Virus record (IMG/VR): IMGVR_UViG_2698536552_000007 | Direction: 5' to 3' (one strand) | DNA from: a virus | Taxonomy: Duplodnaviria; Heunggongvirae; Uroviricota; Caudoviricetes | Length of the DNA stretch: 26,470 nucleotides | In this document: positions 1 to 26,470 of the stretch, in pieces | How positions within the stretch are numbered: position 1 is the first letter of the stretch | Layout: the number at the start of each line of letters is the position of its first letter | Notes under the pieces: model-generated | What the model saw: the letters and a program-made list of their open reading frames with translations, nothing else | What the model was told of the DNA's origin: nothing | The model's database searches: none | Translations under genes and position numbers: made by a program

Positions 1-377
1 TGTGGCTACTTTATAAAAATAATGCCCATATAAAACAACAAGCGAAAAGGATTACGGATAAAAAAGGAGCGAGATGTGCGAACTTGTTATTTTCCATGTT
101 TAACCACCTTAAATAATTGATGATGACGGGATGATTGCATCTGTAATGCTTTTATTGAAATGTTATGATAAAAAAGAACTTTTGCATAACATTAAAATGT
201 AATTTATCTAATCGTTTTTAATAATAAGTGTCGTATTTCTATCCTTGTACCAGCTATTTGATATGTAGTGTTTGTTCATGCTATGTGGGGCTTTACACCA
301 TAGCCAGTTTATTTATACTTTATTCGTCAGCCTGAACAACTGGCATCTGCTGCGCTGCGCCATCGAGAGATTGAGAA

Positions 378-971
378 ATGGCGCATATACAACTGGTCAA
401 ACAAACCTCTTCTGGTTTACTTCTCCCGGCGACGCCGGAGAGTTGCGATTTTCTGCATCAAATCAAAATAGGTGAGTGGATACACGCAGACTTTAAGCGT
501 GTGCGTAACTACGCATTCCACAAGCGTTTTTTCAAACTCCTGCAACTGGGATTCGATTACTGGACTCCGGTCGGTGGGGCGATCACGCCTCGCGAACGAG
601 AACTGCTGTCTGGTTTCGTTGATTACCTGTGCGAATCAGTTGGTCGGGAACACACGCCAGCCCTGAGTGATGCCGCAGAGCANNNNNNNNNNNNNNNNNN
701 NNNNNNNNNNNNNNNNNNNNNNNNNNNNNNNNNNNNNNNNNNNNNNNNNNNNNNNNNNNNNNNNNNNNNNNNNNNNNNNNNNNNNNNNNNNNNNNNNNNN
801 NNNNNNNNNNNNNNNNNNNNNNNNNNNNNNNNNNNNNNNNNNNNNNNNNNNNNNNNNNNNNNNNNNNNNNNNNNNNNNNNNNNNNNNNNNNNNNNNNNNN
901 NNNNNNNNNNNNNNNNNNNNNNNNNNNNNNNNGTTGAAAATGTGGCCGCACAACTACTGGAGTTTGCGTAA
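378..971 (+). CDS. Nin-region phage protein, DUF1367-like (YdfU family); interior masked by N block 683..932
   Basis: Long ORF with ATG start; its stop overlaps the ATG of the next gene (TAATG at 969..973). Family assignment is from memory of lambdoid prophage Nin-region proteins and is unverified. Confidence 0.45.
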   Translation: MAHIQLVKQTSSGLLLPATPESCDFLHQIKIGEWIHADFKRVRNYAFHKRFFKLLQLGFDYWTPVGGAITPRERELLSGFVDYLCESVGREHTPALSDAAEXXXXXXXXXXXXXXXXXXXXXXXXXXXXXXXXXXXXXXXXXXXXXXXXXXXXXXXXXXXXXXXXXXXXXXXXXXXXXXXXXXXXVENVAAQLLEFA

Positions 972-1261
972 TGGTGAATTTACGTAAAGCGGCTAAAGGC
1001 CAGATGTGCCAGATCAGAATCCCTGGCTACTGCAATCACAATCCCGAAACCTCTGTGCTGGCGCATTACAGGCTGGCGGGGACGTGCGGAACAGCGACAA
1101 AACCACATGATATGCAGGCGGCGATAGCCTGTAGCTCATGCCACGATCTAATCGACGGGCGGGTAAAAACCAGCGATTACACCAAAGAAGAATTGCGCCT
1201 GATGCATGCTGAAGGGGTTTTTCGCACACAAGAAATCTGGAGAAAGAAAGGTCATTTATGA
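971..1261 (+). CDS. DUF1364/YbcO-like Cys-rich putative nuclease
   Basis: 96-aa ORF with four spaced Cys (CQIRIPGYC ... CSSCHD) and overall resemblance to DLP12 YbcO as I recall it. Start is coupled to the upstream stop; its own stop overlaps the next ATG (ATGA at 1258..1261). Confidence 0.55.
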   Translation: MVNLRKAAKGQMCQIRIPGYCNHNPETSVLAHYRLAGTCGTATKPHDMQAAIACSSCHDLIDGRVKTSDYTKEELRLMHAEGVFRTQEIWRKKGHL

Positions 1262-1553
1262 TTTACCCAACGAATACAGGANNNNNNNNNNNNNNNNNNN
1301 NNNNNNNNNNNNNNNNNNNNNNNNNNNNNNNNNNNNNNNNNNNNNNNNNNNNNNNNNNNNNNNNNNNNNNNNNNNNNNNNNNNNNNNNNNNNNNNNNNNN
1401 NNNNNNNNNNNNNNNNNNNNNNNNNNNNNNNNNNNNNNNNNNNNNNNNNNNNNNNNNNNNNNNNNNNNNNNNNNNNNNNNNNNNNNNNNNNNNNNNNNNN
1501 NNNNNNNNNNNNNNNNNNNNNNNNNNNNNNNTTATGTATTGATCGAGTCATAA
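1258..1553 (+). CDS. hypothetical protein, mostly masked (N block 1282..1531); RusA-like by position only
   Basis: ATG at 1258 overlaps the upstream stop. Reading frame cannot be followed through the N block, so the end is either 1542 or 1553. The RusA idea comes only from ybcO-rusA synteny in DLP12; the visible N-terminus does not obviously match RusA. Confidence 0.25.
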
Positions 1554-1558
1554 GTGAG

Positions 1559-1771
1559 GTGCTGGCAGAGCATCCAGGATTGATTTGCATTCTCCGGCAA
1601 CGCTATGAAGGGCGGGGGATGACTAAGCGCAAAATGGCTGAATTGCTAAATGATGCACACCCAGAGTGGTGTTTTAGCACATGCGAAAAACGGATTGCTA
1701 ATTGGTTAGCTGTTGCTGAGTATGCCCTATATATTCCCATGCGTGAATCATTTGCTGAGAAAATGGCTTGA
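1559..1771 (+). CDS. small hypothetical protein (alternative ATG start at 1619); could be a short Q-like late regulator or a Nin-region small protein
   Basis: ORF begins right after an in-frame stop at 1556..1558; a purine-rich stretch precedes the internal ATG at 1619. It lies directly upstream of a terminator hairpin. No recognisable motif. Confidence 0.35.
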   Translation: MLAEHPGLICILRQRYEGRGMTKRKMAELLNDAHPEWCFSTCEKRIANWLAVAEYALYIPMRESFAEKMA

Positions 1772-1851
1772 TTTCTTACGTATAAACTGCTTCAATTTTG
1801 CTATGCTTCGCAAAGCTGTATCGCGAGGCGGATTGCAGACATGGACATCGT

Positions 1852-1878
1852 AAAAAAACCGCTTAATGCGGTTTTTTT
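1852..1878 (+). terminator. rho-independent terminator-like hairpin (A7-CCGC / loop TTAAT / GCGG-T7), possibly bidirectional; candidate tR'-like element
   Basis: Perfect inverted repeat aaaaaaaccgc / gcggttttttt with a 5-nt loop, about 80 nt downstream of the 1559..1771 ORF. Confidence 0.55.
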
Positions 1879-2771
1879 ACGTCAGGAAAGCAGGGGAGAA
1901 TGCTGCTAGTTGGGCAACTGGTCTTTCTGCTCCAAATTATAACAGAGACCAGTTATAGTTTCGGTGCTGTGTTTTTTTTACAATATTGTGATAACACATT
2001 GCTGGCGGGAGTTTTGATATTTCTTGGCAGGGGCTGATGATGCGTTATCCTGATGTCGTCAACTCATATAAAATGAGATGAGAGATCATTGCAGGGTGGT
2101 TTGTAATTCGCTGTTTAGCGGGANNNNNNNNNNNNNNNNNNNNNNNNNNNNNNNNNNNNNNNNNNNNNNNNNNNNNNNNNNNNNNNNNNNNNNNNNNNNN
2201 NNNNNNNNNNNNNNNNNNNNNNNNNNNNNNNNNNNNNNNNNNNNNNNNNNNNNNNNNNNNNNNNNNNNNNNNNNNNNNNNNNNNNNNNNNNNNNNNNNNN
2301 NNNNNNNNNNNNNNNNNNNNNNNNNNNNNNNNNNNNNNNNNNNNNNNNNNNNNNNNNNNNNNNNNNNNNNNNNNNNNNNNNNNNNNNNATTTTTTGTTTT
2401 CCTTTTTTCCAGTCATCTGATGATGACCTGCTTCTTTTTAATCCGGATCGACATCAGTTTTTTAAGATAATTCCTGCGAGTTATATGCATAAATGCCACA
2501 AACTCCGCATTTTATGTGGTTGGGAGTTGCCGGGCGCGCAGTGAGTTTGCTAAGAAAACTCCTGCATGGTGAATCCCCCTGTGCGGTGGGGTGATACCAT
2601 TAACCTTTTCTGTCGCCGACAGGTATCACGAACATTTTGTTCACCGGGAGGCACCCGGCACCATGCACTTCAATAGATTCTCTCCACATTATGGATATTC
2701 TTTCAGAATATCCCACGCAGACTTTGTGTAAATGTTAACAAATGTGCGTTTTATTTGATCTGATTCGCTGT

Positions 2772-2801
2772 TTGAGCGTCCAAAACAACGGTATATATAA
2801 T
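2772..2801 (+). promoter_or_regulatory. candidate sigma70 promoter for the lipoprotein moron (TTGAGC, 18-nt spacer, TATAAT)
   Basis: TTGAGC at 2772..2777 and TATAAT at 2796..2801, about 30 nt upstream of the ATG at 2831, in an AT-rich intergenic stretch. Confidence 0.3.
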
Positions 2802-2830
2802 CCTTTACTATATGACATATGTGAGGAAAA

Positions 2831-3259
2831 ATGGGTTTTCGTAGCGCATCAATTCTTACGTTGATTATTAGTGGGATTATTATCGGGTGCACTGATGCTG
2901 TATCGACAAATTATCATGACCGTACATCATATTACTCCGATAAAGCAATAGAGACACAGTATGTGAGTTCATCTGAACGTACTTCTGATGTTAGTGAGGA
3001 TATCCGTCTGTATGCCCATCAAATCAAGAGCGCCATCGAAAAACAGTTCGGGGATGCGAGTAAGTATTCAGGAAAAGAGTGTACACTGAGAATGCATATG
3101 GCCCCGAATGGCCTTCTACTGGAGGTTAAAAGAGAAAGTGGAGACCTCGATTTATGTCGTGAAGCGATGAATGCGATAAAGAATGCTGATATACCTGCCC
3201 CCCCTTCGCCGGAAGTATATAAAGTATTTCAAAATGGGGTGCTGGATTTTAAACCCTGA
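2831..3259 (+). CDS. lipoprotein with TolA C-terminal (domain III)-like domain
   Basis: SD gtgaggaaaa precedes the ATG. N-terminal signal peptide ends in a lipobox (IIGC). The C-terminal ~85 aa (YAHQIKSAIEKQFGDASKYSGKECTLRMHMAPNGLLLEVK...PPSPEVYKVFQNGVLDFKP) aligns by eye with E. coli TolA domain III (YAGQIKSAIESKFYDASSYAGKTCTLRIKLAPDGMLLDIK...PPSQAVYEVFKNAPLDFKP), including both Cys. Confidence 0.8.
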   Translation: MGFRSASILTLIISGIIIGCTDAVSTNYHDRTSYYSDKAIETQYVSSSERTSDVSEDIRLYAHQIKSAIEKQFGDASKYSGKECTLRMHMAPNGLLLEVKRESGDLDLCREAMNAIKNADIPAPPSPEVYKVFQNGVLDFKP

Positions 3260-3409
3260 TATTTATTGTTTTGTAATAAACGGTTTCGGCTTAGGTTTGT
3301 TCTGACACAGCTACGGCACTGAGCTAAATTTAGCGGATAGTCAGCTCTGAGCCAGTGGCGGACGTAACAACTACTATTGCTGAGATTTTAATGGATTGAG
3401 GAGCAAGAA

Positions 3410-3805
3410 GTGGGATTAAAGAAAATCGTTATGTTGACTTTTTGGGTCGGTTTTGTTGCGGGATGCACACCTTTACACCCTTCAGATTGCCACAAAACTA
3501 CTGCTACAGGTAGTTGCAGTTCAGGACGCTGGGATGATCAGGATGAATGGGGGGCGCAAGCGCGGGGAATCAGAGCTGCAATTAATGCCAAACTTGATGA
3601 GCCGCATAACTGGAAAGGGAAAAAATGCAGGTTGCATATGGAATTCTCTCAGGATGGCACGGCGTTAAAAATATCTACCAGTAACGGTGATAAAGCCTAT
3701 TGCGAAGCGATAAAGTCCGCAGCTCATAAAGCCAAATTTCCGGCCTTCAACAATCCGGAAGTCTACAGAGATTTTCAGAAATCTGGCTTTGACATGCGAG
3801 GTTAG
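3410..3805 (+). CDS. lipoprotein, divergent paralog with TolA domain III-like C-terminus
   Basis: GTG start with SD gaggag 6 nt upstream. Signal peptide with lipobox (VAGC). C-terminal region keeps the GKxC-L-M...G.L...C...A...FPA...PEVY.DFQ pattern shared with the upstream paralog and with TolA domain III. Confidence 0.7.
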   Translation: MGLKKIVMLTFWVGFVAGCTPLHPSDCHKTTATGSCSSGRWDDQDEWGAQARGIRAAINAKLDEPHNWKGKKCRLHMEFSQDGTALKISTSNGDKAYCEAIKSAAHKAKFPAFNNPEVYRDFQKSGFDMRG

Positions 3806-3930
3806 CTCTTCAATTACTATATCTCATTCATAGCAAACTGACAGATTTGATGATGTTCTATATACGAAACCTGTGATGTCAAGTCTGAGCTAATACAAAT
3901 AAACATAATATCAGAGAAATACATTTTATT

Positions 3931-3952
3931 AGCTCGCTACGGCGAGCTTTTT
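3931..3952 (+). terminator. rho-independent terminator (agctcgc / loop tacg / gcgagct + T4) closing the lipoprotein moron
   Basis: Perfect 7-bp stem, 4-nt loop and T-run, about 125 nt after the second lipoprotein gene and about 100 nt before the holin. Confidence 0.55.
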
Positions 3953-4056
3953 ATATTGCATCGTCTCCAGCATATATATCAATTAAGGCTCTGATTGATG
4001 TGTCTGAAAGCCTACACATAATAACTATGCCATCCGTTCCGTGCGGAGGTGAGGCT

Positions 4057-4272
4057 ATGAAATCCATGGACAAAATTTCAACAGGCATTGCCTACGGCAC
4101 CTCCGCAGGCAGTGCTGGCTACTGGTTTTTACAGTTGCTCGATAGAGTAACTCCGTCACAGTGGGCTGCAATCGGTGTGCTGGGTAGTCTGGTATTTGGC
4201 CTGCTGACGTACCTGACAAACCTTTATTTCAAGATTAAAGAAGATAAGCGCAAGGCTGCGAGAGGTGAATAA
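4057..4272 (+). CDS. S: phage-21-type pinholin (class II holin) with dual-start motif MKSM
   Basis: SD ggaggtgagg precedes the ATG. The protein ([31 protein letters not shown]...[13 protein letters not shown]) closely matches phage 21 S as I recall it, with two TMDs and a charged C-terminus. Stop overlaps the endolysin ATG. Confidence 0.88.
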
Positions 4273-4769
4273 TGCCTCCATCATTACGAAAAGTCGTTGC
4301 TGCTGCTATTGGTGGCGGAGCAATTGCTATAGCATCAGTGTTAATCACTGGCCCAAGTGGTAACGATGGTCTGGAAGGTGTCAGCTACATACCATACAAA
4401 GATATTGTTGGTGTATGGACTGTATGTCACGGGCATACAGGAAAAGACATCATGCTCGGTAAAACGTATACCAAAGCAGAATGCAAAACACTCTTGAATA
4501 AAGACCTTGCCACTGTCGCCAGACAAATTAACCCGTACATCAAAGTCGATATACCGGAAACAACGCGCGGCGCTCTTTACTCGTTCGTTTACAACGTGGG
4601 TGCTGGTAATTTCAGAACATCGACGCTTCTTCGCAAAATAAACCAGGGCGATATCAAAGGCGCATGTGATCAGCTACGTCGCTGGACATATGCTGGCGGT
4701 AAGCAATGGAAAGGTCTCATGACTCGTCGTGAGATTGAGCGTGAAATCTGTTTGTGGGGTCAGCAATGA
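4272..4769 (+). CDS. R: SAR endolysin (phage 21 R-like lysozyme)
   Basis: N-terminal Gly/Ala-rich signal-anchor-release segment ([20 protein letters not shown]) followed by a lysozyme-like domain. Sits directly after the pinholin, as in phage 21. Confidence 0.88.
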
Positions 4770-5230
4770 ACAGAGTAACCGCGATTATCTCCGCTCTGGT
4801 TATCTGCATCATCGTCTGCCTGTCATGGGCTGTTAATCATTACCGTGATAACGCCATTACCTACAAAGCCCAGCGCGACAAAAATGCCAGAGAACTGAAG
4901 CTGGCGAACGCGGCAATTACTGACATGCAGATGCGTCAGCGTGATGTTGCTGCGCTCGATGCAAAATACACGAAGGAGTTAGCTGATGCGAAAGCTGAAA
5001 ATGATGCTCTGCGTGATGATGTTGCCGCTGGTCGTCGTCGGTTGCACATCAAAGCAGTCTGTCAGTCAGTGCGTGAAGCCACCACCGCCTCCGGCGTGGA
5101 TAATGCAGCCTCCCCCCGACTGGCAGACACCGCTGAACGGGATTATTTCACCCTCCGGGAACGACTGGTAATGATGCAGGCCCAACTTGAAGGTGCTCAG
5201 CAATACATAACCGAGCAGTGTTTAAAGTAA
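4766..5230 (+). CDS. Rz: Rz i-spanin
   Basis: ATG overlaps the endolysin stop (ATGA at 4766..4769). N-terminal TMD followed by a coiled-coil-like periplasmic domain; Rz1 is embedded in the +1 frame. Confidence 0.85.
4986..5171 (+). CDS. Rz1: Rz1 o-spanin lipoprotein, embedded within Rz
   Basis: SD aaggag 7 nt upstream of the ATG. Lipoprotein signal with Cys (VVVGC) and a proline-rich mature part ([15 protein letters not shown]), entirely inside Rz in another frame. Confidence 0.75.
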
Positions 5231-5367
5231 AATCTTAACTACAATATGATTCATTTTGATGATTGTTTCATAAGGAACAGTGAAGTAAGATCTAAGAGGA
5301 GTTAAATTTTATACAGTATAATCATAATATTGCAGCAAGGTGGTTATAATTGAAAGAATATTTAGAT

Positions 5368-6825
5368 ATGAATACATCTCATGTAAGAGTTGTTACTCAT
5401 ATGTGTGGGTTCCTGGTTTGGCTCTATAGTCTTTCAATGTTGCCACCAATGGTTGTAGCATTGTTTTATAAAGAAAAAAGCCTGTTCGTTTTCTTTATAA
5501 CTTTCGTTATATTTTTTTGCATTGGTGGCGGAGCGTGGTATACAACTAAGAAATCTGGCATTCAATTACGTACCCGTGATGGGTTTATTATAATTGTAAT
5601 GTTTTGGATTTTGTTTTCTGTTATTAGTGCATTCCCTTTATGGATTGACTCAGAACTTAATTTAACGTTCATTGATGCTCTGTTTGAAGGGGTTTCTGGA
5701 ATAACAACAACAGGAGCAACTGTAATTGATGATGTTAGTTCATTACCTCGGGCATATTTGTACTATCGGTCACAGTTAAATTTTATAGGTGGTTTAGGAG
5801 TTATTGTTCTGGCGGTTGCAGTATTGCCATTATTGGGTATTGGTGGTGCAAAGCTTTATCAGTCAGAAATGCCGGGGCCATTTAAGGATGACAAACTCAC
5901 TCCCCGCCTGGCCGATACGTCACGGACACTGTGGATAACTTATTCTTTATTAGGTATTGCTTGTATTGTCTGTTATAGACTTGCAGGAATGCCTTTGTTT
6001 GATGCTATTTGTCACGGGATTTCCACAGTTTCGCTTGGTGGTTTCTCAACTCATAGCGAGAGTATCGGATATTTTAATAACTATTTGGTTGAGCTGGTGG
6101 CTGGTTCTTTTTCCCTGCTATCGGCTTTCAACTTCACTCTTTGGTATATTGTTATTAGCAGAAAAACGATAAAACCTTTAATCAGAGATATTGAACTTCG
6201 TTTCTTTCTGTTAATAGCCTTAGGGGTGATCATTGTTACCTCTTTCCAGGTCTGGCATATAGGTATGTATGACTTGCATGGAAGTTTTATTCATTCGTTT
6301 TTTCTTGCCAGCTCCATGCTCACTGATAATGGTTTAGCTACGCAGGATTATGCAAACTGGCCCACGCACACGATAGTGTTTTTGCTGTTGTCAAGTTTCT
6401 TTGGGGGATGTATAGGTTCAACCTGTGGTGGAATTAAGTCACTTCGATTTCTTATACTTTTCAAACAAAGCAAACACGAGATAAATCAGCTTTCTCATCC
6501 CAGAGCGTTGTTGAGTGTAAATGTAGGAGGGAAGATAGTTACAGATCGTGTAATGAGGTCTGTATGGAGTTTCTTTTTTCTTTATACTCTCTTCACGGTG
6601 TTTTTTATACTGGTGTTAAATGGTATGGGATATGATTTTCTTACATCATTTGCAACAGTGGCTGCATGTATTAATAATATGGGATTAGGTTTTGGGGCTA
6701 CTGCATCGTCATTCGGAGTGCTTAATGACATTGCAAAATATTTAATGTGCATAGCTATGATTCTTGGTCGCCTTGAAATTTATCCTGTTATTATATTGTT
6801 TTCAGGTTTTTTTTGGCGCTCCTAA
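5368..6825 (+). CDS. trkG: TrkG/TrkH-family K+ uptake membrane protein (Rac-prophage trkG-like)
   Basis: Polytopic membrane protein that aligns by eye with E. coli TrkH (GATVIDDVSSLP...VLAVAVLPLLGIGGAKLYQSEMPGPFKDDK vs TrkH GATTLVGLDSLP...[30 protein letters not shown]). 485 aa from ATG 5368; an alternative TTG start at 5350 has a better SD. AT-rich relative to neighbours. K-12 trkG lies after Rz in Rac. Confidence 0.88.
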   Translation: MNTSHVRVVTHMCGFLVWLYSLSMLPPMVVALFYKEKSLFVFFITFVIFFCIGGGAWYTTKKSGIQLRTRDGFIIIVMFWILFSVISAFPLWIDSELNLTFIDALFEGVSGITTTGATVIDDVSSLPRAYLYYRSQLNFIGGLGVIVLAVAVLPLLGIGGAKLYQSEMPGPFKDDKLTPRLADTSRTLWITYSLLGIACIVCYRLAGMPLFDAICHGISTVSLGGFSTHSESIGYFNNYLVELVAGSFSLLSAFNFTLWYIVISRKTIKPLIRDIELRFFLLIALGVIIVTSFQVWHIGMYDLHGSFIHSFFLASSMLTDNGLATQDYANWPTHTIVFLLLSSFFGGCIGSTCGGIKSLRFLILFKQSKHEINQLSHPRALLSVNVGGKIVTDRVMRSVWSFFFLYTLFTVFFILVLNGMGYDFLTSFATVAACINNMGLGFGATASSFGVLNDIAKYLMCIAMILGRLEIYPVIILFSGFFWRS

Positions 6826-6962
6826 TATATGGCTGATTTATAATTGTGAGTTTAATATTATGTTGACTCACTCATTGATCCAATACCTAACTTTACCAGC
6901 AACACCTCCGCCCCCAGTAGCACTGGCTGCTGGGGTGCGTTTTATTCATAAAGCAAGGCTGT

Positions 6963-7751
6963 ATGAGCGAGAAATTAAAGATAGTCTATCGCCCATTACA
7001 AGAATTGTCACCGTATGCGCACAACGCCAGGACGCACAGTACTGAGCAGGTGGCACAACTGGTAGAAAGTATTAAGCAATTCGGCTGGACTAATCCGGTG
7101 CTGATTGACGAAAAGGGCGAAATTATTGCGGGTCACGGTCGTGTTATGGCGGCTGAAATGCTCAAAATGGATTCTGTTCCGGTCATTGTTCTGTCTGGCC
7201 TGACGGATGAGCAGAAAAAGGCGTACCGCCTGGCAGATAATCGCCTGCCGATGAATGCTGGCTGGGATGAAGATCTGTTGCGGATGGAGCTGTCGGACCT
7301 AATCAATGCTGATTTTGATGTCTCCCTGACAGGCTTCATCCCGGCAGAAATTGATGAACTGTTGACGGATGTTTTGCCCGGTACAGGAAATGAGGAGGAG
7401 CCGTATACGACGAAAATTGATACGCCTGTTTATGAGCCGTCAGGCGGTAAACCGGATATCAGTGAACTGTACGACGATACGAAAACTCAGGAGCTGATCA
7501 GCCGGATACGTTCGGCGTCCCTTGATCCTGATATTGAGAAATTCCTCCTGTGTGCAGCAGAACGTCACACGGTGTTTAATTTCAGCAGAATTGCGGACTA
7601 TTACGCTCATGCCCCCGCTGAAATTCAGTGCCTTTTCGAGGAGTCGGCGCTGGTGATCATTGATTATCAGCAGGCTATTGAAAATGGATTTGTCCGAATG
7701 ACGCAGCGCATGGTGGAGATCATGCATGGCGGGGAGGAGGAATATGCGTGA
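6963..7751 (+). CDS. ParB N-terminal (ParB/Srx-like nuclease) domain protein
   Basis: N-terminus KIVYRPLQELSPYAHNARTHS...NPVLIDEKGEIIAGHGRVMAAEML fits the ParB N-domain pattern, including the GxGR motif. C-terminal ~150 aa has unknown function. Its stop overlaps the start of the next gene. Confidence 0.8.
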   Translation: MSEKLKIVYRPLQELSPYAHNARTHSTEQVAQLVESIKQFGWTNPVLIDEKGEIIAGHGRVMAAEMLKMDSVPVIVLSGLTDEQKKAYRLADNRLPMNAGWDEDLLRMELSDLINADFDVSLTGFIPAEIDELLTDVLPGTGNEEEPYTTKIDTPVYEPSGGKPDISELYDDTKTQELISRIRSASLDPDIEKFLLCAAERHTVFNFSRIADYYAHAPAEIQCLFEESALVIIDYQQAIENGFVRMTQRMVEIMHGGEEEYA

Positions 7752-8676
7752 TGATTTTTGCGCCTTTATTCTGACTCACGGGCGACCGGACAAAGTTCTG
7801 ACTTACCGGACGTTGCGTCGTGCTGGCTATACCGGGAAAATTTTTATCGTTGTTGATGATGAAGATAAGACACGGCATCAGTACATGGCTGAATTTGGTG
7901 AACAGGTGCTGGTATTTTCCAAAGCCGATATTGCTAGTCGTTTTGACGAAGCCGATAATTTTAGTGACCGCCGCTCAATTTTTTACGCCCGTAATGCCTG
8001 TTTCGACCAGGCAAAACTGGTCGGGTGTAAATACTTCATTCAGCTCGATGATGATTATCACGAGTTCCAGTTTCGGGTGGATCGCAACTATGACCAGGCC
8101 TATTTCCCGATAAGGAAACTGGATGAGATCCTTTCTGAAATGCTTGCGTACTACGAATCAATACCTGCTCTTTCCATCGCTATGTCGCAGGGCGGGGATT
8201 TTCTTGGTGACAATGGCGGCCATGCTTCGTGGGTGAAACGCAAGGCAATGAACAGCTTTATCTGTTCGGTTGATCGACCGTTCTCATTCATGGGGCGCAT
8301 TAACGAGGATGTGAATACGTACACGAATCTCGGTCGCTGTGGTGAATTGTTTATGACGATCGGTGCTGTCCAGTTAGGGCAGAAACAGACGCAGAAAAAC
8401 AGCGGCGGAATGACCGAGCTGTATCTGGATTCCGGAACCTACGTTAAAAGTTTTTACTCCGTCATGTATGCGCCGTCGTGCGTAAAAATCTCACTTATGG
8501 GTGCCAGTCATAAACGCATTCACCATCAGGTCACCTGGAACAACGCTGCAGTAAAAATCCTTCACGAAAAATACAGGAAGAAGACACCCTGCATATCAAT
8601 GGGGGTGACAAATGATTCCGTATTCGAAAGTCGAGTCTCTGGCAGCGTGCCGGATGACTGCACAACAAATCGCTGA
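7726..8676 (+). CDS. putative soluble GT-A-fold glycosyltransferase-like protein (function uncertain); alternative start at 7744
   Basis: Beta-strand/acidic motifs typical of GT-A enzymes (FILTHGRPDKV...IFIVVDDEDK and, about 80 aa later, YFIQLDDDY as a DxD-like motif). No TM segments. ATG 7744 overlaps the ParB-like stop (7749..7751). Fold assignment is pattern-based only. Confidence 0.5.
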   Translation: MAGRRNMRDDFCAFILTHGRPDKVLTYRTLRRAGYTGKIFIVVDDEDKTRHQYMAEFGEQVLVFSKADIASRFDEADNFSDRRSIFYARNACFDQAKLVGCKYFIQLDDDYHEFQFRVDRNYDQAYFPIRKLDEILSEMLAYYESIPALSIAMSQGGDFLGDNGGHASWVKRKAMNSFICSVDRPFSFMGRINEDVNTYTNLGRCGELFMTIGAVQLGQKQTQKNSGGMTELYLDSGTYVKSFYSVMYAPSCVKISLMGASHKRIHHQVTWNNAAVKILHEKYRKKTPCISMGVTNDSVFESRVSGSVPDDCTTNR

Positions 8677-8863
8677 CGTTCTGGATGTTGATCTGAACCG
8701 ACTGAAAGAAAATCGGGAAGCAATGACAGATTTTTATGCGGCCATCCGTAAGGGCAGAGCGAAAGGTGAAGCCGAGTTACGAGCGGCATTGTTTAAGCTT
8801 GCCAGAAAAGGGGATGCCTTTGCTCTGCGCGAACTACTCAGGGTGGATAAAAATCAGGACTAA
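8612..8863 (+). CDS. small putative DNA-binding (HTH-like) protein upstream of terminase small subunit
   Basis: ORF with SD ggggg 6 nt upstream of the ATG; alternative ATG at 8654. Contains an HTH-like stretch (TAQQIADVLDVDLNRL). Overlaps the 3' end of the upstream gene in another frame. Confidence 0.45.
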   Translation: MIPYSKVESLAACRMTAQQIADVLDVDLNRLKENREAMTDFYAAIRKGRAKGEAELRAALFKLARKGDAFALRELLRVDKNQD

Positions 8864-8866
8864 CTG

Positions 8867-9961
8867 ATGAGCAGACCGGACTGGGGGGCGTTGCAGCAGG
8901 AGTATATTGCTGAATACACCCGCTCCGGTATATCTCCGGTGGCATGGTGTGAAGCAAGGGGACTGAATTACGCAACAGCCCGTCGTTACATCAAAAAAAC
9001 TCCGAAAAATGCGCAGACAGAAATGTGCAAAACTGCGCAAAAAAGTGCGCAGAAAAAATCTGCGCAGACTGCACAAAAGCGGAACGAAAAATCTCAGGAA
9101 AAAAAGCCAGTATTCGATGCGGGCCTGAATGAGGGCGACGCGGAGGAATTTTCGTTCTGTCCCGATGAATTCGGCATTTCTGACCAGCAGGCTAAGTTTG
9201 CGATGCTTGTTGCTCAGGGTAAAAAGCCGACAGAGGCGTACCGACTAGCCGGTTATGAGGGGCAAGGTGCGACAGCTAACAGCAACGCCAGTCGTATGCT
9301 TAGAAATGCCAGGGTTTTTCGCGCTATCAGCTACTTCCGCAATCAGTACCAGAAACGCTATACCGCAGACCTGGATTTACTAGTGAGTCAGTTGATGGCT
9401 ATTGTCCTGGCCGACCCCAATCAGCTTGCACAATTTCGCCGTGTTAACTGCCGTTATTGCTGGGGCGAGAATCATCTCTACCAGTGGCGCGATATAGCAG
9501 AATTCGACAAGGCAGCGGCGCAGGCTTCCAGAGATGGCAAACCCGAACCGGAATATGGAGGCCTCGGCTTTGTTGATAACGCCATACCCAATCCGGACTG
9601 CCCGAAGTGCTGCGGTGAGGGAACGGGACAGCTTTATATGGCTGATACCACTCTGCTTGATGGGGATGCGCGGCAATTATATGCAGGGGCAAAATTCGGA
9701 AAATTCGGCGTTGAGATCCTGCTGGAGGATAAGGCTGCCGCCCGGCGTGAATTGTTGCGTTTGTTTTCTGCTGGCGGGGCTTTATGTGCAGATAAGCGGC
9801 TACGGGAACTGGAAATTGAACGGCGCAGAATGGAAAACCAGAAGCTGCGCAAAGAGATCGAAACGGTGGAAGATAATGAACATCCCCAGCCTGTGGCGAT
9901 CAATATTAATGTGGTTGATGCCAGAGTAAGGAGTGATGAAGATGATCTCTCCGACGCTTAA
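8867..9961 (+). CDS. terminase small subunit (Terminase_2-like core with N-terminal HTH-like region and low-complexity AQK linker)
   Basis: Motif AYRLAGYEGQGATANSNASRMLRNARV matches the small-terminase signature as I recall it. Sits immediately upstream of the large terminase gene. Confidence 0.78.
   Translation: MSRPDWGALQQEYIAEYTRSGISPVAWCEARGLNYATARRYIKKTPKNAQTEMCKTAQKSAQKKSAQTAQKRNEKSQEKKPVFDAGLNEGDAEEFSFCPDEFGISDQQAKFAMLVAQGKKPTEAYRLAGYEGQGATANSNASRMLRNARVFRAISYFRNQYQKRYTADLDLLVSQLMAIVLADPNQLAQFRRVNCRYCWGENHLYQWRDIAEFDKAAAQASRDGKPEPEYGGLGFVDNAIPNPDCPKCCGEGTGQLYMADTTLLDGDARQLYAGAKFGKFGVEILLEDKAAARRELLRLFSAGGALCADKRLRELEIERRRMENQKLRKEIETVEDNEHPQPVAININVVDARVRSDEDDLSDA
9010..9075 (+). repeat. 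array of palindromic hexamer TGCGCA (4 exact, 2 one-off variants) with A-rich spacers inside the terminase small subunit gene
   Basis: TGCGCA at 9010, 9034, 9046, 9061; TGTGCA at 9024; TGCACA at 9070. Spacing is 9-15 bp. Encodes the low-complexity AQK linker. Confidence 0.4.
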
Positions 9962-11264
9962 TGTGCCTCAGGCGCGANNNNNNNNNNNNNNNNNNNNNNN
10001 NNNNNNNNNNNNNNNNNNNNNNNNNNNNNNNNNNNNNNNNNNNNNNNNNNNNNNNNNNNNNNNNNNNNNNNNNNNNNNNNNNNNNNNNNNNNNNNNNNNN
10101 NNNNNNNNNNNNNNNNNNNNNNNNNNNNNNNNNNNNNNNNNNNNNNNNNNNNNNNNNNNNNNNNNNNNNNNNNNNNNNNNNNNNNNNNNNNNNNNNNNNN
10201 NNNNNNNNNNNNNNNNNNNNNNNNNNNNNNNNNNNNNNNNNNNNCGCCAGTATCGGGGAACCACTATCTGCAGATCGATGGAGAAGCCACAAACGATCGT
10301 CGGTTTCAAAATTGGTAATGCGTTGGTGGATGAACTGGACATTTTGCCGAAGGAAAAAGCCAGAACGGCGTGGCGCAAGATAATTGCACGTATGCGTTAT
10401 AAGATTGATGGACTTCGCAACGGTATTGACGTTACAACCACGCCGGAAGGATTCAAATTTGTCTACGAGCAGTTTGTTAAAGCCGTGCGTGAAAAAACAG
10501 AGCTGGCCTCACTGTATGGTCTGGTGCAGGCATCTACTTTCGATAATGAAAAGAACCTGCCAGCAGATTACATTCCTTCGCTTCTTGAATCATACCCTCC
10601 AGAGCTGATTAAAGCCTATCTTCGAGGACAGTTTACTAACCTGACAAGTGGTACTGTTTACCATCAGTTTGACCGGAAACTGAATAATTGCGAAGAAGTG
10701 GAGCAGCCAGGGGAGCCGATTTATATTGGGATGGATTTTAACGTTGGAAAGATGGCGGGAATCGTCCATGTGCTGCGTTTGGGGCTTCCATGTGCGGTAA
10801 CTGAAATCATCAATGCCTACGATACGCCGGATATGATCCGCATCATTAAAGAACGCTTCTGGCTGTATGATGGGAATGATTACCGGAAAGTGAGGGAAAT
10901 TTATATTTATCCAGATGCTTCCGGGGATTCCAGAAAATCAAGTAACGCAAGTACGACGGATATAGCCCAGCTTAAGCAGGCTGGTTTTAACGTTGTGGTG
11001 AACAGCTCGAACCCGCCAGTAAAAGATCGCGTTAACTCAATGAATGCAATGTTCTGCAATGCCAATGGTGAGCGTCGCTATAAAGTTAATGTGAAGCGTT
11101 GCCCGTTATATGCCGAATCTCTGGAGCAACAGGTCTGGGATGAGAAGGGGGAGCCTGATAAAAAATCTGGCAATGATCACCCGAATGATGCCGGAGGTTA
11201 TTTCATCGTTAAGCAATTCCCTATTGTCAAACCGACCGGAAGAGTCACATCACTTCGGATTTAA
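9942..11264 (+). CDS. terminase large subunit (N-terminal region masked by N block 9978..10244)
   Basis: About 440-aa ORF following the small subunit and preceding the portal gene; SD aaggag 9 nt upstream of ATG 9942. The ATPase motifs are presumably inside the masked part; the call rests mainly on synteny and size. Confidence 0.75.
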   Translation: MISPTLNVPQARXXXXXXXXXXXXXXXXXXXXXXXXXXXXXXXXXXXXXXXXXXXXXXXXXXXXXXXXXXXXXXXXXXXXXXXXXXXXXXXXXXXXXXXXXRQYRGTTICRSMEKPQTIVGFKIGNALVDELDILPKEKARTAWRKIIARMRYKIDGLRNGIDVTTTPEGFKFVYEQFVKAVREKTELASLYGLVQASTFDNEKNLPADYIPSLLESYPPELIKAYLRGQFTNLTSGTVYHQFDRKLNNCEEVEQPGEPIYIGMDFNVGKMAGIVHVLRLGLPCAVTEIINAYDTPDMIRIIKERFWLYDGNDYRKVREIYIYPDASGDSRKSSNASTTDIAQLKQAGFNVVVNSSNPPVKDRVNSMNAMFCNANGERRYKVNVKRCPLYAESLEQQVWDEKGEPDKKSGNDHPNDAGGYFIVKQFPIVKPTGRVTSLRI

Positions 11265-11266
11265 TT

Positions 11267-12673
11267 ATGGCTGATATATCAACACCCAACCTCGACTATA
11301 ACGATATGCTGGAGGCGTGGGATATTAACGACGCACTGATGGGCGGTACGCTTGAAATGCGCAGGCAGGGGGAAAATTATCTCCCAAAATGGCCTAACGA
11401 AGATGAAGACGCTTATAAAAAACGCCTGTCTGTGGCTACGCTACTTCCTGTGTATGAAGAAAGCATCAAGCAAAATATTGGGCGCATATTTGCAGAGCCG
11501 ACAGTATTGAGTGAGGAAACGCCGGCAAAAATCAGGGAATATGCAGAAAATATCGACATGGAGGGGAGCCGACTGGATGTGTGGGCGCAGCAATTTTTCA
11601 GCCTCGCATTTCAGTATGGTGTGGCACATGCGCTGGTGGACTATCCACGAACGGATATGAAAGAGATTCGGACAAAAGCCGATGAAAACGCGACCGGTGG
11701 TCGTCCGTACGTTACGATGCTGAATCCACGCCAGGTTATTGGATGGAAATCGAAAGTTGAAAAAGGGAAAGTTGTTCTCACTGATTTGCGTATAAAAGAG
11801 GTCATCATTATTGATGGTGATGATTTCGGGCAGAAGAAGGTGGAGCAGATCCGCCATATTATGCCCCGTCGAGTTGAAATTTATCGACGTAGCGAAGGCA
11901 CTAATGGCGAATCTGTCTGGACGCTTCATGAGTCATGGAATACCAGCCGTGATGATATTCCTCTGGTAACACTGTACACGAAGAAAACAGGATTTATGCG
12001 TGGTACACCGCCATTGCTTAATCTTGGCTTGCTGAATATCAAGCACTGGCAAAGCCAGAGCGAGCAGGACAATATTCTTCATGTTGCCCGCGTTCCATTG
12101 CTGGTGGCCTACGGGCTGGACAGGAATGAAGAACTGACGGTTGGTGCATCCACCGCTACGATTTTTGAGGACAGAACAAAAAATGGCCTCGAATATGTTG
12201 AACATAGTGGCGCAGCGATAGAATCTGGCGAAACATCACTTGAGAAGCTGGAAAATCAGATGCGTCATGCCGGCGCTAAACTTCTGCGTGCTGAAAATAC
12301 ATCCACCAAATCTGTTGATCAGACTAATGAAGAGCGAATGCAGGAAAACTCGCCGCTTTATACAATGGCGAACTCCCTCGAAGATGCCCTCGATAATATT
12401 CTCCAGATAATGGCGGAATGGATCGGAGAGAGTTGCGGTGGCAATGTGGATGTGCGCACTGAACTGGATGTATCTGCCCAGGTGTTTGACTCATCCTCCG
12501 CGCTGGCTGTTCAGTCATTGCGTCAGGGCGGTGATATACGTCAGATTGATGCGGTTCGGGTGTTGCAGGCGTTGAAATTTATCGATCAGGATTCCCGTCC
12601 AGAGGAAGTGATCGATGAATTAAAAAATCAGAGTGTAATGCTGATGGAAATCAATGATGCAAACCGTGAATGA
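11267..12673 (+). CDS. portal protein
   Basis: 468-aa ORF directly after the large terminase and before a Mu F-like head morphogenesis gene; acidic C-terminus. Assigned by synteny. Confidence 0.65.
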   Translation: MADISTPNLDYNDMLEAWDINDALMGGTLEMRRQGENYLPKWPNEDEDAYKKRLSVATLLPVYEESIKQNIGRIFAEPTVLSEETPAKIREYAENIDMEGSRLDVWAQQFFSLAFQYGVAHALVDYPRTDMKEIRTKADENATGGRPYVTMLNPRQVIGWKSKVEKGKVVLTDLRIKEVIIIDGDDFGQKKVEQIRHIMPRRVEIYRRSEGTNGESVWTLHESWNTSRDDIPLVTLYTKKTGFMRGTPPLLNLGLLNIKHWQSQSEQDNILHVARVPLLVAYGLDRNEELTVGASTATIFEDRTKNGLEYVEHSGAAIESGETSLEKLENQMRHAGAKLLRAENTSTKSVDQTNEERMQENSPLYTMANSLEDALDNILQIMAEWIGESCGGNVDVRTELDVSAQVFDSSSALAVQSLRQGGDIRQIDAVRVLQALKFIDQDSRPEEVIDELKNQSVMLMEINDANRE

Positions 12674-13769
12674 ACGGCTGCGTGATGAATCAATTGCTCA
12701 TGCAGTCTGGATATCCCGCTATAGCACTGGCGTGGCTGCCAGAATGGTGAAAATACTGAATGACAGCGATGCGGAACTTACTGCTCGCCTGCTGATAGCA
12801 CTGGACAGCCTCGATCCAGGTAGTTTTACCGTTAAGCGCCTGGAGTCACTTCTGGCGAGCGTCAGAGAGGTTAACCGCACTGCTATTAACAGCATGTTTA
12901 CCAGTCTCTCCGGAGAGCTGAACGAGCTGGCAATTTATGAGGCTGGTTATCAGTTAAGTCTGTTTGATTCTATGCTACCTGATTTTGTTGCTGATGTTCA
13001 CCCTCTGGTTGGTATCTCTCCTGATGCACTTTATGCCGCTGCAATGGCGCGACCATTCCAGGGACGACTGCTCAGTGAGTGGGCCTCAGATCTTGAGGCG
13101 GATCGGCTCAGACGCATAACAAATACAGTGCGTCAGGGTTTTTTGCTGGGGGATACCAATGAGCAGATCGCAAGAAAAATTCGGGGACATGTCAGTAAGG
13201 GATTTCAGGATGGTGCATTGCAGATGAGCCGGGCTAATGCGGCCAGCATTGCAAAAACAGCGGTTGGACATCTTGCTGCTACTGCCCGTGAGAGTTTTGC
13301 CAGCGCGAATAATGATTTGATTAAGGGTAAGCAATGGTTATCAACGCTTGATAATCGTACTACGCCACAATGTCGAATCAGGGATCGCCTCAAATATACG
13401 CTGAATAATAAACCTGTAGGTCACAGCGTGCCTTATTTGCAGGGGCCGGGAAAAATTCATTTCTGCTGCCGCTCAACGGAAACGTTCATTCTGAAATCAG
13501 CGAAGGAACTGGGTATTGATGTTCGCGATATTTCCCCGGCTGAGCGGGCCAGCATGGATGGCGTGGTGGCCGGAGATACAACCTACAGGGAATGGTTTTT
13601 GCGTCAGCCTTACACCAGACAAAAACAGATTGTGGGGGAAAGCCGAGCAAAGCTGATTCGGGATGGTGGTATGTCGCCAGATGAATTTTACACCGATAAA
13701 GGCGAATGGCTGACGCTGAAGCAGCTCCGTGAGCGTGATGCACAGGTATTCAGAAAAGCAGGGATTTAA
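12654..13769 (+). CDS. head morphogenesis protein (Mu gpF / SPP1 gp7-like minor head protein)
   Basis: C-terminal motif KGKQWLSTLDNRTTPQCRIRDRLKY resembles the conserved Mu F-family signature. Overlaps the portal stop. Confidence 0.72.
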   Translation: MMQTVNERLRDESIAHAVWISRYSTGVAARMVKILNDSDAELTARLLIALDSLDPGSFTVKRLESLLASVREVNRTAINSMFTSLSGELNELAIYEAGYQLSLFDSMLPDFVADVHPLVGISPDALYAAAMARPFQGRLLSEWASDLEADRLRRITNTVRQGFLLGDTNEQIARKIRGHVSKGFQDGALQMSRANAASIAKTAVGHLAATARESFASANNDLIKGKQWLSTLDNRTTPQCRIRDRLKYTLNNKPVGHSVPYLQGPGKIHFCCRSTETFILKSAKELGIDVRDISPAERASMDGVVAGDTTYREWFLRQPYTRQKQIVGESRAKLIRDGGMSPDEFYTDKGEWLTLKQLRERDAQVFRKAGI

Positions 13770-13788
13770 ATAAATCATTTATTACAAC

Positions 13789-13816
13789 AGGCTACCTTCG
13801 GGTGGCCTTTTTTATT
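13789..13816 (+). terminator. terminator-like hairpin with UUCG tetraloop and T-run
   Basis: aggctacc / ttcg / ggtggcct (one G-U pair) followed by tttttt, immediately after the head morphogenesis gene. Confidence 0.4.
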
Positions 13817-13873
13817 GCTGCGATCCGGATGGTGAGCAGCGTAACTGTCGGAAGACTTAAACCAGGTACTAAT

Positions 13874-14638
13874 ATGAAACTGAAAACGGTCGAGATTAAC
13901 GGAAAACAATACGCAGAAATTGATACTGCTGGCCTGCCAGTTTATGTGCACGACGATGGTAAAGAAATTGGCTTCGATGCACCGCTGGCGACAAAAAAAA
14001 TTACAGAGCTTAATGGCGAGGCAAAAAATCATCGCCTGGCTAAAGAAGCTGCAGAGGAAAAACTGGCTAAGTTTGCCGCTATCGAAGACCCGAAGAAGGC
14101 GATCGAGGCACTGGAAATGCTGTCAAAAATCGACCAGAAAAAGCTGCTCGATGCGGGACAGGTTGACCAGGTTAAGGCAGAAATTACGAAAAATTTTCAG
14201 CAGCAATTAGATGAAGAAAAGCAACGCTCTCAGATGCTGGAGAAGCAGCTTTACGATTCTATGATTGGCGGTAGTTTTGCGGGTTCAAAATATATTGCCG
14301 ATAAAATTGCGATTCCGGCAGATTTATTACAAGCCCGCTTCGGGCAGGCATTCAAAGTGGAAGAAGGGAGGATCGTTGCTTATGACGCTTCCGGCAACAA
14401 AATTTATTCCCGCGCGAAGCCTGGCGAACTGGCGCAGTTTGATGAGGCGCTGGAGTTCCTTGTCGAAAATTACCCTCAGAAAGACTACATCCTGAAAGCC
14501 AGTGGCAACAATGGCGGCGGCTCCCGTCCGACACAGCATGATATTGGTCAGAAAACGATGAAACGCTCTGCTTTTGATGCACTGGATGTTGCAGGTAAGC
14601 AAAACGCATTGAAAGACGGTATCACAATCGTTGATTAA
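13874..14638 (+). CDS. putative scaffolding protein
   Basis: Charged, helix-prone protein (many K/E/A/Q) located between the head morphogenesis and major capsid genes. Start chosen at ATG 13874; the ORF is open from 13802. Confidence 0.5.
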   Translation: MKLKTVEINGKQYAEIDTAGLPVYVHDDGKEIGFDAPLATKKITELNGEAKNHRLAKEAAEEKLAKFAAIEDPKKAIEALEMLSKIDQKKLLDAGQVDQVKAEITKNFQQQLDEEKQRSQMLEKQLYDSMIGGSFAGSKYIADKIAIPADLLQARFGQAFKVEEGRIVAYDASGNKIYSRAKPGELAQFDEALEFLVENYPQKDYILKASGNNGGGSRPTQHDIGQKTMKRSAFDALDVAGKQNALKDGITIVD

Positions 14639-14736
14639 CACATTTGTCAGCTTCCGGATGGGAGCTGGTGTCAGGGCTGGATAGCTCATTACTCCATCTA
14701 TTCACAATTACGCAAATTTTTAAGGAATATTTAATT

Positions 14737-15876
14737 ATGGCTGGAAATACCCTGACCGGGTTGATCCCGACTATTTATACCGCCCTGGATGTTGTATCCC
14801 GTGAGCAGGTAGGTTTTATCCCTGCGGTAGCAAAAAACGCAAAAGCTGACGCCGCAGCAAAAGATCAGACGGTAACCGCGCCAGTTGCGCCTGAGGCGAA
14901 AACCGAAGATATCGTACCGGGGCCGTCAGCTCCGAATACCGGTGATCAAAATATTGGCACTGTTGATGTAAAAATTACTAAATCCAAAATGGCACCGGTT
15001 AAATGGAATGGTGAAGAACAACTGGCTCTTGGCCCTTCAGGGACTTACAACACCATTCTGGCTGATCAGTTCAAGCAGGCTTTTCGCGCCCTTGCAAACG
15101 AGGTTGAGGCTGATCTTGGTGCGTTGTATTTCGGTGCTTCCCGCGCCGTGGGAACCGCAGGGACAACGCCGTTTGGTGTTAAAGATGATCTTTCTGATGC
15201 TGCTCTGGCTCGTCAGGTTCTGGAGGATAACGGCGCACCGACAACCGATCTGCAGATGGTGCTTGGCTCCACTGCCATTGCTAATTTGCGCGGAAAACAG
15301 TCTGTATTGTTTAAAGTGAATGAATCCGGCACTGAACAGCTACTGCGTGAGGGCGTGTTGGGGCGTCTGGAGGGATTCAATATTCACAGTTCGGCAGGTG
15401 TGAAACGAGCGCCAAAGGTTGCTGCAACTGGTTATCTCGTGAATGGAGAGAAAAAAGAAGGCGATGTTCTTATTTCCATTGATACTGGTTCGGGGAGTAT
15501 TTCTGCAGGTCAGATTGTTACGTTCGCTGGTGATCCGAATCAGTATGTTGTGGCAGCAGCGACCAGCAATCTGATTACTCTTGCAGCGCCCGGACTGCGT
15601 CAGGATCTGGCCGATGATACTGCCATCACAGTTGTTGGGGCCTTTACTGCAAATATGGCGTTTGATCGCAACGCGTTTCTGCTGGCATCCCGTACTCCGG
15701 CAATGCCGGAAGGTGGCGATAATGCTGATGATGTAATGAATGTTACGGACCCGATTTCAGGGATTACGTTCCAGATTGCACTGTATCGTCAGTATCGCCA
15801 GGTGCGCTATGAAGTTGGACTGGCATGGGGTGTTTCATCAGTGAAGCCGGCACATGGTTGTCTGATTCTTGGTTAA
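14737..15876 (+). CDS. major capsid protein
   Basis: About 380-aa ORF with SD aaggaa 9 nt upstream of the ATG, following the scaffold gene and followed by a strong hairpin terminator. Assigned by synteny. Confidence 0.72.
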   Translation: MAGNTLTGLIPTIYTALDVVSREQVGFIPAVAKNAKADAAAKDQTVTAPVAPEAKTEDIVPGPSAPNTGDQNIGTVDVKITKSKMAPVKWNGEEQLALGPSGTYNTILADQFKQAFRALANEVEADLGALYFGASRAVGTAGTTPFGVKDDLSDAALARQVLEDNGAPTTDLQMVLGSTAIANLRGKQSVLFKVNESGTEQLLREGVLGRLEGFNIHSSAGVKRAPKVAATGYLVNGEKKEGDVLISIDTGSGSISAGQIVTFAGDPNQYVVAAATSNLITLAAPGLRQDLADDTAITVVGAFTANMAFDRNAFLLASRTPAMPEGGDNADDVMNVTDPISGITFQIALYRQYRQVRYEVGLAWGVSSVKPAHGCLILG

Positions 15877-15886
15877 ACATTCAAAC

Positions 15887-15906
15887 GGGGCTTCGGCCCC
15901 ATTTTT
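15887..15906 (+). terminator. rho-independent terminator-like hairpin (ggggc / ttcg / gcccc + T5) after the capsid gene
   Basis: Perfect 5-bp GC stem with UUCG loop and attttt tail, 11 nt after the capsid stop. Confidence 0.55.
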
Positions 15907-15918
15907 AATGGGGGGCAT

Positions 15919-16095
15919 ATGGCCGGATTAACTAAAGAGCAAAGAGCACAGCGTGAAGCCGCACAAAAAACGCAAATTGAGTTAGTGGTTATGGTGACCG
16001 ATTATCAGATGTTTCCCGGCGCACCAACTATCGCTAATGTTCATCCTGATGAAGTTGACAACTGGAAGGCTATGGGCTGGAAAACTCAGGAGTAA
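15919..16095 (+). CDS. small hypothetical protein (58 aa), below the ORF-track length cutoff
   Basis: ATG preceded by a G-run. Tightly packed between the terminator and the next gene (stop 16093..16095, next ATG 16099). Translation MAGLTKEQRAQREAAQKTQIELVVMVTDYQMFPGAPTIANVHPDEVDNWKAMGWKTQE. Confidence 0.35.
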   Translation: MAGLTKEQRAQREAAQKTQIELVVMVTDYQMFPGAPTIANVHPDEVDNWKAMGWKTQE

Positions 16096-16098
16096 CAC

Positions 16099-16494
16099 AT
16101 GATCACTTACGTGACCTGTGATGACGTTGATAATGCGTTTGGGAACGCCTGGACGAGTGAGAACGCTAAAAATAAAGCTGTTTTAATGGCTAATGCCTGG
16201 CTTAATGGCTTCAACCTGAAAATTAACCCATCCCGTATTCCGGAAGAGGTAAAACTTGCGGGAGCATATGCAGCCAGAATTGCCTCATTCGGTAAGTTGT
16301 TTCAGCAGAAAAATGATTCTGGCGTTGTTATCAGTAAAGCCGTGTCGGCTGACGGGGTCAGTGTATCGAAATCATTTTCTGAGTTGCCAGCAAACAGCAC
16401 TGCATTGCTTGAACCCGATTTACAGCTTGCGATAGCACTGCTGAAACCGTACGGACTTAGTCGCTCACAAGTCAGGGTTGTGAGGGGGGGATAA
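16099..16494 (+). CDS. head-tail connector / head completion protein (by position)
   Basis: SD aggag 6 nt upstream; stop overlaps the next ATG. Position between capsid and tail genes. Confidence 0.5.
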   Translation: MITYVTCDDVDNAFGNAWTSENAKNKAVLMANAWLNGFNLKINPSRIPEEVKLAGAYAARIASFGKLFQQKNDSGVVISKAVSADGVSVSKSFSELPANSTALLEPDLQLAIALLKPYGLSRSQVRVVRGG

Positions 16495-16877
16495 TGGGGC
16501 TTCGTGAAGAGATTCAGTCAGAGGTTGCCGCTGCTTTTGATGAGGATTTAGCGGACGCCGTGAGTGATTTTTCTGGTTCTTACGTTACGCACCGGCACTG
16601 GGATCCTGTGACGGAAACTGGCGGCGAATCAACCGCAATCTATACCGGGCGAGGCGTGTTGACACGTTATAAGCTGGGCAGAATTGATGGGATTAATATT
16701 TTGCATGGTGACCTTAAATTAACCGCTCTGGTATGCGAGGTTACGGATAAACCAGCTGTCGACCATATTATTGAGATTTATGATCCTGTATCAAGGCAGT
16801 TACAACGATACGAGGTAATTACAGCAAGTGTAGATCCTTCCGCATCAGTTTACTCTATCCAGTTAAGGAGAGCGTAA
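16494..16877 (+). CDS. head-tail joining protein (by position)
   Basis: Start coupled to the upstream stop (TAATG); part of a four-gene run of ~125-aa proteins. Confidence 0.5.
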   Translation: MGLREEIQSEVAAAFDEDLADAVSDFSGSYVTHRHWDPVTETGGESTAIYTGRGVLTRYKLGRIDGINILHGDLKLTALVCEVTDKPAVDHIIEIYDPVSRQLQRYEVITASVDPSASVYSIQLRRA

Positions 16878-17258
16878 ATGGCAAAGGCATGGGATATAGA
16901 ACCGTCAATATTTGCCGGGATGATTGAGGAAGATGTAGGGCTGAAGATTCGCTACATCGCTATGCAGATTCTTACTGCTATTGATATTGCTGCTCCGGTT
17001 GATACCGGACGTTTCAGAAATAACAACCTGGTGTCGTTACAGCATCCCGATTTTGGTATATCTGATAACGTGGATCCGAACGGTACGATTGCTGTTCAGC
17101 GTGGGATCGGGGTTATTTCGAAAGCTGCAAATTACGGGGTTATTTATATCCAGAATAACCTTCCTTATGCAGAGGCTCTTGAAAACGGTCATTCACAACA
17201 AGCGCCAACTGGCGTGTATGCCAACGCTTTTCATGGTGTTTTACAGGCTTACAAATGA
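16878..17258 (+). CDS. HK97 gp10-like head-tail joining protein
   Basis: Contains a PVDTGRFRNN motif resembling the HK97 gp10 family signature; stop overlaps the next ATG (ATGA). Confidence 0.55.
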   Translation: MAKAWDIEPSIFAGMIEEDVGLKIRYIAMQILTAIDIAAPVDTGRFRNNNLVSLQHPDFGISDNVDPNGTIAVQRGIGVISKAANYGVIYIQNNLPYAEALENGHSQQAPTGVYANAFHGVLQAYK

Positions 17259-17647
17259 AGTTTACTGAAATCAGAAATACGGTTATTTCCAGAATGACGG
17301 CACAGACGATTATTGATGGAAAAGACGTATTGTATCCGAACGGGCCAACGTTCGATCCTTCCGGTAAGTTAATCTGGGCGCGGTTAAGTAATATTCCCGG
17401 GCAGGCTGGAGTTAATGAAATTGGCGCGGGGCCGGTTGTTTATCGCACGGGGATAATCATTATTCAGTTATTTGTCCCCGCAGGTTCTGGTTCAAAACTC
17501 ATTACTGAGACAGCCGATAAATTGCGGGAACTGTTTGAGTTTCAGGATGACGATCGTCTCAGTTACCAGGCTGTTTCCTCAATAGCCGTTGGCGAAAAGA
17601 ATGGCTGGTTCCAGCTTAATCTTCAAATTCCATATCGCGCGCTCTAG
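17255..17647 (+). CDS. tail completion / tail terminator protein (by position)
   Basis: Last small gene before the major tail protein; start overlaps the upstream stop. Confidence 0.5.
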   Translation: MKFTEIRNTVISRMTAQTIIDGKDVLYPNGPTFDPSGKLIWARLSNIPGQAGVNEIGAGPVVYRTGIIIIQLFVPAGSGSKLITETADKLRELFEFQDDDRLSYQAVSSIAVGEKNGWFQLNLQIPYRAL

Positions 17648-17673
17648 CGCAATTAATGACATAGGAGGCTCCT

Positions 17674-18636
17674 GTGAGTTCAGGTGCAAAGGTTATCTCG
17701 GCATTTATCCGGGAGACGGTTGCAGGCACTACGCCAGCAAGTGGTGACTGGAGTTTATTAAAACGCACAAGCTGGGGAGTAAAACCCACCCAGAATAAAG
17801 GCGAAAATAATGAGATTGGTGGCTCCCGGATGGCTCAGGGGGCGACGCCTGGCACTGTGGATGTCGGCGGTGATGTTGGTACCAAATTTCGCTGGGGTCA
17901 ACATGATGATTTTCTTGCATCCTGTTTCGGCGCGGAATGGTCAGGCGATTCTCTGACAATGGGGAATGAGCGAATAACATTTTCTCTGGCGACCTATGCG
18001 TCCGATGTCGGAATTGCCTCTGTCGTCAGAGGAGCGCAGGTTGGCTCATGGAAAATGCAGATCCCTAACGACGGCGATATTACAGCGACCGTAACCTTTG
18101 CCGGACTGGACTGGGAATCAAAGGCCGATGATACGAATTTTATCAAAGGCGAACCTGTGGATAGTGCAGGAAAGCTACGTTATTCGTTTAAGGAGGTTTC
18201 AGCAGTAAGCCTGAATGGTGTTGCCGGAGGTAACGGTTTTTGTATCGACAGTTTTGATATTCAGTTCGATAACAAACTCCAGACACAGCGTTGTATCGGG
18301 ACTGGCTCGCCTTATGCAGGAGCAAATATTCCGACTACTTTTACACCGTCCGGTACGGTGACGCTTTCATGGTCTAAAGCCGCGTGGGAAATCTGGAGTA
18401 AAACACTGACTGGAGAAACAGTTCCGTTCAGCTTCACGCTTTCGAATGGAGAGGGGGCATACACTTTCAGTTTCCCGAAGGTTCAGGTGTCAGGTGAATG
18501 GCCTGATGGGGGTAATAGCGACATTATCCAGGTTCAATTGAGCATTACCGCAGCAGATGAAGCACCTACGATAACCAGAAAAAAAAATTCCCCGGCTGCC
18601 GTGATCGCAAAAGCCAGTGCTGAGGCGATTAGTTGA
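17674..18636 (+). CDS. major tail (tube) protein
   Basis: GTG start with SD aggagg 4 nt upstream. 320-aa Gly/Thr/Ser-rich protein immediately upstream of the tail chaperone pair and tape measure. Confidence 0.65.
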   Translation: MSSGAKVISAFIRETVAGTTPASGDWSLLKRTSWGVKPTQNKGENNEIGGSRMAQGATPGTVDVGGDVGTKFRWGQHDDFLASCFGAEWSGDSLTMGNERITFSLATYASDVGIASVVRGAQVGSWKMQIPNDGDITATVTFAGLDWESKADDTNFIKGEPVDSAGKLRYSFKEVSAVSLNGVAGGNGFCIDSFDIQFDNKLQTQRCIGTGSPYAGANIPTTFTPSGTVTLSWSKAAWEIWSKTLTGETVPFSFTLSNGEGAYTFSFPKVQVSGEWPDGGNSDIIQVQLSITAADEAPTITRKKNSPAAVIAKASAEAIS

Positions 18637-18684
18637 TTTTCCGTTATTCCTCCTGTGGTACTGCCCTACAGGGGGACGCATTGA

Positions 18685-19146
18685 ATGAGGTTATGGATGT
18701 TTATTCTTAATCAGAAAATTATCATTGGTGGAGAACGCTGGTTTACGCCAATGAAGGACTTAAAACCTGTAGACGGGTTAAAACTGTTGGTGGCAAGCAG
18801 CGATAACGATCAGTATCGCTCCCGTAATGCATTAATCCGTCGCCACATTGAGAAAATGGATGCCAGTTTGCACGTCGGAACGAAGGAGTTTGATATTTCA
18901 AAGGTTTCCGAGGTGGATTCTGTTGATGATTTACTCATTGATAATGCCGCTCGTTATCTGCTGAAAGACTGGAAAGGGGTTGGTGAACTGGTTAATGGTG
19001 TTGAGGTTGCACTGGAATATACGGCAGAACGAGGGATCGCGCTGCTTAAGCAGAATCCAGAGTTGTACTGGCAGATCCTTGCAGAAGCAGCCAGCATCGC
19101 CCAGGGTAAAGAGCAGCAGAAGCAGGATACGATAAAAAAGCCATAG
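18685..19146 (+). CDS. tail assembly chaperone (lambda G-like)
   Basis: Acidic ~150-aa protein ending at TAG 19144..19146, with a slippery heptamer A_AAA_AAG three codons before the stop and a -1 frame open downstream. Confidence 0.7.
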   Translation: MRLWMFILNQKIIIGGERWFTPMKDLKPVDGLKLLVASSDNDQYRSRNALIRRHIEKMDASLHVGTKEFDISKVSEVDSVDDLLIDNAARYLLKDWKGVGELVNGVEVALEYTAERGIALLKQNPELYWQILAEAASIAQGKEQQKQDTIKKP

Positions 19147-19454
19147 CTGCCCAGCGGTGGTTATCGGAGTTCGGGGGAGAAAGGGGGGAAAAGGCAAGAT
19201 GGAAGCGAGAAAAACTCAGGTTGCCACCGATACCGGAACCAGAAATAGACCCGGTGCTTAAGGAGTTGTTGTACGCCTATTCGGTAATATCCCGTGCCCG
19301 ACGTTATGCTGGAATGGCTGGGGTGCCTTTGCCTTTATCTCTGACAGAGATAAATGAATATTTAGCCACTCATCCGGTATTGATTGAGCGCGATGAATTT
19401 GAAGCAGTGATCTTTGCACTGGATGACCAGTATTTTCAGGAGCAGTGTGTGTAG
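18685..19454 (+). CDS. tail assembly chaperone frameshift fusion (lambda GT-like), made by -1 slip at 19134..19140
   Basis: After a -1 shift at AAA_AAG the reading frame is open from 19140 to the stop at 19452..19454 with no intervening stop; this is the same frame as the track ORF 19221..19454. Confidence 0.6.
19134..19140 (+). other. programmed -1 ribosomal frameshift slippery site A_AAA_AAG
   Basis: Codons ATA AAA AAG CCA TAG in the chaperone frame; a canonical X_XXY_YYZ heptamer at the conserved position just before the chaperone stop. Confidence 0.6.
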
Positions 19455-19574
19455 TTGTTAATTACGTACACTCTGTTACAGAGATGTGATGGTGTCTTTA
19501 ATTAAATCGATGATGCTCCTGGAGAAAAGCATTGCGTGGCCTCGTAATCGCTATATCTACTATTATGTCGCCTG

Positions 19575-19600
19575 AAACCCACTTCGCGGTGGGTTTTTTG
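19575..19600 (+). terminator. hairpin with T-run (aaacccac / ttcgcg / gtgggttt + T) in the spacer upstream of the tape measure gene
   Basis: 8-bp stem and T-rich tail, 20 nt before the tape-measure ATG. May be an attenuator rather than a full terminator. Confidence 0.4.
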
Positions 19601-19619
19601 TTGTCAGGAGTTTTAATAA

Positions 19620-22600
19620 ATGGCAGAGCAAACCTCGCGTCTCGCAATAATTATTGATAGCACTGGAGCGAAAAATAATGCTGACAATCTGACCTCCTCA
19701 TTAGTCAAAATGACGCAGGCTGGGGAAACTGCTGCAANNNNNNNNNNNNNNNNNNNNNNNNNNNNNNNNNNNNNNNNNNNNNNNNNNNNNNNNNNNNNNN
19801 NNNNNNNNNNNNNNNNNNNNNNNNNNNNNNNNNNNNNNNNNNNNNNNNNNNNNNNNNNNNNNNNNNNNNNNNNNNNNNNNNNNNNNNNNNNNNNNNNNNN
19901 NNNNNNNNNNNNNNNNNNNNNNNNNNNNNNNNNNNNNNNNNNNNNNNNNNNNNNNNNNNNNNNNNNNNNNNNNNNNNNNNNNNNNNNCCGGAAAACTTGC
20001 TGCCGCCCAGCAGGAAGCGCAGGCTCAGGCCTTTCAAAGAATGCTGGACAAGATCGACCCTCTGGCTGCGGCGCTAAGAAATCTTGAACAACAGCATGAT
20101 GAACTTAATGCTGCGTTTGCATCCGGGAAAATAAATGGTTCTCAGTTTGAGAATTATAGCCGAAAAATACAGGAAACACGGCGAGAGCTTACCGGAGAGG
20201 CTCAGGCAGAGCGAGAAGCAGCAAAAGCGCATGATGAACAGGTTGTTGCTTTGCAACGTCTGATTGCTCAACTTGATCCTGTCGGAACTGCTTTTAATCG
20301 TCTGGTAGAACAACAGAAACAGCTCAATGAAGCAAAAGCTAAGGGGATGCTTTCTCCTGAAATGTATGAGGAGCTTTCTGGAAAACTTCGTGCTATGCGG
20401 AGTGAGCTTGAGGTTACTCAATCACAATTAAGCAAAACCGGAATGTCGGCAAAACAAACGGCTTTTGCTATGCGCATGTTGCCTGTACAAATGACGGATA
20501 TTGTTGTTGGGTTGTCCACTGGTCAGTCGCCATTTATGGTGTTAATGCAGCAGGGCGGCCAGCTAAAAGATATGTTCGGTGGGATTGGCCCGGCGATCAA
20601 AGGTGTAGGTTCTTATGTGCTGGGATTAATTAATCCTTTTACCCTGGCCGCAGCAGCCGTTGGGGTCTTAGGACTGGCTTACTATAAAGGCTCTCAGGAG
20701 CAGGACGAATTTAATAAATCTCTTATTCTTACCGGAAATCAGTTGGGGACAACCAGCGGGCAATTGGGCGATATAGCTCAACGTGCCGGGAATGCGGCTG
20801 ATTCGACAACTGGTGCTGCGGCGGCAGTATTAAATCAGCTTGTGCGTTCGGGAAAGGTAGCGAGCAGTTCGCTGGAGCAAGTGACGACAGCGATAGTAAA
20901 AACGAGCGAAGTAACAGGAATATCAACCGAACAACTGGTTAATGACTTCAATGAAATTGCAAAGGATCCTGTCAGTGCCATATCAAAACTTAATGATCAG
21001 TACCATTTTCTGACACTTGCGACTTATAACCAGATTAAGGCGCTACAGGATGAAGGGAACCAGCAGGAGGCCGCCCGCATTGCGACAGAAGAATACTCAT
21101 CCTCAATGATCCAGCGCACCAACCAGATTAAAGAAAATCTTGGTTATCTTGAGACTGCATGGAAAGCTGTCGCAGACTCCGCAAAATGGGCATGGGATTC
21201 CATGCTGGATATTGGCCGTGAGGCCTCCCTTGATCAAAAAATCTCAGATGTTCTCCGTCAAATTGATGAAATAGAAAAAAATACCCGACCCGGAGTTTTC
21301 GGGTTAGGTGGCATTGGAGATGGCGGAGCTCAAAATAAAAGGCTGGCACGATTAAAGCAGCAATTGGGCGTACTTCAAGCAGAAAAAATTGCTCAGGACG
21401 TACTAAATTCATCAATAAACGATTACAACAAGCGACAACAGGAAGGAATTGAACTCAGACAGAGAGCAGATGCCTTTTCAAAACAATATCAGACCCGGGA
21501 GCAGCAGAGAGCTAGTGAACTTGCAAAACTGGAAAAGCTAAAGAATCAGTATTCAAAGGAAGAATATAATAATCTTATCGCTCAAATAAATGAGCGTTAT
21601 AAAGATCCAAAGCAACCAAAGGCGAAAGGTTATTCTGATGATGCAGCCCAACGAATGATTGATCATCTGAATCAACAGAATGCGTTACTAAGTTCACAAG
21701 CTGAGTTGACCGTTAAATTAAGTTCCTCTGAACAGGAACTGGTTAAGTGGCGTCAGCGGATTGCCGACCTAGAGTCACGACCATCATCGAAATTAACCCA
21801 GGATCAGAAATCGCTTCTCTTACACCGGGAAGAAATAACCACGTTGATGGAGAAAAATGTTGCGATTGAAAAAAATAACAGGCTAATCAAGGAATCCGCC
21901 GAAATAACAGCATGGCGTGATTCATTGCAGGCTTCGATTGATAATCGTCAGCAGGGGTATGATATTCAGATTGCTGGTTATGGGGTTGGCGATAAAAATC
22001 AGCAACGCCAGCAGGAATTACTGCGGATTGAACATGGATATAACAATCAGCGTCTGCAACTTGAACGTGACTATGCAGATAAATCCCGTGGAATGTCAGA
22101 TCATGTTTTTCAAGAGAAAATGCAGGCTCTGAATGATGCTCTGGAACGGGAAAAAGAAATTGTCAGACAGAAAAACGAGCAGCTCGATATTCAGGCAGGA
22201 GACTGGGTTAGTGGTGCCTCCCAGGGATTCAATAACTGGCTGGATGACACTAAGGATATCAGTGAGCAGATAAAATCAACCACGACTCAGATGTTTGATG
22301 GGATGACCGATGCGCTGGGTGATTTTGTCACGACAGGCAAGGCAAATTTTCGTTCTTTCGCTACTTCCGTGATTTCGGATCTTAGTCGAATAGCATTAAA
22401 GGCTTCAATTACTGGGATTTTCGACAGCATTAGTAACAGTTCTTCTGGGGGGATTTTAGGAACTATCGGGAGTGCTATTAGTAAATTTATTCCGAATGCA
22501 AAGGGCGGTGTTTATGAGTCTCCGTCATTGAGCACGTATTCGAACGGTATTTATGATTCCCCGCAATTTTTTGCTTTTGCAAAAGGGGCTGGTGTTTTTG

Positions 22601-22860
22601 GTGAGGCTGGACCGGAAGCCATTATGCCATTAACACGAACTTCCGATGGTTCTCTTGGTGTCAGAGCTATTAATAGTAAAAGTGGTAATGGAGGCGGAGA
22701 TATTACCTATGCCCCTGTATACCAAATCACTATTCAAAATGACGGCCAGAATGGAGAGATTGGCCCTCAGGCAATAAAAGCACTTATGGGGATGGTTGAT
22801 CAGCGGGTGCAGGGCAATCTGTTAAATATGCGACGTGATGGGGGAATGTTAAGTGGCTAA
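19620..22860 (+). CDS. tail tape measure protein (interrupted by N block 19738..19987)
   Basis: SD aggag 9 nt upstream of the ATG. About 1080 codons, coiled-coil-rich (Q/E/K/L/A repeats), with a hydrophobic segment and a Gly-rich C-terminus, upstream of an M-like gene. The frame on either side of the N block differs, so the masked length is not frame-preserving. Confidence 0.85.
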
Positions 22861-23191
22861 TACGGAAGAATTTCACTGGTTACCAGAGGATGGAATGAAA
22901 ACAGAAAATAAACCATCGATAAAAACTGTAAGATTTGGTGATGGTTATGAGCAACGAAGTCCAAATGGACTTAATCATTCTCTGCGCGTTTTCACCTGTG
23001 ATTTCAAAGTTGAGGCGAATGAACGTGATTCATTTGAAAAATTTTTAGCCCGGCATGAAGGCTATAAATCTTTTTTTTGGCGCCCGCCGGGTATTAACAG
23101 AAAAATCAGAGTGGTGTGTCGAACGTGGTCAGCGACAGAACATATCACCTATACCGATTTTTCGTGTCAGTTTGACGAAGTGGTGATCTGA
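22853..23191 (+). CDS. M: minor tail protein M (alternative start ATG 22895)
   Basis: Aligns by eye with lambda gpM ([18 protein letters not shown]...KSFFWRPP vs lambda SVRKVRFGDGYSQRAPAGLN...KSFLWTPP). Stop overlaps the L start. Confidence 0.85.
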
Positions 23192-23889
23192 TGCAGGACA
23201 TACAACAGGAAACGCTGAATGAATGCATTCGTGCGGAGCAGTCGGCCAGCGTGGTGCTCTGGGAAATCGACCTGACCGAGGTAGGCGGGGATCGCTACTT
23301 TTTCTGCAATGAGCAGAACGAGAAAGGAGAGTCTGTCACCTGGCAGAGTCGGCAGTATCAGGCCTATCCCATTCAGGGGAGTGGATTTGAGATGAACGGC
23401 AAAGGTGCCAGTGCAAGGCCAACGCTGAAAGTCTCTAATCTGCACGGCATGGTCACCGGGATGGCGGAAGACCTGCAGAGTCTGGTCGGCGGAACGGTGG
23501 TCAGGCGTAAGGTTTACGCCCGTTTTCTGGATGCGGTGAACTTCGTCAACGGAAACAGTGACGCCGATCCGGAGCAGGAGGTGATCAGCCGCTGGCGTAT
23601 TGAGCAGTGCAGCGAACTGAGCGCGGTCAGTGCCTCCTTTGTACTGTCCACGCCGACGGAAACGGACGGCGCTGTTTTTCCGGGGCGCATCATGCTTGCT
23701 AATACCTGCACCTGGACCTATCGCGGTGATGAGTGCGGTTATCACGGTCCGGCTGTCGCGGATGAATATGACCAGCCAACGTCCGATATCACGAAGGATA
23801 AATGCAGCAAATGCCTGAGNNNNNNNNNNNNNNNNNNNNNNNNNNNNNNNNNNNNNNNNNNNNNNNNNNNNNNNNNNNNNNNNNNNNNN
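23191..23889 (+). CDS. L: minor tail protein L (3' end inside N block 23820..24105; end estimated)
   Basis: Visible 209 aa are almost identical to lambda gpL as I recall it ([12 protein letters not shown]...TCTWTYRGDECGY...DKCSKCL). End estimated from lambda L length. Confidence 0.85.
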
Positions 23890-24093
23890 NNNNNNNNNNN
23901 NNNNNNNNNNNNNNNNNNNNNNNNNNNNNNNNNNNNNNNNNNNNNNNNNNNNNNNNNNNNNNNNNNNNNNNNNNNNNNNNNNNNNNNNNNNNNNNNNNNN
24001 NNNNNNNNNNNNNNNNNNNNNNNNNNNNNNNNNNNNNNNNNNNNNNNNNNNNNNNNNNNNNNNNNNNNNNNNNNNNNNNNNNNNNNNNNNNNN

Positions 24094-24946
24094 NNNNNNN
24101 NNNNNAGACAGAATCAGCGATTCTGGCGCACGCCCGGCGATGTGCGCCAGCGGAGTCGTGCGGCTTCGTGGTGAGAACGCCGGAGGGGGAAAGATATTTT
24201 CCCTGCGTGAATATCTCCGGTGAGCCGGAGGATTATTTCCGGATGTCGCCGGAGGACTGGCTGCAGGCAGAAATGCAGGGTGAGATTGTGGCGCTGGTCC
24301 ACAGCCACCCCGGTGGTCTGCCCTGGCTGAGTGAGGCCGACCGGCGGCTGCAGGTGCAGAGTGATTTGCCGTGGTGGCTGGTCTGCCGGGGGGCGATTCA
24401 TAAGTTCCGCTGTGTGCCGCATCTCACCGGGCGGCGCTTTGAGCACGGGGTGACGGACTGTTACACGCTGTTCCGGGACGCTTACCATCTGGCGGGNNNN
24501 NNNNNNNNNNNNNNNNNNNNNNNNNNNNNNNNNNNNNNNNNNNNNNNNNNNNNNNNNNNNNNNNNNNNNNNNNNNNNNNNNNNNNNNNNNNNNNNNNNNN
24601 NATTGAGATGCCAGATTTTCATCGTGAGGACGACTGGTGGCGTAACGGCCAGAATCTCTATCTTGATAATCTGGAGGCCACAGGGCTGTATCAGGTGCCG
24701 TTGTCAGCGGCGCAGCCGGGCGATGTGCTGCTGTGCTGTTTTGGTTCATCGGTGCCGAATCATGCCGCCATTTACTGTGGTGACGGCGAGCTGCTGCACC
24801 ATATTCCTGAACAACTGAGCAAACGAGAGAGGTACACCGACAAATGGCAGCGACGCACACACTCCCTCTGGCGTCACCGGGCATGGCACGCATCTGCCTT
24901 TACGGGGATTTGCAGCGATTTGGCCGCCGCATCGACCTTCGTGTGA
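24094..24946 (+). CDS. K: tail assembly protein K (start inside N block; also interrupted by N block 24498..24601)
   Basis: TESAILAHARRCAPAESCGFVV...HSHPGG (JAB/MPN-like) before the second N block and IEMPDFHREDDWW...CCFGSSVPNHAAIYCGDGELLHH (NlpC/P60-like) after it. The frame changes across the mask. 3' end overlaps the I start. Confidence 0.75.
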
Positions 24947-25491
24947 AAACGGGGGCCGAAGCCATCCGGGCACTGGCCACACAGCTCCCGGCATTTCGTC
25001 AGAAACTGAGCGACGGCTGGTATCAGGTGCGCATTGCCGGGCGTGATGCAGGCGAAAATGAATTATCTGCCCGTCTTAATGAACCGCTGGCAAATGGTGC
25101 CGTGATCCACATCGTTCCGCGTCTGGCGGGTGCCAAAAGTGGCGGTGTGTTTCAGGCGGTGCTGGGTGCGGCGCTGATTGCGGTGGCATGGTGGAACCCT
25201 GTGGGCTGGCTGGGGGCCGCGGCTGTATCGGGTATGTATGCAGCAGGGGCCAGTATGATCCTGGGTGGTGTGGCGCAGATGCTGGCACCGAAAGCCAGGA
25301 CGCCCACGGCAGCCAGTACAGATAACGGCAAACAGAACACGTATTTCTCGTCACTGGATAACATGGTTGCCCAGGGTAATGTTCTGCCTGTTCTGTACGG
25401 GGAAATGCGCGTGGGGTCACGTGTGGTTTCTCAGGAGATCAGCACGGCAGACGAAGGGGATGGTGGTCAGGTTGTGGTGATTGGTCGCTGA
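24844..25491 (+). CDS. I: tail assembly protein I
   Basis: 215-aa ORF with a hydrophobic Gly/Ala-rich middle, lambda gpI-like, between K and J. Confidence 0.85.
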   Translation: MAATHTLPLASPGMARICLYGDLQRFGRRIDLRVKTGAEAIRALATQLPAFRQKLSDGWYQVRIAGRDAGENELSARLNEPLANGAVIHIVPRLAGAKSGGVFQAVLGAALIAVAWWNPVGWLGAAAVSGMYAAGASMILGGVAQMLAPKARTPTAASTDNGKQNTYFSSLDNMVAQGNVLPVLYGEMRVGSRVVSQEISTADEGDGGQVVVIGR

Positions 25492-25551
25492 TGCAAAATG
25501 TTTTATGAGAAACCGCCTGCGGGCGGTTTTGTCGTTTATGGAGCGTGAGGA

Positions 25552-26470
25552 ATGGGTAAAGGCAGCAGTAAGGGGCATACCCCGCGCGAAGCGAAGGACA
25601 ACCTGAAGTCCACGCAGCTGCTGAGTGTGATCGATGCCATCAGTGAAGGGCCGGTTGAAGGTCCGGTGGATGGATTAAAAAGCGTGCTGCTGAACAGTAC
25701 GCCGGTGCTGGACAATGAGGGGAATACCAACATCTCCGGCGTCACGGTGGTGTTCCGGGCAGGTGAGCAGGAGCAGTCACCGCCGGAGGGGTTTGAATCC
25801 TCCGGCTCCGAGACGGTGCTGGGTACGGAAGTGAAATATGACACGCCGATCACCCGGACCATCACGTCGGCAAACATCGACCGTCTGCGCTTTACCTTCG
25901 GTGTACAGGCACTGGTGGAAACCACCTCAAAGGGAGACAGGAATCCGTCGGAAGTCCGCCTGCTGGTTCAGATACAGCGTAACGGTGGCTGGGTGACGGA
26001 AAAAGACATCACCATTAAGGGCAAAACCACCTCGCAGTATCTGGTCTCGGTGGTGGTGGATAACCTGCCTCCGCGCCCGTTCAGTATCCGGATGCGCAGG
26101 ATGACACCGGACAGCACCACAGACCAGCTGCAGAACAAAACGCTCTGGTCGTCATACACCGAAATCATCGATGTGAAACAGTGCTACCCGAACACTGCAC
26201 TGGTCGGCGTACAGGTGGACTCGGAGCAGTTCGGCAGCCAGCAGGTGAGTCGTAATTATCATCTTCGCGGGCGCATTCTGCAGGTGCCGTCGAACTATAA
26301 CCCGCAGACGCGACAATACAGCGGTATCTGGGACGGAACGTTAAAACCAGCATACAGCAACAACATGGCCTGGTGTCTGTGGGATATGCTGACCCACCCG
26401 CGCTACGGCATGGGGAAACGTCTTGGTGCGGCGGATGTGGACAAATGGGCGCTGTATGTCATCGGCCAGT
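25552..26470 (+). CDS. J: tail tip / host specificity protein J, N-terminal part (truncated by window end)
   Basis: SD gtgagg precedes the ATG. N-terminus MGKGSSKGHTPREAKDNLKSTQLL... matches lambda gpJ. The ORF is open to the last base of the window. Confidence 0.9.
   Translation, partial: MGKGSSKGHTPREAKDNLKSTQLLSVIDAISEGPVEGPVDGLKSVLLNSTPVLDNEGNTNISGVTVVFRAGEQEQSPPEGFESSGSETVLGTEVKYDTPITRTITSANIDRLRFTFGVQALVETTSKGDRNPSEVRLLVQIQRNGGWVTEKDITIKGKTTSQYLVSVVVDNLPPRPFSIRMRRMTPDSTTDQLQNKTLWSSYTEIIDVKQCYPNTALVGVQVDSEQFGSQQVSRNYHLRGRILQVPSNYNPQTRQYSGIWDGTLKPAYSNNMAWCLWDMLTHPRYGMGKRLGAADVDKWALYVIGQ

Follow-up and report, generated by a model that had tools for sequence, protein, structure and literature searches.

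A prophage cassette encoding two lipoproteins with the fold of TolA domain III, possible decoys for Tol-dependent colicins and filamentous phages

The window (the whole stretch of 26,470 nucleotides that was analysed) contains a two-gene cassette inside an E. coli Rac-type lambdoid prophage. The cassette is predicted to be an autonomous unit, made up of a candidate promoter, two genes that we denote P1 and P2, and a terminator. It sits as an insert that separates the Q/late-leader region from the lysis cassette: its upstream neighbour is a Q-type antiterminator (DUF1133/Phage_antitermQ) and its downstream neighbours are a P21-type holin, a lysozyme and Rz/Rz1, which agrees with the Q-to-lysis slot proposed in an earlier, sequence-only reading of this DNA. 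The mobile block as a whole covers 2721..4057 on the plus strand (block identity at least 97%), running from the promoter through P1, a spacer, P2 and the terminator on to the start of the holin gene. Both open reading frames lie on the plus strand where that reading had put them, P1 at 2831..3259 and P2 at 3410..3805.

The sequence-only reading also claimed that the pair has transcription signals of its own, and we found sequences that fit both. A candidate sigma-70 promoter at 2772..2801 (plus strand) consists of TTGAGC (2772-2777) and TATAAT (2796-2801) separated by 18 nucleotides; it matches the consensus at 10 of 12 positions and is the best site that a consensus scan returned between 1700 and 4300. 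At the other end, an intrinsic terminator (3931..3953, plus strand) is formed by a hairpin at 3931..3948, with a 7-bp stem (AGCTCGC/GCGAGCT) and a TACG loop, followed by TTTTT. Leaving this hairpin aside, the RNA around the terminator folds no better than shuffled sequence (z = -0.45). The spacer between the genes (3260..3409, plus strand) carries a Shine-Dalgarno sequence, GAGGAG (3398-3403), six nucleotides upstream of the start codon of P2. Because no terminator was detected in this spacer, P1 and P2 are probably co-transcribed, and because the cassette lies within the late operon, it would also be transcribed in lytic growth. No LexA box was found near the cassette, which leaves SOS control unsupported, and no tRNAs were found in the Q-to-S region.

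P1 is preceded by a Shine-Dalgarno sequence, read as GAGGA at 2823..2827 (plus strand), and encodes a prolipoprotein of 142 amino acids. Its N-terminus reads MGFRSASILTLIISGIIIG-C20-TD, with a signal peptide (aa 1-19) and a lipobox, IIG-C20 (cysteine codon 2888-2890), that is followed by Thr at position +2. The lipoprotein signal, identified by pattern match, consists of R4, next SILTLIISGIIIG, and next C20. A disordered tether (aa 21-53) then leads into a TolA domain III (TolAIII) fold at aa 54-142 (nt 2990-3256). P1 scores 82.6 bits against the Pfam TolA C-terminal family PF06519 (E 2.4e-23; gathering score 25), and a phmmer search of the PDB returned the E. coli TolAIII entries 1s62, 3qdp, 2x9a and 1tol at E ~1e-27. 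Residues 55-142 align with TolA 334-421 without a gap and are identical at 52 of 88 positions (59%), in line with the rough half that had been estimated for the first copy from sequence. Both TolAIII cysteines (the equivalents of C363 and C388) are kept, as is the terminal LDFKP of TolA, including the equivalents of D418 and K420, so that the beta3 strand reads GVLDFKP in P1 versus APLDFKP in TolA. Two of the three lysines of the colicin A (ColA) cation-pi site are retained (K379 and K396). The top Foldseek match of the AF2 model is 2x9a_B, with a TMt of 0.96 and an rmsd of 0.6 Å. Outside its own family, the closest relative of P1 is E. coli TolA itself, at 60% identity versus at most 56% for other representatives. 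At the level of sequence, P1 is a close mimic of the TolAIII of E. coli.

P2 encodes a prolipoprotein of 131 amino acids and begins with GTG, at a position that is occupied by Met in plasmid homologues; PGAP instead places the start at an ATG at 3431, a choice by which the charged n-region is lost. The N-terminus reads MGLKKIVMLTFWVGFVAG-C19-TP. Here the signal peptide is aa 1-18, the lipobox is VAG-C19 (codon 3464-3466) and Thr again stands at +2, where P2 homologues have Ala, Ser or Gly; the matched pattern consists of K4 and K5, next IVMLTFWVGFVAG, and next C19. Between the lipidation site and the TolAIII fold (aa 45-131, nt 3542-3802) lies a conserved segment, Cys27-x8-Cys36 plus SGRWDDQDEWG, which is nearly invariant across the P2 family. 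P2 scores 54.6 bits against PF06519 (E 1.3e-14; gathering score 25), finds the same four TolAIII entries (1s62, 3qdp, 2x9a and 1tol) by phmmer at ~5e-9, and has an AF2 model that matches 3qdp in Foldseek (TMt 0.89, rmsd 1.1 Å). The strand at the beta3 position is SGFDMRG (APLDFKP in TolA), and none of the three ColA cation-pi lysines is retained. The second gene had been taken for a more divergent paralog of the first. This did not hold: P2, at 34% identity to TolA and 32% to P1, is about equidistant from the two and has a widespread family of its own. Its origin as a duplicate of P1 was likewise rejected, given that the two are only 32% identical and differ both in the architecture of the N-terminus and in where they are found. 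P2-type genes have a dN/dS of 0.08-0.12 and, judged by sequence, P2 is a member of a separate, strongly constrained and mostly non-phage family. It is a distinct and horizontally mobile version, whose range of ligands probably differs from that of P1.

In both AF2 models, pLDDT exceeds 90 across the TolAIII part and the N-terminal 40-50 residues are disordered, and the top Foldseek matches of both are E. coli TolAIII structures (rmsd 0.6-1.1 Å). The resemblance to TolA domain III that had been noticed in the letters is thus borne out by structure prediction and by profile search for both proteins. The two conserved cysteines are also present, and the pair is invariant in alignments and may form a disulfide. 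That both are lipoproteins, with a signal peptide and a lipobox cysteine, stands as well by pattern match (C20 in P1 and C19 in P2), and a lipobox is found in at least 63 of 97 short relatives. P1 and P2 therefore share with E. coli TolA domain III (~334-421; PDB 1S62, 1TOL, 2X9A, 3QDP/3QDR) the fold and the cysteine pair, and P1 also shares the LDFKP strand.

The two proteins differ from TolA in everything outside this domain. Domain I, the TolQR-coupled membrane anchor, is absent from both, and a cleavable lipoprotein signal peptide stands in its place. The long helix of domain II is absent too, and the 25-33 residues between the cysteine and the TolAIII domain, a short tether, are predicted to be disordered. 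Consistent with this, the NCBIfam models of full-length TolA, TIGR02794 and NF007065, match only in roughly the final 90 model positions, at 265-362 and 293-386. Having neither domain I nor domain II, P1 and P2 cannot transmit proton-motive force. Unlike tolA, which belongs to the tol-pal operon (tolQ-tolR-tolA-tolB-pal-cpoB), the genes lie in the Q-to-holin interval as part of a prophage moron. Both lipoproteins have Thr at +2 and thus lack the Asp that serves as an inner-membrane retention signal, so by the E. coli +2 rule the Lol pathway should carry them to the outer membrane, on its inner face. They are thus predicted to sit on the membrane opposite to that of TolA and not to be energisable.

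Databases label both genes by domain only, and PGAP names P1 'TolA' ('cell envelope integrity protein TolA'). P1 reaches 75.6 bits on TIGR02794 (cut-off 59.45) through domain III alone, which explains the name and makes it a misnomer. Taken at face value, that name would suit the idea that the genes are captured, non-functional tolA fragments hitch-hiking in the prophage. We regard the chance of this as close to nil, since selection and conservation effectively refute it: each gene has gained a signal peptide, a lipobox and a ribosome-binding site, dN/dS ranges from 0.08 to 0.36 (the upper value being that of P1), intact copies are found in roughly 800-1300 complete genomes, and blastn finds no similarity to tolA. 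The last point also led us to reject recent capture from the host tolA. The chromosomal gene has no nucleotide similarity by blastn, and P1 matched in 898 genomes though every E. coli should carry tolA.

PHROG 5772 is labelled 'unknown function', and no PADLOC model matches P1 or P2. No functional study of these genes was found in full-text literature that includes few subscription papers; in papers, plasmid 'tolA' genes appear only as annotation (PMC6807383, PMC10269471). A ciprofloxacin-induced CP-933O gene has been linked to 'TolA' (PMC11125564), a lead that was dropped as the region 1.88-1.93 Mb of EDL933 has no TolA-domain gene.

Among 5426 complete E. coli genomes, 898 (~17%) carry P1-type genes and 1269 (~23%) carry P2-type genes. 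IMG/VR prophage loci with a different Q gene and endolysin share the cassette block at 97% identity or more; their STnc100 region is 79%, and their holin ~93%, identical to that of the window. Similarly, mEp460_ev081 matches 2640..4000 of the window at 99.9% identity, with a different Q gene in front. The block from promoter to terminator is thus found in two or more different lambdoid backgrounds and is exchanged independently of the flanking backbone, which is moron behaviour. In its slot, its predicted transcription signals and its backbone exchange, it resembles the lambdoid Q-to-S morons (stx; AraC-like and nanS-p of Stx-type prophages), from which it differs in carrying two envelope lipoproteins instead of a toxin. 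A P1 variant of 66% identity occupies the stx-type slot by itself, with Q on one side and nanS-p/holin on the other.

The fold itself is very rare in catalogued phages. It was found in 1 of 50,697 GenBank phage records, the viral structure library BFVD gave no significant match, and the cassette is absent from more than 49,000 other phage records; the family is therefore one of mobile-element and islet genes rather than a phage family. Short TolAIII lipoproteins are a large family; a profile search seeded with diverse short lipoproteins returned 13 proteins only. Members of the P2 family are found on IncI/K plasmids, on pO157 and in variable chromosomal islets of many Enterobacteriaceae, and within E. 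coli P2-type genes are found only on prophages and plasmids.

TolA domain III is the route of entry shared by all group A colicins and filamentous phages. The best-supported reading, to which we give an even chance, is that the cassette is a moron whose lipid-tethered copies of TolAIII act as decoys against Tol-dependent colicins and filamentous phages. The anatomy of the genes, the fold, the lipobox, the purifying selection and the mobility and distribution of the cassette are observed; what we infer is that the proteins reach the outer membrane, are expressed in lysogens, bind these ligands and confer a phenotype. Each lipoprotein is built from a cysteine predicted to be lipidated, a flexible tether of 25-33 residues and a TolAIII fold. 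At the inner face of the outer membrane, each would stand at the first meeting place with colicin translocation domains, g3p-N1 and the TolB-Pal complex. Tethered and uncoupled from energy, these copies would compete with genuine TolA for its ligands, namely the TolB N-terminus, on which E-type colicins rely, and the TolA-binding epitopes of ColN, ColA and g3p. Invaders would then be held unproductively at the outer membrane, and the lysogen (or, for the P2 family, the plasmid host) would become tolerant to Tol-dependent bacteriocins, resistant to filamentous phages, or both. P1 keeps LDFKP, the edge strand that serves TolB, colicin N and g3p as docking site, which fits this reading. Two further circumstantial points fit it too: neither lipoprotein has Asp at +2, and relatives are carried by conjugative and bacteriocin plasmids or lie beside conflict genes. 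In the beta3 strand of TolA, D418P or K420P abolishes binding of ColN, g3p and TolB (PMC4339652), and the cation-pi lysines discussed above belong to a ColA site described on TolA (PMC3365938). In P2 the ColA-site lysines are missing and the beta3 strand is altered (SGFDMRG), so the usual E. coli ligands may not bind to it.

Competition for TolB might also damage the Tol-Pal function of the host. This effect is the basis of a different explanation, in which the proteins sabotage Tol-Pal for the lytic cycle: under Q-dependent late transcription they would sequester TolB (or Pal) at the expense of TolA, leaving a looser outer membrane, more vesiculation, and easier lysis and release. The cassette does lie in the late operon, immediately upstream of the lysis genes. 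In addition, loss of TolB binding in TolA beta3 mutants brings out the complete, leaky tol phenotype (PMC4339652), and a competitor for TolB should accordingly make the outer membrane less stable. We nonetheless consider this explanation unlikely. The cassette has a candidate promoter of its own and a terminator ahead of the holin gene, Rz/Rz1 already provide the phage with spanins, hardly any sequenced phage has the fold (1/50,697 records; no BFVD match), and P2-type genes are common on plasmids and chromosomes, which lack a lysis programme.

Laboratory fragments provide a precedent for decoys. Levengood-Freyermuth, Click and Webster reportedly found in 1993 that soluble TolAIII in the periplasm renders E. 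coli tolerant to colicins, resistant to Ff phages, and leaky, and Howard et al. are said to have shown in 2001 that a periplasmic TonB C-terminal domain behaves as a dominant-negative fragment. By analogy, we propose that P1 and P2 are free periplasmic hub domains that would compete with the energised protein and give hub-specific tolerance. The laboratory fragments are artificial, soluble and overexpressed, and they render the cell leaky as well, whereas P1 and P2 are natural, probably lipid-anchored and carried by mobile elements. Because cells that overexpress TolAIII in the laboratory leak, a cost is to be expected, which argues for low expression or altered affinity.

Two phage systems invite comparison. 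When the g3p (pIII) of a resident phage occupies TolA, colicin tolerance and superinfection immunity follow. The interaction between g3p-N1 and TolAIII is the same one, as seen in 1TOL and 2X9A, but the arrangement is reversed as in a mirror: with g3p it is the hub that is blocked, by its ligand, whereas with P1 and P2 the ligand would be soaked up by copies of the hub. Cor (phi80/N15/mEp) and Llp (T5) are small phage lipoproteins of the outer membrane, where P1 and P2 are predicted to lie too; they are encoded by moron or early genes, and they block entry. Unlike P1 and P2, which copy a periplasmic hub domain, they inactivate FhuA and are unrelated in sequence.

Usually, either specific immunity proteins or tol mutations, which burden the envelope heavily, are taken to account for tolerance. 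A transferable hub decoy, if true, would be a new route to broad-spectrum tolerance; it would change how colicin and phage sensitivity data from natural isolates are read, and would matter for therapeutics based on bacteriocins or phages. It would also bear on how conjugative plasmids tolerate pilus-specific filamentous phages. PDB 2x9a is the g3p of phage IF1 bound to TolAIII, and IF1 attaches to I-type pili. For the Tol-Pal field, the two proteins are natural, evolution-tuned variants of TolAIII.

The wider distribution of the P2 family bears on two further explanations. P2-family genes occur singly in chromosomes, in the reference genomes of many Enterobacteriaceae species, and are under strong purifying selection. 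They could encode an accessory envelope component, physiological in role and without a part in conflict, that binds Pal, TolB, CpoB or another partner and tunes outer-membrane tethering or constriction, with mobile elements carrying it as cargo. The near-invariant Cys-x8-Cys/SGRWDDQDEWG segment suggests a specific partner, and some of the genes, in Enterobacter and relatives, sit in ordinary-looking chromosomal neighbourhoods that are compatible with housekeeping. We judge this explanation quite improbable, as the genes flanking P2 homologues are not syntenic, even between Enterobacter species, so that its behaviour is that of a mobile islet rather than of a core gene. The E. coli copies are confined to prophages and plasmids, and the fact that three kinds of mobile element have captured the gene, and repeatedly, suggests a transferable benefit.

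On IncI/K-type conjugative plasmids, the P2 homologue lies directly 3' of the relaxase gene nikB, in the same orientation as nikA-nikB and adjoining trbABC. This placement could point to a role of the P2 family in conjugation, for instance in exclusion at the surface or at entry, or in protecting the envelope of the mating cell, with the prophage copy being incidental. In related ColE-type bacteriocin plasmids, moreover, the exclusion lipoprotein Exc2 is annotated in the neighbouring accessory region. Such a role seems very unlikely to us, because the family is also found in prophage and chromosomal islets, which are non-conjugative settings, and shows no similarity to known exclusion proteins. 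To our knowledge, TolA has no established role in conjugative entry.

Other plasmids associate genes for TolAIII lipoproteins with bacteriocins. TolAIII and TonB_C are the two import hubs for bacteriocins, and on 238 plasmids, mostly of the Klebsiella ColRNAI type, a TolAIII lipoprotein and a TonB_C protein with a signal peptide are linked to a cloacin-like bacteriocin cluster; on these Klebsiella bacteriocin plasmids, the lipoprotein stands beside the periplasmic TonB C-terminal domain. We put forward, tentatively and at somewhat less than even chances, that mobile elements of the Enterobacteriaceae carry a hitherto unrecognised class of import-hub decoys that confer broad, receptor-independent tolerance to Tol/Ton bacteriocins and filamentous phages. 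The decoys would be copies of the TolA C-terminal domain that are uncoupled from energy and tethered to the outer membrane. The class would be carried by prophages, by conjugative and bacteriocin plasmids and by small chromosomal islets, some plasmids adding a soluble periplasmic TonB C-terminal domain, and the Rac-type cassette, in which two different decoys follow one another, would represent it among E. coli prophages. Other short TolAIII lipoproteins adjoin GmrSD+HEPN genes, a cdiB/cdiA-type locus, or an HNH nuclease beside hipBA; all of these associations with conflict genes are anecdotal.

P1 (2831..3259, plus strand, 142 aa) and P2 (3410..3805, plus strand, 131 aa), at exactly the coordinates given in the sequence-only reading, each end in a domain closely resembling TolA domain III (TolAIII). 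The Pfam family for the TolA C-terminus, PF06519 (cut-off 25), matches P1 at 82.6 bits (E 2.4e-23) and P2 at 54.6 bits (E 1.3e-14). When searched against PDB sequences, P1 retrieves E. coli TolAIII (1S62, 3QDP, 2X9A and 1TOL) and the new TolQRA cryo-EM entries at E about 1e-27, and P2 retrieves the same E. coli TolAIII entries at about 5e-9. The alignment of P1 residues 55-142 with TolA 334-421 is gapless and has 52 identities over 88 positions (59%), among them both cysteines of the disulfide and the C-terminal five residues, LDFKP; this agrees with the earlier estimate by eye that about half of the positions are shared. The nearest relative of P1 outside its own family is E. coli TolA itself. 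AlphaFold2 models P1 54-142 and P2 45-131 with pLDDT above 90, the N-terminal tethers being disordered, and Foldseek ranked E. coli TolAIII first for both models (P1: 2X9A chain B, TMt 0.96, rmsd 0.6 Å; P2: 3QDP, TMt 0.89, rmsd 1.1 Å). The proposed TolAIII-like domain is thus upheld in both proteins by profile, by PDB sequence match and by the structure-prediction check that had been suggested for it. What does not survive is the view of P2 as a more divergent paralog or decayed duplicate of P1: P2 shares 34% identity with TolA and 32% with P1, carries an extra segment, and belongs to a widespread family of its own.

Both proteins begin with a short charged n-region, a hydrophobic core and a lipobox (IIG-C20 in P1, VAG-C19 in P2), a pattern that bears out the lipoprotein signal claimed for each. 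In E. coli, Asp at the +2 position acts as a retention signal. Because both proteins have Thr there instead, they are predicted to be sorted to the outer membrane. A GAGGAG Shine-Dalgarno sequence lies 6 nt ahead of the GTG start of P2 at 3410, a position occupied by Met in plasmid homologues. The start chosen by PGAP, the ATG at 3431 (a 375-nt CDS in SE11), drops the charged Lys-Lys n-region and is probably wrong. RefSeq/PGAP names P1 “tolA: cell envelope integrity protein TolA” because domain III alone passes the TIGR02794 equivalog cut-off (75.6 versus 59.45 bits); hundreds of genomes are systematically misannotated in this way. In PHROGs the family is labelled as having an unknown function, and none of the PADLOC models covers it.

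TolA couples to the TolQR motor through domain I, spans the periplasm through domain II, and needs both. P1 and P2 have neither, and so cannot do TolA's job, but they do present its ligand-binding tip. The TolB N-terminus, colicin N and g3p-N1 (the TolA-binding domain of filamentous-phage g3p) all dock by beta-strand addition to the last strand of TolA, A415-P421, and D418P or K420P abolishes all three interactions and gives a full tol phenotype (PMC4339652). This strand reads GVLDFKP in P1, with L417, D418 and K420 conserved, and SGFDMRG in P2. Colicin A uses the opposite face, binding at L375-P380 together with K368, K379 and K396 (PMC3365938); of these three lysines P1 retains K379 and K396, along with a similar strand (LLEVKR), and P2 retains none. 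The simplest reading, to which we would give an even chance, is that P1 and P2 serve as TolAIII decoys, uncoupled from energy and held at the outer membrane by their tethers. Such decoys would intercept Tol-dependent invaders, or the TolB handle that these use, ahead of the genuine TolA, and the outcome would be tolerance or exclusion. The anatomy of the proteins is shown; their localisation, expression, binding and phenotype are inferred. The effect of artificial periplasmic TolAIII in the laboratory agrees with the decoy reading, a mechanism that is plausible and easy to test.

The window comes from an intact Rac-type lambdoid prophage of E. coli, of which it is the late region. Over 1.4 kb around the two genes it is 100% identical to many E. 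coli chromosomes, such as that of SE11, from which (locus L001) we read the region between Q and the genes, since seven masked N runs interrupt the window (683..932, 1282..1531, 2124..2388, 9978..10244, 19738..19987, 23820..24105 and 24497..24601), none touching the genes or their flanking signals. In SE11, P1 and P2 follow the ydaT/ydaU/ydaV replication genes and genes for DUF1367, DUF1364 and DUF1133 proteins, and precede essD/rrrD/Rz, trkG, and then head and tail genes. By Pfam, the DUF1133 protein is a marginal Phage_antitermQ relative, and the genes downstream, a phage-21-type lysis cassette at 4057..5230, encode a P21-family holin, a lysozyme with a hydrophobic, SAR-like N-terminal segment, and Rz with Rz1 embedded in it (4986..5171). 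These identities make the proposed label of a Q-to-lysis slot correct. Two further terminator-like sequences, each a hairpin plus T run, between Q and the P1/P2 block (L001 11269..11295, which gives weak isrK-like Rfam matches, and 11618..11640; window about 1868..1894 and 2217..2239) are consistent with a Q-antiterminated late leader.

Sequences matching the candidate promoter and terminator predicted around the pair were both found: the best promoter-like site in the region, TTGAGC-N18-TATAAT, lies on the plus strand at 2772..2801, and on the same strand after P2, at 3931..3953, a GC-rich hairpin with a 7-bp stem leads into a T run. We found no terminator between P1 and P2 and no LexA box near the cassette. 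In 80 IMG/VR prophage loci that were compared, all carrying P1 and always together with P2, the stretch that begins at the promoter and stops shortly ahead of the holin gene (about 2721..4057) keeps at least 97% identity across two or more distinct backbones: that of the window, and one whose Q region is different, whose holin is about 93% identical and whose endolysin is unrelated. The late leader just 5' of the promoter contains a strong match to the sRNA family STnc100 (2534..2720, L001 11935..12121; Rfam 86.6 bits, gathering score 47), which is only about 79% identical in the other backbone and hence belongs to the phage backbone rather than to the cassette. The same block recurs at 99.9% identity in mEp460_ev081, behind a PF03589-type Q gene and ahead of a different lysis cassette. 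Stx-phage-like prophages have a P1 variant (66% identity) on its own in the interval between Q, an AraC-like gene and nanS-p/holin, exactly the stx position of related phages, as had been suggested for this slot. G+C content is 42% in P1, 46% in P2, 47% in the window and 49% in the lysis genes. The P1/P2 block thus behaves as a mobile cassette. Its position in the late operon could point to a lytic-cycle role in which Tol-Pal is weakened and release helped, but the cassette has its own candidate promoter and a terminator, the phage already encodes spanins, and the TolAIII lipoprotein family is mostly non-phage, so that we consider such a role unlikely.

The fold is in fact almost absent among sequenced phages: one of 50,697 GenBank phage records has it, and a BFVD structure search gave no significant match. 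Of 5426 complete E. coli genomes, 898 have P1-type genes, which are almost always chromosomal, and 1269 have P2-type genes, at 826 chromosomal and 536 plasmid places. The P2 family extends, as 370 clusters at 78-89% identity, to Citrobacter, Enterobacter, Klebsiella, Raoultella, Serratia and others, and shares a nearly invariant pre-domain segment, C-x7-C-HKTTATGS-C-SSGRWDDQDEWG (window 3464..3541, P2 aa 19-44). This segment has two extra cysteines and an acidic, Trp-rich motif, which may bear a faint likeness to the TolB boxes (Gly/Ser/Trp/acidic) of colicins E9 and A. A dN/dS of 0.08-0.12 indicates strong purifying selection on the P2 family; the value for P1 against its variant is 0.36. That P1 and P2 are a non-functional remnant is effectively excluded, and the feature is real, widespread, under selection and annotated by domain only.

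The P2 family is present on about 600 plasmids, with a nucleotide identity of about 87%. On pO157 the homologue lies between the hok/psiAB leading region and toxB, and on IncI/K-type conjugative plasmids directly 3' of the relaxase gene nikB; homologues with about 88% amino acid identity are at L003 5995..6426 and L002 5995..6426 (an IncK2/Z conjugative plasmid, after nikB, and pO157). A conjugation-linked role we grade as less likely, indeed improbable. The decoy reading fits the presence of the family on plasmids whose pili attract TolA-dependent filamentous phages. Two contigs binned in “Lachnospiraceae” and “Treponemataceae” MAGs (L106 and L107) have an enterobacterial IncI/K-type nikB followed by a P2 gene, whose product is identical to that of an IncK2/Z plasmid from Shigella sonnei, and are almost certainly mis-binned plasmid contigs. 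The chromosomal copies and the invariant N-terminal motif might suggest that the P2 family has a physiological envelope role. However, across the reference genomes of 26 species the flanks of the chromosomal genes are non-syntenic, even within Enterobacter, which suggests a floating single-gene islet, and this, with the repeated capture by mobile elements, argues for a transferable benefit and leaves a physiological role rather doubtful.

P1 and P2 are members of the TolA_C domain family, a match already visible in databases. As TolA proteins proper they do not qualify, for none of three defining TolA features was found in them. They are best filed with mobile-element-encoded envelope lipoproteins that block entry routes, a block that P1 and P2 would themselves exert. 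Their nearest functional analogues are laboratory dominant-negative periplasmic TolAIII and TonB fragments; g3p-mediated immunity, a mirror image of the proposed action; and exclusion lipoproteins such as Cor and Llp, which differ in target and are not homologous. In the searchable literature the plasmid homologues are mentioned only as annotation, with no functional account. New here are the architecture of the lipoproteins, the behaviour of the block as a cassette, the separateness of the P2 family, and a wider family with a TonB counterpart.

For that wider family, 591 matches came from a profile search covering 1.84 billion representative proteins. Among the best 150 of these, 97 are at most 170 aa long, and at least 63 of the 97 have a lipobox. 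The consensus of these short lipoproteins is the TolAIII core, including the terminal FKNAxLDFK strand. On ColRNAI Klebsiella plasmids of about 10 kb, a TolAIII lipoprotein (LLLTA-C) forms an operon with a signal-peptide-bearing TonB_C domain (42.5 bits), divergent from an adjoining cloacin-like tRNase bacteriocin with immunity and lysis genes; in the 10,060-bp K. pneumoniae plasmid NZ_CP031718.1 (L013) the lipoprotein and the TonB_C protein are 123 and 121 aa long and the block spans 1512..5277. The whole block is found on 238 PLSDB plasmids, and an Exc2 lipoprotein is encoded in the adjacent accessory region of related 9.3-kb plasmids. The decoy reading would explain this pairing on bacteriocin plasmids. 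A TolAIII lipoprotein gene also lies 3' of a thioredoxin-fold gene on a Klebsiella IncFII plasmid. Other short TolAIII lipoprotein genes adjoin GmrSD+HEPN genes in Serratia marcescens (L008) and a cdiB/cdiA-type two-partner secretion locus in K. oxytoca (L131), or lie 3' of a double-HNH (HNH_2) nuclease gene, beside hipBA, in a metagenome (L128); these links are anecdotal. In Serratia spp. (L101..L103), the neighbour is a putative Cas6f/Csy4 gene.

The window holds further accessory genes downstream of lysis. A trkG potassium transporter gene (5350..6825), annotated at the same place in SE11, is a moron between Rz/Rz1 and a ParB-like gene; the K-12 Rac remnant also has trkG and is presumably without the Q-to-R region, and with it the P1/P2 cassette. 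The ParB/Srx-N-domain protein (6963..7751) overlaps the next gene, which encodes a 316-aa protein with a TET-associated glycosyltransferase domain (TAGT, PF20691; 7726..8676) just upstream of the terminase genes, and the pair (6963..8676) may be a DNA-modification module.

Follow-up and report, generated by a model that had tools for sequence, protein, structure and literature searches.

Two translationally coupled genes of a Rac-like lambdoid E. coli prophage, one for a ParB-like adaptor and one for a GT-A glycosyltransferase of the TAGT family, directly precede its terminase genes; their products probably attach sugars to the viral DNA without the hydroxymethyl-base step on which such modification usually depends. 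We give roughly even credence to the reading that adaptor and transferase make up a two-component, post-replicative DNA glycosylation module. That DNA is the acceptor of the transferase we infer from its family and its genomic context. The features of the window (the whole stretch of 26,470 nucleotides that was analysed) on which the argument draws are the following:

6963..7751, + strand: adaptor gene (262 aa), the full-length form of K-12 ynaK (ORF; PF02195; phrog_620 at 1.7e-90)
6963..7367, + strand: ParB/Srx-type N-terminal (NTP-binding fold) domain of the adaptor, aa 1-135
7131..7142, + strand: GHGR, aa 57-60 of the adaptor (alignment A2: G57 invariant, R60 at least 90% conserved)
7398..7442, + strand: conserved extended linker motif PYTTKIDTPVYEPSG, aa 146-160 of the adaptor (alignments A2 and A4)
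7398..7697, + strand: transferase-partner module, aa 146-245 of the adaptor (linker motif plus small helical domain)
7731..7741, + strand: Shine-Dalgarno-like GGGGAGGAGGA for the transferase start, within the end of the adaptor gene (sequence)
7744..7751, + strand: overlap of adaptor stop and transferase start, ATGCGTGA, 8 nt (sequence; translational coupling)
7744..8676, + strand: soluble GT-A glycosyltransferase of the TAGT family, 310 aa (PF20691, phrog_842, AF2 fold, Foldseek)
7783..7785, + strand: codon of R14 in 'THGRP' (invariant; the R of the R...DDD...ED set)
7855..7866, + strand: 'DDED', aa 38-41, after the second beta-strand (strand E32-38 in the model)
8047..8055, + strand: DDD, aa 102-104, DxD metal/diphosphate-binding motif
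8302..8310, + strand: N187-E188-D189 of 'INEDVNTY', the ED motif, candidate catalytic base (N187 and D189 invariant)
8605..8676, + strand: disordered C-terminal tail of the transferase, aa 288-310, overlapping the next gene (pLDDT <50; non-conserved, specific to the E. coli version)
8654..8863, + strand: small ORF resembling part of a small terminase subunit (phrog_309 at 8.3e-23; RefSeq CDS)
8867..9961, + strand: small terminase subunit (PF03592, phrog_51), a conserved downstream neighbour of the pair
9933..11264, + strand: large terminase subunit (ORF list, RefSeq annotation)

The two ORFs and the overlap between the stop of one and the ATG of the other were found as the original prediction had described them, the adaptor stop (TGA, 7749-7751) falling within ATGCGTGA. 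RefSeq, too, begins the transferase at the ATG at 7744, as does the homologue alignment; an alternative start at ATG 7726 was rejected because the N-termini of homologues, the RefSeq annotation and the place of the Shine-Dalgarno sequence favour 7744. The pair had been placed between lysis and packaging genes. This holds on the packaging side, which is directly adjacent, but on the other side the cargo gene trkG (5350-6825) stands between it and the lysis genes. A terminator-like hairpin is located at 6912-6935, upstream of the adaptor gene. Downstream, the small ORF has 69 aa from its RefSeq start and 83 aa from 8612, and a masked run of N (9978-10244) interrupts the large terminase gene in the window. 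The pairing of adaptor and transferase is far beyond chance: in 52 of 54 loci from very different viruses, the gene immediately preceding the transferase, in the same orientation, is that of the partner, and in 51 it overlaps the transferase start by 4-20 nt. The overlap is 8 nt in 14 of these loci and 11 nt in another 30 (together 44/54). In most related loci the adaptor and transferase genes are followed by one or more small ORFs and then by the large terminase gene. The diverse loci were gathered by an alignment-based scan, a phage collection and contig look-ups; the related-locus scan gave near-identical E. coli prophages only. The pair is present in 889 of 5426 complete E. coli genomes, and also in phages of Lactobacillus, Nocardia, Porphyromonas and Vibrio and in a haloarchaeal virus. 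Pairing and coupling are kept at 27-47% identity in the Lactobacillus, Nocardia and Porphyromonas phages and in halovirus HHTV-2. The transferase shares 40-47% identity among viruses of E. coli, Lactobacillus, Nocardia and Haloarcula, which points to an acceptor that all these hosts have in common, for instance DNA.

The constant partner of the transferase is the C-terminal module of the adaptor (ca. 100 aa, aa 146-245), rather than its ParB domain. This module is previously undescribed and new here; no Pfam family covers it, and no recognisable DNA-binding fold was found in it, a point against DNA glycosylation. Its linker has the consensus PYTxKIxxPxYEP, in which Y148, P155 and Y157 are invariant (alignments A2 and A4), and its helical domain the consensus FLxxAAxRHTxF..IA.YYAHA...SALVIID..AIE.GF. 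In the AF2 model of the adaptor (pLDDT 83.8, built from alignment A4), the linker is predicted to be disordered on its own (pLDDT <50 for aa 137-153), and PYTTKIDTPVYEPSG is likely to be the docking peptide for the transferase. The module is found in two forms, fused to ParB-N beside terminase genes or alone (ca. 130 aa) in replication modules, both directly upstream of the transferase and usually with the 8- or 11-nt overlap. Loci with the stand-alone partner and a transferase, lacking ParB-N, are found in many viruses, and there the neighbours are genes for DNA polymerase A, DnaB, SSB, ERF, helicase, primase and N6/N4 methyltransferase; one such locus is on a T4-like contig carrying Gp23 and others are in Vibrio phages of ca. 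190 kb. The terS and terL genes downstream of the ParB-fused form belong to different terminase families. We count these terminase or replication-gene surroundings, as a DNA context, in favour of DNA glycosylation. Among 150 representatives there were no ParB-GT or partner-GT fusions. Long forms of the transferase are fused to a P-loop kinase, a SAM methyltransferase (O-methyltransferase-type domain), a sulfotransferase or a second TAGT, and these fusion partners mirror the tailoring enzymes of known DNA-glycan pathways, which also counts for DNA glycosylation.

The first protein had been recognised as ParB-like, and it does match PF02195 (ParB_N) at 29.3 bits (cutoff 26.3), with the ParB/Srx N-terminal NTP-binding fold present. 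Its GHGR occupies what we take to be the position of ParB Box II (GERR), and a DN motif (D92, N93) is conserved alongside G57 and R60 in alignment A2. The closest relatives of this domain are the N-terminal domains of phage ParB-DNA-methyltransferase fusions; with phage proteins that carry a DNA methyltransferase annotation, it shares 40-54% identity over the ParB-N domain. This likeness counts for DNA glycosylation as well. In an identical genome, PGAP mis-annotated the adaptor gene as a truncated pseudogene. Truncated counterparts had been mentioned for the Rac prophage of K-12; a ParB-N stub (ynaK) is indeed left there, but the transferase is absent. Neither protein contains a membrane-type hydrophobic segment (maximum 19-residue Kyte-Doolittle values of 1.08 for the adaptor and 1.25 for the transferase), so the second was rightly taken to be soluble.

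The transferase is a GT-A enzyme that belongs to the TAGT family and keeps its R/DDD/ED motifs intact. It matches PF20691 (TAGT) at 3.7e-34 (118.9 bits, gathering score 27.5) over model positions 4-205 of 205, and phrog_842 at 7.5e-104; RefSeq names it 'GREB1-related protein', and PF20691 is carried by all 120 transferase homologues among the matches listed. Most homologues have 284-295 aa and match ca. 90% of the query. The GT-A fold suspected from the letters was recovered by structure prediction (AF2 model, pLDDT 86.4, pTM 0.83), the best 50 Foldseek matches in the PDB all being GT-A enzymes, and viral TAGT proteins in BFVD also match the model (TM 0.78/0.86). The acidic motifs that had suggested this fold, 'VVDDED' and 'QLDDDY', are real and conserved: across 34 homologues with identities down to 40%, D41 and D102 are invariant and D103 and D104 conserved to at least 90%. 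R14 and N187-E188-D189 are likewise either invariant or conserved to at least 90% in these sequences. By analogy with other GT-A folds, D41 is the probable nucleotide-contacting acidic residue. The TAGT family was reportedly defined by Iyer et al. in 2013 (NAR). It takes in the T2/T6 beta-glucosyl-HMC-alpha-glucosyltransferase, the base-J glucosyltransferase (JGT) and GREB1 (PMC13216743; 10.1101/2023.12.21.572611; PMC7968844), and TAGT and GT-A phage enzymes and JGT have been described as DNA glycosyltransferases (PMC13216743; 10.1101/2023.12.21.572611). R...DDD...ED is the motif set of phage GT-A DNA glycosyltransferases and JGT (bioRxiv 10.1101/2023.12.21.572611).

Among known systems, the T2/T6 alpha-glucosyltransferase shares PF20691 and the GT-A fold with our transferase, and PHROG annotation transfers its name. 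The T-even-type enzyme of Klebsiella phage PKO111 matches the transferase model (Foldseek E 6e-9, TM 0.58/0.64), while the nearest T4-like homologue, that of Aeromonas phage 65, is ca. 22% identical and lacks the partner module, its N-terminal extension being something else. However, the T2/T6 enzyme adds a second glucose onto glucosyl-5hmC, the product of a dedicated hmC pathway; the present system has neither such a pathway nor a first glycosyltransferase. The R...DDD...ED set is shared with the 5mYOX/TET-associated phage GT-A glycosyltransferases and JGT (Pyle et al., Cell Rep 2024; bioRxiv 10.1101/2023.12.21.572611); they act post-replicatively, and ParB and terminase genes have been noted among their neighbours (10.1101/2023.12.21.572611). 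They use 5hmC or 5hmU from an adjacent methyltransferase/dioxygenase or a ThyS homologue, whereas the clade studied here is without such genes and has an obligate small partner module instead. For the adaptor, the best mechanistic analogue is ParB176, in which a disordered linker joins an N-terminal NTP-binding fold to a C-terminal domain and an HTH is lacking; it is encoded beside a DNA-modifying enzyme, 5mYOX176, and needed for the action of that enzyme on dsDNA (O'Toole et al., PNAS 2026, PMC13229309). Compared with this published description, the adaptor has the same layout of ParB-N, linker and C-terminal domain, no DNA-binding domain, and an adjacent enzyme gene. The enzyme of ParB176 is, however, an Fe/2OG dioxygenase (PMC13229309) and that of the adaptor a glycosyltransferase, and the C-terminal module of the adaptor also exists without ParB-N. 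The phage ParB-N/DNA methyltransferase fusions mentioned above (phrog_498; PADLOC MTase_II; ParB-CTPase-N6N4-MTase, PMC12704722) are, like the adaptor pair, enriched in prophages. They carry a SAM methyltransferase effector in the same polypeptide, whereas here the effector is a separate, coupled glycosyltransferase, presumably bound via the C-terminal module. M.EcoGII, a non-specific prophage methyltransferase considered as a ParB-bearing positional analogue, was ruled out, having no additional domains (PMC5778455).

The original prediction of a DNA glycosylation module gains partial support; the element that stays with the transferase is the C-terminal module and not the ParB domain it had stressed. 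In the mechanism that we propose, the linker motif and helical module would dock onto the transferase to give a roughly 1:1 complex, which the ParB-N domain would load or hold on duplex DNA, acting either as an NTP-gated clamp or by making the bases of dsDNA accessible. The base-exposing mode is suggested because it has been reported for a ParB that activates a phage thymine dioxygenase, and the finding that a ParB-like protein is required for such a phage DNA dioxygenase on dsDNA supports an adaptor-dependent model (PMC13229309). The transferase would then move a sugar from a UDP-sugar to replicated phage DNA just before packaging. At the next infection, the glycosylated genome would resist host restriction and other nucleic-acid-targeting defences.

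To our knowledge, every characterised DNA-glycosylation pathway begins with a hydroxymethylated pyrimidine, and we know of no precedent for the enzymatic glycosylation of an unmodified DNA base. As acceptor, the known TAGT and JGT enzymes require a hydroxymethyl group or a sugar. The annotation of the complete E. coli prophage contains no TET/JBP, thymidylate-synthase-like, dCMP/dUMP hydroxymethylase or cytosine-C5 methyltransferase gene, and the same absence is found in that of the 31.8-kb phage c5. No hydroxymethyl-pyrimidine-forming family appears among the 25 neighbour Pfam families listed out of 141, and 13 distinct metagenomic loci with precomputed Pfam hits show no TET/JBP or other source of 5-hydroxymethyl-pyrimidines. 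This absence of precursor enzymes counts against DNA as the acceptor, and also against known TAGT/JGT chemistry. Such chemistry, acting on 5-hydroxymethyl-pyrimidines or their sugars as in the T2/T6 beta-alpha-GT, the 5mYOX-linked GTs and JGT, with the precursor coming from another phage gene, oxidative damage or a co-infecting element, is therefore improbable, even if membership of PF20691 speaks for it and the Gp23-bearing T4-like contig and the ca. 190-kb Vibrio phages could encode hydroxymethylase pathways. For DNA glycosylation by the adaptor-transferase pair, since no 5hmC/5hmU source is encoded, the acceptor would be a canonical base, a backbone position or a host-made modification. Tentatively, we propose as one possible form a hydroxymethyl-independent DNA glycosylation in which the adaptor module, with or without the ParB NTPase domain, recruits the TAGT enzyme to duplex DNA and a canonical base or backbone position is glycosylated directly, the sugar being methylated, sulfated, phosphorylated or extended in some lineages.

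The missing hydroxymethyl-base source in the prophage, phage c5 and the listed neighbour families speaks for protein glycosylation, which we nevertheless regard as unlikely. The target could be the partner itself (e.g., the invariant Tyr/Thr of its linker consensus), a protein of the packaging machinery or the virion, or else a conserved protein of the host, and the adaptor would only position or regulate the enzyme. Y148 and Y157 are invariant hydroxyl residues in a disordered, exposed adaptor motif, the nearest solved folds include GalNAc-Ts and SunS/ThuS (protein/peptide glycosyltransferases), and the ParB-fused form adjoins terminase and portal genes. GREB1, a large eukaryotic (animal) protein whose relationship to the transferase is at the level of the common TAGT domain only, has been reported to O-GlcNAcylate a transcription factor, ER-alpha (PMC7968844), which also tells against DNA as the acceptor. 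But the stand-alone form is found in replication modules and not beside structural genes, the different families of the downstream terminases leave no common packaging-protein target evident, the ParB-N domain is shared with DNA methyltransferase fusions, and three of the four characterised TAGT family members act on DNA. Very improbable in our estimate is a prophage defence or exclusion cargo (already named as an alternative in the original prediction) that shields the lysogen, for instance through modification of a cell-surface polymer or of the DNA of incoming phages. The pair does adjoin the trkG cargo gene, at a place where morons are found in lambdoid phages; the structural neighbours of the transferase include TarP, a wall-teichoic-acid GT encoded by a prophage; and Pyle et al. 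suggested that prophage GTs might hypermodify invading DNA (bioRxiv 10.1101/2023.12.21.572611). Against it, the transferase has no match in PADLOC-DB 2.0 and the sole match of the adaptor is to the ParB-like N-terminus of a methyltransferase model (MTase_II); the transferase is contiguous with the late/packaging genes in the same orientation, is found in large phages of lytic type and in phage c5, whose annotation has neither an integrase nor a CI-type repressor, and is conserved across hosts with unrelated envelopes, an archaeon among them, and both proteins are soluble. Finally, the GenBank label 'chromosome (plasmid) partitioning protein' implies a ParB partition function with an unrelated glycosyltransferase next to it, for which the ParB_N match and database labels are the only points. 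The adaptor shares with ParABS ParB the N-terminal fold, a Box II-like GxxR and the DN motif, but it reaches 38 bits with TIGR00180 (cutoff 58), has neither HTH nor dimerisation domain, is accompanied by no parA in 37.8 kb of annotated prophage and by no evidence for parS, and its gene is always coupled to the transferase, while the partner module works without ParB-N in many viruses. The partition reading is effectively refuted by the missing defining domains.

Sugar modification of phage DNA is a central weapon in the contest between phages and their hosts, and it has yielded tools such as the T4 beta-GT. The 'solitary' TAGT enzymes, in 288 of 753 GT-encoding phage genomes (PMC13216743), have gone unexplained, as have the ca. 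65% of GT contigs that lack a precursor pathway (Pyle et al., 10.1101/2023.12.21.572611), and ParB-like proteins have recently been shown to be able to switch on DNA-modifying enzymes (PMC13229309). The locus described here represents this unexplained solitary-TAGT class in an inducible E. coli prophage, and with the partner module and the coupled two-gene unit now defined, what solitary TAGTs modify becomes testable. If the acceptor were a protein, the pair would be a widespread, packaging-linked viral protein glycosylation system. If it were an unmodified base, this would be new DNA chemistry, relevant to how phages evade restriction, to artefacts in the sequencing of E. coli phage DNA and to the enzymatic labelling of DNA. 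A hydroxymethyl-independent route, if true, would amount to a new kind of DNA modification, carried by prophages in about one-sixth of the E. coli sequenced and by viruses whose hosts span haloarchaea and at least four bacterial phyla.

The reading frames of the original prediction were recovered at the same coordinates, in the late region of a lambdoid E. coli prophage resembling Rac:

about 4000-5230, lysis genes
5350-6825, + strand, trkG, a cargo gene
6963-7751, + strand, 262-aa ORF (ParB-like adaptor)
7731-7741, + strand, Shine-Dalgarno sequence GGGGAGGAGGA
7744-8676, + strand, 310-aa ORF (transferase)
7749-7751, + strand, adaptor stop codon TGA, inside ATGCGTGA

The predicted coupling was also correct, the transferase ORF beginning 8 nt ahead of the end of the adaptor ORF (overlap ATGCGTGA). 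No membrane-type hydrophobic segment appeared in the hydrophobicity of either protein, as expected from the soluble second protein proposed. The transferase is followed by a small terminase-like ORF and then by terS, terL, portal and head genes. Thus, the pair lies upstream of the packaging genes, as had been claimed, but trkG separates it from the lysis cassette. Seven runs of masked N, 105-286 nt long (683-932, 1282-1531, 2124-2388, 9978-10244, 19738-19987, 23820-24105 and 24497-24601), are present; one interrupts the large terminase gene and none touches the pair.

Several other features of the region were found. The K+ transporter gene trkG is cargo that interrupts the late operon after the Rz/Rz1 lysis genes and before the adaptor gene. 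Between it and the adaptor there is a strong terminator-like hairpin (6912-6935, + strand; 10-bp stem, seven G-C pairs, T-rich tail), probably the terminator of the trkG moron; late transcription would need Q antitermination to read past it into the pair and the terminase genes. The small ORF overlapping the 3' end of the transferase gene (8612/8654-8863, + strand) matches the middle of the small-terminase family phrog_309 (8.3e-23) and directly precedes the 364-aa terS; it may be a DNA-binding piece split off TerS. Upstream of the lysis genes, annotation transferred from 14100-14906 of L001 (a genome 100% identical to the window) places a partial tolA-like pseudogene (2999-3259, + strand) and an intact gene (3431-3805, + strand) whose product is annotated “TolA C-terminal domain-containing protein”. 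A TolA-C domain encoded by the phage could serve as a decoy for filamentous phages or for colicins that depend on TolA.

The transferase is a member of an already known family, PF20691, “TET-associated glycosyltransferase” (TAGT; 118.9 bits, threshold 27.5). It also matches phrog_842 (7.5e-104) and is named “GREB1-related protein” in RefSeq; its family comprises 1323 clusters at 50% identity (E at or below 1e-3). No solved structure was detectable by sequence search. The AlphaFold2 model (pLDDT 86.4, pTM 0.83) matched, among solved structures, only GT-A enzymes, and distantly (E about 1e-5, TM 0.35-0.45), whereas viral TAGT models matched closely (E 3.6e-28, TM 0.78/0.86) and that of a T-even-type beta-glucosyl-HMC-alpha-glucosyltransferase at E 6e-9. 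The T2/T6 enzyme itself belongs to PF20691 (PMC13216743). Profile and structure prediction therefore agree with the predicted GT-A fold, and both motifs picked out by eye are real: D41, in VVDDED, is invariant, and QLDDDY represents the DxD motif. Among 34 homologues, down to 40% identity, R14, D41, D102(-D103-D104), R166/K167 and N187/D189 are fully or almost fully conserved, as is a C-terminal cluster (K235, R258, H260, H261, W265). R...DDD...ED is the motif set of phage GT-A DNA glycosyltransferases and of the base-J glucosyltransferase (bioRxiv 10.1101/2023.12.21.572611).

In the adaptor, the ParB-N domain is real as predicted, but the part conserved with TAGT is the module at aa 146-245. 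In 35 adaptor sequences, down to 32% identity, this module holds 17 invariant positions versus three in the ParB domain. It consists of an extended PYTxKIxxPxYEP motif, disordered in the model (pLDDT <50, aa 137-153), followed by a confidently modeled helical domain, FLxxAAxRHTxF..IA.YYAHA...SALVIID..AIE.GF. A profile of the module found 6128 proteins, the best matches being mostly stand-alone (126-145 aa) and devoid of any ParB domain. Beyond its own family, the adaptor is closest to the N-terminal domains of phage proteins that carry the annotation DNA methyltransferase or DNA modification methylase (40-54% identity), a link also seen with phrog_498 (6e-51) and the PADLOC MTase_II model (1.5e-38). 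Identity as a partition ParB was rejected: TIGR00180 fell below threshold, domain and profile searches found no HTH or dimerisation domain, and no parA is annotated in the prophage. A survey of the ParB-CTPase fold described phage fusions to methyltransferases and DUFs and did not mention glycosyltransferases (PMC12704722). For a phage thymine dioxygenase to act on dsDNA, a ParB-like protein is required that consists of an NBD, a linker and a CTD and lacks a DNA-binding domain (PMC13229309).

The pair is present in 889 of 5426 complete E. coli genomes (coverage of 80% or more). In the phage collection, transferase homologues (27-47% identity) were found in phages of Lactobacillus gasseri, L. 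delbrueckii and Porphyromonas, Nocardia phage NTR1, halovirus HHTV-2 and Vibrio phages of about 190 kb. In phi jlb1, c5, NTR1, the Porphyromonas phage and HHTV-2, a ParB-like gene lies immediately 5' of the transferase gene and overlaps its start. A scripted survey of 54 loci (several near-duplicates, roughly 35 independent lineages) gave the following partner positions:

51/54, directly upstream and overlapping (8 nt x14, 11 nt x30, 14 nt x3, 17 nt x2, 4 nt x1, 20 nt x1)
1/54, directly upstream without overlap (Vibrio pv27, 9-nt gap per annotated CDS)
1/54, at a contig edge, position not assessable
1/54, partner at a distance of 3.2 kb from a fused enzyme

The partner thus lies directly upstream of the transferase in 52 of the 54 loci. 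Stand-alone partners have the TAGT gene immediately 3' in all six contigs inspected and in Vibrio phage pv27, mostly with an 11-nt overlap. Since stand-alone and fused partners both adjoin TAGT, the conserved unit is partner module plus TAGT, and ParB-N is an optional N-terminal addition.

No gene family other than the pair was common to all the loci compared. Loci with ParB-fused partners keep a recurring order (partner, enzyme, small ORF(s), large terminase) even though the terminases come from different families, and in phage c5 the pair forms the first two genes past cos. Stand-alone partners and their TAGT sit among genes for DNA polymerase A, DnaB, SSB, ERF, helicase, primase and N6/N4-methyltransferases. 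Long forms of the enzyme carry an additional TAGT, class-I SAM methyltransferase, sulfotransferase or P-loop kinase domain, with the ParB-like partner still upstream and the terminase downstream where the contig reaches that far; these domains indicate that the transferred sugar could be tailored or extended. Three fused relatives, all with a ParB-like partner upstream (P0290, L162 3418-5190; P0248, L160 6001-7755; P0270, L158 1879-3270), include a carbohydrate-type sulfotransferase (PF03567), a class-I SAM methyltransferase and an N-terminal P-loop kinase-like domain, implying products in which the sugar would bear a sulfate, methyl or phosphate group. In L158, a radical-SAM gene lies immediately 5' of the ParB-like gene. 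In a 96-kb viral contig (L163 4105-6387), two TAGT genes flank a stand-alone partner right after a family-A DNA polymerase gene, which suggests sequential glycosylation tied to replication. Another phage contig with a stand-alone partner and TAGT (L164 833-4609) carries nicotinate phosphoribosyltransferase and isochorismatase-family (NAD-salvage-type) genes just upstream, together with an F420-ligase-like gene; they may be counter-measures to NAD-depleting defences.

The K-12 counterparts, supposed to be truncated, turned out differently for the two genes. In MG1655 Rac the order is trkG, ynaK, ydaY; ynaK (87 aa) is an N-terminal stub of the ParB domain, while the transferase has no counterpart. 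In intact prophages ydaY comes after the tail tube gene, so the packaging and head genes were lost from Rac by deletion, together with the transferase and the partner module. At L001 18064-18321 (window 6963-7220), RefSeq/PGAP calls the intact 262-aa gene a C-terminally truncated ynaK pseudogene, likely because the K-12 remnant serves as the reference protein. The error is systematic and conceals the full-length adaptor across many E. coli genomes.

The analysis establishes to which fold and family each protein belongs, that the catalytic motifs are intact, that the transferase is obligately coupled to the partner module, that the neighbourhoods are those of DNA metabolism and packaging, that ParB-N is akin to methyltransferase fusions and, in the loci examined, that a precursor pathway is absent. 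We give an even chance to the pair being a DNA glycosyltransferase that depends on its adaptor and modifies replicated phage DNA ahead of packaging. Partner and enzyme would form a complex recruited to DNA, the putative acceptor, with a UDP-sugar as the presumed donor and protection from restriction as the possible benefit. The transferase keeps 40-47% identity between viruses of E. coli, Lactobacillus, Nocardia and Haloarcula, which argues for an acceptor shared by all these hosts; DNA would be a better candidate for it than an envelope polymer or a protein specific to one host. Glycosylation of a protein, including the invariant Tyr/Thr motif of the partner itself, appears unlikely. The DNA-modification or anti-defence role originally proposed is supported in part: it gains from the TAGT family, motifs, coupling and DNA contexts, but no source of the acceptor precursors of known TAGT enzymes was found.

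This chemistry is the main weakness of the DNA glycosyltransferase reading, as known relatives require a hydroxymethyl group or a sugar acceptor and none is made here. TET/JBP, thymidylate-synthase-like and C5-methyltransferase genes were found neither in the prophage annotation, nor in the complete 31.8-kb phage c5, nor at 13 distinct metagenomic loci (precomputed Pfam hits), nor in the 25 listed of 141 neighbour Pfam families, a rare singleton being possible among 32 unlisted. Phage GT-A enzymes adjoining methyltransferase/5mYOX genes glycosylate 5hmC; such a neighbour is missing from about 65% of GT contigs, and ParB and terminase are among the annotations co-occurring with phage GTs (bioRxiv 10.1101/2023.12.21.572611). 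“Solitary” TAGT homologues of unknown function occur in 288 of 753 GT-encoding phage genomes (PMC13216743). Canonical hydroxymethyl-pyrimidine chemistry, which would need an externally supplied precursor, is quite improbable; a defence or exclusion cargo is more improbable still, and the domain content of the adaptor leaves a partition function a negligible chance. Our literature search found no published experiments on the partner-TAGT pair or on ynaK function.

No characterised system matches this one, in which an undescribed partner module is obligate, ParB-N is optional, a precursor pathway is absent from the loci examined and the pair is coupled to genes of terminase or replication. It is possible, if somewhat doubtful, that unmodified DNA is glycosylated directly; if true, this would be a new DNA modification.

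Follow-up and report, generated by a model that had tools for sequence, protein, structure and literature searches.

Pac sites usually need experimental mapping, and to our knowledge only a few phages have had theirs identified. That of P22 is a single asymmetric site of about 22 bp rather than a repeat array, and the small terminase (TerS) of P22 has an unrelated fold; multi-site TerS-binding arrays beside the terminase genes are also found in cos phages, as in the R sites of lambda cosB. In phage P1, seven hexamers make up a 161-bp pac site that is under methylation control, and synonymous recoding lowers P1 packaging (PMC10028697). These hexamers (TGATCA/G) lie within pacA at gene positions 194, 201, 213 and 228 (194-233) and 324, 336 and 347 (324-352), on either side of the IHF site and of the pac cut sites that the P1 record annotates. 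In the Bacillus phage SPP1, pac and the 5' end of terS overlap; TerS (G1P) binds repeated boxes and the large terminase (TerL) cuts nearby, with TerS both starting packaging at pac and repressing its own synthesis (PMC6316719). The enterobacterial headful phage P22 has its packaging signal within small terminase gene 3, and the pac site of ES18 is still unknown (PMC11260489).

Here we describe an array of TGCGCA hexamers in the terS gene of a Rac-type lambdoid prophage of E. coli, intact in appearance, to which the 26,470 nucleotides analysed (hereafter the window) belong. Our best reading is that this is a putative P1-type pac recognition array without Dam sites, a second arm or an IHF consensus, placed on a Terminase_2 scaffold. 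We put the probability that the six hexamers are the recognition part of the pac site of this prophage, serving as docking sites for the HTH of its own TerS, at about 0.75. As in P22 and SPP1, the candidate signal forms part of the small terminase gene, and like SPP1 TerS the protein belongs to the Terminase_2 family; unlike SPP1, where pac overlaps the promoter and the region coding for the DNA-binding domain, the array lies in linker-coding sequence, and the SPP1 protein has no PacA-type extra N-terminal domain and reads different boxes (pacL-pacC-pacR).

A hexamer array inside the small terminase gene

The original prediction had placed the array inside the small terminase gene, and this holds, as the gene at 8867-9961 encodes a Terminase_2 protein (PF03592, aa 122-321, E 3.8e-8, above the gathering score). 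The whole protein matches phrog_51, annotated 'terminase small subunit' (E 7e-75), which is also its RefSeq annotation. The parts of the locus referred to below are the following.

8867-9961, plus strand: small terminase (TerS) gene, 364 aa; an N-terminal HTH is followed by a disordered Lys-rich linker and then by a Terminase_2 body that has a 4-Cys insertion
8867-9001, plus strand: segment coding for the PacA-type N-terminal HTH (aa 1-45), assigned from AlphaFold2, hhalign and phrog_1711
8969-8995, plus strand: codons of the predicted recognition helix Y35-A-T-A-R-R-Y-I-K43, with the R39 codon at 8981-8983
9002-9166, plus strand: segment coding for the linker (aa 46-100) and containing the array, recognised by disorder and polymorphism
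9010-9015, strandless: hexamer 1, TGCGCA (AAT GCG CAG), invariant across 51 unique relatives
9024-9029, strandless: hexamer 2, decayed to TGTGCA, with a C/T polymorphism at gene position 160
9034-9039, strandless: hexamer 3, TGCGCA (ACT GCG CAA), exact copy
9046-9051, strandless: hexamer 4, TGCGCA (AGT GCG CAG), exact copy
9061-9066, strandless: hexamer 5, TGCGCA (TCT GCG CAG), exact copy
9070-9075, strandless: hexamer 6, decayed to TGCACA, TGCGCA in about half of relatives
9230-9829, plus strand: Terminase_2 body with CRYC...CPKC cysteines, the second, canonical DNA-binding and oligomerisation region
9933-11264, plus strand: large terminase (TerL) gene, N-masked in part at 9978-10244, presumed nuclease/ATPase partner

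AlphaFold2 modelling of the N-terminal domain gave helices at residues 6-20, 24-31 and 35 to about 43 with a pLDDT of about 85, and disorder across residues 44-94 (pLDDT<50); the model of full-length TerS was poor, with a mean pLDDT of 49. The best Foldseek matches of this domain were all HTH domains, none of them significant, and PDB sequence and profile searches with it returned no match. The domain was seen only on terminase small subunits.

The array occupies 66 bp (9010-9075, terS gene positions 144-209) and reads TGCGCAgacagaaa TGTGCAaaac TGCGCAaaaaag TGCGCAgaaaaaatc TGCGCAgac TGCACA, that is, four exact TGCGCA and two one-mismatch copies, with start-to-start spacings of 14, 10, 12, 15 and 9 bp. 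Both the copy count and the extent given in the original prediction are thus exact to the first and last copy, while its claim that an A-run follows each copy stands only in part: four or more A directly follow the hexamer in three of the six copies, and the flanks are A-rich on both sides, with a consensus of AAA-C-TGCGCA-R-A over 572 sites in relatives. The window holds 11 TGCGCA in its 26.5 kb against a shuffle mean of 10.6, which makes their number unremarkable, in contrast to their clustering: when 11 sites were placed uniformly 200,000 times, four within 57 bp were never obtained (P<5e-6), and three within 57 bp were obtained in 0.19% of the trials. At three other places in the window some hexamer occurs four times in 100 bp; these occurrences are irregular and without comparative support.

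Close relatives carry six exact TGCGCA, and since both variant copies of the window are exact there, the ancestral array had six copies. Hexamer 2 is TGCGCA in most relatives and is read in a different frame (ATG CGC AAA, M-R-K) from the other five (xxT GCG CAr), and hexamer 6 shows a G/A polymorphism at gene position 207 that divides the unique sequences 25 to 26. The array is not frozen, with E. coli relatives having four to six exact copies through unit indels and single-copy decay. The C-to-T decay in two hexamers could suggest 5mC deamination, in a polymorphism spectrum that is very small. A frameshift hotspot in the A-runs was considered, the profile search having given mostly short truncated fragments, and was dropped because truncation in the loci themselves is rare (2 of about 114).

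Conservation of the hexamers at the DNA level

Repeats in a low-complexity Ala-Gln-Lys linker might be merely the DNA shadow of the peptide, duplicated by codon slippage and without a function as DNA. In keeping with this, the four exact copies of the window are all framed xxT GCG CAr, giving x-A-Q, unit-sized indels occur among the E. coli copies, and the linker is predicted to be disordered. The original prediction had proposed a comparison of conservation at the DNA and protein levels, and its outcome, through frames, distant homologues and synonymous resampling, favours a DNA site.

First, the hexamer occurs in all three frames, encoding x-A-Q, M/L/V-R or C-A. In 106 unique genes with the ARRY-type recognition helix, which hold three to eight TGCGCA each (mean 5.4), 446 of the 572 hexamers are framed xxT-GCG-CAx, 93 are framed xTG-CGC-Axx and 33 are framed TGC-GCA. 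Second, the hexamer persists where the peptide does not: linkers of distant homologues (37-55% identity) differ and are unalignable, whereas four to seven copies are kept across Superficieibacter/Serratia/Buttiauxella, Klebsiella phages and Aeromonas. Homologues from Superficieibacter, Serratia and Buttiauxella (52-55% amino acid identity) have four or five exact copies at the same place, the array is kept in phages of the Klebsiella / E. coli PHB10 type (about 34-37% identity), and up to eight copies are present in Aeromonas phages and metagenomic relatives that have only the first ~45 residues in common with the window protein.

Third, synonymous-codon resampling of the linker of each lineage yielded a mean of 0.2-0.7 copies against the 3-9 observed, a 10- to 20-fold excess with P<=6e-4 in each of 14 lineages. 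Polymorphism among 51 unique E. coli-type genes points the same way: only 17% of columns are polymorphic in the hexamers and 13% in the HTH-coding part, whereas 55% vary in the neighbouring linker and, elsewhere in the genes, 56% of third codon positions do. Third codon positions within the hexamers are polymorphic in 2 of 12 cases versus the same 56% elsewhere, and gene positions 210-330, immediately beyond the array, are the most polymorphic part of terS in these genes. Furthermore, a different HTH type is accompanied by a different repeat, and these repeats occur in both orientations. Judged by these sequence comparisons, the TGCGCA repeats are real and are selected as DNA, and the notion of a mere linker repeat, contradicted by the frame and synonymous-site tests, is rejected as hardly credible.

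Homology of the presumed reader domain to P1 PacA and its co-variation with the repeat

By sequence and profile comparison, the N-terminal domain of TerS is homologous to the N-terminus of P1 PacA. Alignment with PacA 1-57 gave an hhalign probability of 92.7% (E 4.4e-7, 39 ungapped columns), both N-termini share W-x31-TARRY, and TerS aa 6-80 match phrog_1711, the PacA family (E 3.8e-5). The P1 analogy drawn in the original prediction therefore proves to be homology as far as the reader domain is concerned, with the experimentally mapped P1 hexamers at the equivalent place in pacA; beyond residue ~45 the TerS body and PacA are unrelated. In both phages an array of TG-NN-CA hexamers spaced 7-15 bp apart lies in linker-coding DNA just after the HTH (gene positions 194-233 in P1, 144-209 in the window), in mixed frames and with an identical arrangement of codons (xxT GAT CAx in P1, xxT GCG CAx in the window). 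P1 pac is characterised by several TG-NN-CA elements within about 60-160 bp, and in the window they fall within 66 bp.

The relation of site to peptide is made plain by the PacA of Cronobacter phage JK004, which is 70% identical to that of P1. There the P1 hexamer positions are kept while the linker peptide is changed to NDQKRDQKKRDQ / KAPNDQKRDQKKRDQ, the former being the direct analogue of TAQKSAQKKSAQ in the window, and its T GAT CAA AAG (D-Q-K) corresponds exactly to T GCG CAA AAG (A-Q-K). Since JK004 keeps the hexamers and changes the peptide, the AQK repeat is the protein shadow of the site array and not the reverse.

There are also differences from P1. The hexamer centre is CG in the window and AT in P1, which leaves TGCGCA without a Dam GATC, and the methylation switch of P1 is accordingly not to be expected in this lineage. 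P1 has four plus three hexamers around the cut, whereas the window lineage has one arm, and a search for a second arm in 37 unique Rac-type genes found about five hexamers at positions 120-210 but practically none across 210-720. The IHF consensus WATCAANNNNTTR (<=1 mismatch) had no match between 8800 and 9500, a consensus scan being a weak test. Moreover, the TerS body is a Terminase_2 domain unrelated to PacA and TerL is of the Terminase_6N/6C type, and the window element is a lambdoid Rac-type siphovirus prophage, whereas P1 is a plasmid myovirus.

TerS proteins of the Klebsiella/E. coli PHB10 type (e.g., ST846-OXA48phi9.2) resemble that of the window in their ARRY helix and in six TGCGCA copies at positions 138-196, and the accompanying TerL is 85% identical to that of the window. 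In addition, they have a second cluster of about two or three TGCGCA at 330-420, which is about 165 bp downstream of the first in the Klebsiella lineage and gives a bipartite arrangement like that of P1, while the window lineage has none.

The identity of the repeat changes with that of the HTH, in a co-variation that amounts to only about four independent switches and is partly linkage, because the HTH adjoins the repeats and the two are inherited together. The 106 unique sequences with an ARRY helix contain a mean of 5.4 TGCGCA and 0.01 TGCGAA, while the 8 unique sequences with an AKRY helix, from Yersinia, Providencia, Klebsiella RothC and Pasteurella, contain a mean of 7.1 TGCGAA/TTCGCA and 0.6 TGCGCA. 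In the alignment, residue 39 is R in all seven TGCGCA lineages and K in all four TGCGAA lineages. This suggests a part in recognition for residue 39 of the predicted recognition helix, a residue that alone does not set specificity given that P1 has the TARRY core yet reads TGATCA. The linkers differ accordingly in composition between the two types: those of the R type are AQ/AH-rich in 49 of 68 representative proteins (19 of the 68 being without an AQ-rich linker) and AN-rich in none, and those of the K type are AN-rich in 7 of 13 and AQ-rich in none.

Two further N-terminal HTH types sit on the same TerS body, each with its own array at the same place, consisting of GTTTCCAC blocks followed by GTGGAAAC in one case and of GGGGCAAAA followed by TGCCCCAAAA (GGGGCA/TGCCCC) in the other. 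These arrays replicate across homologues of 41-64% identity (P<=4e-4 versus the synonymous expectation). The two types share homology with one another (97%, E 2e-11) and, at a greater distance, with the PacA type (88% and 50%). Conversely, body-only TerS homologues without the N-terminal HTH (F116, Bcep22, Acinetobacter and Collimonas) showed no repeat cluster, so that the repeats track the PacA-type extra domain and not the Terminase_2 domain.

Probable role in packaging, rival readings and a possible portable cassette

Taken together, selection at the DNA level and a PacA-homologous HTH encoded just upstream support the original suggestion of a pac or terminase-binding site. TerS would carry its extra PacA-homologous HTH at the N-terminus of a long, disordered, Lys-rich tether, such that several HTH domains of one TerS oligomer could dock on A-tract-flanked TGCGCA hexamers 9-15 bp apart. 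Such multivalent docking would mark phage concatemers for the large terminase, which we infer to cut nearby and start packaging, probably by a headful mechanism and probably in the terS-to-terL direction. The candidate sites lie in the DNA that encodes the otherwise unconstrained linker of their presumed reader.

The genes that follow terS encode, in order, a Terminase_6N/6C large terminase (Terminase_6N E 3.6e-33 and Terminase_6C E 2.7e-10 in an unmasked copy, L001), a DUF4055 portal, a Mu-F-like protein and a P22-type coat protein, a head module that, by its domain content, is of the usual headful kind; relatives of this TerL are found chiefly in siphoviruses, e.g., Kagunavirus and Salmonella/Escherichia phages. 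The array might still bind terminase in a phage that packages unit genomes from cohesive ends, in the manner of cosB, for which the arrays near the terminase genes of cos phages offer a precedent. We consider this quite improbable, as the homologous reader domain belongs to the headful phage P1, the Terminase_6N/6C TerL, Mu-F-like head protein and P22-type coat are typical of headful modules, and the relatives of the TerS body include that of F116, which is a transducing phage.

The HTH could also bind the hexamers mainly to control expression of terS and the late operon and not to start packaging. The sites do lie in the 5' part of the gene itself, and SPP1 TerS combines packaging with self-repression, so both roles can coexist (PMC6316719). 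As a primary function this is unlikely, since the homologous P1 hexamers are needed for pac processing and packaging (PMC10028697), the domain is restricted to terminase small subunits among the proteins seen and nothing suggests a promoter role for the array; by analogy with SPP1, an autoregulatory role could accompany a packaging role.

Directly upstream of terS are a ParB_N gene and a gene for a TET-associated-type glycosyltransferase (TAGT), and the hexamers might accordingly be targets of restriction or methylation, or be modified by these neighbours. TGCGCA is palindromic, is an FspI site and contains GCGC, and P1 pac is methylation-controlled (PMC10028697). Nevertheless, the sister arrays are non-palindromic (TGCGAA, GTGGAAAC and GGGGCA) and track the HTH type rather than the neighbouring genes, the TAGT gene is absent from many array-bearing phages, and no methyltransferase or TET gene is annotated within the same prophage. 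Because of the non-palindromic sister arrays and the lack of an annotated methyltransferase or TET gene, methylation or modification is rejected as the main reading and appears very improbable.

Returning to the pac reading, the placement of the sites within DNA that codes for the linker of the reader means that reader and site travel together as one cassette of ~200 bp. The combination of domain and array was found on at least four TerS scaffolds (phrog_51, phrog_370, phrog_32222 and phrog_1711). We are therefore inclined, with some reserve, to regard the PacA-type HTH and its array as a portable 'reader plus address' cassette that has moved among at least four unrelated scaffolds, from P1 to Rac-type, Klebsiella, Pasteurella and Aeromonas phages, and that has been re-specified several times (TGATCA, TGCGCA, TGCGAA, GTGGAAAC and GGGGCA), with one switch tracking R39 (C at hexamer position 5) versus K39 (A). 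In the literature searched, coverage of which is incomplete, we found no prior description of a pac site or cassette of this family and no virion-end mapping for relatives, and the Yersinia phage paper contains no packaging data.

If true, the pac reading makes pac recognisable from sequence in a family carried by about 17% of complete E. coli genomes and in relatives, ties this prophage family by homology to the P1 paradigm and supplies natural specificity variants with which DNA reading by a small terminase can be studied. It would also help to predict which prophages, satellites and plasmids each terminase can package, and to design or disable phagemid packaging signals. The cassette reading, if true, would further amount to a natural recognition code, with pac sites and transduction compatibility predictable from sequence alone.

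The segment seen in the window is contained in 906 of 5,426 complete E. coli genomes (about 17%), and relatives of the prophage family are also present in Klebsiella, Yersinia, Pasteurella and Aeromonas. In strain EC2 the segment lies between the Rac genes trkG and ynaK and tail genes, in a prophage integrated beside ttcA/intR; this copy at least has several pseudogenes, and the candidate pac site may therefore be out of use there. Near-identical records entered as 'phage' (ON4705xx) represent prophages recognised in silico in clinical isolates.

Variation of the hexamer array among related loci

The six TGCGCA or one-off hexamers at window 9010-9075, proposed as a pac recognition site within the small terminase gene (terS, 8867-9961, + strand), take several forms in other loci. 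In the Klebsiella-type lineage we found further TGCGCA copies at gene positions 360, 372 and 398 (phages L102 and L104) or 348 and 360 (L103), which form a second cluster of two to three hexamers approximately 165 bp 3' of the first, with reading frames again differing. This layout resembles the bipartite pac site of phage P1, whereas the lineage of the window lacks the second cluster. The small terminase (TerS) of phage Rac-SA53 (L002, 1412-2440) carries the annotation of a gpO-TerS deletion fusion. Its similarity by descent to the window starts within the array, at window ~9019, and only two of five hexamers are still exact, as fits relaxed selection in a defective prophage. The array of metagenome contig ERZ773156 NODE-684 (L167) has grown to eight TGCGCA (AQTAQTAQTAQTAQKSAQKK), and where the TerS body would be expected next, the sequence is resolvase-like.

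Many of the 44-84 aa entries among database proteins P0121-P0240 are TerS N-termini with a frame change within the A-runs of the array; such truncation is uncommon in actual loci (2 of ~114).

Other repeats and masked stretches of the window

A 12-nt inverted repeat lies just 3' of the array, its centre ~45 bp past the last hexamer, which is roughly where P1 is cut relative to its left arm. Pairing is poorer in relatives than in the window. Three further places carry some hexamer four times within 100 bp, with irregular spacing.

9082-9093 / 9146-9157: inverted-repeat arms, GAACGAAAAATC / GAATTTTCGTTC, 92% complementarity
4341-4450: CATACA/TGTATG cluster
19031-19140: AAGCAG cluster
24161-24270: CCGGAG cluster
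683-932, 1282-1531, 2124-2388, 9978-10244, 19738-19987, 23820-24105, 24497-24601: N runs

These seven N runs, of 105-286 bases each, hide parts of the sequence, among them the beginning of the large terminase gene. On the 3' side of the run at 9978-10244, coordinates are offset by 21 bp relative to the otherwise identical prophage copy in E. coli strain EC2.

Upstream genes and the cysteine motif of TerS

Two genes lie directly 5' of the terminase genes, and a small ORF separates the second from terS.

6963-7751: ParB_N-domain protein (ynaK)
7726-8676: TET-associated-type glycosyltransferase (PF20691, E 4e-34; RefSeq "GREB1-related protein")
8612-8863 (RefSeq start 8654): small ORF matching phrog_309, "terminase small subunit"
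about 9452-9620: four-cysteine motif CRYC...CPKC, TerS aa ~195-250, within the Terminase_2 match

The annotation of the EC2 copy, which carries ynaK and the glycosyltransferase gene, contains no TET/JBP or DNA methyltransferase. The small ORF covers positions 145-218 of the 319 in the phrog_309 profile (E 8e-23); its product may be an additional packaging accessory or HTH protein. The CRYC...CPKC motif, probably a zinc-ribbon insertion of the small terminase, is kept in far TerS homologues (Acinetobacter, Collimonas and F116-type).

Follow-up and report, generated by a model that had tools for sequence, protein, structure and literature searches.

The question raised by this locus is how the second of two overlapping open reading frames (ORFs), located between the tail tube gene and the tape measure gene of a long-tailed phage, is brought to expression. 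The window, that is, the whole stretch of DNA analysed (26,470 nucleotides in length), belongs to a Rac-type siphophage or prophage of Escherichia coli and represents its tail module, which looks complete. On the plus strand, the tail terminator gene (17255-17647) is followed by the gene for the tail tube protein, the major tail protein (17674-18636), which was recognised by the Pfam family PF18906 Phage_tube_2 (E = 9e-32) and the PHROG family phrog_290 (E = 3e-112), and which is listed in RefSeq as "phage tail tube protein". The tape measure gene on the same strand (19620-22860) was matched by PF06791, PF09718, and PF24622 and by phrog_24, and also bears the tape measure name in RefSeq, with the start at ATG 19620; a gene for a lambda-M-like minor tail protein (22853-23191, plus strand) is located next to it. 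Within the window, the tape measure gene is broken by a masked run of 250 N (19738-19987). The two overlapping ORFs lie between the tube and tape measure genes, and the upstream one is hereafter referred to as G and the downstream one as T, giving on the plus strand the order tube, G, T in the -1 frame, and tape measure. A gap of 165 nt, with a terminator-like hairpin, separates the stop codon of T from the start of the tape measure gene.

The zero-frame codons at the 3' end of the ORF 18685-19146 read GAT ACG ATA AAA AAG CCA TAG, and from this sequence a slippery heptamer A_AAA_AAG was read at positions 19134-19140 on the plus strand, in the X_XXY_YYZ register of the zero frame. Since the stop codon of this ORF is the TAG at 19144-19146, the heptamer is indeed located three codons before the chaperone stop, as proposed in the first-pass annotation. 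The -1 frame is closed upstream by TAA at 19107-19109, is open from 19110, and ends at TAG 19452-19454. Translation of this frame from 19134 gave 106 sense codons before the stop, and 104 of these, the first being GCC at 19140, are new codons that follow the slip, in full agreement with the earlier estimate of about 104 open codons up to position 19454. The zero and -1 frames overlap by 37 nt (19110-19146), within which A_AAA_AAG is the sole canonical slip site. Because the -1 frame is closed upstream by TAA 19107-19109, the shift must be confined to this 37-nt overlap.

The occurrence of the heptamer in the window is by itself not significant: a total of 11 copies of A_AAA_AAG were found against 7.2 expected, and seven among 100 shuffled sequences reached the level of 11. 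Of these 11 copies, only the one at 19134 joins an upstream ORF in register (150 codons) to a stop codon three codons on and to a -1 frame that stays open for 106 codons.

The product of the upstream ORF was identified as a G-type tail assembly chaperone. The gene is most likely to extend from 18697 to 19146 on the plus strand and to encode a zero-frame product of 149 amino acids: the ATG at 18697 is preceded by GAGG 6 nt upstream, agrees with the N-termini of the homologues (M-[LF]-[IV]-I), and corresponds to the start annotated in phage SPF_0923. Use of the alternative ATG at 18685 gives a product of 153 amino acids. In the PHROG profile search, G matched phrog_313, "Tail assembly chaperone", with an E-value of 4e-46 (158.7 bits). 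The AlphaFold model of G is of modest confidence (pLDDT 67, pTM 0.59); among PDB folds no match was found for this pLDDT 67 model, but its best matches in BFVD are named tail assembly or tape measure chaperones (probability 1.0, TM about 0.5), several of which are 230-310 amino acids in length. By the phrog_313 profile, and more tentatively by the BFVD fold, the upstream product resembles recognised tail assembly chaperones. No family was matched by G in the Pfam-A scan, NCBIfam holds no family for either G or T, and the sequence search of PDB gave no match.

The T-type extension occupies 19140-19454 on the plus strand and consists of 104 codons in the -1 frame and the stop codon TAG at 19452-19454. 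T matched phrog_1189 with an E-value of 1e-36, and PF23812 Phage_TAC_18 at 20.6 bits, which is under the cutoff of 27 for this family. The structural model of T (pLDDT 62, pTM 0.31) was too weak to use and gave no significant fold matches. The predicted G-T fusion is described as join(18697..19140,19140..19454) on the plus strand, with base 19140 read twice, and would be 252 amino acids in length, its junction reading ...QDTIKK|AIAAQRWLSEF... in the prediction. When a 256-aa conceptual fusion was compared with phrog_313, it aligned as a single stretch over positions 13-246 of 258 (E = 6e-51) and scored 174.4 bits, above the 158.7 bits of G alone, indicating that phrog_313 includes full-length G-T products. 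The few database proteins that cover both halves (P0001, P0002, and P0003) were also considered, and were rejected as annotated recoding products, being indel or deletion variants.

For examination of the conservation of this arrangement, a total of 96 related loci were collected by tblastn searches in which the conceptual fusion was run against phage records, and from representative bacterial genomes and IMG/VR viral contigs. The T segment was found in the -1 frame of the G segment at 95 of the 96 loci, which come from Enterobacteria, Pseudomonas, and Acinetobacter and span three bacterial orders. At the sole exception (L018), two 1-nt deletions are present downstream and the heptamer is intact. 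The carriers of the cassette include sequenced phage records, such as SPF_0923 (100% identical), phiPSA1, and TRS1. In the alignment of fusion proteins from E. coli, Klebsiella, Erwinia, Pseudomonas, and Acinetobacter, which runs unbroken across the junction at 25-66% identity, the lysine at the A site (K152) forms an invariant column. Both the two-frame layout and this shift column are kept in Klebsiella, Citrobacter, Erwinia, Mixta, Pseudomonas, and Acinetobacter, down to a protein identity of about 25-33%.

The heptamer itself turns over at this fixed column. The enterobacterial loci (86 loci with 28 distinct sequences) carry A_AAA_AAG, the Mixta and Acinetobacter loci G_GGA_AAG, the Pseudomonas loci G_GAA_AAG, and Erwinia phage Gungnir39 C_GCA_AAG directly before TAA, and the A-site portion A_AAG is the only part common to all four versions. 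The G_GGA_AAG of the Mixta and Acinetobacter relatives is the heptamer of lambda itself. Among the enterobacterial relatives, the stop codon of G is located 1, 7, 25, or 35 codons past the heptamer and the heptamer stays unchanged, indicating that the heptamer is not fixed in place by the G stop. The earlier proposal that this site represents the conserved G/GT frameshift of tail assembly chaperones is therefore supported by the synteny, the in-register heptamer, the -1 frame at 95 of 96 loci, the retention of the shift column, and the match to phrog_313.

As judged from the sequences, it is highly probable that two tRNA-Lys molecules slip in tandem by -1 on A_AAA_AAG on the ribosome, leading to synthesis of both a 149-aa G protein and a 252-aa GT protein. 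For this reading, the coding character of the DNA directly downstream of the heptamer is of importance. The selection test compared 28 distinct sequences, all ungapped, across the 87 nt that adjoin the heptamer on its 3' side (window positions 19140-19226). The synonymous share of single-nucleotide codon differences was 85% in the T (-1) frame, 18% in the G (zero) frame, and 11% in the +1 frame. At least one stop codon was present in none of the 28 sequences in the T frame, in 27 of 28 in the G frame, and in 16 of 28 in the +1 frame. When arranged by codon position of the T frame, the variable columns were 10 of 29 at the first, 9 of 29 at the second, and 26 of 29 at the third position. These sequence patterns altogether point to purifying selection on -1-frame coding that begins directly at the heptamer.

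The same stretch of DNA bears on a different reading, in which T is a separate small gene, translated from a start of its own (TTG 19221 or another internal codon) or by termination and reinitiation after the stop codon of G, the heptamer being incidental. Gene callers and RefSeq do annotate such an ORF (77 amino acids; 62 amino acids in SPF_0923), and the sequence AAAAAAG is, with its 11 copies, common in the window. However, the 81 nt that lead from the heptamer up to TTG 19221 belong to the region under clear -1-frame selection, where none of the 28 relatives has a stop codon in the T frame. The TTG 19221 is present in only seven of the 28 distinct relatives, and the other 21 have neither ATG nor GTG nor TTG in the T frame over the 87 nt; ATG is absent from the T frame. 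The only Shine-Dalgarno-like bases before TTG 19221 are AGG, which abut the TTG without any spacer. The database proteins for the T ORF, all of them "hypothetical", begin at no fewer than eight different called positions, and the protein alignment passes over the junction without a break. Taken together, the -1-frame selection and the pattern of start codons indicate that independent initiation does not account for the 27 conserved residues at the N-terminus of T, and a separate T gene is accordingly very unlikely. The first-pass annotation had anticipated that automated annotation would call a TTG-initiated ORF at 19221, and RefSeq protein WP_001312809.1 is placed exactly there; this 77-aa ORF (19221-19454, plus strand) is an annotation artefact that corresponds to the 3' part of the T extension. 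Two tryptic peptides of the T frame, AIAAQR and WLSEFGGER, are encoded 5' of TTG 19221, and the predicted junction would be spanned by an Asp-N/Glu-C peptide, for example DTIKKAIAAQRWLSE.

A slip could also take place in transcription, with RNA polymerase adding one A within the run of six A at 19134-19139 and thereby producing a subpopulation of mRNA that carries G and T in one frame. The site is indeed a homopolymer of six A, and a 1-nt insertion into mRNA yields the same protein as a -1 shift of the ribosome. The run is, however, short for bacterial RNA polymerase, which slips efficiently only on stretches of some 8-9 or more A or T. In addition, the sites G_GGA_AAG, G_GAA_AAG, and C_GCA_AAG of the homologues contain no homopolymer longer than 3-4, and because these homologous sites are non-homopolymeric, any mechanism common to the entire family must be ribosomal. 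Transcriptional slippage is treated alongside ribosomal frameshifting in a review (PMC5009743), but on E. coli ribosomes A_AAA_AAG ranks among the most shift-prone of -1 sites (PMC5009743). We consider a transcriptional origin of the fusion to be improbable, to about the same high degree as a separate T gene.

The weakest account, in which no recoding takes place and a single G-T gene was broken by mutation in a decaying prophage or the frame is open by chance, may draw on the wide spread of the element as prophage, on its being part of the defective Rac remnant of K-12, and on the occasional in-frame or indel variants in databases (P0001, P0002, and L018), but it is hardly credible against the same -1 layout at nearly all loci of three bacterial orders, sequenced phage genome records included, the strong purifying selection in the -1 frame, and a heptamer that is kept while adjacent synonymous sites and the position of the stop codon vary.

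Stimulatory elements that might accompany the ribosomal -1 slip were searched for on both sides of the heptamer. The minimum free energy of the 90 nt after the heptamer was -23.1 kcal/mol, close to the -22.5 averaged by shuffled sequences (z = -0.24), showing no excess stability. The 50-nt downstream folds of 17 loci gave z = +0.42 for the window and z-values from -1.0 to +0.9 for the 16 relatives, with no common shape; the RNAalifold consensus of the downstream region was -2.8 kcal/mol, with no covariation; and the search of the region against Rfam gave only a sub-threshold match of a terminator hairpin. The G-rich run at 19181-19200, to which attention had been drawn in advance as the place of a possible downstream stimulatory structure, folds no better than shuffled sequences and shows no covariation. 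It was rejected as a stimulator, as it forms no stable or conserved structure, and the run encodes GGERGEK in the T frame. On the upstream side, AGGA is located at 6 nt from the heptamer and does not vary among the enterobacterial loci, in which it belongs to the codons CAG-GAN; Mixta, Erwinia, Pseudomonas, and Acinetobacter lack it. No claim is made for AGGA as a Shine-Dalgarno-like stimulator. Since no stimulatory element was found, the efficiency of the shift should rest on the heptamer alone, and a stimulatory RNA element appears from the sequences to be neither needed nor present.

The heptamer itself is shared with E. coli dnaX (tau/gamma), the site being identical, A_AAA_AAG. At dnaX, a Shine-Dalgarno-like stimulator on the 5' side and a stem-loop on the 3' side assist the site, which shifts at about 50%. 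The present site differs from dnaX in that no stable or conserved hairpin is located downstream, AGGA is the sole Shine-Dalgarno-like element, and the biological role is different. Because the dnaX-type stimulators are missing here, the expected efficiency is low. The heptamer A_AAA_AAG is decoded by the single tRNA-Lys of E. coli (PMC5009743), and lambda needs only about one GT per 30 G (PMC5009743).

On this basis, expression of the locus may be pictured as follows. Most ribosomes would stop at TAG 19144, giving the 149-aa G-type chaperone. A small fraction, probably a few percent, would slip back by one base at 19134-19140, this estimate being drawn from the behaviour of A_AAA_AAG in E. coli and the lambda ratio of about 30:1 for G to GT. 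The two tRNA-Lys, positioned on AAA and AAG, would both re-pair on AAA-AAA, after which the ribosome would read 19140-19451 in the -1 frame and complete the 252-aa G-T fusion. The roles of gpG and gpGT in lambda suggest that the tape measure protein would become coated by G parts and that the tube protein would be brought in by the T part of the scarce fusion, thereby starting polymerisation of the tail on the tape measure; as in lambda, neither G nor GT would be expected to remain in the virion. The ribosomal nature of the slip, its efficiency, and the roles of both proteins in assembly are what we infer.

The programmed -1 frameshift of lambda G/GT is the established system of this kind (Levin, Hendrix & Casjens 1993; Xu, Hendrix & Duda 2004, 2013, 2014, as cited in PMC5009743). 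The present locus is similar to lambda with respect to the order of tube, G, T in the -1 frame, and tape measure, the location of the heptamer near the 3' end of G, the lack of an own start for T, and the lack of an evident downstream structure; in both, the layout yields a major short and a minor long product, which are here predicted from the sequence. It is different from lambda in the heptamer, being A_AAA_AAG instead of G_GGA_AAG, and in the presence of the hairpin-bearing 165-nt gap before the tape measure gene. In addition, no similarity to the G and T sequence families of lambda was detectable; Pfam-A gave no match for G, and for T only the sub-threshold PF23812. Going by these Pfam results, the locus appears to lie outside lambda's own G and T sequence families. 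The main features of the tail-chaperone frameshift of Xu, Hendrix & Duda, insofar as they can be judged by sequence, were found at this locus.

A distant but true homologue is present in Acinetobacter phage vB_AbaS_TRS1 (NC_031098, TRS1_18/TRS1_19), of which T is about 39% identical and in which the slip-site lysine is in the same column, the -1 layout and the synteny being shared as well. The TRS1 locus is different in that the heptamer is G_GGA_AAG and G runs 26 codons past the shift site, as against one codon here, and in that the frameshift is annotated there as a joined (j2) chaperone CDS.

The cassette is also found in the Rac remnant of E. coli K-12, where the region of ydaY (b1366) is 100% identical to the window over 18795-19654, the heptamer being in the frame of ydaY and the T frame being intact. 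Unlike the chaperone gene of the window, the K-12 gene is without its 5' end, with homology to the window setting in at 18795, next to ynaK, and the downstream tape measure gene of K-12 Rac, ynaA, is a pseudogene. The pseudogene state of ynaA and the 5' loss of ydaY indicate that the K-12 cassette is a relic. We tentatively propose, as a two-part reading that stands slightly below an even chance, that slippage of tRNA-Lys on A_AAG alone suffices for the needed amount of GT, provided that the Pseudomonas and Erwinia sites are functional (the Erwinia site being aided by the adjacent stop codon), and that K-12 Rac carries an intact but unannotated cassette made up of ydaY and the 104-codon extension. 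A full-text search of the literature, with Gurvich et al. 2003 outside its scope, gave nothing relevant on a frameshift of ydaY or Rac; that article (EMBO J) is said to be a survey of A_AAA_AAG in E. coli K-12 genes.

Over 18600-19650, the window matches Salmonella phage SPF_0923 at 100% identity and several E. coli vB_EcoS phages at about 98%, and the prophage type is carried by 1,075 of the 5,426 complete E. coli genomes. In RefSeq, G is called "protein YdaY", with the start at TTG 18787 and a length of 119 amino acids, which represents an N-terminally truncated model inherited from the truncated K-12 gene. The -1 ORF is either unannotated in RefSeq or entered as the 77-aa "hypothetical protein" WP_001312809.1 at the equivalent of TTG 19221..19454. 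In SPF_0923, two "hypothetical proteins" are annotated in this region, the start of G being the ATG equivalent to 18697. No join for slippage was present in the inspected records of close relatives (Rac-type E. coli, Salmonella, and Klebsiella).

Altogether, the locus is a standard G/GT -1 frameshift of long-tailed phages, real but ordinary, and the understanding of tail assembly and of recoding is unchanged by it. It provides a clean comparative example of the turnover of a slippery site at a fixed position. The chief value is in annotation, as entry of join(18697..19140,19140..19454) would put names, in a large number of genomes, to two proteins now of unknown function.

At one homologous column, corresponding to the A_AAA_AAG heptamer proposed as the site of the -1 ribosomal shift (19134-19140, plus strand), the shift sequence was found to turn over among relatives: C_GCA_AAG_TAA is present in Erwinia phage Gungnir39, G_GAA_AAG in Pseudomonas phages and prophages, and G_GGA_AAG in Mixta and Acinetobacter. 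Sites other than A_AAA_AAG were located in the related loci L006 (1086-1095), L007 (434-440), L010 (1135-1141), L012 (1920-1926), L013 and L014 (about 1926-1932), and L015 (1797-1803). The only part common to all the shift sequences at this column is A_AAG, and two of the three variant sequences are non-canonical with respect to the P-site tRNA. Another A_AAA_AAG of the window (9100-9106, plus strand) is likewise in register with a real ORF of 364 aa (8867..9961), but its -1 frame is closed after 10 open codons, and thus this shift-prone site is most likely incidental and would give a rare truncated product at most.

The chaperone gene (G, 18697..19146) and its 104-codon -1-frame extension (T, 19140..19454) were also found in other arrangements. 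One E. coli contig encodes an in-frame G-T protein of 240 aa (P0001; ...ILAEAGYDKKAIAAQ...), of which the junction is consistent with a 35-nt deletion between 10-nt direct repeats, GCAGAAGCAG, located just upstream of the heptamer at 19081-19090 and 19116-19125 of the window; such a protein would represent a "GT-only" variant, arisen either naturally or through assembly. The sole related locus with T outside the -1 frame of G is L018 (IMGVR_UViG_2513237361_000013, about 1995-2025), in which the heptamer is intact and two 1-base deletions, one in a G6 run and the other at GCGAGAAAAA, are both situated downstream of it. This exception probably reflects either a sequencing error in a homopolymer or decay of the prophage.

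The stop codon of T and the start of the tape measure gene are separated by a non-coding gap of 165 nt (19455-19619), which includes an intrinsic-terminator-like hairpin, GAAACCCAC-TTCG-CGGTGGGTTTT followed by TTGTTG (19574-19597, plus strand). The exact hairpin was detected in 28 of the 98 sequences checked (97 fetched loci and the window), and comparison with Rfam gave a weak resemblance to sroH at its terminator end, which at 14.7 bits falls short of the gathering score (80). This hairpin may be an attenuator situated between the chaperone gene and the tape measure gene. Among the seven masked N runs of the window (683-932, 1282-1531, 2124-2388, 9978-10244, 19738-19987, 23820-24105, and 24497-24601), the fifth lies inside the tape measure gene and consists of 250 N, whereas the same flanks are separated by 243 nt in 30 relatives, including the 100%-identical Salmonella phage SPF_0923. 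As a result, the two pieces of the tape measure ORF (19620.. and 20041..22860) are mutually out of frame by one base in the window as given, the discrepancy stemming either from the masking or from a genuine difference of 7 nt.

In full-length prophages, RefSeq/PGAP starts the chaperone ("protein YdaY," WP_012565075.1, 119 aa) at TTG 18787, a copy of the N-terminally truncated pseudogene remnant of K-12. The true start is most likely ATG 18697, predicted to give a product of 149 aa (18697-19146); this ATG is preceded by GAGG 6 nt upstream and agrees with the N-termini of homologues. In the defective Rac prophage of E. coli K-12 MG1655 (L003, NZ_CP010444), of which locus 2501-3360 is 100% identical to window 18795-19654, the chaperone gene lacks its 5' end, the homology beginning next to ynaK, and ynaA, the tape measure gene further downstream, is a pseudogene. 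The frameshift cassette is intact there, with the heptamer in the ydaY frame and the entire 104-codon T frame. Unrelated N-termini, such as a ParB/Srx domain like the one found where ynaK meets ydaY in K-12, are fused to the C-terminal ~120 residues of the chaperone in the database proteins P0014, P0019, and P0040, which suggests that Rac-type prophages have repeatedly undergone deletion or recombination with breakpoints at about one place, close to window 18780-18850.
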